From positions 108,719 to 172,718 of the forward strand of contig CAZJVD010000001.1 of the NCBI GenBank assembly GCA_964549505.1: a stretch of 64,000 nucleotides of DNA, read 5' to 3'. Shown piece after piece: positions 1-64,000 of this stretch (position 1 is the first letter of the stretch; every line of letters starts with the position of its first letter). Origin of the DNA: an uncultured Oligoflexia bacterium. Lineage in GTDB: Bacteria > Bdellovibrionota > UBA1018 > CAZJVD01. The notes beneath the pieces were generated by a model. The model was not told where the DNA came from, ran no database searches, and saw only the letters and a program-made list of their open reading frames with translations. Made by a program: the position numbers and the translations under genes.

Positions 1-400
1 GCGTGAGGCTGAAGAGCATAAGGCCGAGGACGAAAATCGCAAGAAACTCGTCAACGCCCGCAACTCACTCGACTCTCTCATCTACAGCATCGAGAAAACA
101 TTGAAAGAAAACGGCGAAAAAATCGACGCTGGCGAAAAGAAGAAAGTTGAAGAAGCGTTGGTGGAAGCTCGCAAGCATCTCGCAGCAACGGATGTCGAAA
201 CGATCGAGCGTGCGGTTCAGAACCTGACACAAGCCTCGAATCGCATGGCGGAAACGATTTACAAAACGGCAGGCGCTCAGCAGGCCGCTAGCGGACAGAC
301 GGATGCCGGCAATGGCGCTTCTCAAAAGACTGAAGAGAAGACTGCGGGCAGCGATAAAGACAAAGACGATGTCATTGACGCTGATTTCAAAGAAGTCTAG
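1..400 (+). CDS. dnaK: Chaperone DnaK, C-terminal fragment (5' end lies outside the window)
   Basis: Frame-2 translation from position 2 reads ...NRKKLVNARNSLDSLIYSIEKTLKENGEKID... and ends DDVIDADFKEV*, the typical acidic Hsp70 C-terminus. dnaJ follows immediately. Confidence 0.9.
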   Translation, partial: REAEEHKAEDENRKKLVNARNSLDSLIYSIEKTLKENGEKIDAGEKKKVEEALVEARKHLAATDVETIERAVQNLTQASNRMAETIYKTAGAQQAASGQTDAGNGASQKTEEKTAGSDKDKDDVIDADFKEV

Positions 401-419
401 TTCGTAGTTAGAACCCACT

Positions 420-1556
420 ATGGCCGCGAAACGGGATTATTATGAGGTCCTTGGTGTTAACCGTTCGGTAACGCCTGAGGACCTCAAAAAAACGTATCGC
501 CGACTCGCGGTTCAGTACCACCCCGACAAAAATCCCGGCGACAAAGCCGCAGAAGAGAAGTTCAAAGAACTTTCTGAAGCCTATGAAGTGCTTTCGGACC
601 CGCAGAAAAAGCAGATGTACGATCAGATGGGTCACGCTGCGTTCCAAGGCGGACCGGGCGGCGGAGGCTTCTCGCACGAATTCAGTGGAAACATCAACGA
701 CGTCTTCAGCGATATCTTTGGTGAGTTTTTCGGTGGCGGCATGGGTGGTCGCCGTCAGGGTGGCCGACGACGCACGACAGGCCGACCCGGGGACGATCTG
801 ACGCTCGATCTCAGCATCACGTTTCATGAAGCCGCTCAAGGGACGGAGAAGACGATTTCGCTCCAGCGCAACATACGCTGCGAGACGTGTTCGGGATCCG
901 GTGCTCGTCCGGGAACCGATGTCGTGACCTGCGCCGCCTGCGGTGGACGTGGCGAAGTCTTATTCCAACAAGGTTTTTTTTCGATCAGTCGACCCTGTCC
1001 CACCTGTCGTGGCGAAGGTCAGATGCCGAAGGAGCCATGCTCAAGCTGCCACGGATCTGGAAAGAGCCGGCGCAAGAGTCAAATCGCGGTCAAAGTTCCT
1101 GCGGGTGTCGACACTGGTCAACGTCTCAAGCTGACCGGCGAAGGGGAAGCAGGAGAACGCGGAGGCCCACCAGGGGATCTCTATGTGCTTTTGCATGTCG
1201 AGCCACATGAATTTTTCAGCCGCGAGGACTCCGATGTGGTCTGTGAGGTGCCCCTCACGGTCTCGCAAGCCGCGCTCGGATCGGAAATCGAGGTTCCTAC
1301 GCTCGACGGCAAAGTGGAGATGAAGATTCCGGCGGGAACACAATCTCATAAGATTTTCCGACTAAAGGGAAAGGGTTTTCCGCGCCTGGGATCGTTTGGA
1401 CGCGGAGACCAGCTCGTTCGCGTAGTTGTTGAGACACCGACACGGCTCAGCAAGGAGCAGAAAACGCTTTTCCGACAGCTCGAGGAGCTTGACGGGTCGG
1501 AGTCTTCTCCGCGACATTATAACTTCTTTGACCGAGTCAAAAGTCTCTTTGATTAA
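420..1556 (+). CDS. dnaJ: Chaperone DnaJ (J-domain, G/F-rich region, four CxxCxGxG zinc-finger repeats)
   Basis: N-terminus has DYYEVLGV...HPDKN (HPD motif). A GGGGF-rich linker follows. Repeats [24 protein letters not shown] and CSSCHGSG are present. Canonical dnaK-dnaJ order. Confidence 0.95.
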
Positions 1557-3576
1557 ACTGTGTCTAATAGCCGTTCTCGTCGTCGGCGCGGGAGCAGGCT
1601 GCGCTTCGGGATCACGCCGCTATTCTGATCTCGAAAAAGAGGCCCCCACAAAATCAGAAACTGCGAGTTGGGATGTGCTCGACGACGGTGCTTCCGACGA
1701 CCAGATCCGCTTGTTCAAAGAGATCCGTGATCTCTACGTGAAAGGTTCTTACGCCGAAACATTGACTAAGATTCAAACTTTCGAAAAGCGCTTTCCACAG
1801 AGCGGTGCGATCTCACGAACTGAAAATATTCGTGGTTTGATTCTGTTAGCACGCAAACAGTATCCGGCGTCGATACAGGCTTTTCGAACGAGTCTTGCGC
1901 GCTCGACCCAAGAAGATTTTTCAGATTTTGTCGAATACAACCTGGGGTCGGTTTATTACGAAAACAAACAGTACGATGCTGCCGAACAGGTATTACGTCA
2001 GGTTCGACCCTCGAGTCTTAACATCGCCACTCGTGTGAAATTTCATCATCTTCGCTCGCTCGTTACTGCGCGCTTGGGACAAAACAAAGAGGCGGCTGAG
2101 GAGATTCTCGCTGGATCGTACTTTTACCAACAGCTTGGCCCTTTGCACCGAACCCAAGTACCGCAAGCGGGCGTGCTTGAAAAACATCTGAGTCTTTGCT
2201 TGTCGCGAATCCAGGACTTCTCACAACTGGAAGATCTTTACCGGCAATATGAGACAAGCCCTTTAGCGGACTACGTACTTTTTGAAATCGGAATGCGCGC
2301 GAAAAAGAGCGGACAAGCCGGAACGGCAGAGTCAGCGTTTCGTCGTATTATGCGAGATTTTCCGAACAGCTCGCTCTACGTCGATGCCTCTCAACAGCTG
2401 CGGGGATTGCAAGGACAGGTTGTTTTAAATCCACGCGGTGTCGGCGTGCTATTGCCGATGACGGGAAAGTTTGCCAGGGCCGGACAAGATTCACTCATTG
2501 GCCTACTCCTCGCGTTTCGAACCTTTGAGCTCGCCGAACCCGACACGCAGATTCAGCTCTTTGTCGGAGATGCAGGTGAAACACCAGAACAAGCTGTGTC
2601 GGCGCTCGAAACTCTTGTCAGCGAAAGCAAGGTCAGCGCCGTGATCGGCCCTCTGCTCAGCAAAGGAATCGACCAAGTCAGCAAGCGCGCTGTTGAGTTG
2701 GGTGTTCCGATGATCGCGCTCACACAGCAACCTGGCGTGATCGGTGATTCAATTTTCTACAGTTCGGTCAGTCCTCGTGACCAAGCGACTGAGATGGCTC
2801 ATGTCGCGATTGAGAAACTAGGACTCAAGCGATTTGTGATTCTGCACCCTCGCGATCGGTTTGGTGACGAGAACGCACAGTATTTTTTTGACGCGGTTGA
2901 GGCCAATGGTGGCTCGATTCTCGATATCGAGTCCTACGATCCCGGCGATACCGATTTTCGTACACAGGTCGATCGTATTTTAGCTTTGGATTCGGCAACG
3001 GCGCGCCAGATCGAGGTCGATGAACTCGAACAGCTTCGACTGAAAGACAACGTTACGACTCGGACACGACGGACTGAGAAATACTTTCAGGTCGCTCCTG
3101 TTGTAAACTTCGACGCGATCTTTATTCCGGACGAAGTACGAAAGGTTAGTCAGATCGTTCCGACCTTTGCGTATCGAGACGTCGACAGTGTGCGATTCTT
3201 AGGTGTGTCGACTTGGAACACACCAGAACTGATCGCGCGGGCCGGCCCACTCGTCGAGAATGCGCTGTTCACGGATATCTTCTTCGCGCAGTCGACGTCT
3301 CCTACCACAGCACACTTCGTAAATCGTTTTCGTGAGACGGTTGGCGGCGCACCGAACTCCATCCACGCCCTCGCGTACGACGCAGGATCGATCCTAGAAC
3401 GAGTGTTTCTGACACTCGGTAACTCTGTGAGTTGGTCAAGTGTACGCGATAGCTTGAGCTCGATCGCCCAGTTTCCTGGAGTGACTGGGATGATTCGTCA
3501 TGAAAACGGATTCCTCCGCCGCGACCTCAAAATTCTCACGGTCGATCGGGGTAAGATCACTGAACTCTCCATGTAG
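1549..3576 (+). CDS. Outer-membrane lipoprotein with N-terminal TPR-like domain and C-terminal periplasmic-binding-protein type-1 fold (LpoA-like activator of penicillin-binding protein). Probable TTG start overlapping the dnaJ stop
   Basis: In-frame TTG at 1549 gives [21 protein letters not shown], a lipoprotein signal plus lipobox. The N-terminal half is rich in helical repeats ([18 protein letters not shown]...). The C-terminal half has an LppC/Peripla_BP-like pattern ([30 protein letters not shown]). The ORF track extends it to 1426, but that overlaps 130 nt of dnaJ. Confidence 0.5.
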
Positions 3577-3579
3577 TAT

Positions 3580-5286
3580 CTAGTGTAGCGCTTGAGCTTG
3601 TGCTACGAGCTCGCGTGCATTGCGAACAGTCGCTTGCGAGCGTCGATCGGTTCCGAGCATACGAGCCAACTCGGTTTCACGACCACCTTCACCGAGCCTT
3701 TGAATCTCAACGCTGGTGCGATTCTTTTCTACACGCTTCTCGACGACCAGGTGGTGGTCAGCGAAGGCAGCGACTTGCGCGAGATGTGTGATACAGATCA
3801 CTTGGTTCGCAGCTGCCACACGTTTGAGTTTCTTACCTACTTCAAACGCCGTCGGACCACTCATGCCCGAGTCGATTTCGTCGAAAAGATAAACACCGAT
3901 CTGTCCGCGGTCCGAGACCACTTGGCGAAGTGCGAGCATCACGCGCGACAACTCACCCCCGGAGGCGATTTTAGCCAGAGGGCGAAACCCTTCGCCAGGA
4001 TTCGTCTCCATCCTAAACTCGATCTTATTGCCAAGACCAGTTTCTGTGGCATCTTCGAGACGCTCGGATGTTTCGATGACAGTCTGGAACTTAGCTTCGG
4101 CCATCCGCAACTCTCGGAACTCTTTTTCGACCGCACTCTCTAACTTCTTGGCCGCCTGTTTTCGCTGTTTCGTCACTCGCAGAAAACCTTCGTGTAACTT
4201 TTTTTCATTCTCGAGAAGACGAGCTTCGAGCTCCGCGTAACGACTGTCCGAGTTTTCGAGTGTTCGAACTTCTGCCTGAATCTTTTCGATCTCGGCGTCC
4301 AGCTCATCAAATGCTGCCCCGAACTTTCGCTTCAATTTTTGATACCCATCAATACGCGTTTCAATCGCGTCAACCGTTCCTGAGTCTACTGCACTTGCTT
4401 CGGTGTAACGCCCGAGCTCCAGGGAAAGATCATCAAGTTCGAGACGAATGCGATGAAATCGCTCGGTCCAACTCAACGCAATCGAATCGAGCTGCGCAAG
4501 ATTCTGAAGGCGACCCTCAACCCGGCGAAGCGTATCGAGAACACTTGCATCGGAGCCCTCACGGTCCGAACCACCTCCCTCGAGCGCAGTTTTGGCCTCT
4601 TCCGCGAGACGCTGCCGTGCCTCACTACTCTGTAGGAGCTTTCGCTTCGCAAGCAGTTCGTCGTACTCGCCATGTCGTGGCGAAAGCGTATCGATCTCTT
4701 GCATCTGAAACCGAAGATAATCCAACCGGCGTGTGCGCTCCTCAAGTGACAGCTTAAGCGCCGACAGGTCCCCCGCGACGTCTTTCCATTCATTAAACAA
4801 TGCGCGCACTTCCGTCACGACCTTCATCGAACCACTCGAGCGGTCGAGGAGATCACACTGATAGGCTGCTTTGAGTAGGCTCTGATGTTCGTGCTGACCA
4901 CAGAGATCCACAAGGCCTTCGGCCACCGTTTGCAAAATCTGAACGGTCGCGAGGTGGCCGTTGATGTACACGCGATTGCGTCCATGCACGGACAGCACCC
5001 GACGGATCAAAAGCTGTGATCCATCTGCAACAAGTCCCAGTGTCTCGAGGCGAGAACCCAACCAATCCAATGCCGAACCGTCGAAGAGACCCTCGATAAT
5101 AGCTTCATCACATCCGCGACGAACAGCGTCTGCCTGTGCTCGACCGCCCAAAAGAAACCCGATAGCGGAAAGAACGATGGATTTTCCGGCGCCAGTCTCC
5201 CCGCTCAAAATATTGAGGCCAGGACCAAATGGAATCTCCATCTCGTCGATGATCGCGAAGTTTTTGATTCGTAATACTTCAAGCAT
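3580..5286 (-). CDS. recN: DNA repair protein RecN
   Basis: N-terminal Walker A (LNILSGETGAGKSIVLSAIGFLLG). Long central coiled coil. C-terminal SMC signature (LAKIASGGELSRVMLALR) and Walker B (LFDEIDSGMSG). Lies directly after nadK, the usual nadK-recN pairing. Confidence 0.9.
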   Translation of the reverse strand: MLEVLRIKNFAIIDEMEIPFGPGLNILSGETGAGKSIVLSAIGFLLGGRAQADAVRRGCDEAIIEGLFDGSALDWLGSRLETLGLVADGSQLLIRRVLSVHGRNRVYINGHLATVQILQTVAEGLVDLCGQHEHQSLLKAAYQCDLLDRSSGSMKVVTEVRALFNEWKDVAGDLSALKLSLEERTRRLDYLRFQMQEIDTLSPRHGEYDELLAKRKLLQSSEARQRLAEEAKTALEGGGSDREGSDASVLDTLRRVEGRLQNLAQLDSIALSWTERFHRIRLELDDLSLELGRYTEASAVDSGTVDAIETRIDGYQKLKRKFGAAFDELDAEIEKIQAEVRTLENSDSRYAELEARLLENEKKLHEGFLRVTKQRKQAAKKLESAVEKEFRELRMAEAKFQTVIETSERLEDATETGLGNKIEFRMETNPGEGFRPLAKIASGGELSRVMLALRQVVSDRGQIGVYLFDEIDSGMSGPTAFEVGKKLKRVAAANQVICITHLAQVAAFADHHLVVEKRVEKNRTSVEIQRLGEGGRETELARMLGTDRRSQATVRNARELVAQAQALH

Positions 5287-6227
5287 CAGGGAGTCCCCTT
5301 CACTCCAAAACTGAACTTCTCACGGAGCAACCCAAAATAGTCGCGCTTGGGAGACTCGATGAGTTTCAAATTCTGCTTCTTATGCCGTCGCACTTCGAGA
5401 AGATCGTGCTCTTTAAGCGCAACGAACTCTTGGCCGTCTAATGTCAGAAACACTTCGCCAGGACTCTGATTGAGAAGAATCTGGACATGACGGTCATCCG
5501 AAACGACCAGCGGACGAACTGTCAGACTGTGTGGACAGATGGGAGTGATCACCATTGCCGGCAACTGCGGCTCGAGAACAGGTCCGCCAGCTGCAAGACT
5601 ATAAGCCGTCGAACCAGTGGGAGTGGCGATAATAACACCATCGGCGCGTACCGAATGCACCTCTTGCCCATCGATCGAGATCTTAAGACCGATGATCCGA
5701 GCAATAGCGCCCTTGGCGATCACAGCATCGTTGACGATGTTGCCTGAATAGATCGTCCGACCCTTACGCCGTAATGTCACTTCGAAAAGTGCCCGCTCCC
5801 GATACGGAGGGGACGGCTTTCGTAAAAGTGTCTCGAGAACGGAAAATGTTTCTTCTTGTCGCACTTCAGTCAAAAAACCGAGTTGACCCATGTTCACACC
5901 CAAGAGAGGAACACTGCGAGTCCCCATCAAGCGAGCAACACTAATGAAGGTCCCATCGCCCCCTAGGACAAGAATCCACTGCGCTTTTTTGGGAAGGTCT
6001 GTTTTCTTGACAACGAAAAGATGCCGGTCGTGAAGATGTCCGCCTAACTTTTTCGCGATCGAAGAACTCTCTTCGGAGAGAAGAACGGTGTAACCACGCT
6101 TGAGTAGAAAGTCACAGACACGAACTGCGAGATCCTCTGCAGCTTCGAGGCGTCGTTTGACCACCAAACCAATAGCCGGTTTCTGGCGTTTTTTTGGCAT
6201 ATTTTCGGCCTTCATGTTATCCCGCAT
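5286..6227 (-). CDS. nadK: NAD kinase
   Basis: GGDGT motif (VLGGDGTFISVARL), the NGxxxN-like region and the overall PpnK fold pattern. Its start overlaps the recN start codon region. Confidence 0.85.
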   Translation of the reverse strand: MRDNMKAENMPKKRQKPAIGLVVKRRLEAAEDLAVRVCDFLLKRGYTVLLSEESSSIAKKLGGHLHDRHLFVVKKTDLPKKAQWILVLGGDGTFISVARLMGTRSVPLLGVNMGQLGFLTEVRQEETFSVLETLLRKPSPPYRERALFEVTLRRKGRTIYSGNIVNDAVIAKGAIARIIGLKISIDGQEVHSVRADGVIIATPTGSTAYSLAAGGPVLEPQLPAMVITPICPHSLTVRPLVVSDDRHVQILLNQSPGEVFLTLDGQEFVALKEHDLLEVRRHKKQNLKLIESPKRDYFGLLREKFSFGVKGTP

Positions 6228-6254
6228 TAGGGCCGCAAGGAAAGCGCAAACGCT

Positions 6255-7502
6255 GTGAAAGATTTTTTAACACGTCGAAATACTCCCTTAGCCGATCGCC
6301 TTCGTCCTTCGAGGCTCGATGATGTTCTCGGCCACGCACAGGTGCTTGGTCCGGAGAGCGTTCTTAGACAATGGATTGCGGCCGATCGCGTGCCCTCTTT
6401 ACTCCTATGGGGTCCGCCGGGCTGTGGAAAAACAACGCTTGCGAAGTTGATTGGCAGTGCAACACAGAAACAGTTCGTTGAACTCCACGCAGCGGACACT
6501 GGCGTATCCGAAACTCGAGAGGTTCTACGAAATGCCGAGAAGCGCCTCGAGCAGGGCTTTTCGGGAACGATTGTTTTCATGGACGAAGTCCATCGCTTGA
6601 CCCGGAACCAGCAGGAGTCTTGGTTTGCCGCGATCGAGTCAGGCCTTGTCGTGTGGATGGGTGCTACAACCGAGAATCCATCAGCAGAGTTGGCCCCTGC
6701 GCTGCTGTCTCGCTTGCGGGTCTTTCGCCTCGAAGCTCTTACCCATGCAGAGGTCGCCACCCTACTCACCCGAGCTCTTGGGTCTCGCGAAAACGGTCTC
6801 AAAGGTCTGTGGACCTTGAGCGATGAAGCAAAGATCGCTATTGCCCAGGTTTCGGGATCGGACGGCCGACGTAGTTTGCAGCTCCTCGAAATTCTAACGG
6901 ATCTTTGGGCCCAACAAGGGCGAACGGGGATTCAAGACGACAAGACCGTTCAGGAAGATCTTAAACGCCTGGCCGAAACACATCTCCTGAGATTTGATCG
7001 CAAGGGTGAGGATCATTACAACTTGATTTCGGCTTTTATCAAGTCGATGCGGGCGAGTGATAGCGATGCAGCTATCTACTACTTAGCGCGCATGATTCGT
7101 GGTGGTGAGGATCCGGTTTTTATCGCACGAAGAATGGTGGTCTTCGCCAGCGAGGATATTGGTTCCGCTCACCCCTCTTCGCTTGCGCTTGCTCTAGCTG
7201 TGAAAAATGCCGTCGAGTTTCTTGGAATGCCCGAAGCGCGCATCGCACTATCACAAGGTGTGATCGCACTGGCAAAAGCACCGAAGGATCGGACAGCATA
7301 TGACACGATTGAAAAGGCTCTCGCACTTGTCGACAAGACCGGACCCCTCGAAGTACCGATGCACTTACGCAACGCTACGAACGCATGGGTAAAGAACTTT
7401 GGGTATGGAAGAAAAGCGCCGAACGACGCCGGTAACTTACCGTTGGACCTAAAACTTCCGACTAAGCCTCAGGACGACGGTCCCGAAACTTCTCCAGATT
7501 GA
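6255..7502 (+). CDS. rarA: Replication-associated recombination protein A (AAA+ ATPase RarA/MgsA)
   Basis: LLLWGPPGCGKTTLAKLI Walker A, FMDEVHRL Walker B/sensor, and the C-terminal MgsA helical domain (ISAFIKSMRASDSDAAIYYLARMI...GEDPVFIARRMV). Confidence 0.85.
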   Translation: MKDFLTRRNTPLADRLRPSRLDDVLGHAQVLGPESVLRQWIAADRVPSLLLWGPPGCGKTTLAKLIGSATQKQFVELHAADTGVSETREVLRNAEKRLEQGFSGTIVFMDEVHRLTRNQQESWFAAIESGLVVWMGATTENPSAELAPALLSRLRVFRLEALTHAEVATLLTRALGSRENGLKGLWTLSDEAKIAIAQVSGSDGRRSLQLLEILTDLWAQQGRTGIQDDKTVQEDLKRLAETHLLRFDRKGEDHYNLISAFIKSMRASDSDAAIYYLARMIRGGEDPVFIARRMVVFASEDIGSAHPSSLALALAVKNAVEFLGMPEARIALSQGVIALAKAPKDRTAYDTIEKALALVDKTGPLEVPMHLRNATNAWVKNFGYGRKAPNDAGNLPLDLKLPTKPQDDGPETSPD

Positions 7503-9201
7503 TGATGTTGCTTTTCGGCACGGCAGATGGCCGCACCATCGTGAGCGTCATATCTAACCAATCGATCATGAGATTTACGCCTTCGGTCAGTTTCTGATAT
7601 GCCTCGGCGCTTTCGCGGCTCAGATCACGAATCTTCTCGCCGGTCAGATTGTGCATCATCACTTTAAGCATGGCTGAGAAACCCGCCAACGCTGGGTTCG
7701 CCCTCGCTATTGTGTCAATAGCAGCATTGGTCGCATTCAGCTGATCGTTGAAACTCGCAATCTGCGAACGTACGTCCAGACTCATGAGGCGATCCGAACG
7801 TAAATGGCTTGAAATCTCTGAGAGGCGATCGGCCGTCTTGCGACCTTGTTTGAGTTGAGCGCGGAGTTCCTCGATTTGTGGCCGCGCCTCGCGAAGCGAT
7901 GCAATCAGTACAGAATCTAATCGCAACCGATCGAGACCCTGTCCCGTATCAGCAACCCAACCGCAATACCAAGCACGTGCGACTTGACCCATCACGGTTG
8001 CAACCCAGTCCGACAAAGTCATCGGACGTTGAATCAAGGGCTCATAGATCACGCCGCCACCCTCGTGAGTCGGACGAATCTTGGAACGATAGACCTGAGC
8101 GCCCGGATTTTCTTTCGTATCCCATCCGAGACGCTCGCAGTACTGATCGACGGGGCGCTCGCGTTGATGAGACCACTCCGAAGACGCATACGACCAAACC
8201 GAGTAGGCCGCTTCGGGTGTCGATGCACCCTGCAAGATGTAGTGCCCGTTTCCGTAGGGTTCATGCATCGAGGAGAGCTTTTTCTCTGTGATCTTGAGCG
8301 TGCGAATTCCTTGAAGGCTCGCTAACTGATGCACGGGATGGTCTTCACCAACAATCCAGTGGGACTTAGAAACTAAAGACGCCCACATTTCGAAATCCGT
8401 CTTTCCCACCATCGAAACCACACGTGTCTCGTCACATCCTGCCTGACTGAGACCTCGCAAAACATCGCGTGCAGCCTGTACCTCGCCTTCGTCGCCAAGA
8501 AGGACGCAGTTGTAGTCTGGATGACGACGAATCACGAGCCCGAGAAATCGAATCCAAAAGTCGGCTCGACCGGACAGCTGAACAGCGAGCCATTTTCGTG
8601 CAGCATATCGACCGCGCGCAAGCGGTGATCGATCATCGTCCAAACGAAAGAAAGCACCAGAAACAGGCGCATTCTCTTGCGAAGTATCGGGGTCACCGAC
8701 ATGAATCTGCAACGCAGTCAGAAGCTGCGTCGTCAGAATATCAATCATGTGAATATTCTGATCCAGATCGTTCTTAATCAAACCTTGGATGAAGTACGTC
8801 CAGCCATCGTTACTGAGTAACGTTTGATCGGTACGTCGTGTGTTACCAAGTTTAATAACAGCAGGCACCATTGCAGCGAGAAAGCTGGACGAATCTAGAA
8901 ACGACCAATGCACAACAAAGTCCCATCGACTCTGAACCATCTGCGAAAGCCATTCCGCAACGGTCGGTAAGAGAGCTCGTGGATTGCGATCGGCCTGCTC
9001 AAAACGCCGGGTCCACTCCTGCACGGGCATGGCAATCACGTCCTTGAGCCAGTCCACCCGTTCCGCGATCTCTTGAAGATCATCGCGAACAACAAGATGA
9101 AACTCAGCTTTCGGGTAAAGCTGATGGGCAGCTTTAAGCGCCATCAAACTCTGCATGAGAGCTTCTGAATCTCCGGTCTGAATAACGAGAAGCCTAGTCA
9201 T
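7462..9201 (-). CDS. Glycosyltransferase family 9 (heptosyltransferase-like) domain protein with a roughly 230 aa C-terminal coiled-coil extension
   Basis: N-terminus MTRLLVIQTGDSEALMQSLMALKAA matches the GT9 N-terminal Rossmann signature. A later VVSMVGKTDFEMWASLVSKSHWIVGEDHPVHQLASLQG matches the GT9 C-terminal nucleotide-sugar site. The tail is heptad-rich (IEELRAQLKQGRKTADRLSEI...). Confidence 0.45.
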   Translation of the reverse strand: MTRLLVIQTGDSEALMQSLMALKAAHQLYPKAEFHLVVRDDLQEIAERVDWLKDVIAMPVQEWTRRFEQADRNPRALLPTVAEWLSQMVQSRWDFVVHWSFLDSSSFLAAMVPAVIKLGNTRRTDQTLLSNDGWTYFIQGLIKNDLDQNIHMIDILTTQLLTALQIHVGDPDTSQENAPVSGAFFRLDDDRSPLARGRYAARKWLAVQLSGRADFWIRFLGLVIRRHPDYNCVLLGDEGEVQAARDVLRGLSQAGCDETRVVSMVGKTDFEMWASLVSKSHWIVGEDHPVHQLASLQGIRTLKITEKKLSSMHEPYGNGHYILQGASTPEAAYSVWSYASSEWSHQRERPVDQYCERLGWDTKENPGAQVYRSKIRPTHEGGGVIYEPLIQRPMTLSDWVATVMGQVARAWYCGWVADTGQGLDRLRLDSVLIASLREARPQIEELRAQLKQGRKTADRLSEISSHLRSDRLMSLDVRSQIASFNDQLNATNAAIDTIARANPALAGFSAMLKVMMHNLTGEKIRDLSRESAEAYQKLTEGVNLMIDWLDMTLTMVRPSAVPKSNIINLEKFRDRRPEA

Positions 9202-9279
9202 CGGCTTTTTCCAAAACTCCTGTCTCTTCCGTCATGAGCGCACTCACAAAGCCGAGAAGAAATGTCTCAACTGGAATAC

Positions 9280-10515
9280 TCAGTTCGGTTTCAAGTGCTG
9301 GTTCCATCCGTCCTCCTTGACGCTGGTTTTGCTCACGAGCAATGTGAGCAGTTCGCGCGCACCTTCGTGGCACGCATCCATCTGCAAAACTCTTTGTGCG
9401 GTCTGCCGAGCGCGATGCAACTGGCCTAAGTGGTACTGAAGACCTGCAAGACTATAGAGAAGATTAGCATTGACCGGAGCGCGCTCGATGTACGCAGAAA
9501 CGATCTGCTCTGCCGGACCAAATTCCTTAAGCTCGTAAGCAAGCTTAACGAGGTAGAAAAGCGCCATGGGATTAAGAAGCTCGTGAACGAGTGACGCATG
9601 AAACGCCTTGTATGCCGCCTCTTTGTTTTTCTGAAGTAAGTAAACAGTCCCCAAACCAAAGGAGGCTTTTGCGTTCGACGGATTTGAAGCGAGAGCATCC
9701 TGAAAACTGAGACGCGCTTCCTCAGTCTTGCCGTCTTGTAGGAACGCTGACCCGAGATTGCTTTGTACTTCGTCTGCGGCTGGCTTCAGAAAAAGAGCCT
9801 TACGAAAATGCGGAACCGCCCGATCGATACGCTTTGCGCGGGTCCAACAATTTCCGGCCGTCTTATGAAGCTCAAATTTTGCCGTACCATCCATCGCGGC
9901 GCTACGAAGTGCGCGCTCAGCTATCTCGGCGGCATACTCGTCGCGCGAGGCAGCCAAAAGCACACGAATCAGTCCTTCGAAAGCAGGCAACGCTGGCACA
10001 AACGCGATCGACTCTTCGAATGCTTGCTCAGCCTCTTTAAGTTTGCTTTCGACTTCGTAACAACGACCAATCCCAAAAAGCGCTCGAGCGCACTGGTCAC
10101 CCGAAAGAAAGATCGTTCTAAAGATATTGCGCGCAAGGGTCGGCTCGTTCGAATTTAGAAGAATCTCAGCGTTGCGAAACAGATAGTCGATGTTCAGCTT
10201 TCCATCATCATGATAAACAGCCCCTGCCACATCGACTTCGGTTCCATCCTCGGAAGCCGTCGCGGACGCTTGGGTCTTCGGTTTGACCTGAACGAGATAG
10301 CAGTGAGTGGGCTCAACATCCGGCGAATCAAATCGATCGAGTGCATCTTGAAGCGTCCGAATGATCAGCATGCGATTCTCTCGCGGTGGAAGCGTGATCA
10401 GATCGACGAGCGCGTAGCCTTTCTCGTCGAGGTTTGTCTTGAGATTCTCACGCAAGGATTGATCGAGATCCGTCATCGTTGTTCGTCCACTTCGTTTCCT
10501 GCGGTGGTTGTCCAA
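9280..10515 (-). CDS. Tetratricopeptide-repeat (TPR) protein
   Basis: Multiple 34-residue TPR-like repeats (ALFGIGRCYEVESKLKEAEQAFEESI, SNLGSAFLQDGKTEEARLSFQDALASNPSNAKASFGLGTVYLLQKNKEAAYKAF). The true start may be an internal Met. Confidence 0.6.
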   Translation of the reverse strand: MDNHRRKRSGRTTMTDLDQSLRENLKTNLDEKGYALVDLITLPPRENRMLIIRTLQDALDRFDSPDVEPTHCYLVQVKPKTQASATASEDGTEVDVAGAVYHDDGKLNIDYLFRNAEILLNSNEPTLARNIFRTIFLSGDQCARALFGIGRCYEVESKLKEAEQAFEESIAFVPALPAFEGLIRVLLAASRDEYAAEIAERALRSAAMDGTAKFELHKTAGNCWTRAKRIDRAVPHFRKALFLKPAADEVQSNLGSAFLQDGKTEEARLSFQDALASNPSNAKASFGLGTVYLLQKNKEAAYKAFHASLVHELLNPMALFYLVKLAYELKEFGPAEQIVSAYIERAPVNANLLYSLAGLQYHLGQLHRARQTAQRVLQMDACHEGARELLTLLVSKTSVKEDGWNQHLKPN

Positions 10516-10949
10516 TGACTGCGAAACCGTCCGATTTGATGGCGTCCTTGAATGGATTTTTGGAGGGCGCTGCGAACATCGGCCATTGAATTCAATACAA
10601 GATTCTGAAGGCGCTCATTAAGTGCAATCACCTGATCGGCAGTCTCGCTTCGCAGCTGTAAGCGCACTTCGACTTCCTTATCGGCACGAAGATTCGAAAG
10701 TTCTTCCGGCGTCGTTGCCGCGAGGACTTGATCGATACGGGTTCCAAACCATTGAACGGACGCCAGGATCGAAGCACGTTGCCGTTCAAGACTTTCGAAG
10801 TCTTCTAAAGCAAACTCAGTTTGTGAAATGAGGGAAATCTGCTTTTCCATAACTACTCTAAGACCCTCGAGCGAACGAACGTGCGCACCCAAGAGAACGG
10901 ATAACTTATCCACGGTTACCCTCCGGGGCTTTCTTTGCAGCTCCTGCAC
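10473..10949 (-). CDS. Hypothetical flagellar-locus protein, all helical (possible FliT/FlgN-like export chaperone)
   Basis: 158 aa helical ORF immediately downstream of fliD-fliS in the same direction, overlapping both neighbours by a few codons. No recognisable motif. The call rests on position only. Confidence 0.3.
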   Translation of the reverse strand: MQELQRKPRRVTVDKLSVLLGAHVRSLEGLRVVMEKQISLISQTEFALEDFESLERQRASILASVQWFGTRIDQVLAATTPEELSNLRADKEVEVRLQLRSETADQVIALNERLQNLVLNSMADVRSALQKSIQGRHQIGRFRSHWTTTAGNEVDEQR

Positions 10950-11325
10950 GCTCTTTGAGAACCTTCTTCACGGCCTCACGCCACGCACCCAGTAAGTTTT
11001 CAAGCATTTTCACGACGAACTCGAGCGGCGCTTTCGTATTCTCAGAGTTCGCCTTTAGCAGCTGTTCAACCATGAAGCTGTAGAGGCGCTCCAGATCGGA
11101 GGCCACCTTTCCGCCCACTTCAAAGTTTAAATTGTTCGCGAGCTCATTCAGAATATCGTGGGCTTTACCGATAGCCGCTCCACGGCCTGCGATATCCTTG
11201 TCGTCAATGCATTGGATCGCCGTACGAAGATGTCGAATCGTCGCTTCGTAGTACATGAGCAGAAGCTGCTCCGGTGTCGCAGTCAGAATCGATGCTTCTT
11301 TGTACTTGCTAGCCCCTTGGCTCAT
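10906..11325 (-). CDS. fliS: Flagellar export chaperone FliS
   Basis: Start YKEASILTATPEQLLLMYYEATIRHL and about 139 aa length match the FliS family. Lies directly downstream of fliD. Confidence 0.8.
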   Translation of the reverse strand: MSQGASKYKEASILTATPEQLLLMYYEATIRHLRTAIQCIDDKDIAGRGAAIGKAHDILNELANNLNFEVGGKVASDLERLYSFMVEQLLKANSENTKAPLEFVVKMLENLLGAWREAVKKVLKERAGAAKKAPEGNRG

Positions 11326-11328
11326 GGA

Positions 11329-12726
11329 TTACCCCAGTAGTTGTTGAACAAGATTGCCGCCCCCCGTGCTGCCTAGTGTGGCCTGCACATACTGACCCTG
11401 TTGCTGAAGTGCTCCCAGTGCTCCCTGTAAGCGTGAAAACTTCTCTGTCAGTGTTTTCGTTCGCTGCTCGAGATACCGCGATTTCGTATCGATATTGCGA
11501 TCGATTTGATCGATGCGGCTCTGTAGTCCTTTTTCGCGAGTGGTGAGTAAGCCATCAAAGGGTCGCGTCCAACCCTTGAGGACCTCGCTCATCTGATAAC
11601 CAAAACCGAAGTCTCCGGCGAGAGCTTCCGAAACGCCATCGTAGTCCTTATCGAGAGCCTGATTCAACTTGTCTTCACTGAACGTCAGCGAGCCGTCCTT
11701 GGCGAAACTCACGCCGACCTCACGCATATGAAGAATCTTCGGCTCTTCGTTAGAGTTGAAGCCTGCAAGAAAGCCTTCATGCATTAGGTTTCTCAACCGG
11801 TACTCAACGGATTGAAGGCTCGTGTCGCCTGTAAACTTTGTACTCGTATCTGTCTTATCATCCACGGCGTTCTGCAAGTTGATGAACTTCAATATCTCGT
11901 TGGTTTTCTCGACCACTTCTTTCACTTTTGCGGCGATTTTCTGTTTATCCAGATCAATTTTCATCGTGAATGTTTCGCCGGGACGCGCTTGCTTGAGTTG
12001 AATATTCACGCCCGTAATGAAATCAGGGACATCGTTCCCATTGCCTTCGACTTCAAAGCCGTCGACTTTCATCAGTGCATTCTCAGAAAGAATATCGTCT
12101 TCGACCCAGAACGATCGCCCATCGAGGAAGTACAACTGCGGGAACTCGACGCCGTTATAAAAGCCGTCCTTCTTAGATGTGAGCAGTAACCGATAGCGTT
12201 CATTCTGATCGTAAGCGTCCTGAATGACCGCAGCCTGAATTGGAGCGTCCTTGGTTTCGTTTATCTTCTTTGCAATGGCGTTGAGGCTCGATTCGGATTC
12301 GTCGACAAAAACACTCCATGTGTCGCCGTCAGCCTTGTTCACAACAACATATCCAATACCAAGATTCCTCTGATCCGGATCTTCAACCGGATTCGTGATC
12401 ATAGACGAGCGATTGGCGAGGGCTTCGATTTCCATTTGATAGCTGCCTGGGACCGCTCGCTCACGATCGACGGTGACATTCATGAGTGAGGCGCCATCGC
12501 CGAGATCGACTTTGAATTCGCGGAGGTTTTTCTGAGTGGAAATCTTGTCGAGTGCGGTCTGAAGACCAGTAAACTTCCCTTTGAAATCTTTGAAGAGCTG
12601 GAGCTTCTGTTGCTCCTTGGCCTTACGCGCTTCGAGCTGTTGGATAGGCTGGCTCTCGACCTCAATGATCTGTTGGACAAATTGCTTGAATTTGCCACCG
12701 CCAATTGGGTCAAACCGTAACCCCAC
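11329..12726 (-). CDS. fliD: Flagellar filament cap protein FliD (hook-associated protein 2)
   Basis: 465 aa. N-terminal GLRFDPIGGGKF...IIEVESQPIQQLEARKAKEQQKL and a C-terminal coiled-coil region typical of FliD. GTG start with a perfect AGGAGG RBS 7 nt upstream. Confidence 0.8.
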   Translation of the reverse strand: MGLRFDPIGGGKFKQFVQQIIEVESQPIQQLEARKAKEQQKLQLFKDFKGKFTGLQTALDKISTQKNLREFKVDLGDGASLMNVTVDRERAVPGSYQMEIEALANRSSMITNPVEDPDQRNLGIGYVVVNKADGDTWSVFVDESESSLNAIAKKINETKDAPIQAAVIQDAYDQNERYRLLLTSKKDGFYNGVEFPQLYFLDGRSFWVEDDILSENALMKVDGFEVEGNGNDVPDFITGVNIQLKQARPGETFTMKIDLDKQKIAAKVKEVVEKTNEILKFINLQNAVDDKTDTSTKFTGDTSLQSVEYRLRNLMHEGFLAGFNSNEEPKILHMREVGVSFAKDGSLTFSEDKLNQALDKDYDGVSEALAGDFGFGYQMSEVLKGWTRPFDGLLTTREKGLQSRIDQIDRNIDTKSRYLEQRTKTLTEKFSRLQGALGALQQQGQYVQATLGSTGGGNLVQQLLG

Positions 12727-12806
12727 CCGTTCCTCCTAAACAAATAGCGACACCTCGGCCTTCAATAGCCGGGATAACAGTTCAATTATGCGTCAGAGGT
12801 AGAGAT

Positions 12807-13565
12807 TTACAAACCGGAAGTTTCTACCGGTTCAATCCACGATTGATCCGGCGTCCACACGAAAATCTTTCGGTCGGATTTTACATAGCCGCAGTTCACC
12901 AGCTGCTTCGGGACGGACGAAGCGGGTGGCTGCTCTCGAAAATCGTCAAAGATATGGCAGTGCCCTAAAATAACGTAGTCGAAACCTTCGTCCCAGCGCT
13001 GCCGAGCGAATCTTCGAAAGCGATCGCGAATCAGAACGTGCCTGGGATCGCTTTCCGAAACCTGATTTTTCTGAACGGGTCCGTTCATCACGCGGCCCAC
13101 CCTCTGAACCAACGACCCGGGAAAAACACGAGAAAGAAAACGAACAACGGGTGTTCGCAAAACCCATCGTAGAAGCAGATAGCCATAATCTGATCGATCG
13201 ACCTCATCCCCGTGAGCTATAAAAAAAGAACGCGCATCGAAGCGCATCGCAGCCGGCTTTGAATAAGAAAAAAACTTAGCCGAAGCAAACTGGTCGGTGA
13301 GCGCATCCAACTGAAAATCATGATTTCCCTCAAACCAATGAACCTCGAGGCCAGAGTCCATCCACCGCTTCAACGTCTTTAGAAAGGTTTCATAAGTCAG
13401 AGAAAAGGCTGGTTGAGCGCCCAAGAACACATCCAAAACGTCACCAACAAGAATCAAATGAGTCATACCAAGGGCACGCTGTGCCTCTAGCGCTCGTAGG
13501 AACTCTGAAAAAAATGGATCACGATCGGATTCGAGATGCACATCCGACGCAAAAACAGCACGCAC
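12807..13565 (-). CDS. lpxH: UDP-2,3-diacylglucosamine diphosphatase LpxH (calcineurin-like phosphoesterase)
   Basis: ASDVHL...LILVGDVLDVF...FEGNHDFQL...GHCH metallophosphatase motifs in LpxH order. About 250 aa. Confidence 0.7.
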   Translation of the reverse strand: MRAVFASDVHLESDRDPFFSEFLRALEAQRALGMTHLILVGDVLDVFLGAQPAFSLTYETFLKTLKRWMDSGLEVHWFEGNHDFQLDALTDQFASAKFFSYSKPAAMRFDARSFFIAHGDEVDRSDYGYLLLRWVLRTPVVRFLSRVFPGSLVQRVGRVMNGPVQKNQVSESDPRHVLIRDRFRRFARQRWDEGFDYVILGHCHIFDDFREQPPASSVPKQLVNCGYVKSDRKIFVWTPDQSWIEPVETSGL

Positions 13566-13595
13566 GCTTTTTCGTAGCGGCTTTGTGGTCTGTTA

Positions 13596-14270
13596 TCAAG
13601 TAGTTTTCTGATGCGAGCGGAATGACCAGTAAAATGTCGATCCTTGTCCCGGTTCCGACTCGACCCAGATCTTTCCGCCGTAACCTTCGACGATCTTCTT
13701 ACAAAGAGCGAGGCCCAAGCCAGAACCGGGATAGGTTTTCTTTGGATGCAACCTCTGGAGAACCTTAAAAATCCTTTCGAACTGACTCGGATCGATCCCA
13801 ATACCGTTGTCGCGAACCGTGAACACATGCCCCTCGGCATCCGTCGTAACAGACACATGCACACGGACTGGCTGTCGTTCGTTGAAACGAACCGCGTTTC
13901 CAAGTAGGTGCTCAAACAGCAACACCAAGTGCGCACGCTCCATCATGATCTCTGGCAAAGCATCGGCCGTGATCTCGATCGGTGTCGGTTTGACGGTTTG
14001 TTGAAGGCGCCGCACCGCCTCGTCGAGAGCAGCTTTTGCCGAGACTGGAGGTCCGTCGACGGACTTCACTTCAGCCTGTATGTAGCCGACCAGATCTTTC
14101 ACCAGCGCTTGCAAATGCCTAGCATCGCTTTCAATAAAGTCGAGACAGCGACGTGAGTCCTCGTCAAAACGAGCGGCCTCTTTCTTGTTCAGGATTCCGG
14201 CATACGTAACAATAGTCCGCAGACACTGGAGAAAGTCGTGAGAAACGAGGTAAACCCATTCTGGAGCCAA
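13596..14270 (-). CDS. Histidine kinase core with no sensor domain (HisKA + HATPase_c)
   Basis: H-box SHDFLQCLRTI. N-box and G-boxes (VRDNGIGIDPSQ..., GSGLGLALCKKIVEGYGGKIWVESEPGQGSTF). Confidence 0.75.
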   Translation of the reverse strand: MAPEWVYLVSHDFLQCLRTIVTYAGILNKKEAARFDEDSRRCLDFIESDARHLQALVKDLVGYIQAEVKSVDGPPVSAKAALDEAVRRLQQTVKPTPIEITADALPEIMMERAHLVLLFEHLLGNAVRFNERQPVRVHVSVTTDAEGHVFTVRDNGIGIDPSQFERIFKVLQRLHPKKTYPGSGLGLALCKKIVEGYGGKIWVESEPGQGSTFYWSFRSHQKTT

Positions 14271-14330
14271 GCTTCTTTATCTTCAGATAGCTTGGCGCTA
14301 CTTCAACTAAAATTTTCTTATACGATGTTT

Positions 14331-14350
14331 CAGTGACAATTCTGTCACTG
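14331..14350. promoter_or_regulatory. Perfect 8-4-8 palindrome CAGTGACA-ATTC-TGTCACTG in the divergent HK/RR intergenic region
   Basis: Read directly from the sequence. Sits about 50 bp upstream of the OmpR-type regulator start. Candidate operator. Confidence 0.3.
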
Positions 14351-14400
14351 TAAAAAAATTAAATGCGTTGCCCTGGGGGTATTCGCTATCCTGAGAGCTC

Positions 14401-15111
14401 ATGGCATCCATTTTACTAGTCGATGATGATGGCGAAACAGCATTTATCATTCGTAGTACGTTGGAGCCGACTCATCAAATCGAAGTCGAAACATCGCTCC
14501 TGAAGGCAAAAGAGCGACTCACACAGGGAAAATTCTCGCTCTTACTTCTCGACGTTGCTCTTCCCGACGGAAACGGAATCGAGTGGTACTCAGAGGTTCA
14601 GAGCTCTTCTCCCCAGATGCCTGTCATCTTCTTAACAGCCGGTACCGACATCGCTGATCAGGCGCTAGGTATCTCCCTGGGTGCCGACGACTATCTCATC
14701 AAACCGATCCATCCGATCATCTTACGTGTGAGAATCGACGCCTGTCTGAAACGCCATGCCGACATCAAAGTCCGCGATGACGTCTTCATCCTCGGCGATC
14801 TCACTTTCCAAGTCGCCAAACAACTCTGCTTCGTGGTTCGCGAAAAAGAGCGGCAACCCATCGAACTCACTCCCCTCGAGTTCAAACTACTTCTGCACTT
14901 CGCTAAGAACGAAGAGATCGTGCTCACACGCGACCAGCTTATGAACGGAGTCTGGGGAAGAGATATTCACATCTACGATCGAACGATCGACACACACGTG
15001 TCGCGCCTTCGACGAAAACTCAAGCCCAGCCGTTACACACTGGAAGCCGTACATGGCGTTGGATACCGAATGGTGGTCGCCCATGACGGGAAGGTCAGTG
15101 ATGACTTGTGA
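14401..15111 (+). CDS. OmpR/PhoB-family response regulator (REC + winged-helix DNA-binding domain)
   Basis: Receiver ILLVDDD...LLLDVALPDGNG. C-terminal LTPLEFKLLLHFAKNEEIVLTRDQL...DRTIDTHVSRLRRKL. Confidence 0.85.
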   Translation: MASILLVDDDGETAFIIRSTLEPTHQIEVETSLLKAKERLTQGKFSLLLLDVALPDGNGIEWYSEVQSSSPQMPVIFLTAGTDIADQALGISLGADDYLIKPIHPIILRVRIDACLKRHADIKVRDDVFILGDLTFQVAKQLCFVVREKERQPIELTPLEFKLLLHFAKNEEIVLTRDQLMNGVWGRDIHIYDRTIDTHVSRLRRKLKPSRYTLEAVHGVGYRMVVAHDGKVSDDL

Positions 15112-15201
15112 ACAAATCTCCACACCTTCTCAACAATTCCATCTTAGACGCTTCATATTTTGTAAACTTGTTCGATATATAATCGTAAATACTTAGTTTT
15201 T

Positions 15202-16839
15202 ATGAACAAACTAAACGTACTTTATATCGAAGATCATCTACCCGACGCCGAGTATCTTCGGTCATTCTTCTTTGACCATTGGACCGAGGCCATCGAGTTC
15301 ACACACTGCCTTGACCTCACCGAAGGCGTGGCCTTCGCAACCGAGCGTGACGTCGATGTGATTCTTTATGATCTCAGCCTTCCGGATGCGAGTGGGACGG
15401 AAGGCCTACAAAAACTCCTACAACATTTCCCTTTGGCTCCGGTGGTAATCCTAACGGGCCTCCACGACGAGGGTCGCGCTCGCGAGATGCTCAAACTGGG
15501 TGCGCAAGACTATCTTGTTAAGGGTGATTTCACACAGTCGGCTCTTAAACGTGTGATCGATCACGCGTACGAACGCAGTCAGTTTCTACGAAAGATCAAA
15601 GCGACTGAAGACGCTTTGCGAACAGCGACCACCGCCGCCCAAGCGGCCTCACTCGCTAAGTCCGAGTTTCTGGCGAGCATGAGTCATGAAATACGCATTC
15701 CTCTCAACGCTATTATCGGGGTGGCTGACCTCTTGATTGAAACTCCCCTCAACGAGCTTCAGCGACAGTACGTTGATATGCTTCAGAAGTCGGGATCTCA
15801 CCTTCTCGATCTCATCAACAATATTCTGGACCTGACAAAAATCGAGGCCGGTGAACTTCAACTACACCATAAGCCGTTTGACATGGGACAACTCCTTCAG
15901 AGCGTTGCCAACTGGGCTTCTCTGAGTAGTCGAATGAAAGGACTCGAGTTCTTCACCGATTTGGATCCAAAAATGGAATCAACCGTGGTCGGTGACGAGA
16001 TGAGACTGCGGCAGGTGCTTACGAACTTGATCGGCAATGCTATCAAGTTCACGCAAACCGGACACATCATGCTTGTCGTCCGAACTCAACCGTCTCCACG
16101 TCCGGGGTTCTGCGAATTTCGTATCGATGTCGCGGACACCGGCATTGGTATTCCAGCCGAAAAGCAAAATTTGATCTTCGAAAAGTTTACGCAAGCGGAC
16201 CAGTCCATCACACGACGATTCGGAGGTACGGGCCTTGGATTATCGATTGTTCGGCGCTTGATCGAAGGAATGGGCGGTCGAGTCACACTCCAGTCGACAG
16301 CAGGGAACGGTTCGACTTTTACGGTATCGGTTCCTTTAGAACTCCAAAAGATCAGCGCGAGTGAGAAAGCGAAACTGCTCCCCAACACAGTCACCGTCCC
16401 TCGGTCGAAAGGTGGGCGCGTACTGATCGTCGAAGACGTTGATGACATTCGATTCGTTCTCGAGCGCTATCTGGCGGGCACCGCCTTCGAGGCGGATTAC
16501 GCGGAGAATGGCCTCGTCGCCTTTGATCACTTCACGAACGGAACCTACGACCTTGTCTTCATGGATCTGCAGATGCCAACGATGGACGGTTACACAGCTG
16601 TTCAGAAGATCCGCGAATGGGAACAGACGAACAAAAGAGCGCCAACCCCAATTGTGGCTCTGACGGCACACGCACTGATCGAAGAAGAGCGCCGTGTACG
16701 ACAGAACGGTTTCTCTCACTACCTCACAAAACCCATACGCAAGACGACTTTTCTATCGGCGATCGACAAATTTCGCGCTTCACCAGCACAACACACAGAA
16801 AGTGAGATCGGAAATGGCACGGAAGGCACCCATAGTTGA
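15202..16839 (+). CDS. Hybrid sensor histidine kinase (REC - HisKA - HATPase_c - REC)
   Basis: N-terminal receiver (VLYIEDH...ILYDLSLPD). H-box SMSHEIRIPLNAIIG. DxGIGI and GGTGLGLSIV ATP-lid. C-terminal receiver (VLIVEDVDD...VFMDLQMPTMDG). Confidence 0.85.
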   Translation: MNKLNVLYIEDHLPDAEYLRSFFFDHWTEAIEFTHCLDLTEGVAFATERDVDVILYDLSLPDASGTEGLQKLLQHFPLAPVVILTGLHDEGRAREMLKLGAQDYLVKGDFTQSALKRVIDHAYERSQFLRKIKATEDALRTATTAAQAASLAKSEFLASMSHEIRIPLNAIIGVADLLIETPLNELQRQYVDMLQKSGSHLLDLINNILDLTKIEAGELQLHHKPFDMGQLLQSVANWASLSSRMKGLEFFTDLDPKMESTVVGDEMRLRQVLTNLIGNAIKFTQTGHIMLVVRTQPSPRPGFCEFRIDVADTGIGIPAEKQNLIFEKFTQADQSITRRFGGTGLGLSIVRRLIEGMGGRVTLQSTAGNGSTFTVSVPLELQKISASEKAKLLPNTVTVPRSKGGRVLIVEDVDDIRFVLERYLAGTAFEADYAENGLVAFDHFTNGTYDLVFMDLQMPTMDGYTAVQKIREWEQTNKRAPTPIVALTAHALIEEERRVRQNGFSHYLTKPIRKTTFLSAIDKFRASPAQHTESEIGNGTEGTHS

Positions 16840-17206
16840 CTTCGAGTTTCTGGAGTCGCATTACGCAGAGATTTTTGGAGGAGAGCATGTTCGATTCATG
16901 AGCGAGCTCATCGAACGCTTCTCGCGATCAGCGCCGTCACGCCTTGGCGCAATCCGACTGGCGATACATGAAAACAACGCCTCTCTCTTGCGTTACGAAG
17001 CGCATGCCCTCAAGGGAATGGGATTGAACATTGGTGGACGGGCTTTCGCCGATCTCTGTAAAACCCTTGAACAGTTAGGCGAAACAGGACAGATCGCCCA
17101 AGCCGACGCTTTGAAAAACGATCTCCAAAATGAATATGACTTGTTGCTCACGGAGCTGTTGAAGTGGAGAGAAACAAATTTGCGGCAAGATTCCGAAGAT
17201 CGTTGA
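16814..17206 (+). CDS. Histidine phosphotransfer (Hpt) domain protein
   Basis: HALKGMGLNIGG phospho-histidine motif in an all-helical 130 aa protein. The ATG at 16814 overlaps the last 26 nt of the upstream hybrid kinase. The ORF-track start at 16694 would overlap much further. Confidence 0.7.
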   Translation: MARKAPIVDFEFLESHYAEIFGGEHVRFMSELIERFSRSAPSRLGAIRLAIHENNASLLRYEAHALKGMGLNIGGRAFADLCKTLEQLGETGQIAQADALKNDLQNEYDLLLTELLKWRETNLRQDSEDR

Positions 17207-17573
17207 TCAGCAGCGGCTTATTCAAAAACCTAAATAGCCGACCATGTTTGCACTCTCGAAGAACAGCATCCTGTGTGCTGGATGACATCAGAACAAGCGC
17301 TGTGCGGCTGTCTTTTCCACCGCGCGCAAGGCAGTTCAGAAGAAGATCCGCACCCGAGTTCTCGTTAAAACCAAGATACATATCCGCCAGGACGGCGTCG
17401 TAACGTAGGCCTAAAGCCTTTCGAAGACCCATTTTTGCCTGAGCTTCCGAGAACGTTGTTGCCCAATCAATGGACACATAAGGCATCGCCAGCCTTAAAA
17501 CGGTACTCAGGTGGTGTTTCTCGAGGTCGTTATCGTCAACAACCAGGATTCGCAAAGGACGCCAGGAACTCAT
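17148..17573 (-). CDS. Single-domain response regulator (REC)
   Basis: LRILVVDDND...AVLADMYLGF...LVLMSS receiver pattern. Internal ATG at 17573 has an AAGGAG RBS and avoids overlap with the Hpt gene. Confidence 0.6.
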   Translation of the reverse strand: MSSWRPLRILVVDDNDLEKHHLSTVLRLAMPYVSIDWATTFSEAQAKMGLRKALGLRYDAVLADMYLGFNENSGADLLLNCLARGGKDSRTALVLMSSSTQDAVLRECKHGRLFRFLNKPLLINDLRNLAANLFLSTSTAP

Positions 17574-17717
17574 ACGTAGGTTCTCCTTACGCTTCAATTA
17601 TAAGAGATGGTTGTGGTGCCATGCGGGAGGGCATGTTGAGAAATCTCTACAATCGGGACACAGCCAACTGACAGCGGGGTTGTAAACTAGAAAAGAAAAC
17701 AGGAAAGGAGGCCGGAC

Positions 17718-17984
17718 ATGAAGCTGCTCTGGAAACGATGGGTTTGGCTGGTTGGACTGGGATGTGTCGATATTCAGCTACCTATAGCATCACAAGAAAT
17801 CCCGAAAGCAATCGACGAGACAGATTGGATTTTTCGAATGCCTTCAGCGACGTTTTTTGACGAGGTTCCAAAACTTCGTCACCCAACCATGAAATTTCCG
17901 CGTGATGGTCCAGCACCGTGGACTACGATCGCGGAGGCTGGTCACAAACTGAAAGGGAATATATTTCATGCACGACGATATTGA
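17718..17984 (+). CDS. Small secreted hypothetical protein (88 aa)
   Basis: Strong GGAAAGGAGG RBS. N-terminal signal-like MKLLWKRWVWLVGLGCVDIQ. No homology recognised. Confidence 0.35.
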   Translation: MKLLWKRWVWLVGLGCVDIQLPIASQEIPKAIDETDWIFRMPSATFFDEVPKLRHPTMKFPRDGPAPWTTIAEAGHKLKGNIFHARRY

Positions 17985-18444
17985 TAAATGGATCGACTAT
18001 CAACGCTTGCGAGCCGCGGAGCAAGAACCAGGCTCACGCCGCGCACTGATTGTCGAAGACGACACAGGTCTACAGACGATTATTCAACGAATCGTAAAGT
18101 CGATTCATCCCGACATGGAAATCGTTTGGGCCACCAATCTCGGTGAAGCGCATCTGGCATTGAAAGAATGCAAGTTTAGCTACAAGCAGTGCCCAGACCT
18201 CATATTGACCGACATCTACTTACCCGGACTTCAGATGGGCACTGCACTCTGGGACTACTGTATGGCTCATTTTCCCGGGACACCGTTCGTGTTCATGTCG
18301 AGCTCACCGGCCGACAGTTATCTCAAGTTGTTTGAGAACCCGATGGAAGTTCCGCCGTTCATCTCAAAACCGTTCACTGTCTCGCAGTGTAAAAAAACGA
18401 TTGAAGCTGCCATGGAGGGAACGACCGGACGAATCGCGACCTAG
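17968..18444 (+). CDS. Single-domain response regulator (REC)
   Basis: ALIVEDDTGL...LILTDIYLPG...FVFMSS receiver motifs with the phospho-acceptor Asp in LILTD. Confidence 0.7.
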   Translation: MHDDIDKWIDYQRLRAAEQEPGSRRALIVEDDTGLQTIIQRIVKSIHPDMEIVWATNLGEAHLALKECKFSYKQCPDLILTDIYLPGLQMGTALWDYCMAHFPGTPFVFMSSSPADSYLKLFENPMEVPPFISKPFTVSQCKKTIEAAMEGTTGRIAT

Positions 18445-18893
18445 GTCGTGAGTTCTGTCGACTGATGAGTGGGAAGTGCCGTCGCTGAAAACCAGTAGTC
18501 CAAAACAACCGTCATCTTTCTCTTAAACTCCTCAAAGTCGACGGCCTTCTGGATGTACGAGTTCGCGTATGATTCGTACGCCCGAAAAATGTCTCGCCAA
18601 AATCCCGAACTACTCATGACGACCACAGGAATCACTTTCAACGTCGGGTCCGCTTTGATCTCATCCAAAATCTCGAAACCATTGCGGCCAGGTAGATTGA
18701 TATCCAACAGAATCAGACCGGGAAGTGGCTGATGGTCAGCCTTCAAGGTCTGTAAGTATGAAAGAGCACTCTGTCCGTTCTTTTCGATCGTGAGTCGAAG
18801 ATCCGCACGAGAATCCAATAGAATCCTCACGAGCTCCACGTCGGCATCGTCGTCTTCGATCAAGAGGACTTCAACTACTCCACTCTTCTTCAT
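18441..18893 (-). CDS. Single-domain response regulator (REC)
   Basis: VLLIEDDDADVEL...LILLDINLPGRNG...VVVMSSS canonical CheY-like receiver. Confidence 0.8.
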   Translation of the reverse strand: MKKSGVVEVLLIEDDDADVELVRILLDSRADLRLTIEKNGQSALSYLQTLKADHQPLPGLILLDINLPGRNGFEILDEIKADPTLKVIPVVVMSSSGFWRDIFRAYESYANSYIQKAVDFEEFKRKMTVVLDYWFSATALPTHQSTELTT

Positions 18894-19990
18894 GGGTTCC
18901 TACCATCTTGAGTGCTGGGTTTTCGCTTTGCAATCGAGAAAATGAATGTTGAACCCTCGCCTTCGACGGACTCGATAACAATGCTCCCACCATGCATCTC
19001 AGCGATTCGTTTGCAAATGGCGAGTCCCATACCGTACCCCGGATCGTTCCTGTCGCGATCCAGACGTTGAAACGGTTTAAAAAGTCGCTGGTGAAACTCT
19101 TTGGGAATACCCTTTCCGTTATCACGAACCATCACGAGCCAAGCATCGGCATCTTCGTGGGCCTCAACACGAACGATCGGCTGGACTCCGGGCCGTCGAA
19201 ACTTGATAGCGTTCTGAATAAGGTTTTGTAAGACCTGACGAATCTTGACTGCATCTCCAGAAATCTGCGGCAAAGAACCCATAAGCACGTCGGCACCCGT
19301 TTCCTGAATCAAAACTGAAAGGTCCGCGAGCGTTTCCTTAACTGTCTGCTGCAGGTCAACAAGCTCGTGATTGATCGAACCGTAGCCACTGCGCGAATAC
19401 TCCATGAGATCGTCCAGCAATACCTTCATGCGCTCGGTGCTCTGAACGACGACCTGTAACCAACGCTGTACTTTCTCATTGGTACTCTGACTGAGCTCGG
19501 TCTTCAGCAAAGTGGCAAACGAGGCGATGTGACGAAGAGGTGCTCTCAAGTCATGAGAGGCAGCGTAGTTGAACTCTTCAAGATTCCGATTACTTTTTGA
19601 TAATTCTTCTGCGTTAGCACGAAGAACCGCTTCGGTTTTTTTTCTCTCTGTAATGTCGAGAATGGAACTGATGACGTATCTTTTGTCGTCCGAAACAACA
19701 GGAGTAAGCCCAATCTCGATCGCCACTTCGCGACCACTTTTGGTCAAGCAGAACAGATCACGCCCCTGTCCCATCGCCCGCGCTGCAGGCGCTTGTCCAT
19801 ACTGCCGACGCAACTTGGGGTGACCCGCTCTCGCATCAGCCGGTAAAAGCTGATCCACACCGAGGCGACTCAGTTCTTCGGCCGTGTACTCAAACAGTTC
19901 CTCGGCTTTCCGATTCGACAGGGCGATCTGACCCTCCTCATCCACCATGAGCATTGCGATAGGAGCGGCATTGACCGCAACTCGAAACAT
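18890..19990 (-). CDS. PAS-domain sensor histidine kinase
   Basis: N-terminal PAS (IAMLMVDEEGQIALSNRKAEELFEYTAEEL). H-box ASHDLRAPLRHI. HATPase (VRDNGKGIPKE..., GYGMGLAICKRIAEMHGGSIVIESVEGEGSTF). Confidence 0.85.
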   Translation of the reverse strand: MFRVAVNAAPIAMLMVDEEGQIALSNRKAEELFEYTAEELSRLGVDQLLPADARAGHPKLRRQYGQAPAARAMGQGRDLFCLTKSGREVAIEIGLTPVVSDDKRYVISSILDITERKKTEAVLRANAEELSKSNRNLEEFNYAASHDLRAPLRHIASFATLLKTELSQSTNEKVQRWLQVVVQSTERMKVLLDDLMEYSRSGYGSINHELVDLQQTVKETLADLSVLIQETGADVLMGSLPQISGDAVKIRQVLQNLIQNAIKFRRPGVQPIVRVEAHEDADAWLVMVRDNGKGIPKEFHQRLFKPFQRLDRDRNDPGYGMGLAICKRIAEMHGGSIVIESVEGEGSTFIFSIAKRKPSTQDGRNP

Positions 19991-20005
19991 ATTCTCGACT
20001 CGCTT

Positions 20006-20359
20006 TCACGCCGAGATATCAATGGATCGAATCAAAATACCGGTTTCAATGGGTTGAAGATGGAGTTCAAACCAACCGTGCCCTTCCTCGAACTCAAAGC
20101 GATTCTCCATCGAGGCAGTCGTGTTGGTCCGCATACAATTGAGCATCGTCTTATAAAAGTCTGTTTGCTCCGTGCCAGGATAAACATCGTTCATTTGGCG
20201 TCCAACCAAGTCCTCGACCGTCTTATGTCCGTGTCGCGCGGCCGTCTTGTTAACATAGATATACTGACCCGTCGGACTGACGACCTGAATCCCTTCGAGC
20301 ATGTCATCGAAGATGGAGCGAAAGAATTCTTCGCGTTCGTAGAACGGCTTCTCGATCAA
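20006..20359 (-). CDS. Stand-alone PAS sensor domain protein
   Basis: 117 aa PAS-like fold pattern (FRSIFDDMLEGIQVVSPTGQYIYVNKTAARHGHK). Its 3' end overlaps the downstream hybrid kinase by 4 nt. Confidence 0.5.
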   Translation of the reverse strand: MIEKPFYEREEFFRSIFDDMLEGIQVVSPTGQYIYVNKTAARHGHKTVEDLVGRQMNDVYPGTEQTDFYKTMLNCMRTNTTASMENRFEFEEGHGWFELHLQPIETGILIRSIDISA

Positions 20360-21864
20360 ACTGCAATCCTCGCATCAATCGTACCGAGTACCTGATCGAG
20401 AACCGTCTTAGCGTCGAGCGGTTTCTCGAATGTCAGTCGCTCACCTGGACTCATCTGATCGATCTTCTGTAGAACGGCCGAAGTGAACAGACCGGAGATG
20501 AACGCGAGTGTTGGTGATCCATCTTGCTTTCGCACTAACTCCGCGAGTTCGAGGCCGCTGAGACCGGGCATACGAATATCAAAGATCACGGCATCAAAGC
20601 GCTCAACCAATAGACGCTCTTTTGCTTTCATGGGATCGCTTTCGACAATCGCCTCGTGACCACGTTCTCGGGCTTCGTCGGCAAAAATCTGCAAAATCTC
20701 CTCCTCGTCATCGACAACGAGGATCCGGTACGTCGCTTGCGTTCCACGTTTATGTTCCGTGGGAAGCCGAATCCGAAACTGTGTGTTTGGATGGTCATCT
20801 GCAAGCTGCAGCGATCCCCCATAGGACTCAACGATTCGGCTCGAGAGATGAAGCCCGATTCCCATCCCATGACTTTTTGTGGTGAAAGACTTTTTAAACA
20901 TTTTGTTTCGGGTTTCAGGATCCGTAACGACGCCACTGTCCGTGATCACAATCTCTATTTCCTTGGAGTCACGACTTATTTCGATACGAATCCAGCGCTG
21001 GTCGAGACTGCTGATCGCATCGCAGGCATTGCCGATTAAGTTCACGAGAACCTGCGAGAGTTCAATCGCGTTACAACAGAGCACGCCGACCTCTTTCTCC
21101 TGCAGTTCAATCGTCGAACCGGATTTGCCGATCCGATCGGCACAGAGAGAGATCGCTTCCTTAACCAAACTCAAGACGTTAACGTCTTCGTAGATCGGCA
21201 CATTCAGATTGCCGTGTCTTTTCTTGAGAGCGGATTTGATGTCCACAATTCGTGTGACCATCTTCGAGGCTGTTTCCGCGCATTCTCCAATCTTCACGAC
21301 GTCTACTTTCTCCGCTCGCAACAGACGATCAATCACCGCCATTTTCGCTTGAATAATAGTGAGGGGATTGTTGATTTCATGACTGACGGTACTGAGCATT
21401 TCTTCCATAGCAGCAAGTTTCAACATGGCACTTAACTCTCGCTGCTGTCGTAAGACCAACTTTTCATTACGACGCTGCTCGACAGCGTACCGAATCGAGC
21501 GATCGAGAAGATGAGGATTGATCTCATCTTTGACTAAGAAGTCAGAGGCACCGGCGTGCAAGGACTCGATGTCGGCTTTTGAGTCACCTCGTCCGGTCAG
21601 AACAATCGTTGCCGGTGGACACTGTTGCTGCTTCAAAAGTTTCAACAACTCGAGACCACGGTGCTGACCCAAATAATAGTCGATCAAGACCACGTCACAA
21701 CGAAGGGGTCCGGCTAGAATGCGTCGTTCGGCATCCTCATAAGTCTGGATCCACTCCGTCTCATACTGAGAGGAGTCACAGAGCTCAAGATACTCACGCG
21801 TGAGCATGAGATCGGACTCGGAGTCCTCAATAAGTAAAACATGAAAGTACGGCACACGACCCAT
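20356..21864 (-). CDS. Hybrid histidine kinase (REC - HisKA - HATPase_c - REC)
   Basis: N-terminal receiver (VLLIEDSESD...VVLIDYYLG). H-box VSHEINNPLTI. HATPase (DSGVVTDPE, GMGIGLHLSSRIVESYGGSL). C-terminal receiver (ILVVDDEEE...VIFDIRMPGLSG). Confidence 0.85.
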   Translation of the reverse strand: MGRVPYFHVLLIEDSESDLMLTREYLELCDSSQYETEWIQTYEDAERRILAGPLRCDVVLIDYYLGQHRGLELLKLLKQQQCPPATIVLTGRGDSKADIESLHAGASDFLVKDEINPHLLDRSIRYAVEQRRNEKLVLRQQRELSAMLKLAAMEEMLSTVSHEINNPLTIIQAKMAVIDRLLRAEKVDVVKIGECAETASKMVTRIVDIKSALKKRHGNLNVPIYEDVNVLSLVKEAISLCADRIGKSGSTIELQEKEVGVLCCNAIELSQVLVNLIGNACDAISSLDQRWIRIEISRDSKEIEIVITDSGVVTDPETRNKMFKKSFTTKSHGMGIGLHLSSRIVESYGGSLQLADDHPNTQFRIRLPTEHKRGTQATYRILVVDDEEEILQIFADEARERGHEAIVESDPMKAKERLLVERFDAVIFDIRMPGLSGLELAELVRKQDGSPTLAFISGLFTSAVLQKIDQMSPGERLTFEKPLDAKTVLDQVLGTIDARIAV

Positions 21865-21993
21865 TCCTAGGTCCCCCTGCGATAGTCTGGAGTCATACGT
21901 TCTCTATTTTTATTCAGTCTACGCGACTGAGATAGTCTCCTAAGAAAAGTTAACCATGAAACTCTACATCAGCGATGAGACAGTAACGTCATC

Positions 21994-22383
21994 ATGCGCA
22001 TTCTTTTCGTCGAAGACAATCAGGCGTTTGTTGAAACATTGGTCCCGCTCCTTCAGGAACGCGATTTTGACGTAGATGTCACAGCCAATATCACCGAGGC
22101 GATTCAGCTTTTCGACAGCCGACATTATGATCTCGTGATCTCGGATGTCCACTTGAGCGAAGACGAGGCGGGTGCGAGCGCGTCGGGCCTGGCACTTTTG
22201 CGCCATATCCGAAAAAAAAGAGACTCGAACGTTCTCATCGCGGTCACGACAGGACTCGAACTGATCGAAGAGAGTGATATTAAAAAGCGGGGCGCGGATC
22301 TGTTTTTCTACAAACCCTTACGAATGGGATTTGCCGAGTTTGCGGACTTAATGAAAGAGACCGTCGCATCCAGAGAGATCTGA
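21994..22383 (+). CDS. Single-domain response regulator (REC)
   Basis: ILFVEDNQAF...LVISDVHL...LIAVTT receiver pattern. 129 aa. Confidence 0.7.
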   Translation: MRILFVEDNQAFVETLVPLLQERDFDVDVTANITEAIQLFDSRHYDLVISDVHLSEDEAGASASGLALLRHIRKKRDSNVLIAVTTGLELIEESDIKKRGADLFFYKPLRMGFAEFADLMKETVASREI

Positions 22384-22392
22384 CGCGCGAGC

Positions 22393-22764
22393 TTAGACTT
22401 TCTTATCGAGAAGTTTTCCGCTCTTCTTACCGTTATTTTGAACGGTGTCACGAAGACGAACAAACTCTTCCCCGGACATATCGCGAATCTTGCGACCTTC
22501 GCGGTCAATCAAAGCGATCTTCAATCCAGGACGGGCTGCATTTTGTTCGACATGTAACCCCTGCGCAACAAAATCGGGATCTTTTGCGACCGAGTTGATT
22601 GCTTGATTGAGCTCTTCGTCGGTTACATGAAGCGTTTCAGGCGCGGCGTTCTCTTGTTTCGAACCGTCGTTCTTCTGCTGCTCGCGGCGATCACGCTCTT
22701 GCTGGTCAGCCGTATCAGATTTTTTGAAGACTTGATCGATTTCAAGTCGTGGAACGATCTTCAC
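22393..22764 (-). CDS. flaG: Flagellar protein FlaG-like
   Basis: C-terminal EELNQAINSV...GLHVEQNAARPGLKIALIDREGRKIRDMSGEEFVRL resembles the FlaG signature (...VVKVIDRETGEVIRQIP.EE.L.L). Lies downstream of the two flagellin genes, as flaG usually does. Confidence 0.5.
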   Translation of the reverse strand: MKIVPRLEIDQVFKKSDTADQQERDRREQQKNDGSKQENAAPETLHVTDEELNQAINSVAKDPDFVAQGLHVEQNAARPGLKIALIDREGRKIRDMSGEEFVRLRDTVQNNGKKSGKLLDKKV

Positions 22765-22840
22765 CGGTTACAAACGCCTCCTACTGTTCGTTTCGGATTA
22801 AGAGACGCAGAAACTTAGCGACAAAATCCTGACACTTTGG

Positions 22841-23041
22841 GGGGTACTCATTTGCGCTCGTGAGTGTTCACTGCATCCCTGCATTCTTAGACCTTGCCTC
22901 TTGTTCTCGAGAGCTTCTCTGCGCCACGGATGGCAGAAAGGCAGAGTAAGGACAGGATGTCCGTGCTCTTGAGAACAAGAGACAAGGTCTAAGAATGCAG
23001 GGATGGAGAAGAGAATGAGGAAGCGCAAATAAGTACCCCCG
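22841..23041. repeat. Long imperfect inverted repeat (arms of about 75 nt, about 48 nt loop). Candidate MITE, structured sRNA or 3' UTR element
   Basis: Left arm GGGGTACTCATTTGCGCT...CATCCCTGCATTCTTAGACCTTGCCTCTTGTTCTCGAGAGC. The reverse complement of the right arm is GGGGGTACTTATTTGCGCT...CATCCCTGCATTCTTAGACCTTGTCTCTTGTTCTCAAGAGC. The arms differ in an internal 16-nt bubble and two transitions. Confidence 0.6.
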
Positions 23042-23100
23042 GGAATCTCGGCATTCCCGGGGGTCGGCTTAAGGCACCCCATCGCGAGATGGGGTTAGGC
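23042..23100 (-). terminator. Tandem GC-rich hairpins downstream of flagellin gene 1 (intrinsic-terminator-like)
   Basis: CCCGGGAAT-CTCGGC-ATTCCCGGG and CCCCATC-GCGA-GATGGGG hairpins immediately 3' of the flagellin stop at 23127 on the minus strand. Confidence 0.45.
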
Positions 23101-23126
23101 GCAACTTTATAAAATCGAAGTCCGAA

Positions 23127-23960
23127 CTACAGAAGCGACAGCGCTTGCTTGGGAGCCGAGTTGGCTTGACCCAAGATAGCGATGCTAGCGGACTGGAGAA
23201 TATTGCTCTTCACCAGATTCGCTGTTTCCTCCGCAAGATCTGCATCCGCGATACGCGAACGAGCGTGCGAGAGGTTCTCAGTCGCCGTCGAAATATTTTT
23301 TGTCGTTGAGACAAGACGATTCTGCATCGCTCCTAGGCGAGCGCGAGCTGCGTTGACAACGTCCATCGCTGCATCCAGCTTGCCTAGCGAATCGCGAGCG
23401 TCGTCAACAGATAGCGTGCCCAACGCATCGACACCTAAGGCGCCAGTGCGGACATCGTTTTCTGCAGCGTCGAACACGATACGATCTGCTTCTGTCGCCT
23501 GAGTGCCGACTTGAAACTCAAGTTGGCCCTTCACAGCTTCAGCATTGAGCAGAGGCGTGCCGTTGAAGTTCGTGACGTTCGAGATACGATCGATCTCTTG
23601 AACGAGACTCTGAAACTCGGCATTAAGAAAACTGCGCTCTTTGTCTCCGACTGTATCCGAAGCACCTTGAATCGATAGCTCACGCAGGCGAATCAAAATG
23701 TTCGAGATCTCCGTCATTCCGCCTTCAGCAACCTGAACGAACGAAATACCATCGTTCGCGTTCCGCTCAGCCTGCTTGAGGGATCGGATTTGAGCTCGCA
23801 TGTTTTCGGAAATTGAAAGGCCAGCAGCATCGTCTGCAGCGGATGTGATCCGGTCGCCGGATGACAGCCGAGAGTAATGCTTTTGCTGATCTTCAGCATT
23901 GTGCTTGAGAACTTTTTGCGCCGATTCGGACGCAACGTTCGTCGCTATTCTTAAGCCCAT
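23127..23960 (-). CDS. Flagellin (short type, about 277 aa)
   Basis: Conserved N-terminal MGLRIATNVASESAQKVLKHNAEDQQKHYSRLSSGDRITSAADDAAGLSISENMRAQIRSLKQAERNANDGISFVQVAEGG. Conserved C-terminal ...LAEETANLVKSNILQSASIAILGQANSAPKQALSLL. Confidence 0.9.
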   Translation of the reverse strand: MGLRIATNVASESAQKVLKHNAEDQQKHYSRLSSGDRITSAADDAAGLSISENMRAQIRSLKQAERNANDGISFVQVAEGGMTEISNILIRLRELSIQGASDTVGDKERSFLNAEFQSLVQEIDRISNVTNFNGTPLLNAEAVKGQLEFQVGTQATEADRIVFDAAENDVRTGALGVDALGTLSVDDARDSLGKLDAAMDVVNAARARLGAMQNRLVSTTKNISTATENLSHARSRIADADLAEETANLVKSNILQSASIAILGQANSAPKQALSLL

Positions 23961-24139
23961 GGTGGGAATCCTCCGTTATTGGGTTAAGCCAAGGCCCCAC
24001 ACAAGACCGACCTTCTCAGTCTTGTTTTCATGGACCTGGTTAAATTGTCTATCGCCTTAGATCTTAATGGCTTGGCAACCAGTTCAGATCTTTAGCGACA
24101 CCCATCTTGTCGGAGGAACGTGCTAATACTTTAGTTTTT

Positions 24140-24180
24140 TAATAAGGAATTATGGGGGCGCCGGAGCACCCCCATAATGC
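24140..24180 (-). terminator. Rho-independent terminator of flagellin gene 2
   Basis: On the minus strand: TTATGGGGG-TGCTCCGGCG-CCCCCATAA perfect 9-bp stem, followed by ATTCCTTATTAAAAAACTA. Confidence 0.55.
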
Positions 24181-24197
24181 CGTTTCAAAACGGTAGT

Positions 24198-25031
24198 TTA
24201 GCCCAGAAGACTGAGGGCCAGTTTCGAATTGTGATTTGCCTGGCCGAGGACCGCAACGGACGAACTCGAAAGGATATTATCCTTCGTCAGCGCCGTAGCG
24301 ACTTCTGCGACGTCAGCATCCGCAATTCGGCTTTTCGCAGCTGACAAGTTTTCATCGTAAACTTGCAAGTTGCGAATCGTAGCGTCCAAACGATTTTGGT
24401 ACGCGCCGAGCTCGGAACGACTTTGCGAAAGCATCTTGATCGATTCATCAAGCTTGTTTAGATTTTCTTGTGACGCTTCTTTCGTCGCAACCGACAGGTC
24501 ACGAATTCCAAGCGTTTCCAAGTTTGACGACATCTTAGCCAAATCGATCGCGATTCGATCCTCAGTAGGAACGTTTCGAACACCGACTTGAACTTCGACT
24601 TGTTCTTGATTGCCAACCAGCAGCTTTTTCCCGTTAAATTCGGTCGAAACTGCAATGCGTTCGATTTCTTCACGAAGCTGGAAAACTTCCTTATCGATGA
24701 AGGAGCGCTCGCGGTCACCAATCGTATCGCTGGCGCCTTGGATCGAAAGCTCTCTCATCCGAATCAGAATGTTTCCGATTTCGCTCATTCCACCTTCAGC
24801 AGTCTGAATCAACGAAACGCCATCACCCGCGTTGCGCGCAGCTTGGCGCATCGAACGGATATCGGCATTCATGTTGGTTGAAATCGCCAAACCTGCCGCG
24901 TCGTCAGCGGATCGTACGATCCGGCTGCCGCTCGACAGTTTTTCCTGGCTCTTCTGAACGTTTTGAAAGTTCAAACCCGTGGCGCGTTGAGCGGCCATGG
25001 CTTGAACGTTCGTATTAATACGTAGTCCCAT
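24198..25031 (-). CDS. Flagellin (second paralogue, about 278 aa)
   Basis: MGLRINTNVQAMAAQRATGLNFQNVQKSQEKLSSGSRIVRSADDAAGLAIS... N-terminal D0/D1 and C-terminal ...ALTKDNILSSSSVAVLGQANHNSKLALSLLG. ATG at 25031 with a GGAG RBS. The ORF track adds 4 codons upstream. Confidence 0.9.
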   Translation of the reverse strand: MGLRINTNVQAMAAQRATGLNFQNVQKSQEKLSSGSRIVRSADDAAGLAISTNMNADIRSMRQAARNAGDGVSLIQTAEGGMSEIGNILIRMRELSIQGASDTIGDRERSFIDKEVFQLREEIERIAVSTEFNGKKLLVGNQEQVEVQVGVRNVPTEDRIAIDLAKMSSNLETLGIRDLSVATKEASQENLNKLDESIKMLSQSRSELGAYQNRLDATIRNLQVYDENLSAAKSRIADADVAEVATALTKDNILSSSSVAVLGQANHNSKLALSLLG

Positions 25032-25043
25032 ACCACACTCCAA

Positions 25044-25246
25044 ATAGGGCTTTCTGGGCGTGTGTGTACCTACACCACTCCCAAAGAGGTCCCTGGTTTC
25101 AAATTTTGCGGGCTATTGCTGTACCCCGCGAACCACAGACGATCTGCGATCTACTGACTATTTCGGTACAGTATTATTTTTACTTTAGATCAAAATAGTA
25201 TAGTATTTTTAGTTCCTTGAGTCATTAGATGTAAATCAATATAACT
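25044..25246. promoter_or_regulatory. AT-rich intergenic region upstream of flagellin gene 2 (probable promoter/leader)
   Basis: Strongly AT-rich stretch (ttttactttagatcaaaatagtatagtatttttag...) compared with the flanking coding DNA. I could not identify a clean sigma-28 consensus by eye. Confidence 0.3.
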
Positions 25247-26218
25247 TCATGGTTTTATTTTATTTTTAAGGTATAGAATAGCATCCTTTGGATTTTTTTT
25301 ACCCAATGCAATGCTCTTTATAAGACTAACTCCATCTTCCGAATCCAGAAGATGTTCTGCTTTTGTTCCGTATTTTTCAGTCAGGAATTCCACCACCTGC
25401 GACCGAATGAATGCCCGGTCCTTCCGCTCTCGCCCCCCACTCTTCTCAAGGTAACTCCAATGGTCAAGACAGGCCTTCACGACAGCTTCAACACCCTGAT
25501 CGCTCAACGCCTGCGTTCGCAACACGGGCGGAAGGAATCTGAGCTTTGAGTCTAGTTTCTCCAGGCCCACCATCTGCGCCACCTCGCTGGCAAGCTTGTC
25601 AGCCTCAGGACGATCAGACTTGTTGATCACGAAAACATCCGCAATCTCCATGAGCCCAGCCTTCATCACCTGAATGGAATCGCCACTCTCAGGCACCAGC
25701 ACGACCAAGACCGTGTGCGCGCAGTCGTGCACGTCGAGCTCGGTCTGACCGACTCCGGCTGTCTCAACAATAATCTTTCCAAAACCAGCAGAACCCAAGA
25801 CCCACAGAATCTCTTTCACGGCTCCCGACAAACCACCACGTTTGCCACGCGTTCCGAGCGAACGAATGAAAACCTTAGCGTCGCCTGCATGCGCTTGCAT
25901 GCGTATCCGGTCACCCAGAACAGCGCCCCCGGAAAACGGACTCGACGGATCCACAGCAAGAACTGCTACGCGCTCTCCTTGTTTCCGAAAACGTTCGATT
26001 AAACGATCCACCAAGGTCGACTTGCCCGCGCCGGGCGGACCTGTCACGCCGATGATCTGAGGCGTGCCGCGATCGCGAAAAATCTCGGGCAGAAGATCCA
26101 GAATATCGTCACTGCGGTTTTCCACGCGTGTGATGAGCCGCGCGAGCGCCAAGCGATCCCCACGTCGCACTTTGGAGATCATCGATTGGGAAGAAGATTT
26201 CGCCGGCATGAAGTTCAT
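25247..26218 (-). CDS. meaB: Methylmalonyl-CoA mutase-associated GTPase MeaB/ArgK (G3E family)
   Basis: GVTGPPGAGKSTLVDRL P-loop. Downstream segments include ETAGVGQTE and DVFVINKSDR. About 320 aa. Confidence 0.8.
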   Translation of the reverse strand: MNFMPAKSSSQSMISKVRRGDRLALARLITRVENRSDDILDLLPEIFRDRGTPQIIGVTGPPGAGKSTLVDRLIERFRKQGERVAVLAVDPSSPFSGGAVLGDRIRMQAHAGDAKVFIRSLGTRGKRGGLSGAVKEILWVLGSAGFGKIIVETAGVGQTELDVHDCAHTVLVVLVPESGDSIQVMKAGLMEIADVFVINKSDRPEADKLASEVAQMVGLEKLDSKLRFLPPVLRTQALSDQGVEAVVKACLDHWSYLEKSGGRERKDRAFIRSQVVEFLTEKYGTKAEHLLDSEDGVSLIKSIALGKKNPKDAILYLKNKIKP

Positions 26219-26299
26219 TTATCATACGATTCGAAATCACTGCTGGGCAAGTCCTGCCCATTGCACGCAAGACCTCGCAGACGGAACCTTGAAGGTACG

Positions 26300-27031
26300 A
26301 TGTTCTGGACTTGTCCACATTGTAGAAATCCCAACCTTCTCCAGACCGGTGAATGGCCGGAAACCGGGTGGCGCCTCTCCCGCTGTAGCAGCTGCGACGG
26401 TTACGCCCTTCTCCGGAAAGGACAAGGATTCGAGCTCGAACCAAAGTTTACCGCTGAACAGATCGTTGCCGAGCCGAAACTACGCGTGACACCAAAGAAA
26501 ATGCGAAAGACCTCCCAAGAACAAACTGGGAGAGCGAGTAGAGCGCGTCCGTTCATGGTCGTCGCCAGCATCCTTGTCGTCGCCCTCGTCGTGTTTTGGA
26601 ATCCCGAACCGAGCACCCCTCTGCGACCAGCTCCACCGATACTCGAGACGTTACAGAAGTTTCCGCCCGAATATCACGAACAGATTCTCGGCCACTTTTT
26701 TCCCAAAGCGGTCGCACGGTCCAGCTCGTCTTCGGAAACAAAGCCCGAACCCGACGCGCAGTCCACACACTACGTTGTCCGACCGGTTCGACCCGCAGTG
26801 AATCTGCGCGCGGGACCTGGTGCTAACTACAAGATTATCGGCAAAGCCGAGCTAACGGACACGTTTGAAGTGGAGACGTTTGCGAACGACTGGATTCAGA
26901 TCCGACCGCTCGGCGCGCATGTGCTTAACGACGGAATCACGAGAGGGCCAGAAAACTCGCCCTGGGTTCGAAGCGATCTTGTCGTCGAAGAAAAAGAGTC
27001 CCGCTTTGCCCCGGTCATTTCCGGGCAGTGA
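26300..27031 (+). CDS. Membrane-anchored protein with N-terminal zinc-ribbon (CxxC...CxxC), one TM helix and a C-terminal bacterial SH3 (SH3b) domain
   Basis: CPHCRNPN...CSSCDGYA. FMVVASILVVALVVF. C-terminal YVVRPVRPAVNLRAGPGANYKIIGKAELTDTFEVETFANDWIQIRP SH3_3-like. ATG at 26300 with a GAAGG RBS. The longer track ORF would overlap meaB. Confidence 0.5.
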   Translation: MFWTCPHCRNPNLLQTGEWPETGWRLSRCSSCDGYALLRKGQGFELEPKFTAEQIVAEPKLRVTPKKMRKTSQEQTGRASRARPFMVVASILVVALVVFWNPEPSTPLRPAPPILETLQKFPPEYHEQILGHFFPKAVARSSSSSETKPEPDAQSTHYVVRPVRPAVNLRAGPGANYKIIGKAELTDTFEVETFANDWIQIRPLGAHVLNDGITRGPENSPWVRSDLVVEEKESRFAPVISGQ

Positions 27032-27962
27032 TCTGATCCGGAACCTCGAACGAGATCACAGTCTTGATACCCTCTTCAAAGCCCTTCCAATAGTCCGCTG
27101 CACGTTTAGGATCCGCCGTAGGGAGCTCGAGCGTGATGGTCGGTATCCCGCGCTCCTGTCCTGCGTAGTTACCTAAAGAACCTGGGAAAAACCCACCCGA
27201 AACTGCTTTGAGACTGGACCGGAGCTCCAGACACTTGCTCACGTAGTCCATAGGAAACTTCGACAACGTGAGACCGTTCGGTCCGTCATAATCATAGAAG
27301 TTCAATGGTGCGTGCAACGAGAGAATCTTTGTCGGCTTGTACTCGTCTATCAAGCGGACCTGAAAGTCAGTTTCCGGCTCAGAGTTCGCTTTCCATCCGG
27401 GAAACCTCCGGACATTGGAACCAAACTTACGCTGCCAGTTGTGCAACGCTTTCGCGTTCCAGTCTTTTGTAGGCAGATTGCGATTGACGTCAACTCCGTT
27501 TGCGTTGCTGCGCGTGCGTGGAACAGCAAAAAACGAATCCGGGTTTACCAACGGGGCGATCACGATGCGTCGATCACCAATCGCCGCCGGATTTTCTTGC
27601 GCCCATTCGATCAAACGCATGATCACGTAGACGGGCGTGATCTCATCGCCGTGAACCGAGGAGAGCACAAGGGTGACGTTCGTCGAGTCAGCTGGTCCGA
27701 ACTCGGCAACCACCAGCGGAGCCTTCTTTACTGAGGCGCCTTTGACTTTGAGCTGATGCATGGGACAAGGTTTTAGATTCCAAGAAAACTTCTGAGACAC
27801 GCGATCGAGTTCGCGACAGAGCGTATCCAGATCGGGAACGCTGGGACCCCCGGACGCACCTTTGATGACCGGGTTTCTGGTCGGCGCAGTCGGTGTGAGA
27901 CGGCCGGGTTGCGGGTTTGCCCATACGACGGCCGTTAATGCCGTCAAAACGAACCAGTTCAA
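27015..27962 (-). CDS. Secreted zinc carboxypeptidase-like protein (M14 / succinylglutamate desuccinylase-aspartoacylase superfamily)
   Basis: Signal peptide MNWFVLTALTAVVWA. SSVHGDEITP (HxxE zinc site) and a later ...SLHAP... segment in the order expected for M14-type enzymes. Confidence 0.55.
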   Translation of the reverse strand: MNWFVLTALTAVVWANPQPGRLTPTAPTRNPVIKGASGGPSVPDLDTLCRELDRVSQKFSWNLKPCPMHQLKVKGASVKKAPLVVAEFGPADSTNVTLVLSSVHGDEITPVYVIMRLIEWAQENPAAIGDRRIVIAPLVNPDSFFAVPRTRSNANGVDVNRNLPTKDWNAKALHNWQRKFGSNVRRFPGWKANSEPETDFQVRLIDEYKPTKILSLHAPLNFYDYDGPNGLTLSKFPMDYVSKCLELRSSLKAVSGGFFPGSLGNYAGQERGIPTITLELPTADPKRAADYWKGFEEGIKTVISFEVPDQITARK

Positions 27963-27964
27963 GC

Positions 27965-28633
27965 TTAAATTGCCTCCGTTATCTCTATTTCACGGTTTTT
28001 TTGGCTTTTTTTTTCTGCCGCGACTCTAGCGGAAGACCGCCACCACATTCTTCCCAGGCCTATGGATACAATTATCAAAATCCCAATGAGAATTCCATGT
28101 TCAACATGCTTGATGATTGAAACGACTTCGTCAATTTCATGACCAAAGAAATACACAGAAAAAACAATCACTGGAACACTAATCAGGGCCGCCAAACCGT
28201 CAAAAAACAGAAAAACACGGTACGGTACATGAAGAGTCCCACAGCTGAAAAAGATCGGGGCGCGCAGACCGGGCATGAAGCGCGCTGCAAAGATCAAACG
28301 ATTGCCCTGCTTTCGAACACGCGTCTCGATCCCCGCAAGTCGCTCGGGATGTAGGAGACGCGCAAAAAAACGACTGCGTTTCAGTAACCCACGCCCGTAT
28401 TTATGGCCCAAAAAGAAAATCAACGTATCGCCTGCAATCACTCCAAAAAGACAAACGAGCGTAACGGCGGTGGGATCCGTCGTACCTAAGTAGCTAACGT
28501 AGCCGCCAAGAATGAGTGTGATATCTTCGGGAATCGGCGCTCCAAGACCACAGATCAAAAGAACAACAAGGAGTAGCAAGTACACTGTCGGCCCCGAAAG
28601 GCTGGCGAAAAGCTGAATCAGTGCATCGAGCAT
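27965..28633 (-). CDS. DedA/SNARE-associated family membrane protein
   Basis: Polytopic. LGGYVSYLG...AGDTLIFFLGHKYG...FARFMPGLRAPIFFSCG pattern of DedA proteins. Confidence 0.75.
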   Translation of the reverse strand: MLDALIQLFASLSGPTVYLLLLVVLLICGLGAPIPEDITLILGGYVSYLGTTDPTAVTLVCLFGVIAGDTLIFFLGHKYGRGLLKRSRFFARLLHPERLAGIETRVRKQGNRLIFAARFMPGLRAPIFFSCGTLHVPYRVFLFFDGLAALISVPVIVFSVYFFGHEIDEVVSIIKHVEHGILIGILIIVSIGLGRMWWRSSARVAAEKKSQKNREIEITEAI

Positions 28634-28685
28634 TAGGGCGTATCCTCACTTGTCCTGAAATTTCTATAGAAAAGACAGGTTCTAC

Positions 28686-29585
28686 TCAACGACCTTTTTT
28701 CCTTCGCGAGAGTGGATGAAATGCTTCGTATTCTCTCTCGATCGCGGTCAGATCGACATGCGTGTAGCGCTGGGTCGTCCCAAGTTTTGCATGGCCTAGC
28801 ATCTCTTGGATAGCTCTCAAGTCAGCTCCGGCGGCCAAAAGGTGAGTTGCAAAGGAATGCCGCAACGCATGAGGGTTCACGCTATGAGCGCTGATCTTAG
28901 CTAGAATTTTACCCACACCCCGAGCCGAAAGTGCCCGACCGCTGTAATTCAGGAACAGACATGCGTGATCGAAACGGGAGCGCGCTTCGAGATAATCACG
29001 AAGCGCAGAACAGGACTTCCCGCTCAGCGGAACACGCCGCTCACGGGACCCTTTTCCGTGAACGCGCACCCATCCCTTTTCGAGATCAGCATCCGTCACC
29101 TTAAGGCCGACGACTTCAGCCAAACGCAGGCCGGAACCATAGAGCGTTTCGAGTAAAGCTTGATCACGAAGCGCGAGCCATCCATCACCTTTGTTTCGCT
29201 CCAATATTTCGCGTGCCTCCTCGAGCCCTAGAAATTTCGGCGTGCGCTTCGGTTGTCGCGGAGTGCGGATCGATTTCGCCAAGATACTTCCCGGAGCAAG
29301 GTCCAGTCCGTGTACAAAACCGAGAAAACTTCGAAGTGCCGCAAGCTTCCGCGCGATGGTGACAGGATCCAACTCTGCAAACTGGCGCCCCATCACTGCT
29401 CTCACCCAAGTACGATCGATGGGTCGATGGGTCGTGTGATCCCTCAACGACTTTGTCCAATCGTGGAGATCCTTGGTGTAGGTCCGGATGGTTTCAGGGC
29501 TGAGATTTCTGACGGAAGACGCGTGCGCCAGAAAGCGATCGACTAATTCGGTCCACAAGAGGGATTTGGGCACAGCTGATTTCAT
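28686..29585 (-). CDS. Tyrosine recombinase XerC/XerD family
   Basis: C-terminal catalytic tetrad context HALRHSFATHLLAAGADLRAIQEMLGHAKLGTTQRYTHV and the N-terminal SAM-like core-binding domain. Adjacent to trmFO, a synteny I recall from Bacillus. Confidence 0.85.
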   Translation of the reverse strand: MKSAVPKSLLWTELVDRFLAHASSVRNLSPETIRTYTKDLHDWTKSLRDHTTHRPIDRTWVRAVMGRQFAELDPVTIARKLAALRSFLGFVHGLDLAPGSILAKSIRTPRQPKRTPKFLGLEEAREILERNKGDGWLALRDQALLETLYGSGLRLAEVVGLKVTDADLEKGWVRVHGKGSRERRVPLSGKSCSALRDYLEARSRFDHACLFLNYSGRALSARGVGKILAKISAHSVNPHALRHSFATHLLAAGADLRAIQEMLGHAKLGTTQRYTHVDLTAIEREYEAFHPLSRRKKGR

Positions 29586-29693
29586 AAACAGTCTGCCTTA
29601 AATTTTAATCTTGAACCTAGGGCGTGTCCTCATTTGTTATGACCGCTCGTCATAATAAATGAGAACACGCCCTAAGCGTGGTAAAGCGAAGGC

Positions 29694-31073
29694 GTGATTT
29701 CAGGTACGACAAAGCCCGTCGACATCATCGGAGGGGGCCTTGCAGGGTCCGAAGCGGCTTTATGGCTCGCACGACGGGGCATCGCCGTTCGCCTCTTTGA
29801 GATGCGCCCTTACGTCATGACGGGCGCTCATAAGACGGGGTCCCTAGCTGAGCTTGTCTGCAGTAATTCTTTGAAGTCGAAGGAACCCAACTCAGCGCCA
29901 GCACGACTCAAGCGCGAGATGCACTTACTTGGCTCGTTCCTACTGTGTGCGGCCGAGCAAGCCTCCATCCCAGGCGGGCAGGCTTTGACCGTCGATCGCG
30001 ATCGGTTTTCACAGATCGTGAACGACGCCGTTCGCACGCACAAGTACATCGAGGTGATCGGCGGAGAATGTCCCGCTCCGGAAACGACTCACCTATCGTT
30101 GATCGCAACAGGTCCTCTGACCTCGTCCGGTCTTGCCGGATGGATCCGCGAAAACGTGGATGCATCGAACTGTTATTTTTACGACGCGATCGCACCGATC
30201 GTGGATGCTTCGACACTCGACTTTGAAAATATTTTTAAAGCCAATCGCTACGAAAAAGGTGGCGAAGCGGCCTATCTCAATTGTCCACTCGATCGCGAGA
30301 CGTACGAAAACTTTATTCGCGAGTTGCTCGCTGGCGAAAAGGTAAAGCCGAAAGACTTCGAAGAAGAACGTTTGTTTCAGGGCTGCCAACCGATTGAGTC
30401 GATCGCGGCAACCGGTCCTGAGAGTCTACGCTTTGGGCCGATGAAGCCGGTTGGACTGACCGATCCGAAAACGGACCGGCGTCCATATGCGGCGATTCAG
30501 CTGCGCGCAGAGAATGCAGCTGGAACGGCTTTTAATCTTGTCGGGTTTCAAACAAAACTCACCTACCCGGAACAAAAGCGGGTCTTTGCGATGATTCCGG
30601 CACTCAAGCATGCCGAATACTTTCGAATGGGATCGATCCATCGTAACTTTTTCATCAACTCTCCAGTGCTACTTGAATCGTCACTAGCATTGCGCAGCCG
30701 ACCGAACGTTTTCTTTGCCGGTCAGATCACGGGTGTTGAAGGTTACACTGAATCGATGGCCATGGGCCTTTGGGCAGCGATCGGGATTTTCTGTCGCTTA
30801 CGTGGACGCACACTCACGCCTCCGCCTGAGACAACGGCGATCGGAGCGCTTGTGAGGGCTGTGACCAAAGGAAACACCGAAGACTTTCAGCCCATGAACA
30901 TCAACTTCGGGATTTTTCCACCGCTCACCGAGAACGATCCGAAACCGCGTGGACGCGATGAAAATCGACGTTTCTTGTTGGAAAGGGCCGAGCGTGATTT
31001 TGAAGCGTGGTTGATGGAGTTTAAGTCCGCTTTAGATAGTACCGTACACTCGTCACCACACGATTCGGCGTAA
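29694..31073 (+). CDS. trmFO: Methylenetetrahydrofolate--tRNA-(uracil54-C5)-methyltransferase TrmFO (Gid)
   Basis: FAD fingerprint IIGGGLAGSEAALWLARRG. GidA-like core (LVCSNSLKS, GQITGVEGYTESMAMG). About 459 aa. Confidence 0.85.
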   Translation: MISGTTKPVDIIGGGLAGSEAALWLARRGIAVRLFEMRPYVMTGAHKTGSLAELVCSNSLKSKEPNSAPARLKREMHLLGSFLLCAAEQASIPGGQALTVDRDRFSQIVNDAVRTHKYIEVIGGECPAPETTHLSLIATGPLTSSGLAGWIRENVDASNCYFYDAIAPIVDASTLDFENIFKANRYEKGGEAAYLNCPLDRETYENFIRELLAGEKVKPKDFEEERLFQGCQPIESIAATGPESLRFGPMKPVGLTDPKTDRRPYAAIQLRAENAAGTAFNLVGFQTKLTYPEQKRVFAMIPALKHAEYFRMGSIHRNFFINSPVLLESSLALRSRPNVFFAGQITGVEGYTESMAMGLWAAIGIFCRLRGRTLTPPPETTAIGALVRAVTKGNTEDFQPMNINFGIFPPLTENDPKPRGRDENRRFLLERAERDFEAWLMEFKSALDSTVHSSPHDSA

Positions 31074-32862
31074 AGACAAGCGCCGCTCGAATGAGACGCG
31101 CGGTCTGATTATGGAGCAAACCCTGCCAGCGCGAGACCGTCACAAACTCGGGGATGACGACGGTGATTCCGTCCGGTTGAAATGTTTTTTCAAGATCGTC
31201 GAGATATTCCACAAGAGGCTGAATCACTGAACGCGATTCGCTCTGAACCATAACGAGTGGGACGTCTTCGCACCACTTTTCCCATTCCTTTTTCATCCGC
31301 GCACCAGCAATCGGGTCGATCTCGACATAGACCGCGCGCACATCTTTTGAGATTGAAAGAGCGTAACGAACGGCATCTAGAATGCCGCGATGGAGACCCG
31401 AAACAGGCACAACAACCATCTGTTTGATCGCGTCCATCTTCTTGAGCGGTTCGCCACGCAAGCGAAGCTCTGAACCTACGACCAGATAGTGACGATGGAT
31501 TTTCAAGAACATCCAAACCATCAGACCCAGCGCCAGCGGGACAACCCACACGCCATCACGACGAAGAGAGTACAAGATCACGAGAACCACCGTCGCGCAC
31601 ACGACAGCGCCTGCGCCATGCAAAAACGCTCGTCCCTGTGACTTCGGCTGTGTGCCGTCGGGTCCCCCGCGAATCGCGAATGCGACCATCCCAAGTTGTG
31701 ACAATGTAAACGCCGTGAAAACGGTGACCGCATAGTATGGGATCAAACGATGAACGTTCGCCTGTACGGTGAACACCACAGCAGCCGCAAGAACACCGAG
31801 ACCTAGAATTCCGTTTGAAAAAAAGAATCGATCACCACGATGAGAAAACTGTCGAGGTAGGTAGCGGTCATCGGCAACACGCGAAGCGAGCCATGGAAAA
31901 CCGTTGAATCCAGCATTCGCTGCTAAAACGAGTGTCATTGAAAAAATCACGAGAACGATATCGCGCCAAGCTCCATCACCTAAAATCCGAGTCGCGAGTT
32001 GAGCGAGAACAAACGCATGCTGAGGATCGCGCGTCCGAGGAGCTAGCTGATAAATCGTCGAGAGCCAGGTCACGCCGATAACGGCGATCACCAGCAAGAC
32101 ACCGAGACTACCAATGAGACGGGAGGCCCGAACACTCGCCGGGTGCTGAAAGCGTTGTACGCCAATAGCCACGGTCTCCAAACCCGTAAGCGCTACGCAG
32201 CCCAGAGCAAAAGACGTTAAAATCAATTGGATGCGACCGTCGCTCGGCTCCGGCAAAAGCGCCGGCACGACAGCGCTCACATCCCACGCGTGATAGGTCC
32301 CTAGACCCAGAAGCACAAGGACAGCAGCGACAAACCCCCAGGTGACCAACGTACTTAACCACAGAAACTCGCGATCCCGACGCAGATTGAGCATCGTCAT
32401 AAGCCCAATCAAACCGATAGCGACTGGCACACGCACATGTTCGAGACCCGACCACACTGGGAAGAGCATCTGAACACCGGCCGACACCGAAACGGCCAGC
32501 ATGAAGACAAAGCTCACCAGGAGTGCAGCCGCTGCCAGGAGACCCGGAAACACGCCCAGGTTCTCGTAAGCGACCCCATAAGCCCCGCCGGTACCGGAAA
32601 ACGTACGTACGGTGCATTGATAACAAACCACCAAGAGAATCGTCGTTATGGCAACCAGAAGCCCAACAAGCGGCGACCAGATGACAGCCCCTGTCCCTCC
32701 TGCCAAAAGTGCGAGCACCAGCGCATCCGTGGCATAAGCGACGGAACTGAGGGCGTCCGAACAGAGAACGGCGAGCGCCTGCGAGCCAGAAAGTTTGGAT
32801 TCGGACCCTGCGGTCGAGAGTAATCGATTGAAGAAAAAACGGTGCAGCCTGCTATCTGGCAT
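31021..32862 (-). CDS. APC-superfamily permease with about 150 aa C-terminal cytoplasmic extension
   Basis: About 12 predicted TM helices across the first 450 aa. Hydrophilic C-terminal domain (VVVPVSGLHRGILDAVRYALS...). Substrate not inferable. Confidence 0.5.
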   Translation of the reverse strand: MPDSRLHRFFFNRLLSTAGSESKLSGSQALAVLCSDALSSVAYATDALVLALLAGGTGAVIWSPLVGLLVAITTILLVVCYQCTVRTFSGTGGAYGVAYENLGVFPGLLAAAALLVSFVFMLAVSVSAGVQMLFPVWSGLEHVRVPVAIGLIGLMTMLNLRRDREFLWLSTLVTWGFVAAVLVLLGLGTYHAWDVSAVVPALLPEPSDGRIQLILTSFALGCVALTGLETVAIGVQRFQHPASVRASRLIGSLGVLLVIAVIGVTWLSTIYQLAPRTRDPQHAFVLAQLATRILGDGAWRDIVLVIFSMTLVLAANAGFNGFPWLASRVADDRYLPRQFSHRGDRFFFSNGILGLGVLAAAVVFTVQANVHRLIPYYAVTVFTAFTLSQLGMVAFAIRGGPDGTQPKSQGRAFLHGAGAVVCATVVLVILYSLRRDGVWVVPLALGLMVWMFLKIHRHYLVVGSELRLRGEPLKKMDAIKQMVVVPVSGLHRGILDAVRYALSISKDVRAVYVEIDPIAGARMKKEWEKWCEDVPLVMVQSESRSVIQPLVEYLDDLEKTFQPDGITVVIPEFVTVSRWQGLLHNQTARLIRAALVFTPNRVVTSVRYYLKRT

Positions 32863-32979
32863 GGGTGATTAAGGGTCACAATAGCAGAGCTGGCCTACGA
32901 TCAAAAAGCAGAATCGGAGCCGAAAACATCCGTGTTTTCGCGCTCCGATTCTTGTTAATTCTCGGAAAGTCGCCAGATC

Positions 32980-33771
32980 TTAGTGAAGGCGTGCTCTTCG
33001 CGAGTGGAGTTCGTAAAGTTCATCTTCGATGTGTCTTAGCTTTTTGTCGGACGTCTTGCGATCCAAGAAGCGAAGCTTAACAGCTTTGCCGCTGCTCACC
33101 GAAGCTACGCTGAGGCTGTCGCTAAGTGCATCAGCCAATGCGCCGTCGTTGAGAGCAAGTGATGTAGCACCGACTGTGGCGTCAGCGAACACTGCGAAAC
33201 CGCTCTTGCCCTTCTCAGCTGAGAAGAACGTACAAGCCGTTCCGTGCACGCTGTCCATTTTGAACTCGTCACAGATCGAGATTGGACCTACATACTTACC
33301 GATCGAATCGAATGCTTTGATTCTCAGAGCAAAACCGAGCATCGCAAGGCCGCTCGAAGCGGATGCGTAGACATCGGCTTTGTCCCCAGCAGCAAGCTGG
33401 ATGATCGAAGCAGGATCAAGTCCCGTGACTGGGATCGGATTGCCGTTTGGCATTGTTCCGCCTGAACCCGTAGCATGAGCGACTTCGGTCATATTGACCG
33501 AAACCGTCACGACGTTGTTCACGACACTGACTTGACCGATCTCAACGCCGTCTTTTGTGACCGGAACCGTGATGTTCACGATCGTGGCGTTACCTGTCTT
33601 CAGTTGCGAACTGAGGCTTAGAAACGAGTCTCCCGACACCGGATCGACCGATGTCGTGATAGCCACGTTCTTGAGAAGCGCTGAAGGTTTTCCACCGCTA
33701 CCGCAGGCCGTAAGACCTACGAGAGCGAGACCGAGCGCGGGAACAGCGAAGAAACGATTGAATGATTTCAT
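32980..33771 (-). CDS. Hypothetical lipoprotein
   Basis: MKSFNRFFAVPALGLALVGLTACGSGG signal plus lipobox. Beta-rich, Ala/Gly/Ser/Val composition. No motif recognised. Confidence 0.4.
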   Translation of the reverse strand: MKSFNRFFAVPALGLALVGLTACGSGGKPSALLKNVAITTSVDPVSGDSFLSLSSQLKTGNATIVNITVPVTKDGVEIGQVSVVNNVVTVSVNMTEVAHATGSGGTMPNGNPIPVTGLDPASIIQLAAGDKADVYASASSGLAMLGFALRIKAFDSIGKYVGPISICDEFKMDSVHGTACTFFSAEKGKSGFAVFADATVGATSLALNDGALADALSDSLSVASVSSGKAVKLRFLDRKTSDKKLRHIEDELYELHSRRARLH

Positions 33772-33944
33772 AACTACAAACCCCCGATAGTTTGTTAATG
33801 TTTTTTAACAGTACTTACTAATATACGCTATATCGATCATTTTGGTCAAATATTTAGCTGACAAAATAAATATATTATTGTCGCTGCGCGCTAAGAATAT
33901 AAGACTTTGATTTTAATGGATTTTAATTAAGAGCACTTAAGCCG

Positions 33945-35048
33945 CTAGGCGTTAAATCGGAAGAGCATCACGTCTCCGTCTTTGACGATGTACTCTTTAC
34001 CCTCGAGCCTAAGTAGCCCAGCATCGCGTATGGCTGGGACCGAACCGTGCTGCACAAGGTCCTCGACATGATAGACCTCGGCCTTGATGAATCCGCGTTC
34101 AAAATCCGTGTGGATCACGCCGGCGGCCTGAGGTGCACGCCAACCCTTCTCAATGGTCCAAGCCCGTACTTCTTTTTCACCCGCTGTAAAATAGGTCTGC
34201 AAGCCCAACAATCGGTAACCTTCGCGAATCACGGCGTACAACCCCGGCTCCGTCAGTCCGACTTCCTTTAGAAACTCGATACGATCACTTTCGCCAAGCT
34301 CAGAAATCTCTGCTTCGATCTTTCCGCAAATCGTAACGACCGACGACCCCTCTAACTTTGCATGCTCTTTGACTTCGCGGACCCAAGGGTTCTGATCGGG
34401 ATTGGCGATATCCTTTTCGTCGACGTTGGCGACATACATGACTTTCTTACCCGTGAGAAAATGAAACGGCTCGAGCAAGACCTTGTCTTCAGGAGAGATC
34501 GCTACACTCCGAACAGGGCGACCCGCCTCGAGCGCGGCCTTGACGGGCTCGATCACCGAAAATAATCGCGCAGCTTCCTTGTCAGCCCCGGATCGCGCAG
34601 CCTTCTGAATCGTGTTGTACTTCTTCGTGACCGCATCCAAGTCCGCAAGCATCAGCTCCGTATCGATCACCGCGATGTCACGCTTCGGATCGACGCCTCC
34701 GTCCACATGGATAACATTCGGATCACCAAAACAACGAACAACGTGCGCGACAGCCTGAGTCTCGCGAATATGACCGAGAAACTGGTTGCCCAACCCTTCG
34801 CCTTTCGATGCCCCTTTGACGAGACCGGCAATATCAACAAACGTCATTGTCGCAGGAACAAGTGACTTCGGCTTCACGCGATCGGCGATTTGCTGCAAGC
34901 GTGGATCGGGAACGCGCACAATCCCGGTGTTCGGCTCGATCGTACAAAATGGAAAGTTTGCCGCTTCCGCCTTGCCCGATGTGAGCGCGTTGAAAATGGT
35001 CGACTTACCGACGTTGGGAAGACCAACGATCCCGCACTTAAAGCCCAT
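33945..35048 (-). CDS. ychF: Ribosome-binding ATPase YchF (Obg-family GTPase)
   Basis: MGFKCGIVGLPNVGKSTIFNALT G1 motif. Central coiled-coil insert and C-terminal TGS domain. 367 aa. Confidence 0.9.
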   Translation of the reverse strand: MGFKCGIVGLPNVGKSTIFNALTSGKAEAANFPFCTIEPNTGIVRVPDPRLQQIADRVKPKSLVPATMTFVDIAGLVKGASKGEGLGNQFLGHIRETQAVAHVVRCFGDPNVIHVDGGVDPKRDIAVIDTELMLADLDAVTKKYNTIQKAARSGADKEAARLFSVIEPVKAALEAGRPVRSVAISPEDKVLLEPFHFLTGKKVMYVANVDEKDIANPDQNPWVREVKEHAKLEGSSVVTICGKIEAEISELGESDRIEFLKEVGLTEPGLYAVIREGYRLLGLQTYFTAGEKEVRAWTIEKGWRAPQAAGVIHTDFERGFIKAEVYHVEDLVQHGSVPAIRDAGLLRLEGKEYIVKDGDVMLFRFNA

Positions 35049-35670
35049 CTGTATCCTCTTTCGAATCCTTCGTTCGGGTGTTGAAACGGTTCATCGCGTC
35101 GATCGCACTGTTTTTAAGTGCAAATGTTACCGCGTCCGTCACGCGTTCCAGTGTTTTATCTAAAGTGTCCAACTCGTCATCTGAAAACGGCTCAAGAACA
35201 TAAGCGTCCGTCGGAAGCGCCTTTTTCCCGGATGCCAGCAGAGGCGGTCGCCCGACACCGATACGAATTTTAACGTAATCCCCACCGAGGGCTTTTAGAT
35301 GCTCGTCAAGCGATCGAATTCCGTTATGCCCGGCCGAACCACCGCCGACCTTGAGTCTAAACTCGCCTTTCTCGATGTCGACGTCATCATACAAAACGTA
35401 AATATCCCCTGCAGAAACCTTATAAAAACGCGCGACCTCGGAAACACTCGTCCCCGACAGGTTCATGAAAGTTTGTGGCTTCATGAGAAGACATTTTTCG
35501 CCGCTAACCGATGCTTCCCAAAGTTCCGCTAAGAACTTTGCACCGAGTTCGCGCGCACTCCAGACATCAATGAGCCGGTCAAGGGCAAGAAAGCCAGCGT
35601 TGTGTCGAGTTGTTTCGTAACGAGGGCCCGGGTTACCGAGGCCGACCAAGAGTTTCATGACCTGCTTCAC
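35038..35670 (-). CDS. pth: Peptidyl-tRNA hydrolase
   Basis: MKLLVGLGNPGPRYETTRHNAGF... canonical Pth N-terminus with catalytic His in HNAGF. GHNG further on. Confidence 0.85.
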   Translation of the reverse strand: MKQVMKLLVGLGNPGPRYETTRHNAGFLALDRLIDVWSARELGAKFLAELWEASVSGEKCLLMKPQTFMNLSGTSVSEVARFYKVSAGDIYVLYDDVDIEKGEFRLKVGGGSAGHNGIRSLDEHLKALGGDYVKIRIGVGRPPLLASGKKALPTDAYVLEPFSDDELDTLDKTLERVTDAVTFALKNSAIDAMNRFNTRTKDSKEDTDGL

Positions 35671-36623
35671 ACAAAGAGACTACTGAGACTGTCGTAGTTT
35701 TGAACACGATGGATCGTTTCAGCAATCAGATCTGCCACCGTTAGCTGAACTATTTTCTTACACCCGAGTGCCGAAGCGTGAAGCGGGATCGTATCCGTCA
35801 CGATCACTTGCTTGAGACCAGACTTCTCGATGCGCTCGACGGCCGGCCCCGAGAAAACTCCATGAATCGCAATCGCCGACACTTCGCTTGCACCCTGATC
35901 TAAAACCGCGTTCGCAGCTTCGGTGAGTGTTCCAGCTGTGTCGATCATGTCGTCTAATATCAACGCCCGCTTGCCTTTAACGTCACCAATAATGTTCATC
36001 GCTTTCGCGACATTCGCGCGAATCCGACGCTTATCGATCATCGCGACCGTGGCTTCGAGACGTTTGGCGTACGCGCGCGCGCGTTCGACACCACCTGCGT
36101 CCGGACTCACAATCACAAGATCGTCGGGATGCTGCCCAAAGGACGACGTACGGAGAAACTCCAGCATGACAGGCATCGCAAAAATATTGTCGAATGGAAT
36201 ATCAAAAAATCCCTGTATCTGGCCCGAGTGCAGGTCCATACCTACAACCCGCGTCGCTCCGGCTTTCGAAATCAGATCCGCAACAAGTTTGGCACTAATC
36301 GGTGTGCGAGGCGCGACTTTGCGGTCTTGTCGAGCGTAACCAAAATAAGGAATCACAAGATTGATCTCTTTTGCACTCGCTCGCTTGAGCGCATCAATGA
36401 TCACAAGAAGCTCCATGAGGTTGTCGTTCACTGGCGGACAGGTTGATTGCACGACATAGGTCGCGCGACCGCGGACGTTTTCCTGAATCTCGACCATGAT
36501 CTCACCGTCGCTAAAACGACCGATCTGTGCCTTGGAAAGTGGCTTCCCCAGCTTTTCACAGATTTTTTCAGCCAACGGGCGATTGGAATTACCCGAAAGG
36601 ATGAGCCAGTCCCGGCTACGCAT
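35667..36623 (-). CDS. prs: Ribose-phosphate pyrophosphokinase
   Basis: PRPP-binding loop ILDDMIDTAGTL. N-terminal domain pattern (ILSGNSNRPLAEKI..., FSDGE) and regulatory flexible loop. 318 aa. Confidence 0.9.
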   Translation of the reverse strand: MRSRDWLILSGNSNRPLAEKICEKLGKPLSKAQIGRFSDGEIMVEIQENVRGRATYVVQSTCPPVNDNLMELLVIIDALKRASAKEINLVIPYFGYARQDRKVAPRTPISAKLVADLISKAGATRVVGMDLHSGQIQGFFDIPFDNIFAMPVMLEFLRTSSFGQHPDDLVIVSPDAGGVERARAYAKRLEATVAMIDKRRIRANVAKAMNIIGDVKGKRALILDDMIDTAGTLTEAANAVLDQGASEVSAIAIHGVFSGPAVERIEKSGLKQVIVTDTIPLHASALGCKKIVQLTVADLIAETIHRVQNYDSLSSLFV

Positions 36624-36654
36624 CTTGAGAGGAACCTCCGGACTATGGATTATC

Positions 36655-38523
36655 TTAATGGACGTGTTTACTCAACGGAGATTTATGCCATGCAGTCGTC
36701 GTCACGGAAGCCGGATTATTCCTCCAAAAAGCCTCGAAATTCTTTAAACGTTCCCCGGTCTTGCGGTACTTGTACCAGTAATAATTTCTCATGATGGCGA
36801 ACACGTACTCACGTGTCTCGCGGTACGGAATGGACTCCACAAACTCAAGCATCTCCCAGTTCGGCGACGCAGCCTTAGCCCACTCCGCAGCACGCTGAGG
36901 TCCGGCGTTGTAAGCCGCTAGCGCCAAAACCCAGCAATCCTTGAACTTCGTGAGACCTTGGGCCAACACCTGTACACCCGTACGGACATTCGCTCGAGGC
37001 TCGGTGAGCGCCGCGATCGCGAGACCCGTGTCGATTTCGATCGCTGTCGAAGGAAGGACTTGTGAAAGTCCGAGAGCACCCGACGACGAGACAGCATCCA
37101 CATCGAAACCCGACTCCTGCTTAATAAGGCTCTGCATGAGAACAGGATCCACACCCTTCGCCAACGCCTGTTCCTCGATCAACTGGGCAAACGAGTTCGG
37201 AAACACAAGCCGCAAGCCGTGCGTGGAGAAGGTGTCGTGGTAACCGCGTTTGATCATCTCCGTCAGCGCTTGAAACGATCCGCCGTGACTGGCACTCTCC
37301 GACCCCAGCGTCGCAAGATACATCAAGAACTCGCTCGAAATCTCAGGCCGAACCTTAACGGCCGCTAACTCGCGATCCACACGATCGCGAACCCCCGCAC
37401 GCAACAACTCTTCGGCACGTTTCACACGTCGCGATTCATCCGCCGAAAGAAACCCATCACGCGGACTGACGCGCGGAAGACTGCTACTGAAGTAAGCATG
37501 AAGATCGATCTCTGCCGTCATTGCGGCCGCAAGTCCATAAAACGTTAATGGTGCGGTTTCGGCCACCAACTGCAAAAACGCGAACCCTTCCGTCCGATAC
37601 CCCATCTTGATATACGTCTGTCCTAACCAAAAACGCGCGCGCGCAAGATGAGCGGAGTTCGGAAAATCCGTCAGAAACGCTCGAAGTGCTTTCGAGCTCG
37701 CATCCGTATCGCCCTTGAGATGCAAATCAATCGCTTGATTGAGCGCCGCCAGATCCTGCTCGACCGTTGACTTATAGGTCTCGATTTTTCGCGCATAACC
37801 AAAGGATGGACGCTTAAGACCGTTGAACATCGGGAACCGCTCGCCAATGGCTTTGACTTCGAGTGATCCCGGCGGATACGCCAAGAAAATCTCGCGTAAA
37901 CGCGTCCGGCATGGAGGATCGGACCTGTCCGCCTCACGGCTTCGCACCTTCGAGCAGATCTGTGCGAACGCGCGGAGATCCTCGACCGTGGCTACCATCT
38001 TGAGATGGCCGTTCGTGAGTCGAGCAAACGCACCCAGGTAGCTTGAGAGCTCCTGGACGTGGTCGCGCTTCAGACGGTAAGCGCGTGCAAGTTCCAAATC
38101 GGCCACCGCGAGCATCTTGTTCTGGTCCTGCAACACCGGCGACGATGGATAGTTTTTTAAGATACGAAGCACGCAATCTTTCGCACGGTCTCCGCTCTGG
38201 ATGGCCTTGTCCGCCTCCCCTCGCTTCAAAAAAAGCGGCGCTTGTCTGAGAAAAATTTCATACTCAAGTTCGAGCCCAAGATCTTCGTAACCACTCACAA
38301 GTTTCAGTTTCTCAGCGGTGCGTAGGGAGTCGGTAAAAGCTTTGCGCGAAAGCTCGCTCCATCCACGCCCGTAGAGCAAGGCCCCCGGCGCTGAACTCTC
38401 GCTCTCGAGTTTGAGTGCCCACTCATCGAACTTCATGACTTCGTTTTCGCCGAGCGCCGATCCCACTAAGACAAACATCCCGACGACGATCCCTGCTGCA
38501 ATCACATCTCTGACCTGTCTCAC
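36655..38523 (-). CDS. Soluble lytic murein transglycosylase (Slt family; superhelical N-terminal domain + SLT catalytic domain)
   Basis: Signal peptide. Long helical-repeat domain. C-terminal SLT motifs ...IKQESGFDVDAVSSSGALGLSQVLPSTA...AYNAGP. Confidence 0.75.
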   Translation of the reverse strand: MRQVRDVIAAGIVVGMFVLVGSALGENEVMKFDEWALKLESESSAPGALLYGRGWSELSRKAFTDSLRTAEKLKLVSGYEDLGLELEYEIFLRQAPLFLKRGEADKAIQSGDRAKDCVLRILKNYPSSPVLQDQNKMLAVADLELARAYRLKRDHVQELSSYLGAFARLTNGHLKMVATVEDLRAFAQICSKVRSREADRSDPPCRTRLREIFLAYPPGSLEVKAIGERFPMFNGLKRPSFGYARKIETYKSTVEQDLAALNQAIDLHLKGDTDASSKALRAFLTDFPNSAHLARARFWLGQTYIKMGYRTEGFAFLQLVAETAPLTFYGLAAAMTAEIDLHAYFSSSLPRVSPRDGFLSADESRRVKRAEELLRAGVRDRVDRELAAVKVRPEISSEFLMYLATLGSESASHGGSFQALTEMIKRGYHDTFSTHGLRLVFPNSFAQLIEEQALAKGVDPVLMQSLIKQESGFDVDAVSSSGALGLSQVLPSTAIEIDTGLAIAALTEPRANVRTGVQVLAQGLTKFKDCWVLALAAYNAGPQRAAEWAKAASPNWEMLEFVESIPYRETREYVFAIMRNYYWYKYRKTGERLKNFEAFWRNNPASVTTTAWHKSPLSKHVH

Positions 38524-38918
38524 AACGCGTTCTCCTTGAGATTACTCAGTGCTGACCGACAAACGCCCATAGGCAACCACTGACAACCATCGCATGCCGT
38601 CGTTACCGCTTCGATATGGAATTTTTCCCGCAGAAGCGCTTTACCTTCACCCCAGCTTAAACGCTGTCCGCCTTCGAGCCCCAGGAGTTTCGCGTGTCGG
38701 CGATCCAGGCCGTCGATCTTCTCCTGCGAGACACACCCCTCTCCACGACGGTCAGGACAAGCGCCACAAATCGTATCGGCGACGGACACGATCTCGAGCT
38801 CCGTTGCATCGGTAAGACCGTTTTTGATCTCTGTGAAATTTCGAATGAACGCGGAATCATAACCCATACCTTCAAACCCCAACGTGCAGAGCAGATGGTG
38901 AGGACGAAAGCGGATCAT
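38520..38918 (-). CDS. Cysteine-rich hypothetical protein (132 aa; possible metal/FeS-binding)
   Basis: Nine Cys including CGACPDRRGEGC and CDGCQWLPMGVC pairs. Sits between the BMC operon and slt. No secure family assignment; I cannot verify a DUF1284-like guess. Confidence 0.35.
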   Translation of the reverse strand: MIRFRPHHLLCTLGFEGMGYDSAFIRNFTEIKNGLTDATELEIVSVADTICGACPDRRGEGCVSQEKIDGLDRRHAKLLGLEGGQRLSWGEGKALLREKFHIEAVTTACDGCQWLPMGVCRSALSNLKENAL

Positions 38919-38937
38919 CTAAAGCGCGTCCTCAGGG

Positions 38938-39474
38938 CTATTCCGATGCGGACCGAATCTGTGATGCCAGTTCAGCAAGCTCGCGCTTATCCGAAGCCAG
39001 TCGATCAAGCTTTCCAGCGACTTCTTCGAGCTTCGTTCGAGTCTGCTCCTTGCGCGCACGAATGTCGGCGAGCAAATCATTGAAATCGTCAGCGAGTTCT
39101 TGAAAGTGATCGGATTTTCGAAATGTTCCGGTCGACTCGTAGTTTCCTGTTTTTGCGGTTTCAATGAACTTGCGAAGTTTGTAAATGGGTCCAGCAATCT
39201 TGTGGGACATGAAAAGGCTGATCAGAAAGATCACGCCCATGAACACGACATGCAGAAGAATCAGAAGACGTAAGAACTCGGACTTGACCGAACGAAGTGT
39301 CTCCACATCGATGTTTGGCGTCGAACTGCGCGCAAACGCTATGAAGTATTCGAAAAGCGTGTGCGTGATCATTGGATAAACTGCACTCAGGGCAAGAATC
39401 CACGAGACGACAAAAAAGGAATACTTGATCTGGAACCCGCGGTTGACCAGGAGCACATTGCGGCGTTGGCGCAT
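38938..39474 (-). CDS. Membrane protein with two TM helices, HAMP-like linker and C-terminal coiled coil
   Basis: TM1 FFVVSWILALSAVYPMI and TM2 LLILLHVVFMGVIFLISLF. Followed by AGPIYKLRKFIETAKTGNY (HAMP-like amphipathic helix) and a heptad-rich tail. Confidence 0.5.
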   Translation of the reverse strand: MRQRRNVLLVNRGFQIKYSFFVVSWILALSAVYPMITHTLFEYFIAFARSSTPNIDVETLRSVKSEFLRLLILLHVVFMGVIFLISLFMSHKIAGPIYKLRKFIETAKTGNYESTGTFRKSDHFQELADDFNDLLADIRARKEQTRTKLEEVAGKLDRLASDKRELAELASQIRSASE

Positions 39475-39486
39475 AGGGTTAGTGTA

Positions 39487-39762
39487 TTACAGTTGAATGG
39501 TGTCGACAACACCCACGACGACGGCGTGCAACGGAAACGCCGACTCGGGTGTTTTCGACGCTACTTGGCGTGCCCCAGTGCCTTCCATAAGAATCAATAC
39601 TTTGTCGCCCGGGCCGGCATTCACCGTATCGAGCGCGATCAGTTCGCGAGCCCCCACTTGCTCAAAACCCGGATCGAGCTCCACACAGAGGTACGAACCC
39701 GGCGGTAACGACTCAAGTCGTGCTGTGGCAACTACGCGTTTTGTGACGTTACCCAACAGCAT
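39487..39762 (-). CDS. Bacterial microcompartment vertex protein BMC-P (EutN/CcmL/PduN family)
   Basis: MLLGNVTKRVVATARLESLPPGSYLCVELDPG...LHAVVVGVVDTIQL, the typical roughly 90 aa EutN_CcmL pattern. ATG at 39762 with a GGGGA RBS. The ORF-track start at 39801 would overlap the upstream BMC-P. Confidence 0.75.
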   Translation of the reverse strand: MLLGNVTKRVVATARLESLPPGSYLCVELDPGFEQVGARELIALDTVNAGPGDKVLILMEGTGARQVASKTPESAFPLHAVVVGVVDTIQL

Positions 39763-40033
39763 CGATAATCCCCGTAATCGCAGCGTCGACCGGAAAACCA
39801 TTTTCTACGCTAGCACCCTCACGACCGCGGTGAAGCGCCATCGAAGCTTCCCGTTTTGAGATCCATTGAACGAAATCACCCGTTCGTGCACCGATATCGT
39901 CCACGGCAATCACCGGATCTGCAGTCGGTTTCCCCAATGAATCGGTCGGAACGATCACTTTGAGGGCAACACCTCGAAGACTCTCAGTCTTCTGAGTCGC
40001 CACGACGGATCCTCGAACAACTCCAAAGTACAC
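39749..40033 (-). CDS. Bacterial microcompartment vertex protein BMC-P (EutN/CcmL/PduN family)
   Basis: MYFGVVRGSVVATQKTESLRGVALKVIVPTD...VDAAITGIIDAVG. Pentamer-family signature throughout. Confidence 0.8.
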   Translation of the reverse strand: MYFGVVRGSVVATQKTESLRGVALKVIVPTDSLGKPTADPVIAVDDIGARTGDFVQWISKREASMALHRGREGASVENGFPVDAAITGIIDAVG

Positions 40034-40042
40034 ACCAGCTCC

Positions 40043-40651
40043 TTACAAAAACTCGAGCGCTTCCGGCATCGGCCGAGCAATTTTTTCAATGCGCACGCGA
40101 CTCTGAAGCACCGTCAACTCATGATCCGCTGCTTCGATCGCAGCTTCGACAGCCTCAAGATCGCCGTGAATAACAAAAAACGCTTTGCCGCCGATTCCAT
40201 GTCCGAGCCGCAGCCTCACGAGATCCACGTCGGCCGCTTTAAGTGCGGCATCGCAAGCCACAATGGCAGCACCCAGCGTAGCGGACTCAACGATACCCAG
40301 CGACGATTCTGCCGGCGCCGTGCGGACAACGCCGTCCGCCTGGGTGAATGCACCAAGAAACGGTTCCAACCTAGGATGAACATTCGGTATCAGGATCTTC
40401 TGTAAAATATCGTCAGCACCCAGTTCGACTGCTTCTTTGAAACTCTCTTGAACTTCGGCAACGCCACCGAAAAAAACAAGGACATGCTTGCCAGACGACA
40501 CCGGGGTCGACGACAAAATCGTGACCGGCGCTTTTTTTACAACCTTGTCGGTGAGCACGAGACCGCTGGCAATGCTGCGAGTTTCGATCAGCGCAAGTGC
40601 CGGACTGGTGCCGAAGGCTCGTGCCGTCACCCGTGCCATCACCCGTGCCAT
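40043..40651 (-). CDS. Tandem-BMC-domain shell protein BMC-T (HO-type BMC-T1-like)
   Basis: Two BMC-fold halves: ALALIETRSIASGLVLTDKVVKKAPVTILSSTPVSSGKHVLVFFGGVAEVQESFKEAVELG and SLGIVESATLGAAIVACDAALKAADVDLVRLRLGHGIGGKAFFVIHGDLEAVEAAIEAA. Resembles my recollection of H. ochraceum BMC-T1. Confidence 0.65.
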   Translation of the reverse strand: MARVMARVTARAFGTSPALALIETRSIASGLVLTDKVVKKAPVTILSSTPVSSGKHVLVFFGGVAEVQESFKEAVELGADDILQKILIPNVHPRLEPFLGAFTQADGVVRTAPAESSLGIVESATLGAAIVACDAALKAADVDLVRLRLGHGIGGKAFFVIHGDLEAVEAAIEAADHELTVLQSRVRIEKIARPMPEALEFL

Positions 40652-42210
40652 CAGACGATCCTAAAGTGGTCTTTGAGTGTGCAGCGACGAATACGCGAGA
40701 ACGTCCGACACGTTGTCAGACCCTCTCCCGTGGGCGAGGCAATCGTAAACGATGTGTACCCCTCGCCCCCAAAGCCCAGCCCCGCAAAGTTCGGGGCGTT
40801 TTTAACGAAAATCGAAGTGTTGATCTCAACAGCCATTTTATGAAGATTGTCGATGTTCTTGCTGTACATCACAGCCGTGTGACCGTTGCCATGCTCAACC
40901 CGCTTTGCGGCAGCAATCGCCTCGTCAACAGTCTTCGTTCTGAAGATCGGAATAAGCGGCATGAGAAGCTCCGCCTGCACAAAGGGGTGATCTTCTTCGA
41001 CCTCACAGATCACAAGCCTGGGGTCACCGGAAACCCGCTTCCCAATCGCAGCCAAAAGAACCGAGGCGTTCTTGCCCACAAACTCTTTCGTCGGAAAAAA
41101 GCCACACGTCCCTGCTTCGCCCTTCGGCGTTCCATGCCGCTCACCTTGAATGACGATCTTCTCAAGTTCGCGCGTCTCCCGCGCCGTCAGAAGAACCGCG
41201 CCGTTTCTCTGGAGACGCTCCACCAACTCATCCGCAATGCTTGAAACAGCGACGACTTCTTTCTCGTCGGTACAGATGATGTTGTTGTCAAACGAAGCGC
41301 CCGCGACAATTCCGCGCGCCGCTTGTTCGAGATCGGCGGTCTCATCCACCACAACTGGGGGATTGCCGGGACCTCCAGCGATTACTTTTTTTCCGCTCGC
41401 CATCGCGACGCGAACGACAGCGGGACCACCGGTCACCACGAGGAGTCGTACGCCAGGATGCTTCATGAGCGCTTGGGCACTCTCCATCGTCGGCTCTTCA
41501 ACAGCCGTCAGTACTCCGCGCGGACCGCCCGACGCCACGATCACATGATCCATGAGTTCCATCGCACGAAACGAAACTTTCTTAGCGGATGGGTGCGGGT
41601 TGAAAACAACTGCGTTTCCAGCCGAAATCATCGAAATGCCGTTATTGATGACCGTCTCACTTGGATTGGTCGTCGGCGTGATCGAACCGATCACACCATA
41701 GGGAGCATATTCAGTGAGTGTGAGACCTTCATCGCCGGTGACCACAGCCGCATCTAAGAACTCCGGACCAGGCGTCTTATTGATGACGAGTAAATTCTTT
41801 TTGATCTTATCTTCGAGACGACCGAGGCCTGTTTCCTCAACGGCCATTCTGGAAAGCTCCTCGGCATGCTTGCGAAGAACAGCGCGAATATCCGAAACAA
41901 TCGCTTTACGCTTTTCGAGCGGCAGCGCAACCCAAGCGGGTTGTGCCTTTCGAGCAGCATCGACAGCGGCATCGAGCGTCGCGTGGGTAACAGTCGAAGA
42001 CGTCGTGCGATTGGAAACCGCCACGGTTGCCGTTTTAAGAACGCGCGGTCCAAAACTACTCGACGGTCCGGATTCGCTCGTGCGCGATGGCATAGAAAAT
42101 GGCGACTTCGGTAACCCGACCCCTGGCTGCGCCATCAGCCGAGCCGCGACGGCCTCGGCCAGCGCGTCTACGTCACGAGCAATCTCTTCGGGACCGTACT
42201 CGGTACTCAT
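40651..42210 (-). CDS. CoA-acylating aldehyde dehydrogenase (EutE/PduP-type, BMC-associated) with N-terminal encapsulation-peptide-like extension
   Basis: 519 aa ALDH-superfamily pattern ([42 protein letters not shown] with catalytic Cys in IICT). Embedded among shell genes. N-terminal amphipathic helix [19 protein letters not shown] plus a roughly 50 aa S/P/G-rich linker. Confidence 0.85.
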
Positions 42211-42497
42211 TTACGAAACGTCGTCTCCCCACCCATTTCAACGGTGTCGACAATTGCCATGATGACCGCATCGACCGGTGTATTTTTCGTGGCATCAGTC
42301 TGGCGTGCGCTAGAACCCGAACAGTAGAGGACGACTTCCCCTACGCCAGCACCTACGGTGTCGACTGCCACAACGAACGAACCCTTTTTAGGAACACCCG
42401 TCATGTCCGTCGGCTCGACCAAAAGAAGTGTGGTGCCGGAGAGTCGTGGGTCTTTTCGGGACGCAACGACCGTTCCCGTGACTCGACCTAAATTCAT
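42207..42497 (-). CDS. Bacterial microcompartment vertex protein BMC-P (EutN/CcmL/PduN family)
   Basis: [29 protein letters not shown]...[13 protein letters not shown] EutN_CcmL pattern. Its stop/start overlaps the AldDH start. Confidence 0.8.
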
Positions 42498-42506
42498 AAA
42501 ATCAGC

Positions 42507-42851
42507 TTAGTTATCGAGCTGAGAACCGAGTGCAGGCTTCTTGCGGCCTGAGGCAGCCACGACTTCACCGCGACCGAGCGGCAACACCGCATCGACATTC
42601 GCATGAGGACGCGGAATCACGTGGACGCTGACAAGCTCGCCGACTTTTTCAGCGGCACGCTGACCAGCTTCGACCGCAGCTTTTACAGCCGCGACGTCAC
42701 CACGAACGACCGCGGTCACATAACCACCACCGATTTTTTCGTAGCGAACGATCTCAACACGCGCGGCTTTCACCATCGCGTCCGAAGCTTCGACAAGTCC
42801 CACAAACCCTTTTGTTTCAATCATTCCGAGAGCGTCAGTCATAACGTTCAC
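42507..42851 (-). CDS. Hexameric shell protein BMC-H (PduA/CcmK-like) with about 25 aa C-terminal extension
   Basis: [77 protein letters not shown] is a canonical single BMC (Pfam00936) domain. Tail [30 protein letters not shown]. Confidence 0.85.
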
Positions 42852-43477
42852 TTCTTCCTTTCATCAATCCCCGTAAGATTTTCGATCGCACGCATCGCTG
42901 CCTTCGCGGCTTCATCGATGTCCGCCTCAGGTCCCATCAACGTCAAACGTCCGAACGCACCAAACGCACGAATATCGACCAGCGTAACTTGCGCGGCCTT
43001 TTCCGCTTCGTTCGCAGCGTAGACGATGTAACCGGCCGGATCGGTCTCTAAGATGAACATGCTATAGCCCGGCAAAATCATCGAACCACGTCGGCCTTGA
43101 CGGTTGATGACAACAGCATGGTCAGGTGTCACAGCGCGAATGGTTTCGTTCCAGGCCACTCGGCACTTCACGCGCTGCTTTTCTTCGAGCTCGAGACTGC
43201 GCAACACGGCGGCGCCGGCCTGCAGTACCTCTCCTTGATCTTCGTGGTGAACTTCCATCGTACCGAAAGCGCGCTCAACGACTTGCTGACCAAGTCGGAC
43301 GCGTGTGGCTTTCAAAGCGACATCGGTCACGCGGTGGATCGCCATACCCGGCGCGATTTCCACCCAAAGAACTGCGTCTTCGGGAATCGGCAGAAACCCT
43401 TGCGATGTCGTGCCGAGAAACTCTGCAAGTTGCGGTTGGAGTGAATCAATAAAAACGTATGTTCGAAGGTTAATCAC
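42848..43477 (-). CDS. Tandem-BMC-domain shell protein BMC-T (HO-type BMC-T2/T3-like)
   Basis: N-terminus [22 protein letters not shown]... closely matches my recollection of the H. ochraceum BMC-T2/T3 N-termini (LRTYIFLDALQPQLA). Two BMC-like halves ([30 protein letters not shown]... and [46 protein letters not shown]). Confidence 0.6.
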
Positions 43478-43622
43478 AAATCAAAATCCCCAACGGGGTG
43501 TAACGCCTTGGTGTGACTGAGTCAAGCAACGTCATGGTCATGAGATAGCGCGTCATTCGCGTCGCACGGTCGCATCGCAAGGTCTCTTTTGTGGTTTCTT
43601 TTGTGGCATAATCGCAGAACCC

Positions 43623-45152
43623 GTGACGAATCTCGAAGCTCCTACCCTCGTTTCTCGCCTCCTCTACAGTTTCCGTAGAGGATTTCTGCTTTTCACACTG
43701 CCGGTCCTCTTCGAGCAACAGGCCTCAGCGGTCTCAGAGCCCGCTCTCCTTCGAGTCGGAGTCACCGAGGAGCCCAAAACTCTCAACTGGCTCGAAGCAC
43801 GCTCTCAAGCAGATCGCACGATCGCCCCCTTCCTCGTTCGGTCGCTTCTCAAGCTCGATCGGCGTGGTGATCTCATCTGTGATCTTTGCACCGAGTTTCA
43901 TTTTGAGTCGGAGACGGACGGCTCGGCTATCGTGCGCGCGACACTTCAAGAGAGTGTTCGGTGGACGGATGGTTCCGCACTCGTCGCAAAGAATTTTGTC
44001 GACGCGTTCGAAACGTTGAAAACCGTCAAGCCGCCATGGACGACGTGGAATGAACTCTACCGGTCGGCCACCGCTTCATCACCAAAGAATCTCGAGATAC
44101 GCATCACCAAGCCCAATCGGTCCTTTTTGTACTGGCTGACCCTTCCTGTGTCGGCACCGATTCGTTCACGTACGTCAAAAGGTAGCGACATCAGTTTTGG
44201 ACAGAATGTGATTGGACCGTTTCTGGTCGCTGAATGGCAGCGCGGAAAGCGTATCGTTTTAGAAGCCAACCCGTCGCACGCCAGTGCACGACCCGTTTAT
44301 CGAATCGAATTCTGGATCGCACCAAAGGACAAACTCCTCACAATGTTTCGCAAAGGTCGTATCGATGTCTATCCCGACCCGACGACGTTAGAGATCATGG
44401 ACAAGTCCGCTGCAAAAGTGCAGGTCAACGCACTTCTGTCCCTGCGCTGGTTGGTTTTCAACCACCGCACGCCACTGCTGCAGGAGGCGGGACTTCGTCG
44501 TGCCATCACACGAGTACTCCCGCGCGAAGAACTCGCCGGAGTTTTAAAAACAGGTGATCGCTCGAGTGCTGGGTTTATTCCACCTGGCGTGCAAGGTTTT
44601 CATCGGACGAGTCCGCTGTCCCGGGATCTCGACCAAGCTCGCTCCGAACGCTTTCGCACGTTTCGGACGAAAGAACCGCTGAAACTAGGGCTTACGTTTC
44701 GAGAAGACATGGTCTCTCGTGAGATTGCAGAGTGGACGCGGAACGAACTTGCCAACATTCAAATCGAAGTTCTTTTGAAACCACGGAGTGAAAAAGACCT
44801 GAAAGAGGATCTCGATGCCCGTCAGTTTGACCTCGCTCTCACGACGTTTAACTTTCAAACCATGGACCCACTGGAGCTCCTCTCGATGTTTCAGAGTCAG
44901 AGCCCGCTCAATCTACCGGGCGTAAAAAATGTTCGCATCGATACGCTCCTCACGCAGCTGTATCGAGAGACTGATCTGACGAAACGCGAAGCGCTTCTCG
45001 GCGACCTACTGACTGCACTCGAAGTCGACGAAGCCGTATCGTTTCCGCTTACGTATCCTGCGCAAGGATTTTTGCTCGGCAGTCGGGTCAAAAGCTTTCC
45101 CGCGACACCCTTCGGAAATCCCGATTGGACGCAAGTGCAGCTCACACCCTAA
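43623..45152 (+). CDS. ABC-transporter substrate-binding protein, family 5 (peptide/nickel/opine type), orphan
   Basis: About 510 aa with an SBP_bac_5-like pattern (LLRVGVTEEPKTLNWLEA..., ...NPSHASARPVYRIEFWIAPKD...). N-terminal hydrophobic signal. No permease or ATPase gene adjacent. Transcribed divergently from the BMC operon. Confidence 0.65.
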   Translation: MTNLEAPTLVSRLLYSFRRGFLLFTLPVLFEQQASAVSEPALLRVGVTEEPKTLNWLEARSQADRTIAPFLVRSLLKLDRRGDLICDLCTEFHFESETDGSAIVRATLQESVRWTDGSALVAKNFVDAFETLKTVKPPWTTWNELYRSATASSPKNLEIRITKPNRSFLYWLTLPVSAPIRSRTSKGSDISFGQNVIGPFLVAEWQRGKRIVLEANPSHASARPVYRIEFWIAPKDKLLTMFRKGRIDVYPDPTTLEIMDKSAAKVQVNALLSLRWLVFNHRTPLLQEAGLRRAITRVLPREELAGVLKTGDRSSAGFIPPGVQGFHRTSPLSRDLDQARSERFRTFRTKEPLKLGLTFREDMVSREIAEWTRNELANIQIEVLLKPRSEKDLKEDLDARQFDLALTTFNFQTMDPLELLSMFQSQSPLNLPGVKNVRIDTLLTQLYRETDLTKREALLGDLLTALEVDEAVSFPLTYPAQGFLLGSRVKSFPATPFGNPDWTQVQLTP

Positions 45153-45159
45153 ACGCGCC

Positions 45160-46239
45160 TTAGTACTTTATCGTGTCTTTGTGTTTCTCAACGATCTTCT
45201 GAATACTACCGACGTCGAACACGATGTTCGGATAGTTGTCGACCGCGACTTCTCGTTTTTCCTGTGTCGGCAACCGAGCGTTGAACTCGAAACTGACGAG
45301 ATTTTCCTTGTCGCTTCCATACATCACCATTCGTCGACCCAAGGGATGCACCACATGATACGAGCGCAACGCGACGACGCCACTTACCTTGCCAGACGCA
45401 AGATCAATATCGAGTTTACGGATATCTTTGAGACGTTCGTTTCCGTTAACAAGGCCGTCCAGGTAACTCATCACGTCTTCACGTAGAGCACCGATCGTTA
45501 ACAGGTTAAACGGCGGATCGATCTTGGGACTTTCTGGCTTGACCTCTCCCAATGCCCCGATCGACTGCGTTCCATTATTTTCGAGCAGCTGCTGCTGCGT
45601 CTTCTCCAAAGCGGCATCAAGGTTACGCTTCTGAGGTTCTGAGGAAGTTTCTTGTCGTACGGCCGTCAATCGATCGAGGCGCCGCTGGAGGGCCGCTCCG
45701 GACTCCGAAACAAGCGTTGCAGGATCTTTAACCTCTGCGGGGGGCCTTGCCATCGCACCATAGTCCGTCAAGAGCGTGCTGATTTTCATAACACCGGCCT
45801 GAGCTCCTTCGGTCTGATAAATAGGCCTTTGGCTCTGCGAAACGAGAAACCCGAGTGCGTCCTCGTTAAAAAAACCGTCCTTCGCCTGCACATCGACTCC
45901 GTTGTCGAGAAAAGCCCGAAGCAATCGGGTGTCGACATTTCCTTCGGGCGTCACCGTATCGAGAGTGAGTCGAACCGCTTGATGTAGGAAGGGAACTGTC
46001 CACTGCGGGTCGTACGTCGGGGCCGGCGAGAAGACCCCATTAAGGTGGCCTCCAGCACCCCTTTCAACGGTGCTCGTGATCTCCTGAATCCGTTCATCCA
46101 TCGAAACGCGCGGATCCAAAAGAATGCGCGACAGATACTGGTTCCAAGCATTCGGAACCGGTGTCTCAATCTGCTGAGAAACGGAAGCAAACGGAAGAAA
46201 CAAAACAATGCCAATAAAAGCTGAACGTAGGACAGACAT
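45160..46239 (-). CDS. Secreted hypothetical protein (360 aa)
   Basis: ATG at 46239 with an AAGAGG RBS and signal peptide MSVLRSAFIGIVLFLPFASVSQQ. The 454-codon track ORF would run through the tRNA gene and is trimmed. Confidence 0.4.
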   Translation of the reverse strand: MSVLRSAFIGIVLFLPFASVSQQIETPVPNAWNQYLSRILLDPRVSMDERIQEITSTVERGAGGHLNGVFSPAPTYDPQWTVPFLHQAVRLTLDTVTPEGNVDTRLLRAFLDNGVDVQAKDGFFNEDALGFLVSQSQRPIYQTEGAQAGVMKISTLLTDYGAMARPPAEVKDPATLVSESGAALQRRLDRLTAVRQETSSEPQKRNLDAALEKTQQQLLENNGTQSIGALGEVKPESPKIDPPFNLLTIGALREDVMSYLDGLVNGNERLKDIRKLDIDLASGKVSGVVALRSYHVVHPLGRRMVMYGSDKENLVSFEFNARLPTQEKREVAVDNYPNIVFDVGSIQKIVEKHKDTIKY

Positions 46240-46358
46240 GACAACCTCTTTCCTTAGATACGGTCTACCGCTCTTTTGAGTAGCGAACCCGATTGAGCTG
46301 CAAGACATGTTCCCGGGTAGACAAAAGACATCAGCTTTTGTAAGGTATTCAAAACTGT

Positions 46359-46433
46359 TCAGGAGTAGCTCAGTGGTAGAGCAACCGGCTGTTAACCGGT
46401 TGGTCGGGGGTTCGAATCCCTCCTCCTGAGCCA
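46359..46433 (+). tRNA. tRNA-Asn (anticodon GTT)
   Basis: Cloverleaf read by hand. Acceptor TCAGGAG/CTCCTGA. D-arm TAGCTCAGTGGTAGAGCA. Anticodon stem ACCGG/CCGGT with loop CTGTTAA. T-arm GGGGG-TTCGAAT-CCCTC. Discriminator G plus CCA. Confidence 0.85.
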
Positions 46434-46472
46434 TATCTTTTTTATCCGGACCCGCGACCCGTAGCACCCCAT

Positions 46473-47933
46473 ATGCATGCACCGAATCCGAACTCCACGC
46501 TTCTTGATTCACCGGATCTTTCACTTGAAATCAGCTCTGAGAATCTCGAAAGTCAAACTCAGCAGACTCTAAAATACGTTTCTACTCTTTTTAAGACTCT
46601 CAGTTCTCAAAAGGTCAGCTTCCCTTCCGATTTCAAAACTCTCCAAAAACTCTTTTCCGGAAAAATCCCTAGCAAGGGAACATCCTTTGACTCCCTTTTA
46701 ACGATGATTTTCGAAAAGGCTGCGCCCACTGGGATCAACATTACGAGTCCTGGTTATATGGCTTACATGCCGATTGGATGCATTTCCGAGTCTGTCATTG
46801 CGGAATTCATAACGGCAGCGATCAATCGATGGCCTGGATATTACGAGTTTGCTCCAGCGTTTATTGAAATCGAGAAATCCGTCGTTAGATGGCTTTGCGA
46901 AATGATGGGGATGCCTGAAGGGTCCTCGGGAATTCTTACTTCGGGAGGTTCGTTGGCAAATTTTGCTGCCGTCCACACCGCGAGAGTGATTAAACTGCCA
47001 GAAAATTTTTCGTCGGGTGTGCTTTATGCTTCAGACCAAACTCACCACTCCATCACAAGAGCCGCTCGCCTTGCAGGATTTCCAAAAGCAAACGTTCGAA
47101 CGGTTCCCACTGACAGCGCGTGCCGTATTGAGATCGAAGCATTAAGGAAGATGATTCGAACCGATCGAACGAACGGGCTTATGCCCTTTCTTCTGGTGGC
47201 GAACGCGGGAACTATTAATACGGGAGCCGTCGATGACCTTGAGGCTCTGTCTAAAGTTTGCGCGGAAGAAAACATGTGGTTTCATATCGACGCTGCTTGG
47301 GCCGGAACATTTCGGCTTACGGATCACGGGAAAAAGCTGATGCGTGGTACTGAAAACGCTGATTCGATTACGATTGATCCCCATAAGGCGCTTTATATTC
47401 CCTTCGGTACCGGTGCACTTCTTGTAAAGGATGTTCGAACACTAAAGAAAGCTCATACAACCGATGCCGTCTATCTTCCCGACGATCAGGAAGACCTCGA
47501 GATCATTAATCCTTCTCATATTAGCCCCGAACTGAGTCGAAACCTTCGAGGTCTTCAGACCTGGCTTCCCATTAAGGTTCACGGCATCACACCGTTTAAA
47601 AACAACATGGAAGAAAAGCTTCAGCTGACTCTTTGGGCTACCGAGCAACTCAGGAAGATTCCTCGGTTGTCGATCGTCACTGAACCACAACTCGCTATTG
47701 TTACGTTTACGTACGACGGGAAAAATATCCCGCAGGATAAGACTGACGAGATTAACAAAGCCATTATCGCTAAAGTAAATAGCGACGGCCGCGTTTTGAT
47801 TTCAGGAACGACCATCAAGAATCGGTTCGTTATTCGTCTCGTACCGTTTGGACTTCGAACACATAAGCCATCCGTTCAACTCGCTCTGGACTTGCTACGA
47901 AAGGCTTTTGAGGGGATTGAATCAAATGGCTGA
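46473..47933 (+). CDS. Pyridoxal-phosphate-dependent group II decarboxylase (aromatic-L-amino-acid / glutamate decarboxylase family)
   Basis: 486 aa. ...ILTSGGSLANFAAVHTAR..., DAAWAG, and the PLP lysine context SITIDPHKALYIPFGTGALLV typical of Pyridoxal_deC. Confidence 0.8.
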   Translation: MHAPNPNSTLLDSPDLSLEISSENLESQTQQTLKYVSTLFKTLSSQKVSFPSDFKTLQKLFSGKIPSKGTSFDSLLTMIFEKAAPTGINITSPGYMAYMPIGCISESVIAEFITAAINRWPGYYEFAPAFIEIEKSVVRWLCEMMGMPEGSSGILTSGGSLANFAAVHTARVIKLPENFSSGVLYASDQTHHSITRAARLAGFPKANVRTVPTDSACRIEIEALRKMIRTDRTNGLMPFLLVANAGTINTGAVDDLEALSKVCAEENMWFHIDAAWAGTFRLTDHGKKLMRGTENADSITIDPHKALYIPFGTGALLVKDVRTLKKAHTTDAVYLPDDQEDLEIINPSHISPELSRNLRGLQTWLPIKVHGITPFKNNMEEKLQLTLWATEQLRKIPRLSIVTEPQLAIVTFTYDGKNIPQDKTDEINKAIIAKVNSDGRVLISGTTIKNRFVIRLVPFGLRTHKPSVQLALDLLRKAFEGIESNG

Positions 47934-48528
47934 TAAGGTCATAGAAATTATTTCTGGCCCTAACGGAAGCGGCAAATCGACATTTGCCGAAACTCTTTTT
48001 TCTAAACGCATCACCAAAGACAAAAAAAACTATTTCATCAACCCGGATATTCTCGCGTCCGGGCTATCTTTTTCCAACAGTGAAGTCGCTGCGTTCCATG
48101 CTGGCCGCCTTATGCTTCAGTCCGTGAAGGAATTTGTAAGAAATGGTGAATCTTTTGCCTTTGAATCCACTCTTTCAGGAAAAACTTGGCTTAAATTTTT
48201 ACAAGCGGCAATTGGAACGGGTTACGAAATCAGAATCCATTTTATTTACCTAGATCGAGTCAGCGAAAATATTAAACGCGTAAAGAGCCGGGTCCAACAG
48301 GGCGGGCATTCGGTTCCGGTCGATGCCATTAGAAGACGCTATCCAAAATCTTTTTATAATTTTTGGAATAAGTATCGCCCCTTGGCTAAAGAATGGTTTA
48401 TTTTCAACAACTCCAATTCAAAACCCAAACTGATCCATTCGAATCGAACTTTTGATCTCTTAAAATTTTCAGAACAAGAAAGTTTTGTTCGACATTTCCT
48501 AAAGGGAAAGCAAAATGGCTCGGACTAA
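47926..48528 (+). CDS. P-loop kinase of the zeta-toxin / AAA_33 fold (about 200 aa)
   Basis: VIEIISGPNGSGKSTFAETLF Walker A, followed by the FINPDIL and ESTLSG segments expected in zeta-toxin-like kinases. The ATG at 47926 overlaps the decarboxylase stop as ATGGCTGA. Confidence 0.55.
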   Translation: MADKVIEIISGPNGSGKSTFAETLFSKRITKDKKNYFINPDILASGLSFSNSEVAAFHAGRLMLQSVKEFVRNGESFAFESTLSGKTWLKFLQAAIGTGYEIRIHFIYLDRVSENIKRVKSRVQQGGHSVPVDAIRRRYPKSFYNFWNKYRPLAKEWFIFNNSNSKPKLIHSNRTFDLLKFSEQESFVRHFLKGKQNGSD

Positions 48529-48691
48529 AATACCCAAGCTGTCTAAGGAGCTCCAGGAAACATTGAAAGAGTTCCCAAAAACAGTGGCACTCAAAAAAAA
48601 GCGCGGTCTCGCTCGCATTAAGTTTCGGGAAAAAACGTTTGGACCCTTGGTCAGAGAACTTGAAAAATATCTGAAGAAAGACCGAGAGTAA
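48515..48691 (+). CDS. Small basic hypothetical protein (58 aa), overlapped start with the upstream kinase gene
   Basis: MARTKIPKLSKELQETLKEFPKTVALKKKRGLARIKFREKTFGPLVRELEKYLKKDRE. Its ATG lies 11 nt before the kinase stop. Too short for the ORF track. No homology recognised. Confidence 0.25.
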   Translation: MARTKIPKLSKELQETLKEFPKTVALKKKRGLARIKFREKTFGPLVRELEKYLKKDRE

Positions 48692-48721
48692 CGCGAAAGC
48701 AGAAGCCGTGAGATCCCAGAT

Positions 48722-49663
48722 CTACTGTTGAATCGACAGGGTCTTTGTATCGATACTTAAACCATTGTCGGTCAGTTCTATAACTTCGGTTTTTCCCGAC
48801 TCGAGCAGCACTTCGATAACGGGATTGAACTTCACACGCTCGCCCACTAAGCCTGGCTCTCGGGCTTGTTTCGGCGACCGCTGAGATATTTTCACTACCG
48901 GTGATTCAAACTCCAGGGGATCGAATTCGCCCGCTCTTTCACCTGCAGTTACGTCAACCACTTTTATAGAGCTTCCCGTCCCCAACAACGCTACCAATTT
49001 ACCGTGTTTCGCAGTCAACAGTCCGTGAGGATCTATTTCATCAAAGCGAACCGTGACAGCAGTCGTAAGAGGCTGATCCAGTTGATAGGATGCCGTTTCT
49101 TTCAACTTGCCTAAGCGAACTTTCACGACTCTTAGTCCATCACGACTGAAAGCAAAAACATGCTCATTGGTTCGTGTAGTGGTCCCATCGTCACGTCTGT
49201 GACTCTCATGCCTAGACTCCAGAGCAAAAGCGGGCTGAGGAAAGGCAAAATTAGAATGAATTGAATACCCATGTTCTGTGACCTCATACAGGTAAACTCC
49301 ATCGCGTGTGGCGGCCACAACCGCTTGAACAGGAGCGTCGGTGATGCCGGTATCGGCACTAGACATCCTCTTGTCTGGATACATCGTTTGCACGTCGAAA
49401 TATAAGACAGGGGAATTAAAAGTTAGTGGGTGCACCCACGAGGAAGGGTTCACATTCGTTCGCTCGAAAGAAATTTCTAGATCACGTTCTTTCGCATGGA
49501 CAACGATTCGGTTCTTCTCGATGTACTTGAAAAAACGGAACTGCGTCCTCGTAGTAGTAAACTCTAACACCTTAGCGCCAGCCATCCCCGGAGCACATTC
49601 GAGCGCAGCCAATCCGGTATTAGGAAGCAAAACGAAACAGGCCAAAATAGCAAAAGTCCTCAT
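48722..49663 (-). CDS. Secreted hypothetical protein (313 aa)
   Basis: Signal peptide MRTFAILACFVLLPNTGLAA. Beta-rich. No motifs recognised. The local sequence looks more AT-rich than the flanks. Confidence 0.4.
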   Translation of the reverse strand: MRTFAILACFVLLPNTGLAALECAPGMAGAKVLEFTTTRTQFRFFKYIEKNRIVVHAKERDLEISFERTNVNPSSWVHPLTFNSPVLYFDVQTMYPDKRMSSADTGITDAPVQAVVAATRDGVYLYEVTEHGYSIHSNFAFPQPAFALESRHESHRRDDGTTTRTNEHVFAFSRDGLRVVKVRLGKLKETASYQLDQPLTTAVTVRFDEIDPHGLLTAKHGKLVALLGTGSSIKVVDVTAGERAGEFDPLEFESPVVKISQRSPKQAREPGLVGERVKFNPVIEVLLESGKTEVIELTDNGLSIDTKTLSIQQ

Positions 49664-49736
49664 GCAAGCCTCTTACAGTGGCGTAATGCTATAAGTCAAA
49701 TTTATTGGCGGTTTACACTACGCGAGCAAACGAACT

Positions 49737-50948
49737 CTACTTCTTCAAAGACTCTTCCAGCAGTCGAATCTTAGTTTCCGTGAGGGTGTCAGGCGACTGA
49801 ATCTGGCTCAAAAGAATTCCTTCATTCTTGAACCACTGGGAAATCTCGTCAACAGCGGTTCGTACCTTAGACATTTGGGTCTCAAGCGCAACGGCTCGAT
49901 TAGGGTCTTCTGAAGACTCAATCGAAACGAGATAAAAGGTCGCCTTTGATCCCTCGAGTTCGAAGCGACCCAAGCATGTGCTATCCACATTAGAATCAAA
50001 TTTTGGAAAGATATCTCTGTTCTTGTAAGCCGCTTCGACCTTAGCGGTAACATCGGCAGCCACCTGGGCTTCTGTCTCTCCCAACGATAAGAAAGTCTGG
50101 AACTCCTTGACCAACGCGCTGAGTGGTCCCACAGATCCCGGTGTGTTGAGCTCGGCGACAATCCGTTCCTTGGCACGGACTGCGGCCGCCCGGTAAGCCG
50201 GAAGTCGCGCAAGTTCACGATCATTGATCATTGCGTGAAAGGGCGACTCTTGGCGGGTGTATCGCTTGTTATGAAAATCATGCTGGACCAAACCAAAAAT
50301 GAATCCCGGATGTCGATCGAGCTGCTCGGTACCGCCTTCAAAAAAATCAGGTGGTAACAATACGATCTGTCGCTCGTCGTTGTATTCTCCGTTCCAAACG
50401 TACTCGCCGACATGGGGCTCGTTTCGGTCGTCCGTAGCAAATGCGATGTAGTAGTAAAACTGTGCCGACACCTCACACTTCCAAAACAGATCATCGGCCA
50501 TCTGGCAAAGCATATGAGGCGTAGGCGCCTTGCCTGCTTCAGCTAACTGGATCCAAGGATTTTTTCCATTTGTCCCAGTTTGCTCCGACATGGAACGCTC
50601 CCAATCCCGGATTGGTAGAATTCGCACCCTCACCCAGTCCGGATGTCTCTCAGTCGATACAACGATAGAGTAAATGCCTTTTGAATTGAGATACTTTGTA
50701 AGACCGTAAGCAGCATCCAATGCTTGTTTGCGGGACGGGCTCGCTTGCGCTGCTGACCCCACGAACCGGGCGTAGAACTCTTGGAATTTGGCCTTTCCGA
50801 TCACACCCTCAGCATCGATTTCTTTGAGTGCATCGGCTTCCTGCCCAAAAGCAGACAATGTGAGAACTGAAAACAGGGACACACCGGTTAAAAACAATCC
50901 GAGCTTAGACACAGCGATGCTTATAGCAAGGTTGACATTATTTAACAA
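49737..50948 (-). CDS. Secreted hypothetical protein (403 aa)
   Basis: N-terminal hydrophobic segment LGLFLTGVSLFSVLTLSAFGQ. No recognisable catalytic motif. Confidence 0.4.
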   Translation of the reverse strand: MLNNVNLAISIAVSKLGLFLTGVSLFSVLTLSAFGQEADALKEIDAEGVIGKAKFQEFYARFVGSAAQASPSRKQALDAAYGLTKYLNSKGIYSIVVSTERHPDWVRVRILPIRDWERSMSEQTGTNGKNPWIQLAEAGKAPTPHMLCQMADDLFWKCEVSAQFYYYIAFATDDRNEPHVGEYVWNGEYNDERQIVLLPPDFFEGGTEQLDRHPGFIFGLVQHDFHNKRYTRQESPFHAMINDRELARLPAYRAAAVRAKERIVAELNTPGSVGPLSALVKEFQTFLSLGETEAQVAADVTAKVEAAYKNRDIFPKFDSNVDSTCLGRFELEGSKATFYLVSIESSEDPNRAVALETQMSKVRTAVDEISQWFKNEGILLSQIQSPDTLTETKIRLLEESLKK

Positions 50949-51085
50949 GTATTGTGTACATCGCGAACACCGGAAGTCCCACCGCTGTCCGTCAACATGC
51001 TGACGAACCTATGCCTCGGGGTAATTCTCTAAACAGTGTTCCAGTATCATCCGAAGTAAATGAGTGAGGCTGCGCACGCTCAACC

Positions 51086-51658
51086 ATGGCTGAAATTAAG
51101 AAAAAACACCGCTACCGACATGCCGAAGGAAAGCGCTGGATTGAAGTTCGTGTCCGGAGCCCCCAGCAGCTCTTTGATGTCCGAGACCCAGCGCCGTTTC
51201 GGGAGCGCGATCTTGATGACGACTTCGTTGAGTACGTCACTTCGTCCGTCGGTGAGTTTTCGCTTTCGAGTCCGCTAAAGGTCATCATCTATGTTGAAGA
51301 AGACGAGAGCCAGACCTTACCTCGTGATTCCATTCGCGAGGCCGTGCGAAGCTACTTCAGTTATCAAATCGATCTTCAGCGGAGTATTCTCAAGAACTTC
51401 ATGAAACGAGCTCAGATCTTTCTGATTATTGGTCTAGCCATTCTGTTCTCGTGCATCAGCATTGCCCAGGGTCTGAAGCTTCCCGAGCACCCGGGTCTTC
51501 TTGGAATTCTACGCGAAGGCATTGTCATTTTTGGTTGGGTTTCGATCTGGAAACCGATCGAGCTCATCTTGTTCGACTGGTATCCGTTGCTGGACAAGCT
51601 TCGGCTGTACAAGAAAATATCCACGATCGAGATCGACATCCGATTTGCGTCACGATGA
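51086..51658 (+). CDS. Hypothetical membrane protein (190 aa, 2-3 TM helices)
   Basis: Hydrophilic N-terminal 110 aa. TM segments IFLIIGLAILFSCISIA and IVIFGWVSIWKPIELILF. Confidence 0.35.
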   Translation: MAEIKKKHRYRHAEGKRWIEVRVRSPQQLFDVRDPAPFRERDLDDDFVEYVTSSVGEFSLSSPLKVIIYVEEDESQTLPRDSIREAVRSYFSYQIDLQRSILKNFMKRAQIFLIIGLAILFSCISIAQGLKLPEHPGLLGILREGIVIFGWVSIWKPIELILFDWYPLLDKLRLYKKISTIEIDIRFASR

Positions 51659-51668
51659 GTGATGGGTG

Positions 51669-53228
51669 TCAGAACGTCAAGGCGGGACCACGGAGTGCCG
51701 TATCGCACGTGAATCCAATCGGCCAACCGAGCTTAGAACCGCGTCCTGACGTTACCTCCTGAACACGGAGCGTGGGCGCAGCCGGATCGCTTGTCCACAC
51801 CAAGGTCAATATGAGACTGCCCGACATGAGTCGCGTCGCAATGACGGAGTCACCCTTCAGTCGTTCTGCGAAGATGCGCACGAGCATTTCGTCTTCGCTC
51901 AACGAGAGCGACGCACGCTCTCGTTCAAACTTCTCACGTTGCACCGTCATCACGACCTTAATCCTGGTCAACGGGGCACACGGTGGCAAAAACCTACCGT
52001 TCTTTACGCAGGCTACGAGATCCGGCTTCGCTAGAGCGTAGAAATGTAGAAGCTGATCGACGGCCTGAGCCGCTGTGAGATCGGAGTTACTCTTGAAGAT
52101 CAAAGCAAGACGGTGGGTCACTAAGGGAGCCGCCATCGACGTACCGGACAAGTGAATCGTACCACCTCCCACACGTGCGCTTTGTAATGCCTCCGCAGGC
52201 GACGCAACCTCAACGTCCTCAACCGAGAAACTACTGAAACTCGCTCTTCTCGTTCCACTGGCGTTGGTTCCTGCCACGCGCACAACATTGGGGAGACGTA
52301 TTCCGCTAAGACTATCGTCGGGTGTGCTCATTGGGTCGCCATCGTTACCCGCAGCGATCACAAACACGATCTCTGGATTGTCCTGTATGACTTGGCGGAA
52401 CTCTTGTGCCGCGATGGCAGCCGCTCGATCAGCATAGCTCTGCCACTGACCCGTCAACAGAAGTCGCCTCCAGAATCCAAGCCGATGATGTACGTTTTTT
52501 CGGGTCGTCTTTGCGTCCTGAGCAAAGCTCATGTTGACGATACGAACGCCAGCCTGCTTGAACCCAGCCATCACGGTCTCGAGTTCAGCGCGATACTCTG
52601 CGCGGGCCCTCTCAGGATCGAAGGACAGGATTTTCTCGTGGAGCGCACGTCCTACGTGGTTTACGCCGCTCAGGTAAGGATAGCTGAGAATCCGAATCTC
52701 AGGATCCCGCGCCGTGATCAGACCCGCAACATGGGTACCGTGCAAATAAAAACCGAACGACTGTGCCTTCTCACGAAACTTCGGCGACACACGCACCCGA
52801 AAGGCAAATTCATAAGCGTTCGTCGCCTGTTCATCGGCACCTTTACCTAGCGCCGCGTATAATGCATTCGCATTCAAGCCCTTCACCAGCTCCGTGTTTT
52901 CCTGCGAAGAAAACTGAAGGCTGAGTCTCTCAAGAGCTCGATTGTTGAACTCAAGCCACGAAAGCGGTCCCGGTAGTTCGGAGACGAAATCTCGAGGGGA
53001 TGTAGCTAACGAACGCATCCAATCGAGTTCGATCGAGGGCACCAACCAGGGATGACCGAGATCGACGGGTCCGTCCAGGAGACCGACAGCGACAGGGTCG
53101 GCGAACGACGCGGGGACGTTAGCGATCGCGGCGATCGAAAGCGCAAGGACATATCTTCTGATAACGGCGATGCGGCTCACGGTCACGGAAACATCTCGCG
53201 GATCTCTTTTTCGCTGACCTGCCGACAT
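51669..53228 (-). CDS. Subtilisin-like serine peptidase (S8 family)
   Basis: Catalytic triad contexts: Asp in VAVGLLDGPVD, His in HGTHVAGLI, Ser in GTSMAAPLVT. N-terminal signal-like AIANVPASFA. Confidence 0.8.
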   Translation of the reverse strand: MSAGQRKRDPRDVSVTVSRIAVIRRYVLALSIAAIANVPASFADPVAVGLLDGPVDLGHPWLVPSIELDWMRSLATSPRDFVSELPGPLSWLEFNNRALERLSLQFSSQENTELVKGLNANALYAALGKGADEQATNAYEFAFRVRVSPKFREKAQSFGFYLHGTHVAGLITARDPEIRILSYPYLSGVNHVGRALHEKILSFDPERARAEYRAELETVMAGFKQAGVRIVNMSFAQDAKTTRKNVHHRLGFWRRLLLTGQWQSYADRAAAIAAQEFRQVIQDNPEIVFVIAAGNDGDPMSTPDDSLSGIRLPNVVRVAGTNASGTRRASFSSFSVEDVEVASPAEALQSARVGGGTIHLSGTSMAAPLVTHRLALIFKSNSDLTAAQAVDQLLHFYALAKPDLVACVKNGRFLPPCAPLTRIKVVMTVQREKFERERASLSLSEDEMLVRIFAERLKGDSVIATRLMSGSLILTLVWTSDPAAPTLRVQEVTSGRGSKLGWPIGFTCDTALRGPALTF

Positions 53229-53905
53229 TTTCCAGCCGGTAGCGTGCCCAGCTTTAACCCACCAAACTCGACCCGTTTGAGTGCCGTCACTTCATGTCCA
53301 ATGGCTCTCAACAGCCGTCGAATCTCGCGGTTCTTTCCCGTACGCAACGTGACCACAAGATGGGTTTCTTTGCGACTCGCCTTTCGGACAGTGACATCTG
53401 CGGCTTGGAGTTTCTCCCCGTCGTCAACAATACCTTTTAGGAGCTTTCCACGACCGATGTCCGTCACCTCTCCGCGAACCGTGACGAGATACACGCGTGC
53501 GATCGCGTTCTTCGGATCGGTAAGACGCGCGCTCAGCATGTTGTCGTTTGTGAAAAGCAAAAGCCCGCTGGTTGCCTGATCGAGCCGTCCGATCGGATGC
53601 AGATCGCGTTCGTCAGCCGGCAAGAGCGAATAAACCGTCGGCCGCCCACGTTCGTCCGACTTCGTCGTGACCACACCTTTTGTTTTGTGCAGCAAAATTA
53701 CTCGCCGCTCTCGCGTAACAGTGTCGTGACCTTCAACCACAATCCGCGTCGACCCGACAGTCACAAAACGACCCACGTCACGACAAACGGTCGCGTCCAC
53801 ACGAACCGCACCACCGCGAATCAACACCAGTGCTTCTTTTCGAGAACAGATCCCGAGTTTGCTAAGCGCGCGATCGAGTGTGCAGCGTGTTTTTGAGGTA
53901 CTCAC
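53183..53905 (-). CDS. Pseudouridine synthase, RsuA/RluB family (S4 + catalytic domain)
   Basis: S4-like LDRALSKLGICSRKEA. Catalytic Asp motif GRLDQATSGLLLFTND. Confidence 0.8.
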   Translation of the reverse strand: MSTSKTRCTLDRALSKLGICSRKEALVLIRGGAVRVDATVCRDVGRFVTVGSTRIVVEGHDTVTRERRVILLHKTKGVVTTKSDERGRPTVYSLLPADERDLHPIGRLDQATSGLLLFTNDNMLSARLTDPKNAIARVYLVTVRGEVTDIGRGKLLKGIVDDGEKLQAADVTVRKASRKETHLVVTLRTGKNREIRRLLRAIGHEVTALKRVEFGGLKLGTLPAGKCRQVSEKEIREMFP

Positions 53906-54867
53906 TTGGCGATCGAATATTCAATTCTTCCAGATACGCAATCGAGCTCACTCTTTGGCAACTCAATCGATACGACCAACTCCGTTGCCGTCTCGCTCTT
54001 CACACTCACACGAGCCTTGCTATGCAAAGTGCCTGAAAACACCGTATCGAGATGGCATTCGAATGGCGACAAACAGCTGAATACTTCACGCCCACCGATC
54101 ACGAGACGTTTCTCTCCAAACGCGACTTTCAAGCTCGCAGACTCCTCAGTGCCCAGTCCCATTCCCTTTTTCCCGTGCGGGTAGCTCTTGATTTCAAGTT
54201 TCGCTGGAAAACCATTGAAATGGACGACCGTTGCCACTGTATGTTGAGTGTTCAACAAACCTTCGATCACGTTCTTGTCTGAAATCTCACGACAGCGCCC
54301 AACACGCGACACCTCGAGATCCTCGGTCTTCGTAAGAACCTGCGCTACAGCGCTAAACGACGTCAGCCAAAGCAGTTCCGTTGGAGCTGATATGGCGTGC
54401 AGCCGAATATAGAAACCGTCCTTGCAAGGTTCCTCTGGATTCGGAGCATCTTGCTTCGCCTTACACTGTATCTCTCCGCGGTACTCGGCACCTTCAACTT
54501 CAGTGACTTCCGTCCCCGCTTTGGCTTGCTCAAACCACGGATACTTGGATTCGAGAAGATTCGCCTTCCACACACCATCACTACCGGCCTCAAGCTTTCC
54601 ACTCATGATCAGAGTCCGATCCTTCAGCTCGATACGACCATGCACGATCGTCAAATCGAACGGCGAGTGAAAAACGAAAACAGATTTAAACTGCGTCTGA
54701 GCTGACCGCGGCTCGGGGTGGGATTGTGACTCGGATCGAGAGTAATCTGTCCTGGTATGCGATTCGCTTTTCTTCTCATCTTCGGACGAAGAACAGCCGG
54801 TCACAAGCACGCACACGAAGCACGCCAACAGACCCGCCAATAGAGACGATAAATTTGATCGTTTCAT
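53902..54867 (-). CDS. Hypothetical lipoprotein
   Basis: LLAGLLACFVCVLVTGCSSSE lipobox. No other motif. Confidence 0.4.
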   Translation of the reverse strand: MKRSNLSSLLAGLLACFVCVLVTGCSSSEDEKKSESHTRTDYSRSESQSHPEPRSAQTQFKSVFVFHSPFDLTIVHGRIELKDRTLIMSGKLEAGSDGVWKANLLESKYPWFEQAKAGTEVTEVEGAEYRGEIQCKAKQDAPNPEEPCKDGFYIRLHAISAPTELLWLTSFSAVAQVLTKTEDLEVSRVGRCREISDKNVIEGLLNTQHTVATVVHFNGFPAKLEIKSYPHGKKGMGLGTEESASLKVAFGEKRLVIGGREVFSCLSPFECHLDTVFSGTLHSKARVSVKSETATELVVSIELPKSELDCVSGRIEYSIAK

Positions 54868-54919
54868 AAAATCGGCCGGACTCTATCGCTACTGACAATA
54901 TGTGTCAATAACCAGGCTT

Positions 54920-55567
54920 TTATTCAAGCAGGAGGGTTTTGAGGCGCTCGGTCCCGAGAGCCGCAAGACATGCGCTTCGATGATGACCGGTAAAGATTTC
55001 GTAAGGACCATTTTCAATACTTTGACCAAACCGCGTCTTCGCAAACGACGTGGTGAGCACGGAGACGTAGTGACCGTTCCACGGTGGCTGGAGATAACCC
55101 GTTTTCTTGATGACCTCGTAAAGATCCAAGAACCCTCGCGTCTTGGCGATAATCTTCTCATGCGGAACCTGAACAGGACTGGTCTGGCCGATCTTGAAAT
55201 AGTCGGCCTTGAAACCCACTTTGTTAAACTGAGAACGGAACGCGTAGTACGGGGTTTGCTCGATCGTCGCGAGCGTTTTCTCGCGACCATCGCGCTCGTA
55301 CTGCAATAACAGTCGATAGTGTGGTGACACAAACACCGATCGTTCCGGAGTACGTCCGTCGCCAACAAAGAACTGCGCAAAATGTTCGTGAATCAAGGGC
55401 TCGACGGCAAACCGAAGGTCGGAGAGAGCAACTTCTTCGACACGAATAGGGCGCAGGCCCAACGACTTAAAGAGGGCCGAATCCTTCTGCGTGATCTGTA
55501 ACTTCGAACGCGCCGTCTCCACAGTCACGAGGCGCCTTGGATCCTTGCGAAAGAGAAAACCAAACAC
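54920..55567 (-). CDS. Hypothetical protein in polysaccharide cluster
   Basis: 215 aa. No motif recognised. Immediately downstream of the GT4 gene on the same strand. Confidence 0.3.
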   Translation of the reverse strand: MFGFLFRKDPRRLVTVETARSKLQITQKDSALFKSLGLRPIRVEEVALSDLRFAVEPLIHEHFAQFFVGDGRTPERSVFVSPHYRLLLQYERDGREKTLATIEQTPYYAFRSQFNKVGFKADYFKIGQTSPVQVPHEKIIAKTRGFLDLYEVIKKTGYLQPPWNGHYVSVLTTSFAKTRFGQSIENGPYEIFTGHHRSACLAALGTERLKTLLLE

Positions 55568-56569
55568 CTAAGCACCCGCTCCTACCAGAAACTCCACCCA
55601 ATCACCGGCACGCTTTTCCCACGAAAACTTTTCAGTGATGGTCGAGCGCATGGCTTGCCCCATCGCCTCCAAACGACCGCGGTCGTCATGAAGCTGTTTC
55701 AACTTCTCGACAATCTTCGGCAGCGAACGTTCCACGAGAAAACCAGTTACGCCTTCTGTAATCAGATCTTCGCATCCTCCGACCGGAGTCGAAATCACTG
55801 GCCGACCTGTCGAAGCAGCTTCGAGCACACTCTGAGAAAAACCCTCCGAGTTCGATGTGCAGAGGTAAACGTCGATTTCATTGTAGAACGCTGGCATCTC
55901 TGAAAACGGAACATAGTGCTCGCGCGTTCGAACAGCCGACTTAAGTTCGATCCAGTCGAGGCCTTTGAGCTTCACGAAGAACTCACTGTAACCTTTGAGC
56001 TGATCTTGTCGAGTCGAGAGTGAGTTTCCCGAGAAGCCAACCCGAAGTGGGCGGTTCTTATCGCGGCCAAGCTCAAGACGCGGTCGAAAAAGTTCGTGGT
56101 CAACACCCGGTTCGGTCAAAACAAGATTGCGAAGACCTTGCTCGGAAAACAATCGATAGAGTCGGCGACTGACAGCGTTCACACTCCGGAAGCGAGAAAG
56201 GTGCCGAACCAAGTGTTTTGGCGGCGAAACAAGAGATGTCGGCAGCGTACGATCCCGATCCCACGCACGATGCGAATGGATACCGACTTTCACCGCTTCG
56301 TCCGGAATGCGACGAAACACTCGGCTATAGTACGAAGGACCAATCCCAAAACGACGCTTGGTCTGCGTGATCAATTGCCAGCCGACGGGAAAAATCGTCT
56401 CGAACGTCGACCACTCGTTCTCGATCTTTGATCGCTCAGTCTTGAAACTTGCGATCGCAAGCTCGGCACCTGCGTTTGTAAGATGCCGCTGACCGTAGTT
56501 CAAGATCCCCTTTAAAATATTGTGATACGACCACTCGTAGCTATCGATGATGGCTAAGATCTTCTTCAT
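55568..56569 (-). CDS. Glycosyltransferase family 4 (GT-B, retaining)
   Basis: C-terminal EX7E-type region YNEIDVYLCTSNSEGFSQSVLEAASTGRPVISTPVGGCEDLITEGVTGFLVE. Confidence 0.75.
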   Translation of the reverse strand: MKKILAIIDSYEWSYHNILKGILNYGQRHLTNAGAELAIASFKTERSKIENEWSTFETIFPVGWQLITQTKRRFGIGPSYYSRVFRRIPDEAVKVGIHSHRAWDRDRTLPTSLVSPPKHLVRHLSRFRSVNAVSRRLYRLFSEQGLRNLVLTEPGVDHELFRPRLELGRDKNRPLRVGFSGNSLSTRQDQLKGYSEFFVKLKGLDWIELKSAVRTREHYVPFSEMPAFYNEIDVYLCTSNSEGFSQSVLEAASTGRPVISTPVGGCEDLITEGVTGFLVERSLPKIVEKLKQLHDDRGRLEAMGQAMRSTITEKFSWEKRAGDWVEFLVGAGA

Positions 56570-57567
56570 GGGGCTGAACTCACTTCGACATCACCGATTT
56601 TCGTAAACGTGTAACCCTTCGAAGTAAGATGATCGAACAAGAGGTGAAGGGTGTCCCAAATCGCCTGAGTCTCCCGCTCCGTCTGTGTGTAGGGGCTCAT
56701 ACCCGTCACGAGTTCGACGTTATGGAGCATGGCTGATAGATGAACGTCGTCATACTGACGTTCGAACCAGCGCGCGACATCGACGATCTTACCGCCCTCT
56801 GAAAATCCAGGTGTGGGTCGCAACCACGCGCCATCCGAAGTGATCGAAACGGGAACTTCGATCACACTCTGACTCTGACCTGGCAGAGCCGCTTCGAGAA
56901 GATTGTTCTCCGCAGCGATGTACGGAACGAGGTGCTTTGCCTTACTGAAGTCGGCTTTGTCGTACCAGTTCCGAAACGGCGTCACGCTCGCATCGTGCGT
57001 GTACCCCAGTTGACCGAGACAGCTAAGCGTCCATGAACGCGCACCGAATCGTCCAGCACGGAAAGAACGCGCCGGATAGCCAAACGCCTGTTGAAAAATC
57101 CTACTCAGATTTTCGAGCTTTCCAAATTCGACCGACTCCGGGTACTCGCACTGCATGTCCACGGGGTCGCAACCTGAAAAGTCGGGACCTCGATAACGCG
57201 CCTTGGGCTCTAGATAGTCGCCATGCAAGTGCGTCGCGAGCTCAAATGTTTCATCCGATAGATCGCGAAGACAGCGCACACAGTTCTCGTCAAGCAGGAC
57301 AACCGGGTTGAGAAAAAGTGTCGCTTGCACGGACCAGCGCTGACAAAACTTTTCAAGCTTCGGCAACGCTTCGAGTACGCCGCGAAACGAGATCGGATTG
57401 GTCGTCGCCCACTTCGGGCCCGCATCAGGCTCGACGTCAACCGTGAGACTGAAGCTTCGCGCTGTCTCTTTGTCGAACGCCGTTCTAAAAGGCCATTTGA
57501 AGTATTTGTTCATCACGATTGTCTTGAAACCTGAGCATTTTATACACGCGCTCTTTACTCTTTGCAA
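56566..57567 (-). CDS. Possible polysaccharide deacetylase-like (CE4-like) protein
   Basis: LTVDVEPD (TFDDG-like) and ELATHLHGDY (HxxxH-like) motifs in the order expected for NodB-fold enzymes. Weak call from visual motif spacing only. Confidence 0.3.
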   Translation of the reverse strand: MQRVKSACIKCSGFKTIVMNKYFKWPFRTAFDKETARSFSLTVDVEPDAGPKWATTNPISFRGVLEALPKLEKFCQRWSVQATLFLNPVVLLDENCVRCLRDLSDETFELATHLHGDYLEPKARYRGPDFSGCDPVDMQCEYPESVEFGKLENLSRIFQQAFGYPARSFRAGRFGARSWTLSCLGQLGYTHDASVTPFRNWYDKADFSKAKHLVPYIAAENNLLEAALPGQSQSVIEVPVSITSDGAWLRPTPGFSEGGKIVDVARWFERQYDDVHLSAMLHNVELVTGMSPYTQTERETQAIWDTLHLLFDHLTSKGYTFTKIGDVEVSSAP

Positions 57568-57602
57568 AATGATCGCTTCGCCAGTAACCTACGCGGAAAA
57601 CC

Positions 57603-58286
57603 GTGGATATTCTGCGCGCGTTTCAATCGTTTGTACCAGCGACATGGCTTTCGTTCGAAAGAGAGCTAGCAACAGCCTCGCAACACGTGGTTGCGGAACT
57701 CAGTCTGCAGCCATGGTTTAAAAAAACTCCCCGCACACGTGACTACCATCGATATGTCACGCACTGGATCAGCCGGCATATCCGGCATGACTCGGTCATT
57801 TTAGAAACGGGTTGCGGCATTGGACAGTCTTTCGTCGTCTTATCGCGCGCCGGATATTCGCGTTTCATCGGTGTCGAAAAGGATGCGCCGACGCTCGAAG
57901 GCTGTCACCGACTCTGTCGTCAGTTCGGAATCTCTCCACAGCTCCACGAAGGTGACGGCACGCGTGTTGAGGAAATAGTTTCTCCGAGCTCTGCCGATGT
58001 CTACCTGCCACTCAACTGGAGTTATTTTGCTCCCGAGATTACGCCGATCATCAATGCCGCTCCGAAGATCCTAAAGCCGGGCGGAACTCTGATCTTGGAC
58101 ATCGTTCGTGACGATTTCAAAACGGCGGACGTGAAGGAACGAGCGACCTATGATCGCTATCCCTACAAGCGCGATGTCGATCACGTCATCGCAGAGATCC
58201 GTTCCAACGGCATGAAGCTGATCGAAAGCGAAAAGCGGTTTGGTGCGCGCTCTGTCTTGATTGCGAGGCTGGATAAGACGGTATGA
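57603..58286 (+). CDS. Class I SAM-dependent methyltransferase
   Basis: Motif I ILETGCGIGQS and post-I acidic GVEKD. Rossmann-fold spacing. 227 aa. Confidence 0.6.
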   Translation: MDILRAFQSFVPATWLSFERELATASQHVVAELSLQPWFKKTPRTRDYHRYVTHWISRHIRHDSVILETGCGIGQSFVVLSRAGYSRFIGVEKDAPTLEGCHRLCRQFGISPQLHEGDGTRVEEIVSPSSADVYLPLNWSYFAPEITPIINAAPKILKPGGTLILDIVRDDFKTADVKERATYDRYPYKRDVDHVIAEIRSNGMKLIESEKRFGARSVLIARLDKTV

Positions 58287-59347
58287 TTCGCATCCTCAAC
58301 ATCGGACCCAACGAGTACCGACACTGGCTCACCTATGAAGGCGAGTATCTGACCGAAGCTTTTATGCGCGAACCCGATGTCGAGGTGCAAGCTTGGGGTC
58401 GATTTCGTGAGCGGTATGAACCCGGCTTGCGTCTTCCCGAAGTCGTCGAGCGTCTTTTTTCGGGCAAGTGGCCGGATGTGATTCTCTTCGATACGTCCCT
58501 GATTCGTAGCGACGTCGTCGAAGACCGGAGTTTCACAGCCGATCTCAAGGAAGCCGCCAGCAAAAGTTTCTTGGTTTACCGAACTTCGGATCCATGGCGC
58601 TTTCGTCCGTATTTTTCGGAATGGATCGAAAAATTCAACGCTCCCGTGTGGCTCGTCCACTCCGAACGCTACACGGATCTGATGAATGCCGAGCTTCGTG
58701 GAACAGGTTCGCAGGCCTATATGTTTCCGTACTTTCTCGGTCGACGTTATAGCGACTTAGGGCTCGAGCGCGTCTTCGATCTCGGAATGATCGGACGTTG
58801 CGAAATCACGATCGATGGCATACCGCAAACTCTGAAGCCAAAGTTTATTCAGAAACACGCCGGAAAACGAAAGCTCAAAGTTTTCAGCGAGCCACCACTC
58901 TCTGTCGTGCGCCGAAAGCTTTCGCGAGAAAAGTATCTCGATCGCTACAGTAAACTCATACTCAATCTCAACCAGTGTTTTTCCTCATGGAACTCGCCCG
59001 TGCGCCCAAAAGGCGAAACGTTTCCGCATACGCCCTGTCGCTATATCGAAGCACCCGCATGCGGTGCGATTACGGTGACTCCTCAGCAATACGACGAACT
59101 CAACCGTTACTATTTTCCGCGGGATGCTTACGTTTTCTGCGAAGGCAGTATGGAAAAAGCGGTTCAAGAAATCGCTCGTCTTCGCGAGGATGACGAAGCC
59201 GCCCATCGCCTGCGCACGAAAGCCTATAAGACCGCGATGAGTAATCATCAGGCCGAAAATCGTGCAAAGTTCATTTTAGGGCTTCTGAACGGCCGCGGGC
59301 GTGAAACGATGAACTGCCGAGACTTCTACGGCGTTCCTCTGGCTTGA
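58283..59347 (+). CDS. Glycosyltransferase-like protein (CgeB/DUF3880-type C-terminal GT domain), tentative
   Basis: 354 aa. Start overlaps the methyltransferase stop (ATGA). Loose C-terminal similarity to GT-1-like domains. Low confidence. Confidence 0.35.
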   Translation: MIRILNIGPNEYRHWLTYEGEYLTEAFMREPDVEVQAWGRFRERYEPGLRLPEVVERLFSGKWPDVILFDTSLIRSDVVEDRSFTADLKEAASKSFLVYRTSDPWRFRPYFSEWIEKFNAPVWLVHSERYTDLMNAELRGTGSQAYMFPYFLGRRYSDLGLERVFDLGMIGRCEITIDGIPQTLKPKFIQKHAGKRKLKVFSEPPLSVVRRKLSREKYLDRYSKLILNLNQCFSSWNSPVRPKGETFPHTPCRYIEAPACGAITVTPQQYDELNRYYFPRDAYVFCEGSMEKAVQEIARLREDDEAAHRLRTKAYKTAMSNHQAENRAKFILGLLNGRGRETMNCRDFYGVPLA

Positions 59348-60327
59348 ATGAAACGCACGATTTCTCGAACTCCGTCTTCAATCGTTTTCTTGGGCTGAAA
59401 CCCAAGCGATCGGAGCTTCGAACTGTCGCATTCAAATTTTGCAACCGGCGACACCGTCGAGTCCTCGTAGATCTTACCCTGTACTGTGATCGGAACACGC
59501 ATCTCGAAGTCGCGCTCCAGGGTTTTCTGTACGATCAGAGCGAGCTCCAAAATCGTATACGTCCTACCGGAAGCCACGTTGTAGACATCACCACCATCAG
59601 AACCTCTTGGATCGCGCAACAAGAGCCCCACGCTCGCAGCGATATCGTCGACATGGATAAAGTCCCGCTGTGCTGTACCGTCGGAGAGAATCTCGATACG
59701 TTTCTTTGAAAGCGCAGTCTTACAAAAATCATTGAGCACGAGCCACCAACAGTCGGCATCGCGAAAAGCCGGAGCACCAAACCCGTTCGAAAGACGAATC
59801 GAGTGCCCGACCATCCCCGTACTGCGTGAAAAACTACGCACGAGCTCTTCAGAGAAGAGATGCGTGAGTGCGTACGCGTTCAAAGGGGCAGTCTTCGTAC
59901 TCTCGTCGATCTTCACCGCTCCTGTGCGACCGTACACATGAAACGTCGAAAAATAGACAAACCGGAGCTTTGGATTCTGGGACGTCAATCGTCGGAGAAG
60001 TTCCCATGTCACTCCGACATTGGTGGAAAGCGTGTTTCCGGGATCTTCCTCGCTCTTTTGGTGATTGAGCGAAACCGTGTGAACGACAGCGTCGAGTCCA
60101 TGCGGACCTCCTGGTCCTTTCGATAAACTGTCGAGCACCGATCGTTCGCGAAGATCACCCACGACAACGGACTGCATGCGACTCGTGAACTCTTTGAAAA
60201 CTCTCTCGTCACCCGCGGGCGGTGTCAGCGTCCTCATGCTACCGATCACCTCATGGCCGCCACGCATGAGGAAGTCCGCAATATGCGCGCCTAAGTATCC
60301 CCGCGCTCCTGTGACCAGAACGCGCAT
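59326..60327 (-). CDS. NAD-dependent epimerase/dehydratase (extended SDR)
   Basis: MRVLVTGARGYLGAHIADFL Rossmann GxxGxxG. Catalytic YxxxK region (...AYALTHLFSEELV...). Internal ATG at 60327 with RBS. Positioned next to rfbF like a CDP-sugar 4-reductase/epimerase. Confidence 0.75.
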   Translation of the reverse strand: MRVLVTGARGYLGAHIADFLMRGGHEVIGSMRTLTPPAGDERVFKEFTSRMQSVVVGDLRERSVLDSLSKGPGGPHGLDAVVHTVSLNHQKSEEDPGNTLSTNVGVTWELLRRLTSQNPKLRFVYFSTFHVYGRTGAVKIDESTKTAPLNAYALTHLFSEELVRSFSRSTGMVGHSIRLSNGFGAPAFRDADCWWLVLNDFCKTALSKKRIEILSDGTAQRDFIHVDDIAASVGLLLRDPRGSDGGDVYNVASGRTYTILELALIVQKTLERDFEMRVPITVQGKIYEDSTVSPVAKFECDSSKLRSLGFQPKKTIEDGVREIVRFIQARGTP

Positions 60328-60331
60328 GGGT

Positions 60332-61099
60332 CTAATCCCTTTCGGCCTTTCGAGGCGTGATCGTCCAAGGTCGCGCACCACCATGACAGAGTTTTTCGAG
60401 ATAATCGCGATCACGCGCGCTGTCCATACACTGCCAAAAACCATCGTGCCGAAAGGCAGAGAGTTGCTTTTGGTCAACAAGCTTGGGGAGTGTGCCAAAC
60501 TCGAGATCGCAGTCTTCTGCATCCGTCAGGAAATCGAGAAACGCACGGTTCAAAACGAAAAAACCACCGTTGATACGTCCGCTACCAAGCTGTGGCTTTT
60601 CTGAAAACGAAGTAACGAGACTTTCACGGATCAGCACTTCTCCAAAGCGAGAGGGCGGTCGGACGGCCGTCAGCGTTGCCAATGTCCCTTGCTGATGGTG
60701 AAACCGATCCAGTGCCGCTAGATCCACCGACGCAACACCATCGCCGTAGGTGAGATGAAAGCGATCGCTATCTAAGAAGCGTGCCACACGTTTGATCCGA
60801 CCACCCTTGAGCGTGTCAAGACCAGTGTCCACGCACTGAACTTCCCAGTTTTTCTTGCCGTGTCTCTTTTCATCAAAATACGCCTTGATCACGTCGGCCT
60901 TGTAACCGAGCGCGAGTACAAATCGCGTAAAGCCAAAATCGGCGTAATGATTCATGATGTGCACTAAGATCGGCGCCCCGGCCACCTCAATCATTGGCTT
61001 CGGACGAATCTCCGTTTCTTCCTGAAAACGTATCCCACGTCCTCCGCAGAGAATCACAGCTGGGATCAAACTAAGGTCGGCAGTTTCTGTCGTCACCAC
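60332..61099 (-). CDS. rfbF: Glucose-1-phosphate cytidylyltransferase
   Basis: AVILCGGRGIRFQEETEIRPKPMIEVAGAPILVHIMNHYA matches the RfbF N-terminus (ILAGGLGTRLSEET..KPKPMVEIGGKPILWHIM). 255 aa. Confidence 0.8.
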   Translation of the reverse strand: MVTTETADLSLIPAVILCGGRGIRFQEETEIRPKPMIEVAGAPILVHIMNHYADFGFTRFVLALGYKADVIKAYFDEKRHGKKNWEVQCVDTGLDTLKGGRIKRVARFLDSDRFHLTYGDGVASVDLAALDRFHHQQGTLATLTAVRPPSRFGEVLIRESLVTSFSEKPQLGSGRINGGFFVLNRAFLDFLTDAEDCDLEFGTLPKLVDQKQLSAFRHDGFWQCMDSARDRDYLEKLCHGGARPWTITPRKAERD

Positions 61100-61111
61100 T
61101 GTTTCTATCCG

Positions 61112-63001
61112 TCACATCCGCAACATGGCTGAGAGCTTATCCATATCGCTGCCTGGGTTGGACTCTTGCAAAAAATAGAGTTCGCGATACACGCCCGCTT
61201 TTGCCATGAGATCTTTGTGACTGCCTTCTTCGAGAATCTTCCCACCGTGCATCAGAATGATATGGTCAAAGAGATGTGCCGAAGACAGTCGGTGCGTCGC
61301 TAGAACCACAATGCGATCGCGTTTCATCAGTTCTAAGCTCTTCAGAATTCGAGATTCTGTCAGCAGATCGATTGCGCTCGTGGCTTCATCCAACAAGAGA
61401 ATGTCTTTGTTTTGCAGTAAAACCCGCGCCAGTGCCACGCGCTGCCGCTGACCACCTGAAATCAGTGACCCTCGTTGGCCCAGTTTCTCGTCAAGACCTC
61501 GCGGAAGATCGCGCACCAGCTCTTCGGCGCACGCGAGCTTCACCGCTTCCATCAGTTCGCGCTCTCCAGCGTTCTCGACAAAGAATTTCAAGTTCTCACG
61601 AAGTGTGTTGTTGAAAATGATCGGCTCTTGCGAAGCATAACCAACACGACGACCGTAATACTCGTCCGGCTGCTCAGACTCGAGGGATTCCGACACGAGC
61701 TGCATCTGACCAGCTGTAGGGCGACGAAATCCAGCCAAGATATCCATGAGCGTGGACTTGCCCGAACCGGTCACACCCATGACCGCGGTGATCTGTCCCT
61801 TTCTGAAAGTCGCACTCACGGAGTGCAACACGGGGTTACGTTTCAGGTAAGCGTACGAAACATTCTGTACCTGGATCATGTTAGGACAAGGAAGACGCTC
61901 CGTCGGCGCTGAAGACTCTACTTCGAGCAGCGTTTCTGCCGTATTCAAATCGCGACCCGATAAGAACGAACGAAGATCTTCAATCGGACCATGCATCTCG
62001 GCCCACTGCATACGCATCGTACCAAGTGTCACCAAAACGGGCGCGATACGAACGAGAAGAAGTGAAAACGCGACAATCTTCTCGGTGTTGAGCTGGTAGG
62101 AGATGCCAAGCGACACAACGGCGACCACGGATGCAAACGCGATGATCTCAGCAACCCCTGTCGACACCTGTTGCAAGACCTTCGAGGTGAGGTGCCGTTG
62201 ATTGTAGTTGTCATGGAGTAAGTCTTGGCGGTCTCTTTCTCGACTTTCGAGTTTTGCTAATTTGATCAAGCGCATGCCGTAGAGAAACTGTTCGAGGTGT
62301 GCCAACGCTTGGTTATTGATCGCATTCGCAATTGCGCTATTGGCGCGAACGCGATTTGAAAAATAGCGTTGCGATGGAAAAAGAACGAGCCAAATACCCC
62401 CGATCACCAGAAAGCCCATCGGGTACACTTTGATGATCAAAAAGAGCATACACGCCAACGTCATAAACGAAAGCAGCACGCGATAGAACACACCGAGCGC
62501 GGTACCGACGTGCCGAGAATGCTGCCAAAGTCCGTGAAAGCGCCCCTCTTGATACTGAACGAGCTCATCCAGGTTCATCGAGAAAACTTGCTCCGTCACT
62601 CGGTTCCGAATGCGAGCGACCAAACCGACTTCCATGCGCGTGGCCCAGAGCTGCGAATAAATTCCGACCGTGGTGTGACAGACCCACACGAGAAGCGTCG
62701 TCATCAGAAGCTGCGCCCCATCCGACGCGCCAAACTGCAATAGTGGAAGCGTGAATCCAAATCCAAATAACGAAAGATTGCCAACGGCCTGAGACTTATC
62801 GCTATGAATGAGTTGTTGGATCAGGGCGAGCAGATACGCCATGCGCGCCCCTTCGAGCGCCGTCTGCGTGAGTGTCATCAGCGCAAACGATCCGATCTGT
62901 CGGATCCCGGTAAACCGATAAATAATGGGTGCGACGAATCCAAAACTACTGATGGATTGATCGAATTTCTTGTTAACGAACTTTCTTAAACTCTCTAGCA
63001 T
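61112..63001 (-). CDS. ABC transporter, fused permease/ATP-binding exporter (MsbA-like)
   Basis: Six-TM N-terminal domain. C-terminal Walker A GVTGSGKSTLMDIL, signature LSGGQRQRVALARVLL, Walker B ILLLDEATSAID. Confidence 0.8.
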   Translation of the reverse strand: MLESLRKFVNKKFDQSISSFGFVAPIIYRFTGIRQIGSFALMTLTQTALEGARMAYLLALIQQLIHSDKSQAVGNLSLFGFGFTLPLLQFGASDGAQLLMTTLLVWVCHTTVGIYSQLWATRMEVGLVARIRNRVTEQVFSMNLDELVQYQEGRFHGLWQHSRHVGTALGVFYRVLLSFMTLACMLFLIIKVYPMGFLVIGGIWLVLFPSQRYFSNRVRANSAIANAINNQALAHLEQFLYGMRLIKLAKLESRERDRQDLLHDNYNQRHLTSKVLQQVSTGVAEIIAFASVVAVVSLGISYQLNTEKIVAFSLLLVRIAPVLVTLGTMRMQWAEMHGPIEDLRSFLSGRDLNTAETLLEVESSAPTERLPCPNMIQVQNVSYAYLKRNPVLHSVSATFRKGQITAVMGVTGSGKSTLMDILAGFRRPTAGQMQLVSESLESEQPDEYYGRRVGYASQEPIIFNNTLRENLKFFVENAGERELMEAVKLACAEELVRDLPRGLDEKLGQRGSLISGGQRQRVALARVLLQNKDILLLDEATSAIDLLTESRILKSLELMKRDRIVVLATHRLSSAHLFDHIILMHGGKILEEGSHKDLMAKAGVYRELYFLQESNPGSDMDKLSAMLRM

Positions 63002-63110
63002 GAATTCGCTGCCCTACAGTACAGTACCCCCGACCGCAAACAATAGGCTCGTCGCGTCAATAAAGAGGCTTTCCCTTAGCCAAACTCTGAGTTAACAGCC
63101 GAGAGGTGAC

Positions 63111-64000
63111 CATGAGGTTTGTCAGCACGTATCATAAGAAGCGAGTTTTGGTAACGGGACACACAGGTTTCAAGGGCTCGTGGCTGTCCAACTGGCTGGT
63201 GTCCTTTGGTGCCGAAGTCCATGGAATTGCCGACGGTATACCGACCACGCCTTCGCTCTTCGAAGCCACAAAACTCGCCGATCGCATCCAACACCACGTC
63301 CTCGATGTTCGGGATCGCAAGGCACTGGTGGATCGGGTCAGCAAGATTCGACCGGATTTTGTTTTTCACTTGGCCGCCCAATCGCTCGTGAGACGTTCCT
63401 ATGCAGATGCGGCCACGACGTTTGAAACGAACGCCATGGGCACGCTCAACATGCTTGAGGCGCTTCGCGAACTGAAGAGTCCGTGCACAGCTGTTCTCAT
63501 CACGAGTGACAAGGTTTACGACAATCAAGAGTGGGTGTGGGGTTATCGCGAAGACGACGCGCTCGGCGGCCGCGATCCTTACAGCGCTTCGAAAGGCGCC
63601 GCGGAACTCATCATCAAAGGTTACTTACACTCCTTTTTCGGTTCGGGAAGCCCGGTTCGCTTAGCGGTCGGTCGCGCCGGCAATGTGATCGGTGGCGGCG
63701 ACTGGGCCGCGGACCGAATTGTCCCCGACGCGATTCGCGCCTGGGTTGAAAAACGCGCGGTCGAAGTCCGGCAACCTGAATCCACGCGTCCTTGGCAGCA
63801 CGTGCTCGAACCGCTCAGTGGATACTTAGCACTTGGCGAGAAGCTCGCGGGCGATCCGCGCTTGCATGGTCAGGCTTTCAACTTCGGACCGTCACCGGAG
63901 TCGGATTGGTCGGTCGGGATGATTCTCGATGAAATGAAAAAACACTGGCCGTCGGCTGCGTGGCGACACACACCCCCTGAGACAAAAGTTCATGAAGCCA
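63111..64000 (+). CDS. rfbG: CDP-glucose 4,6-dehydratase (partial, continues beyond the window)
   Basis: MRFVSTYHKKRVLVTGHTGFKGSWLSNWL... matches the RfbG N-terminus (GKRVFVTGHTGFKGSWLSLWL). YxxxK in DPYSASKGAAE. No stop before 64000, so it is absent from the ORF track. Confidence 0.8.

Follow-up and report, generated by a model that had tools for sequence, protein, structure and literature searches.

HO-type microcompartments as described so far

The 2021 catalog of bacterial microcompartments (BMCs) defines HO type II by one BMC-H, three BMC-P genes in the main operon, a tandem-domain trimer of the CsoS1D clade (BMC-Tdp) and one BMC-Ts, with an aldehyde dehydrogenase (AldDh) carrying an N-terminal encapsulation peptide (EP) as the core enzyme (PMC8217296, Suppl. 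Data 2). Eleven loci are listed for this type, and in 5 of the 11 an aldolase lies within the main locus (PMC8217296, Suppl. Data 2). The missing signature enzyme of HO was already posed there as an open problem, and the catalog tree leaves the one such locus that is clearly from Bdellovibrionales untyped, as 'incomplete' (PMC8217296). In HO type I, represented by Haliangium ochraceum (Hoch_5812-5816 plus satellites; PDB 5V74, 5DIH and 5DJB), AldDH is likewise the sole enzyme of the main locus, and a satellite locus holds two further BMC-P genes, frequently alongside a class II aldolase (PMC8217296).

Here, seven genes within a 64-kb window (the whole stretch of DNA analysed) very probably encode a metabolosome of the HO type that encloses a CoA-acylating AldDH. 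The fuller statement, that this is a complete main locus of HO subtype II from Bdellovibrionota/Bacteriovoracia, and that the metabolosome is fed by an unlinked enzyme, is considered likely.

The operon and its products

The seven tightly packed genes run in the order BMC-Tdp, BMC-H, BMC-P, AldDH, BMC-Ts, BMC-P, BMC-P at positions 39487-43477, all on the minus strand, with intergenic distances of -4, 9, -4, -1, 9 and -14 nt (Table 1). The open reading frames (ORFs) were confirmed at these coordinates, in keeping with the co-directional, packed or overlapping genes proposed in the initial annotation. All seven products lie above the Pfam thresholds for BMC, EutN_CcmL or Aldedh in a profile search, and none of the ORFs is broken or truncated relative to its profile. 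Pfam and pairwise identities also agree with the proposed shell inventory of one hexamer, two different tandem-domain trimers and three pentamer paralogues, and no clustering with the PDU, EUT or GRM types was found. An independent assembly of run SRR8863434 contains identical DNA. The promoter is presumed to lie between the operon and a divergent SBP_bac_5 gene, a region in which neither a consensus sigma-70 site nor an Rfam family match was found.

Table 1. Features of the operon and its upstream region (positions within the window).
Feature	Coordinates	Strand	Details
BMC-Tdp, first operon gene	42848..43477	-	209 aa, GTG start; Pfam BMC E 3.8e-08
BMC-H, sole hexamer gene	42507..42851	-	Pfam BMC 1.2e-30
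BMC-P1, vertex pentamer, counterpart of HO main-locus pentamer	42207..42497	-	96 aa; Pfam EutN_CcmL 2.7e-30
CoA-acylating AldDH	40651..42210	-	519 aa; Pfam Aldedh 1.3e-46
AldDH N-terminal extension, residues 1-63	42022..42210	-	Outside region aligned to solved catalytic domains
BMC-Ts, single-layer tandem-domain trimer, HO-T1 kind	40043..40651	-	202 aa; two Pfam BMC domains, 1.1e-32
BMC-P2, second pentamer paralogue	39749..40033	-	94 aa; Pfam EutN_CcmL 5.3e-20
BMC-P3, third pentamer paralogue, last cassette gene	39487..39762	-	91 aa; Pfam EutN_CcmL 4.9e-14
Intergenic region, presumed promoter	43478..43622		145 bp, from ORF coordinates

Judged by its sequence matches, BMC-Tdp is a double-stacking tandem-domain trimer of the CsoS1D/HO-T2 kind. 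Precomputed annotation of an identical gene carries PF27545 (CsoS1D_N), and the PDB matches are 7dhq (5.2e-90), CsoS1D (3.5e-83), HO-5816 (1.7e-73) and CcmP (1.2e-58), which by match score place the protein closer to CsoS1D than to HO-T2; it falls under the CcmP equivalog cut-off (244 vs 340 bits). BMC-H, of 114 aa from a GTG start or 111 aa in an independent gene call, contains KAAR and PRPH motifs and has HO-5815 as its best natural PDB match (3.9e-44). A tblastn search for a second BMC-H in the 64-kb window found none.

The best PDB match of BMC-Ts is 5dih (HO-T1, Hoch_5812; 3.9e-30), and it has the same pore motif as HO-T1, PVSSGKH, with Ser in place of the pore cysteine. This motif is common to Ts proteins of the Bdellovibrionota group and absent from aldolase-bearing and DeoC-bearing loci. 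BMC-Ts scores far under the PduT equivalog cut-off (94.6 vs 250 bits).

The three BMC-P paralogues share 27-38% identity. BMC-P1 matches the 5V74 pentamer chain of HO best (3.1e-34); BMC-P2, 38% identical to BMC-P1, keeps its position downstream of Ts in related loci; and BMC-P3 has 27-36% identity to the other two. The start of BMC-P3 in Table 1 is that of an independent gene call, and use of an upstream ATG at 39801 would give 104 aa; in this longer ORF (39487-39801), the EutN_CcmL domain begins at residue 14.

AldDH is the only enzyme encoded in the operon. The initial annotation had called it CoA-acylating, and its assignment to the EutE/PduP class by homology is upheld by NCBIfam NF011927 (644.6 bits vs a cut-off of 403), by its match to PDB 5jfl (4.6e-130), with which the FDNNxxC motif aligns, and by retention of the catalytic Cys313 (codon at 41272-41274). 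The N-terminal extension comprises an amphipathic helix (residues ~8-28) and, after it, a Pro/Ser-rich linker; 30 or more related AldDHs conserve the helix motif, with a variable linker. The helix is predicted to be an encapsulation peptide, and AldDH is the predicted lumen cargo.

Related loci and the source of the aldehyde

In a comparison of 80 related loci, the aldolase-less cassette was common to around ten Bdellovibrionota/Bacteriovoracia genomes, and Tdp-H-P-AldDH-Ts-P-P was found in all Bdellovibrionota-group loci with long enough contigs. Proteins of these relatives are only ~50-80% identical, yet the order and content of the cassette are conserved, which indicates purifying selection. 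The same shell set is adjoined by a class II aldolase in 19 loci of other groups, and a further sister type, of 17 loci, has DeoC, with or without RpiB and TIM, beside it. The cassette occupies one conserved chromosomal position, being present there in some relatives and absent in others. Downstream, a ferredoxin/HAMP/DUF1284/SLT block also occurs in relatives without BMC genes there, and the cassette is a discrete unit; the HAMP, DUF1284 and SLT genes form a housekeeping block.

A neighbour-joining (NJ) tree, which carries neither support values nor a labelled Hoch_5813, places AldDH in a clade with aldolase-bearing loci and with Myxococcales/Polyangiales loci that hold only shell genes and AldDH; the DeoC/RpiB loci form a separate AldDH clade. 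Given these limits of the tree and the nearly equal identities of AldDH to each outside group (56-59%), it is chiefly composition, together with the matches of Ts and Tdp, that puts the locus within HO and not next to it.

As claimed initially, the operon contains no PduL/phosphotransacylase, alcohol dehydrogenase, signature lyase or regulator by Pfam search of its ORFs, and none was found elsewhere in the 64 kb among ORFs of at least 150 aa or by tblastn. Aldolase, DeoC, RpiB, TIM, EutBC, PduS and extra shell genes were likewise absent from the window, and none of them, nor PduL or alcohol dehydrogenase, lies less than 10 kb from the cassette in relatives of the Bdellovibrionota group. Neither a signature enzyme nor a cofactor-recycling enzyme was found anywhere in the window, and a riboswitch search of the window, B12 type included, was also negative. 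With no candidates in the window or in the relatives' 10-kb flanks, a trans-encoded signature enzyme is unobserved. Among the 120 matches listed for an HO-II aldolase query, none was labelled Bdellovibrionota, although most carried no name.

On the model of its homologue, the solved HO shell, the facets would be tiled by BMC-H hexamers, with the HO-T1-like BMC-Ts and CsoS1D-like BMC-Tdp as pseudohexamers at some facet positions, Tdp supplying a large gated pore, and pentamers of the three BMC-P paralogues capping the vertices. We infer that AldDH is drawn to the lumen of the assembled shell via its N-terminal helix, where it would convert a short-chain aldehyde, NAD+ and CoA to acyl-CoA and NADH while the toxic aldehyde is confined. 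The signature enzyme producing this aldehyde would be encoded elsewhere in the genome with its own encapsulation peptide, and cofactors would be recycled by unlinked enzymes or exchanged across the Tdp pore. An aldolase is the most likely source, either class II (yielding lactaldehyde or glycolaldehyde) or DeoC-type (yielding acetaldehyde), as both are present in sister locus types; that an unlinked aldolase supplies the aldehyde is proposed tentatively.

Supply by a satellite 'EUT module' is judged unlikely. EutBC and an EutL-type BMC-Tsp encoded elsewhere would turn ethanolamine, for example from prey phospholipid, into acetaldehyde, which AldDH would convert to acetyl-CoA. EutL and EutBC satellites are reported for four HO loci, and a satellite EutL-type gene is catalogued for Bdellovibrionales RIFOXYD1_FULL_53_11 (PMC8217296), whose main-locus Tdp is, like the Tdp here, a CsoS1D-like outlier; the link of that genome to the present one is, however, putative. 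AldDH belongs to the EutE/PduP subfamily and the sources of several homologues in its clade call them 'EutE', but this is an automatic name. EutL, EutB and EutC are missing from the window, none of the Bdellovibrionota-group loci has an extra BMC-domain gene in its flanks, and the negative riboswitch search also argues against this supply.

An SPU5-like sugar-phosphate utilisation, in which an unlinked DeoC-type aldolase would release acetaldehyde for AldDH from the deoxyribose-5-phosphate of degraded DNA, appears no more probable. In the catalog, the AldDh of HO has its nearest counterparts in SPU5 and SPU7, Bdellovibrionales genome GWA2_49_15 is typed SPU5, and EP-bearing pfam01791 enzymes occur at distant sites of some HO genomes (PMC8217296). 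The 17 DeoC loci share the shell gene order, and nucleic-acid scavenging would suit predatory bacteria. However, those loci form their own AldDH clade, DeoC and RpiB are absent from the window and the Bdellovibrionota-group flanks, and the hallmark of SPU5 is a Ts that is associated with PduS and bears a pore cysteine, whereas the Ts here has Ser in its place and the HO-T1 motif, and PduS is lacking.

It is also rather improbable that the cassette encodes a stand-alone organelle for aldehyde scavenging or detoxification, which would have no dedicated signature enzyme and would trap free short-chain aldehydes as acyl-CoA, with NAD+ and CoA exchanged through the gated Tdp pore. The cassette is self-contained in its ~10 genomes, with no conserved enzyme neighbour, and the large-pore Tdp is retained. 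A targeting helix of the AldDH type was found in no other window protein, although this search was weak (AldDH itself reached only E 0.005). In all characterised metabolosomes, however, the aldehyde-producing step is encapsulated, which is the rationale for the shell (PMC8217296); aldolases do accompany the same shell set in sister loci, and in a genome of several Mb, absence from 64 kb says little. That the operon is a horizontally acquired cassette now decaying or without function is very hard to credit, for although the cassette comes and goes at a single position and its GC content (0.558) slightly exceeds that of the window (0.522), its ORFs, catalytic Cys and targeting helix are all kept and purifying selection is indicated.

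Comparison with known systems

MIC7 (Latescibacteria/Eisenbacteria, incomplete core) resembles the present operon in its BMC-P triplet and in having, besides the shell, only an AldDh with an N-terminal EP, but it has two BMC-H types and its Tdp lies in a satellite locus. Three Eisenbacteria loci of the set compared here have no Tdp, and their AldDHs belong to a distant clade; two of the three have two BMC-H genes. SPU5, found in a Bdellovibrionales genome, also has an AldDh with an N-terminal EP, closest to that of HO; its Ts is PduS-associated and has a pore cysteine, and its locus usually holds pfam01791 and/or pfam00596, whereas the operon here has no PduS, pore Cys, DeoC or aldolase.

The likeness to the H. 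ochraceum locus proposed in the initial annotation was confirmed. The order Tdp-H-P-AldDH-Ts is shared with Hoch_5812-5816, and four shell products match HO-5816, HO-5815, the HO pentamer and HO-T1, in the same order, best or nearly best; among PDB entries, HO proteins are the best matches for H (natural hits), P and Ts. In contrast to type I, the two other BMC-P genes come directly after Ts in the same operon, and an aldolase was found nowhere in the window.

With HO type II, the locus shares its single BMC-H, the grouping of all three BMC-P genes in one main operon, a Tdp of the CsoS1D clade, a lone BMC-Ts that has no PduS partner and, as core enzyme, an AldDh bearing an EP at its N terminus. 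It differs in that its AldDH forms its own clade, with 56-59% identity to all other groups, and its Tdp is nearer CsoS1D than HO-T2; a satellite Tdp of the CcmP type, as would be expected for HO, did not turn up in the 64 kb. Hosts of type II are 'mostly Deltaproteobacteria' (PMC8217296), as against Bdellovibrionota/Bacteriovoracia here, though some entries may be the same lineage under an older taxonomy. The reading as an uncharacterised organelle stands, but its novelty was overstated: consolidation of the three vertex genes in one operon is correct as gene content, and HO type II, as published, is just such an operon, with AldDH as its sole enzyme and the full set of three BMC-P genes.

The seven-gene cassette and its products

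The microcompartment locus of the window is a new member of the already catalogued HO type, named after Haliangium ochraceum, and not a new kind of organelle. Its seven co-directional minus-strand open reading frames (ORFs) occupy 39487-43477, each scores above its Pfam gathering threshold, and the intergenic distances run -4, 9, -4, -1, 9, and -14 nt; the tight packing and the family assignments proposed in the initial annotation are thereby confirmed. The genes encode one hexamer (BMC-H), two different tandem-domain trimers (BMC-Tdp and BMC-Ts), three vertex pentamers (BMC-P1 to BMC-P3), and a single enzyme, the aldehyde dehydrogenase AldDH, again as first proposed. The three pentamers are paralogues with pairwise identities of 27%-38%; P2 and P3 are adjacent to one another, and P1 lies beside BMC-H. 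In run SRR8863434, whose assembly contains the identical DNA, BMC-P3 was independently called at 91 aa, which makes 39487-39762 its likely coordinates. A second BMC-H was not found in the 64 kb by tblastn with 12 BMC-H queries. Terminator scanning found no minus-strand terminator inside the operon, and an Rfam scan found no riboswitch or other Rfam family upstream of it; consensus promoter and terminator scans returned no more than shuffled sequence, with 3 promoter-like hits against a mean of 3.7 and 7 terminator-like hits against 11.7.

Features of the microcompartment cassette and of other parts of the window
Feature	Coordinates	Strand	Family evidence or remark
BMC-Tdp	42848-43477	-	Pfam BMC; PF27545 CsoS1D_N on the identical gene
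BMC-H	42507-42851	-	Pfam BMC, 1.2e-30
BMC-P1	42207-42497	-	Pfam EutN_CcmL, 2.7e-30
AldDH	40651-42210	-	Pfam Aldedh, 1.3e-46
BMC-Ts	40043-40651	-	Two Pfam BMC domains, 1.1e-32
BMC-P2	39749-40033	-	Pfam EutN_CcmL, 5.3e-20
BMC-P3	39487-39801 (long ORF)	-	Pfam EutN_CcmL, 4.9e-14; domain from residue 14
HAMP-like gene	38938-39474		178 aa, two TM
FliD	11329-12726
Histidine kinase/response regulator cluster	13596-21864		Dense, some hybrid
Two tandem flagellin genes	23127-25043
MeaB-type GTPase	25247-26218	-	Methylmalonyl-CoA mutase chaperone
Mechanical ORF	45160-46524	-	Contains the tRNA gene in its 5' part
tRNA gene	46359-46430	+	Rfam, 74 bits
PLP-dependent decarboxylase	46473-47933
Zeta-toxin/AAA_33-like kinase	47848-48528		Overlaps the decarboxylase gene
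ORF	48722-49663		No Pfam match
ORF	49737-50948		No Pfam match

The resemblance to the H. ochraceum locus, which the initial annotation had proposed, holds at the level of individual proteins. The best natural PDB match of BMC-H is HO-5815 (3.9e-44); the top PDB match of BMC-P1 is the HO pentamer of 5V74 (3.1e-34), and that of BMC-Ts is 5dih (HO-T1, Hoch_5812; 3.9e-30). BMC-Ts carries a pore motif, PVSSGKH, identical to that of HO-T1, with serine at the position of the Fe-S cysteine of PduT-type proteins, and it scores 94.6 bits on the PduT equivalog, under the cut-off of 250. None of the cassette shell proteins reaches a carboxysome, EUT, or PDU shell equivalog cut-off, the EutM and EutN models included. 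Judged by homology, the operon opens with a double-stacking BMC-Tdp: its matches among solved structures are 7dhq (5.2e-90), CsoS1D (3.5e-83), HO-5816 (HO-T2; 1.7e-73), and CcmP (1.2e-58), and its bit scores fall from CsoS1D (281) through HO-5816 (250) to CcmP (201), which places it in the CsoS1D-containing clade on best matches rather than on a formal tree.

AldDH scores 644.6 bits on NCBIfam NF011927 (cut-off 403) and matches PDB 5jfl at 4.6e-130; its catalytic motif FDNNIIC (Cys313) aligns with FDNNLPC. These matches assign it to the CoA-acylating EutE/PduP class. Residues 1-63 lie outside the catalytic domain and comprise an amphipathic helix (21 residues), whose motif is kept in more than 30 related AldDHs, and after it a Pro/Ser-rich linker of variable sequence. 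Encapsulation peptides (EPs) are typically built in this way, and the segment is thus predicted to target the enzyme to the shell. When a targeting-helix HMM was run against window ORFs of at least 100 aa—a weak test—AldDH alone scored (E 0.005) and no further cargo candidate emerged.

Boundaries and chromosomal setting

Upstream of the cassette lies a divergent SBP_bac_5 gene, which was considered as a linked transporter and rejected: it is adjacent in the four closest relatives only, a distribution that fits inherited synteny. Downstream, the order is a 178-aa two-TM HAMP-like protein, DUF1284, an SLT lytic transglycosylase, prs, pth, and ychF. The HAMP-like gene starts 12 nt past P3 and follows the cassette in all nine of the loci that reach that far. 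Its homologues were searched and three were examined in their contigs; the block (ferredoxin)-HAMP-(DUF1284)-SLT...ychF-pth-prs occurs with no BMC gene in a Bacteriovorax sp. MAG and three metagenome contigs (L082, L083, L085, and L086), preceded by unrelated genes, namely a ParA-like ATPase in some cases and TrmO, Fic, and an integrase in others. The HAMP-like gene is therefore not an eighth member of the operon; the seven genes form a discrete cassette beside a conserved housekeeping block, and the system does not extend into the downstream genes.

The block of thioredoxin-like 2Fe-2S ferredoxin, HAMP-like protein of about 180 aa, DUF1284, and SLT (window 36655-39474) is kept across Bacteriovoracia-like genomes, with the cassette or without it. 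Its ferredoxin gene is missing in the window and present in four BMC-bearing relatives, and prs-pth-ychF is co-oriented with the cassette in the window and inverted in relatives. In two contigs lacking the cassette, a phage-type integrase lies upstream of the ferredoxin/HAMP block (L085, 3650-4897; L086, 901-6376), and L086 also has primase-polymerase and terminase-like genes at that position. The chromosomal site of the cassette seems to accept inserted DNA.

Other parts of the window have features of their own. The tRNA gene sits within the 5' part of a mechanically called ORF, whose real start is therefore probably further downstream. Directly beyond the tRNA (46400-50000), GC falls in the range 0.455-0.478, and this stretch, which may be a tRNA-adjacent island, carries a PLP-dependent decarboxylase, an overlapping zeta-toxin/AAA_33-like kinase, and two ORFs with no Pfam match. 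Elsewhere, the window encodes FliD, and genes for histidine kinases and response regulators are densely clustered ahead of two tandem flagellin genes.

Related loci and possible sources of the aldehyde

One GTDB-representative genome per species was scanned, and the best 80 loci, with AldDH relatives 53%-72% identical to that of the window, were retained; their ORFs were called, clustered, and labelled against the window genes, and representatives of conserved neighbour families were annotated with Pfam. The order Tdp-H-P-AldDH-Ts-P-P is widespread among them. Four arrangements recur. The Bdellovibrionota group (L001-L009, L046, and the window, 11 loci in all) bears the labels Bdellovibrionia, Bacteriovoracia, or Bacteriovoracaceae, apart from a few evidently mislabelled bins; its loci have the cassette, with AldDH the sole enzyme within 10 kb. 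A second group of 19 loci, mostly from MAGs of Myxococcota or a 'proteobacterium', has a pfam00596 class II aldolase after the last BMC-P. Polyangiales/Myxococcales loci of a type I-like group have Tdp-H-P-AldDH-Ts alone, and 17 loci resembling the sugar-phosphate-utilisation (SPU) type, from Chloroflexota, Holophagae, Spirochaetes, and others, carry DeoC and often RpiB or TIM. An AldDH homologue, P0056, bears the label 'Bdellovibrionota bacterium FG-2'. Some titles seem not to match their contents: Myxococcota-like HO loci occur in MAGs titled Enterobacterales, Bifidobacterium breve, and Klebsiella pneumoniae (L012, L013, L015, L017, and L029), and one Bdellovibrionota-group locus (L007) is titled candidate division WWE3; all of these look like mislabelled or contaminated bins.

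In a neighbour-joining tree of the 81 AldDHs, built without support values or a labelled Hoch_5813, the window sequence falls inside a Bdellovibrionota clade; in the same unsupported topology, the neighbours of this clade are the type I-like and then the aldolase-bearing loci, with the DeoC loci apart. Window AldDH identity is 65.6% within its own group and 56%-59% to every outside group. The first-domain pore motif of Ts divides the groups cleanly: P(V/I)SSGKH occurs in HO-T1 of H. ochraceum and in most of the Bdellovibrionota group, NL(V/I)EPG(K/R) in aldolase-bearing loci, and GTVQPGK in DeoC/RpiB loci, a split that could reflect the passage of different metabolites through the pore.

By analogy with the solved HO shell, BMC-H hexamers and Ts/Tdp pseudohexamers would form the facets and BMC-P pentamers the vertices. 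AldDH would be drawn into the lumen by its N-terminal helix and would there use NAD+ and CoA to turn a short-chain aldehyde into an acyl-CoA; the steps that supply the aldehyde and recycle the cofactors would then be encoded outside the cassette. The window was searched for such partners by a Pfam scan of ORFs of at least 150 aa across the 64 kb and by tblastn with class II aldolase, DeoC, RpiB, TIM, ferredoxin, and all shell families from the related loci as queries. Between them, these searches found no signature (aldehyde-generating) enzyme, PduL, alcohol dehydrogenase, PduS, or extra shell gene in the 64 kb; within the operon, Pfam identifies AldDH as the only enzyme, as had been claimed. 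The PLP-dependent decarboxylase was rejected as a signature enzyme, since it lies beside the cassette in no relative and belongs to the low-GC stretch beyond the tRNA.

Among possible sources of the aldehyde, an unlinked aldolase of class II or DeoC type is ranked first; both kinds stand beside the same shell set in sister loci, and the catalog of BMC loci published in 2021 (PMC8217296) reports both for HO genomes. The pfam00596 aldolase has no tblastn match in the window and does not occur within 10 kb of the cassette in Bdellovibrionota-group relatives; DeoC, RpiB, and TIM of the related loci likewise have no tblastn match in the window. With an HO-II aldolase as query, the 120 matches listed were unnamed or from Myxococcota/Proteobacteria, and are hence uninformative on a Bdellovibrionota class II aldolase. 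A satellite EutBC/EutL module is ranked second. Among Bdellovibrionales in the catalog tree files, one genome is typed SPU5 and another, RIFOXYD1_FULL_53_11, is entered as 'incomplete (omitted)', the latter having a satellite EutL and a Tdp marked as a CsoS1D-like 'outlier' (PMC8217296). In the window, Pfam found no EutBC, PduCDE, glycyl-radical enzyme, or PTAC/ADH among ORFs of at least 150 aa. The third-ranked option is that there is no dedicated enzyme.

It is improbable that the Bdellovibrionota loci represent a separate, self-sufficient subtype, a minimal organelle of shell and AldDH whose genome encodes no enzyme dedicated to producing the aldehyde, free aldehydes (for example, from prey digestion) being trapped as acyl-CoA and cofactors being exchanged via a CsoS1D-like gated pore. 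Were it so, this would be the first metabolosome working without an encapsulated signature enzyme, and would hint at the role of the long-enigmatic HO shell. Separately, the window encodes a MeaB-type GTPase with no adjacent mutase gene, a hint of propionyl- or methylmalonyl-CoA metabolism in the organism that would be relevant if AldDH made propionyl-CoA.

Comparison with catalogued microcompartment types

The HO type has one BMC-H, three BMC-P, one BMC-Ts, and two BMC-Tdp, of which the main-locus copy falls in the CsoS1D clade and the satellite copy in the CcmP clade, and its AldDh always bears an N-terminal EP (PMC8217296). The window locus likewise has a single BMC-H, a main-locus Tdp of the CsoS1D clade on best matches, a Ts of the HO-T1 kind with neither pore cysteine nor PduS partner, and a CoA-acylating AldDh (pfam00171) with an EP predicted from its sequence; no satellite-type second Tdp of the CcmP clade was found within the 64 kb by tblastn. 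HO type I, to which H. ochraceum belongs, counts 30 loci and keeps two of its BMC-P genes at a satellite site, where a pfam00596 class II aldolase often joins them (a satellite gene in 24 of the 30); the 11 loci of type II have all three BMC-P 'in the same main operon', and only five have an aldolase in the main locus (PMC8217296). The triplet of distinct BMC-P in the window operon is that of type II, and so the consolidation of three vertex genes, which the initial annotation had singled out, is real but not special, being the published arrangement. The window does differ from many HO loci in lacking the pfam00596 aldolase, an enzyme that is frequent in the type but not required by the catalog definition (PMC8217296).

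The remaining types fit less well. SPU5 calls for a Ts that is associated with PduS and bears a pore cysteine, usually along with DeoC or an aldolase, whereas the window locus has serine at that position, no PduS, and neither enzyme; all SPU subtypes have pfam01791 (DeoC/DERA) and usually pfam02502 (RpiB) in the locus, neither of which tblastn found in the window. MIC7 differs in its two BMC-H types and satellite Tdp, and its Eisenbacteria representatives fall in a distant AldDH clade. EUT, PDU, and GRM loci, which carry a signature enzyme and core PTAC/ADH, are excluded by content, and so are carboxysomes, which require RuBisCO and carbonic anhydrase, families with no Pfam match among window ORFs of at least 150 aa, in place of the AldDH cargo found here.

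Structural and engineering work on bacterial microcompartments takes the HO shell as its main model, and the native substrate of that shell is a standing question that the window locus does not solve, nor does the locus reveal a new kind of system. A full-text literature search returned no paper on microcompartments in Bdellovibrio-like organisms, and another search returned none giving HO a function; in the catalog, HO function 'remains enigmatic' and the type is counted among metabolosomes without an obvious signature enzyme (PMC8217296). What the locus adds is a well-delimited, minimal seven-gene version of HO in Bdellovibrionota/Bacteriovoracia, a lineage barely represented in the catalog. 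As a discrete unit that some genomes carry and others lack at a single conserved site of the chromosome, the cassette helps comparative searches for the missing signature enzyme, as does the HO-T1 pore motif of its Ts. Within the catalog itself, certain low-GC 'unclassified Deltaproteobacteria' are typed HO, with a locus-tag spacing of Tdp and Ts that fits the window gene order (PMC8217296); these may be the Bdellovibrionota lineage under an older taxonomy.
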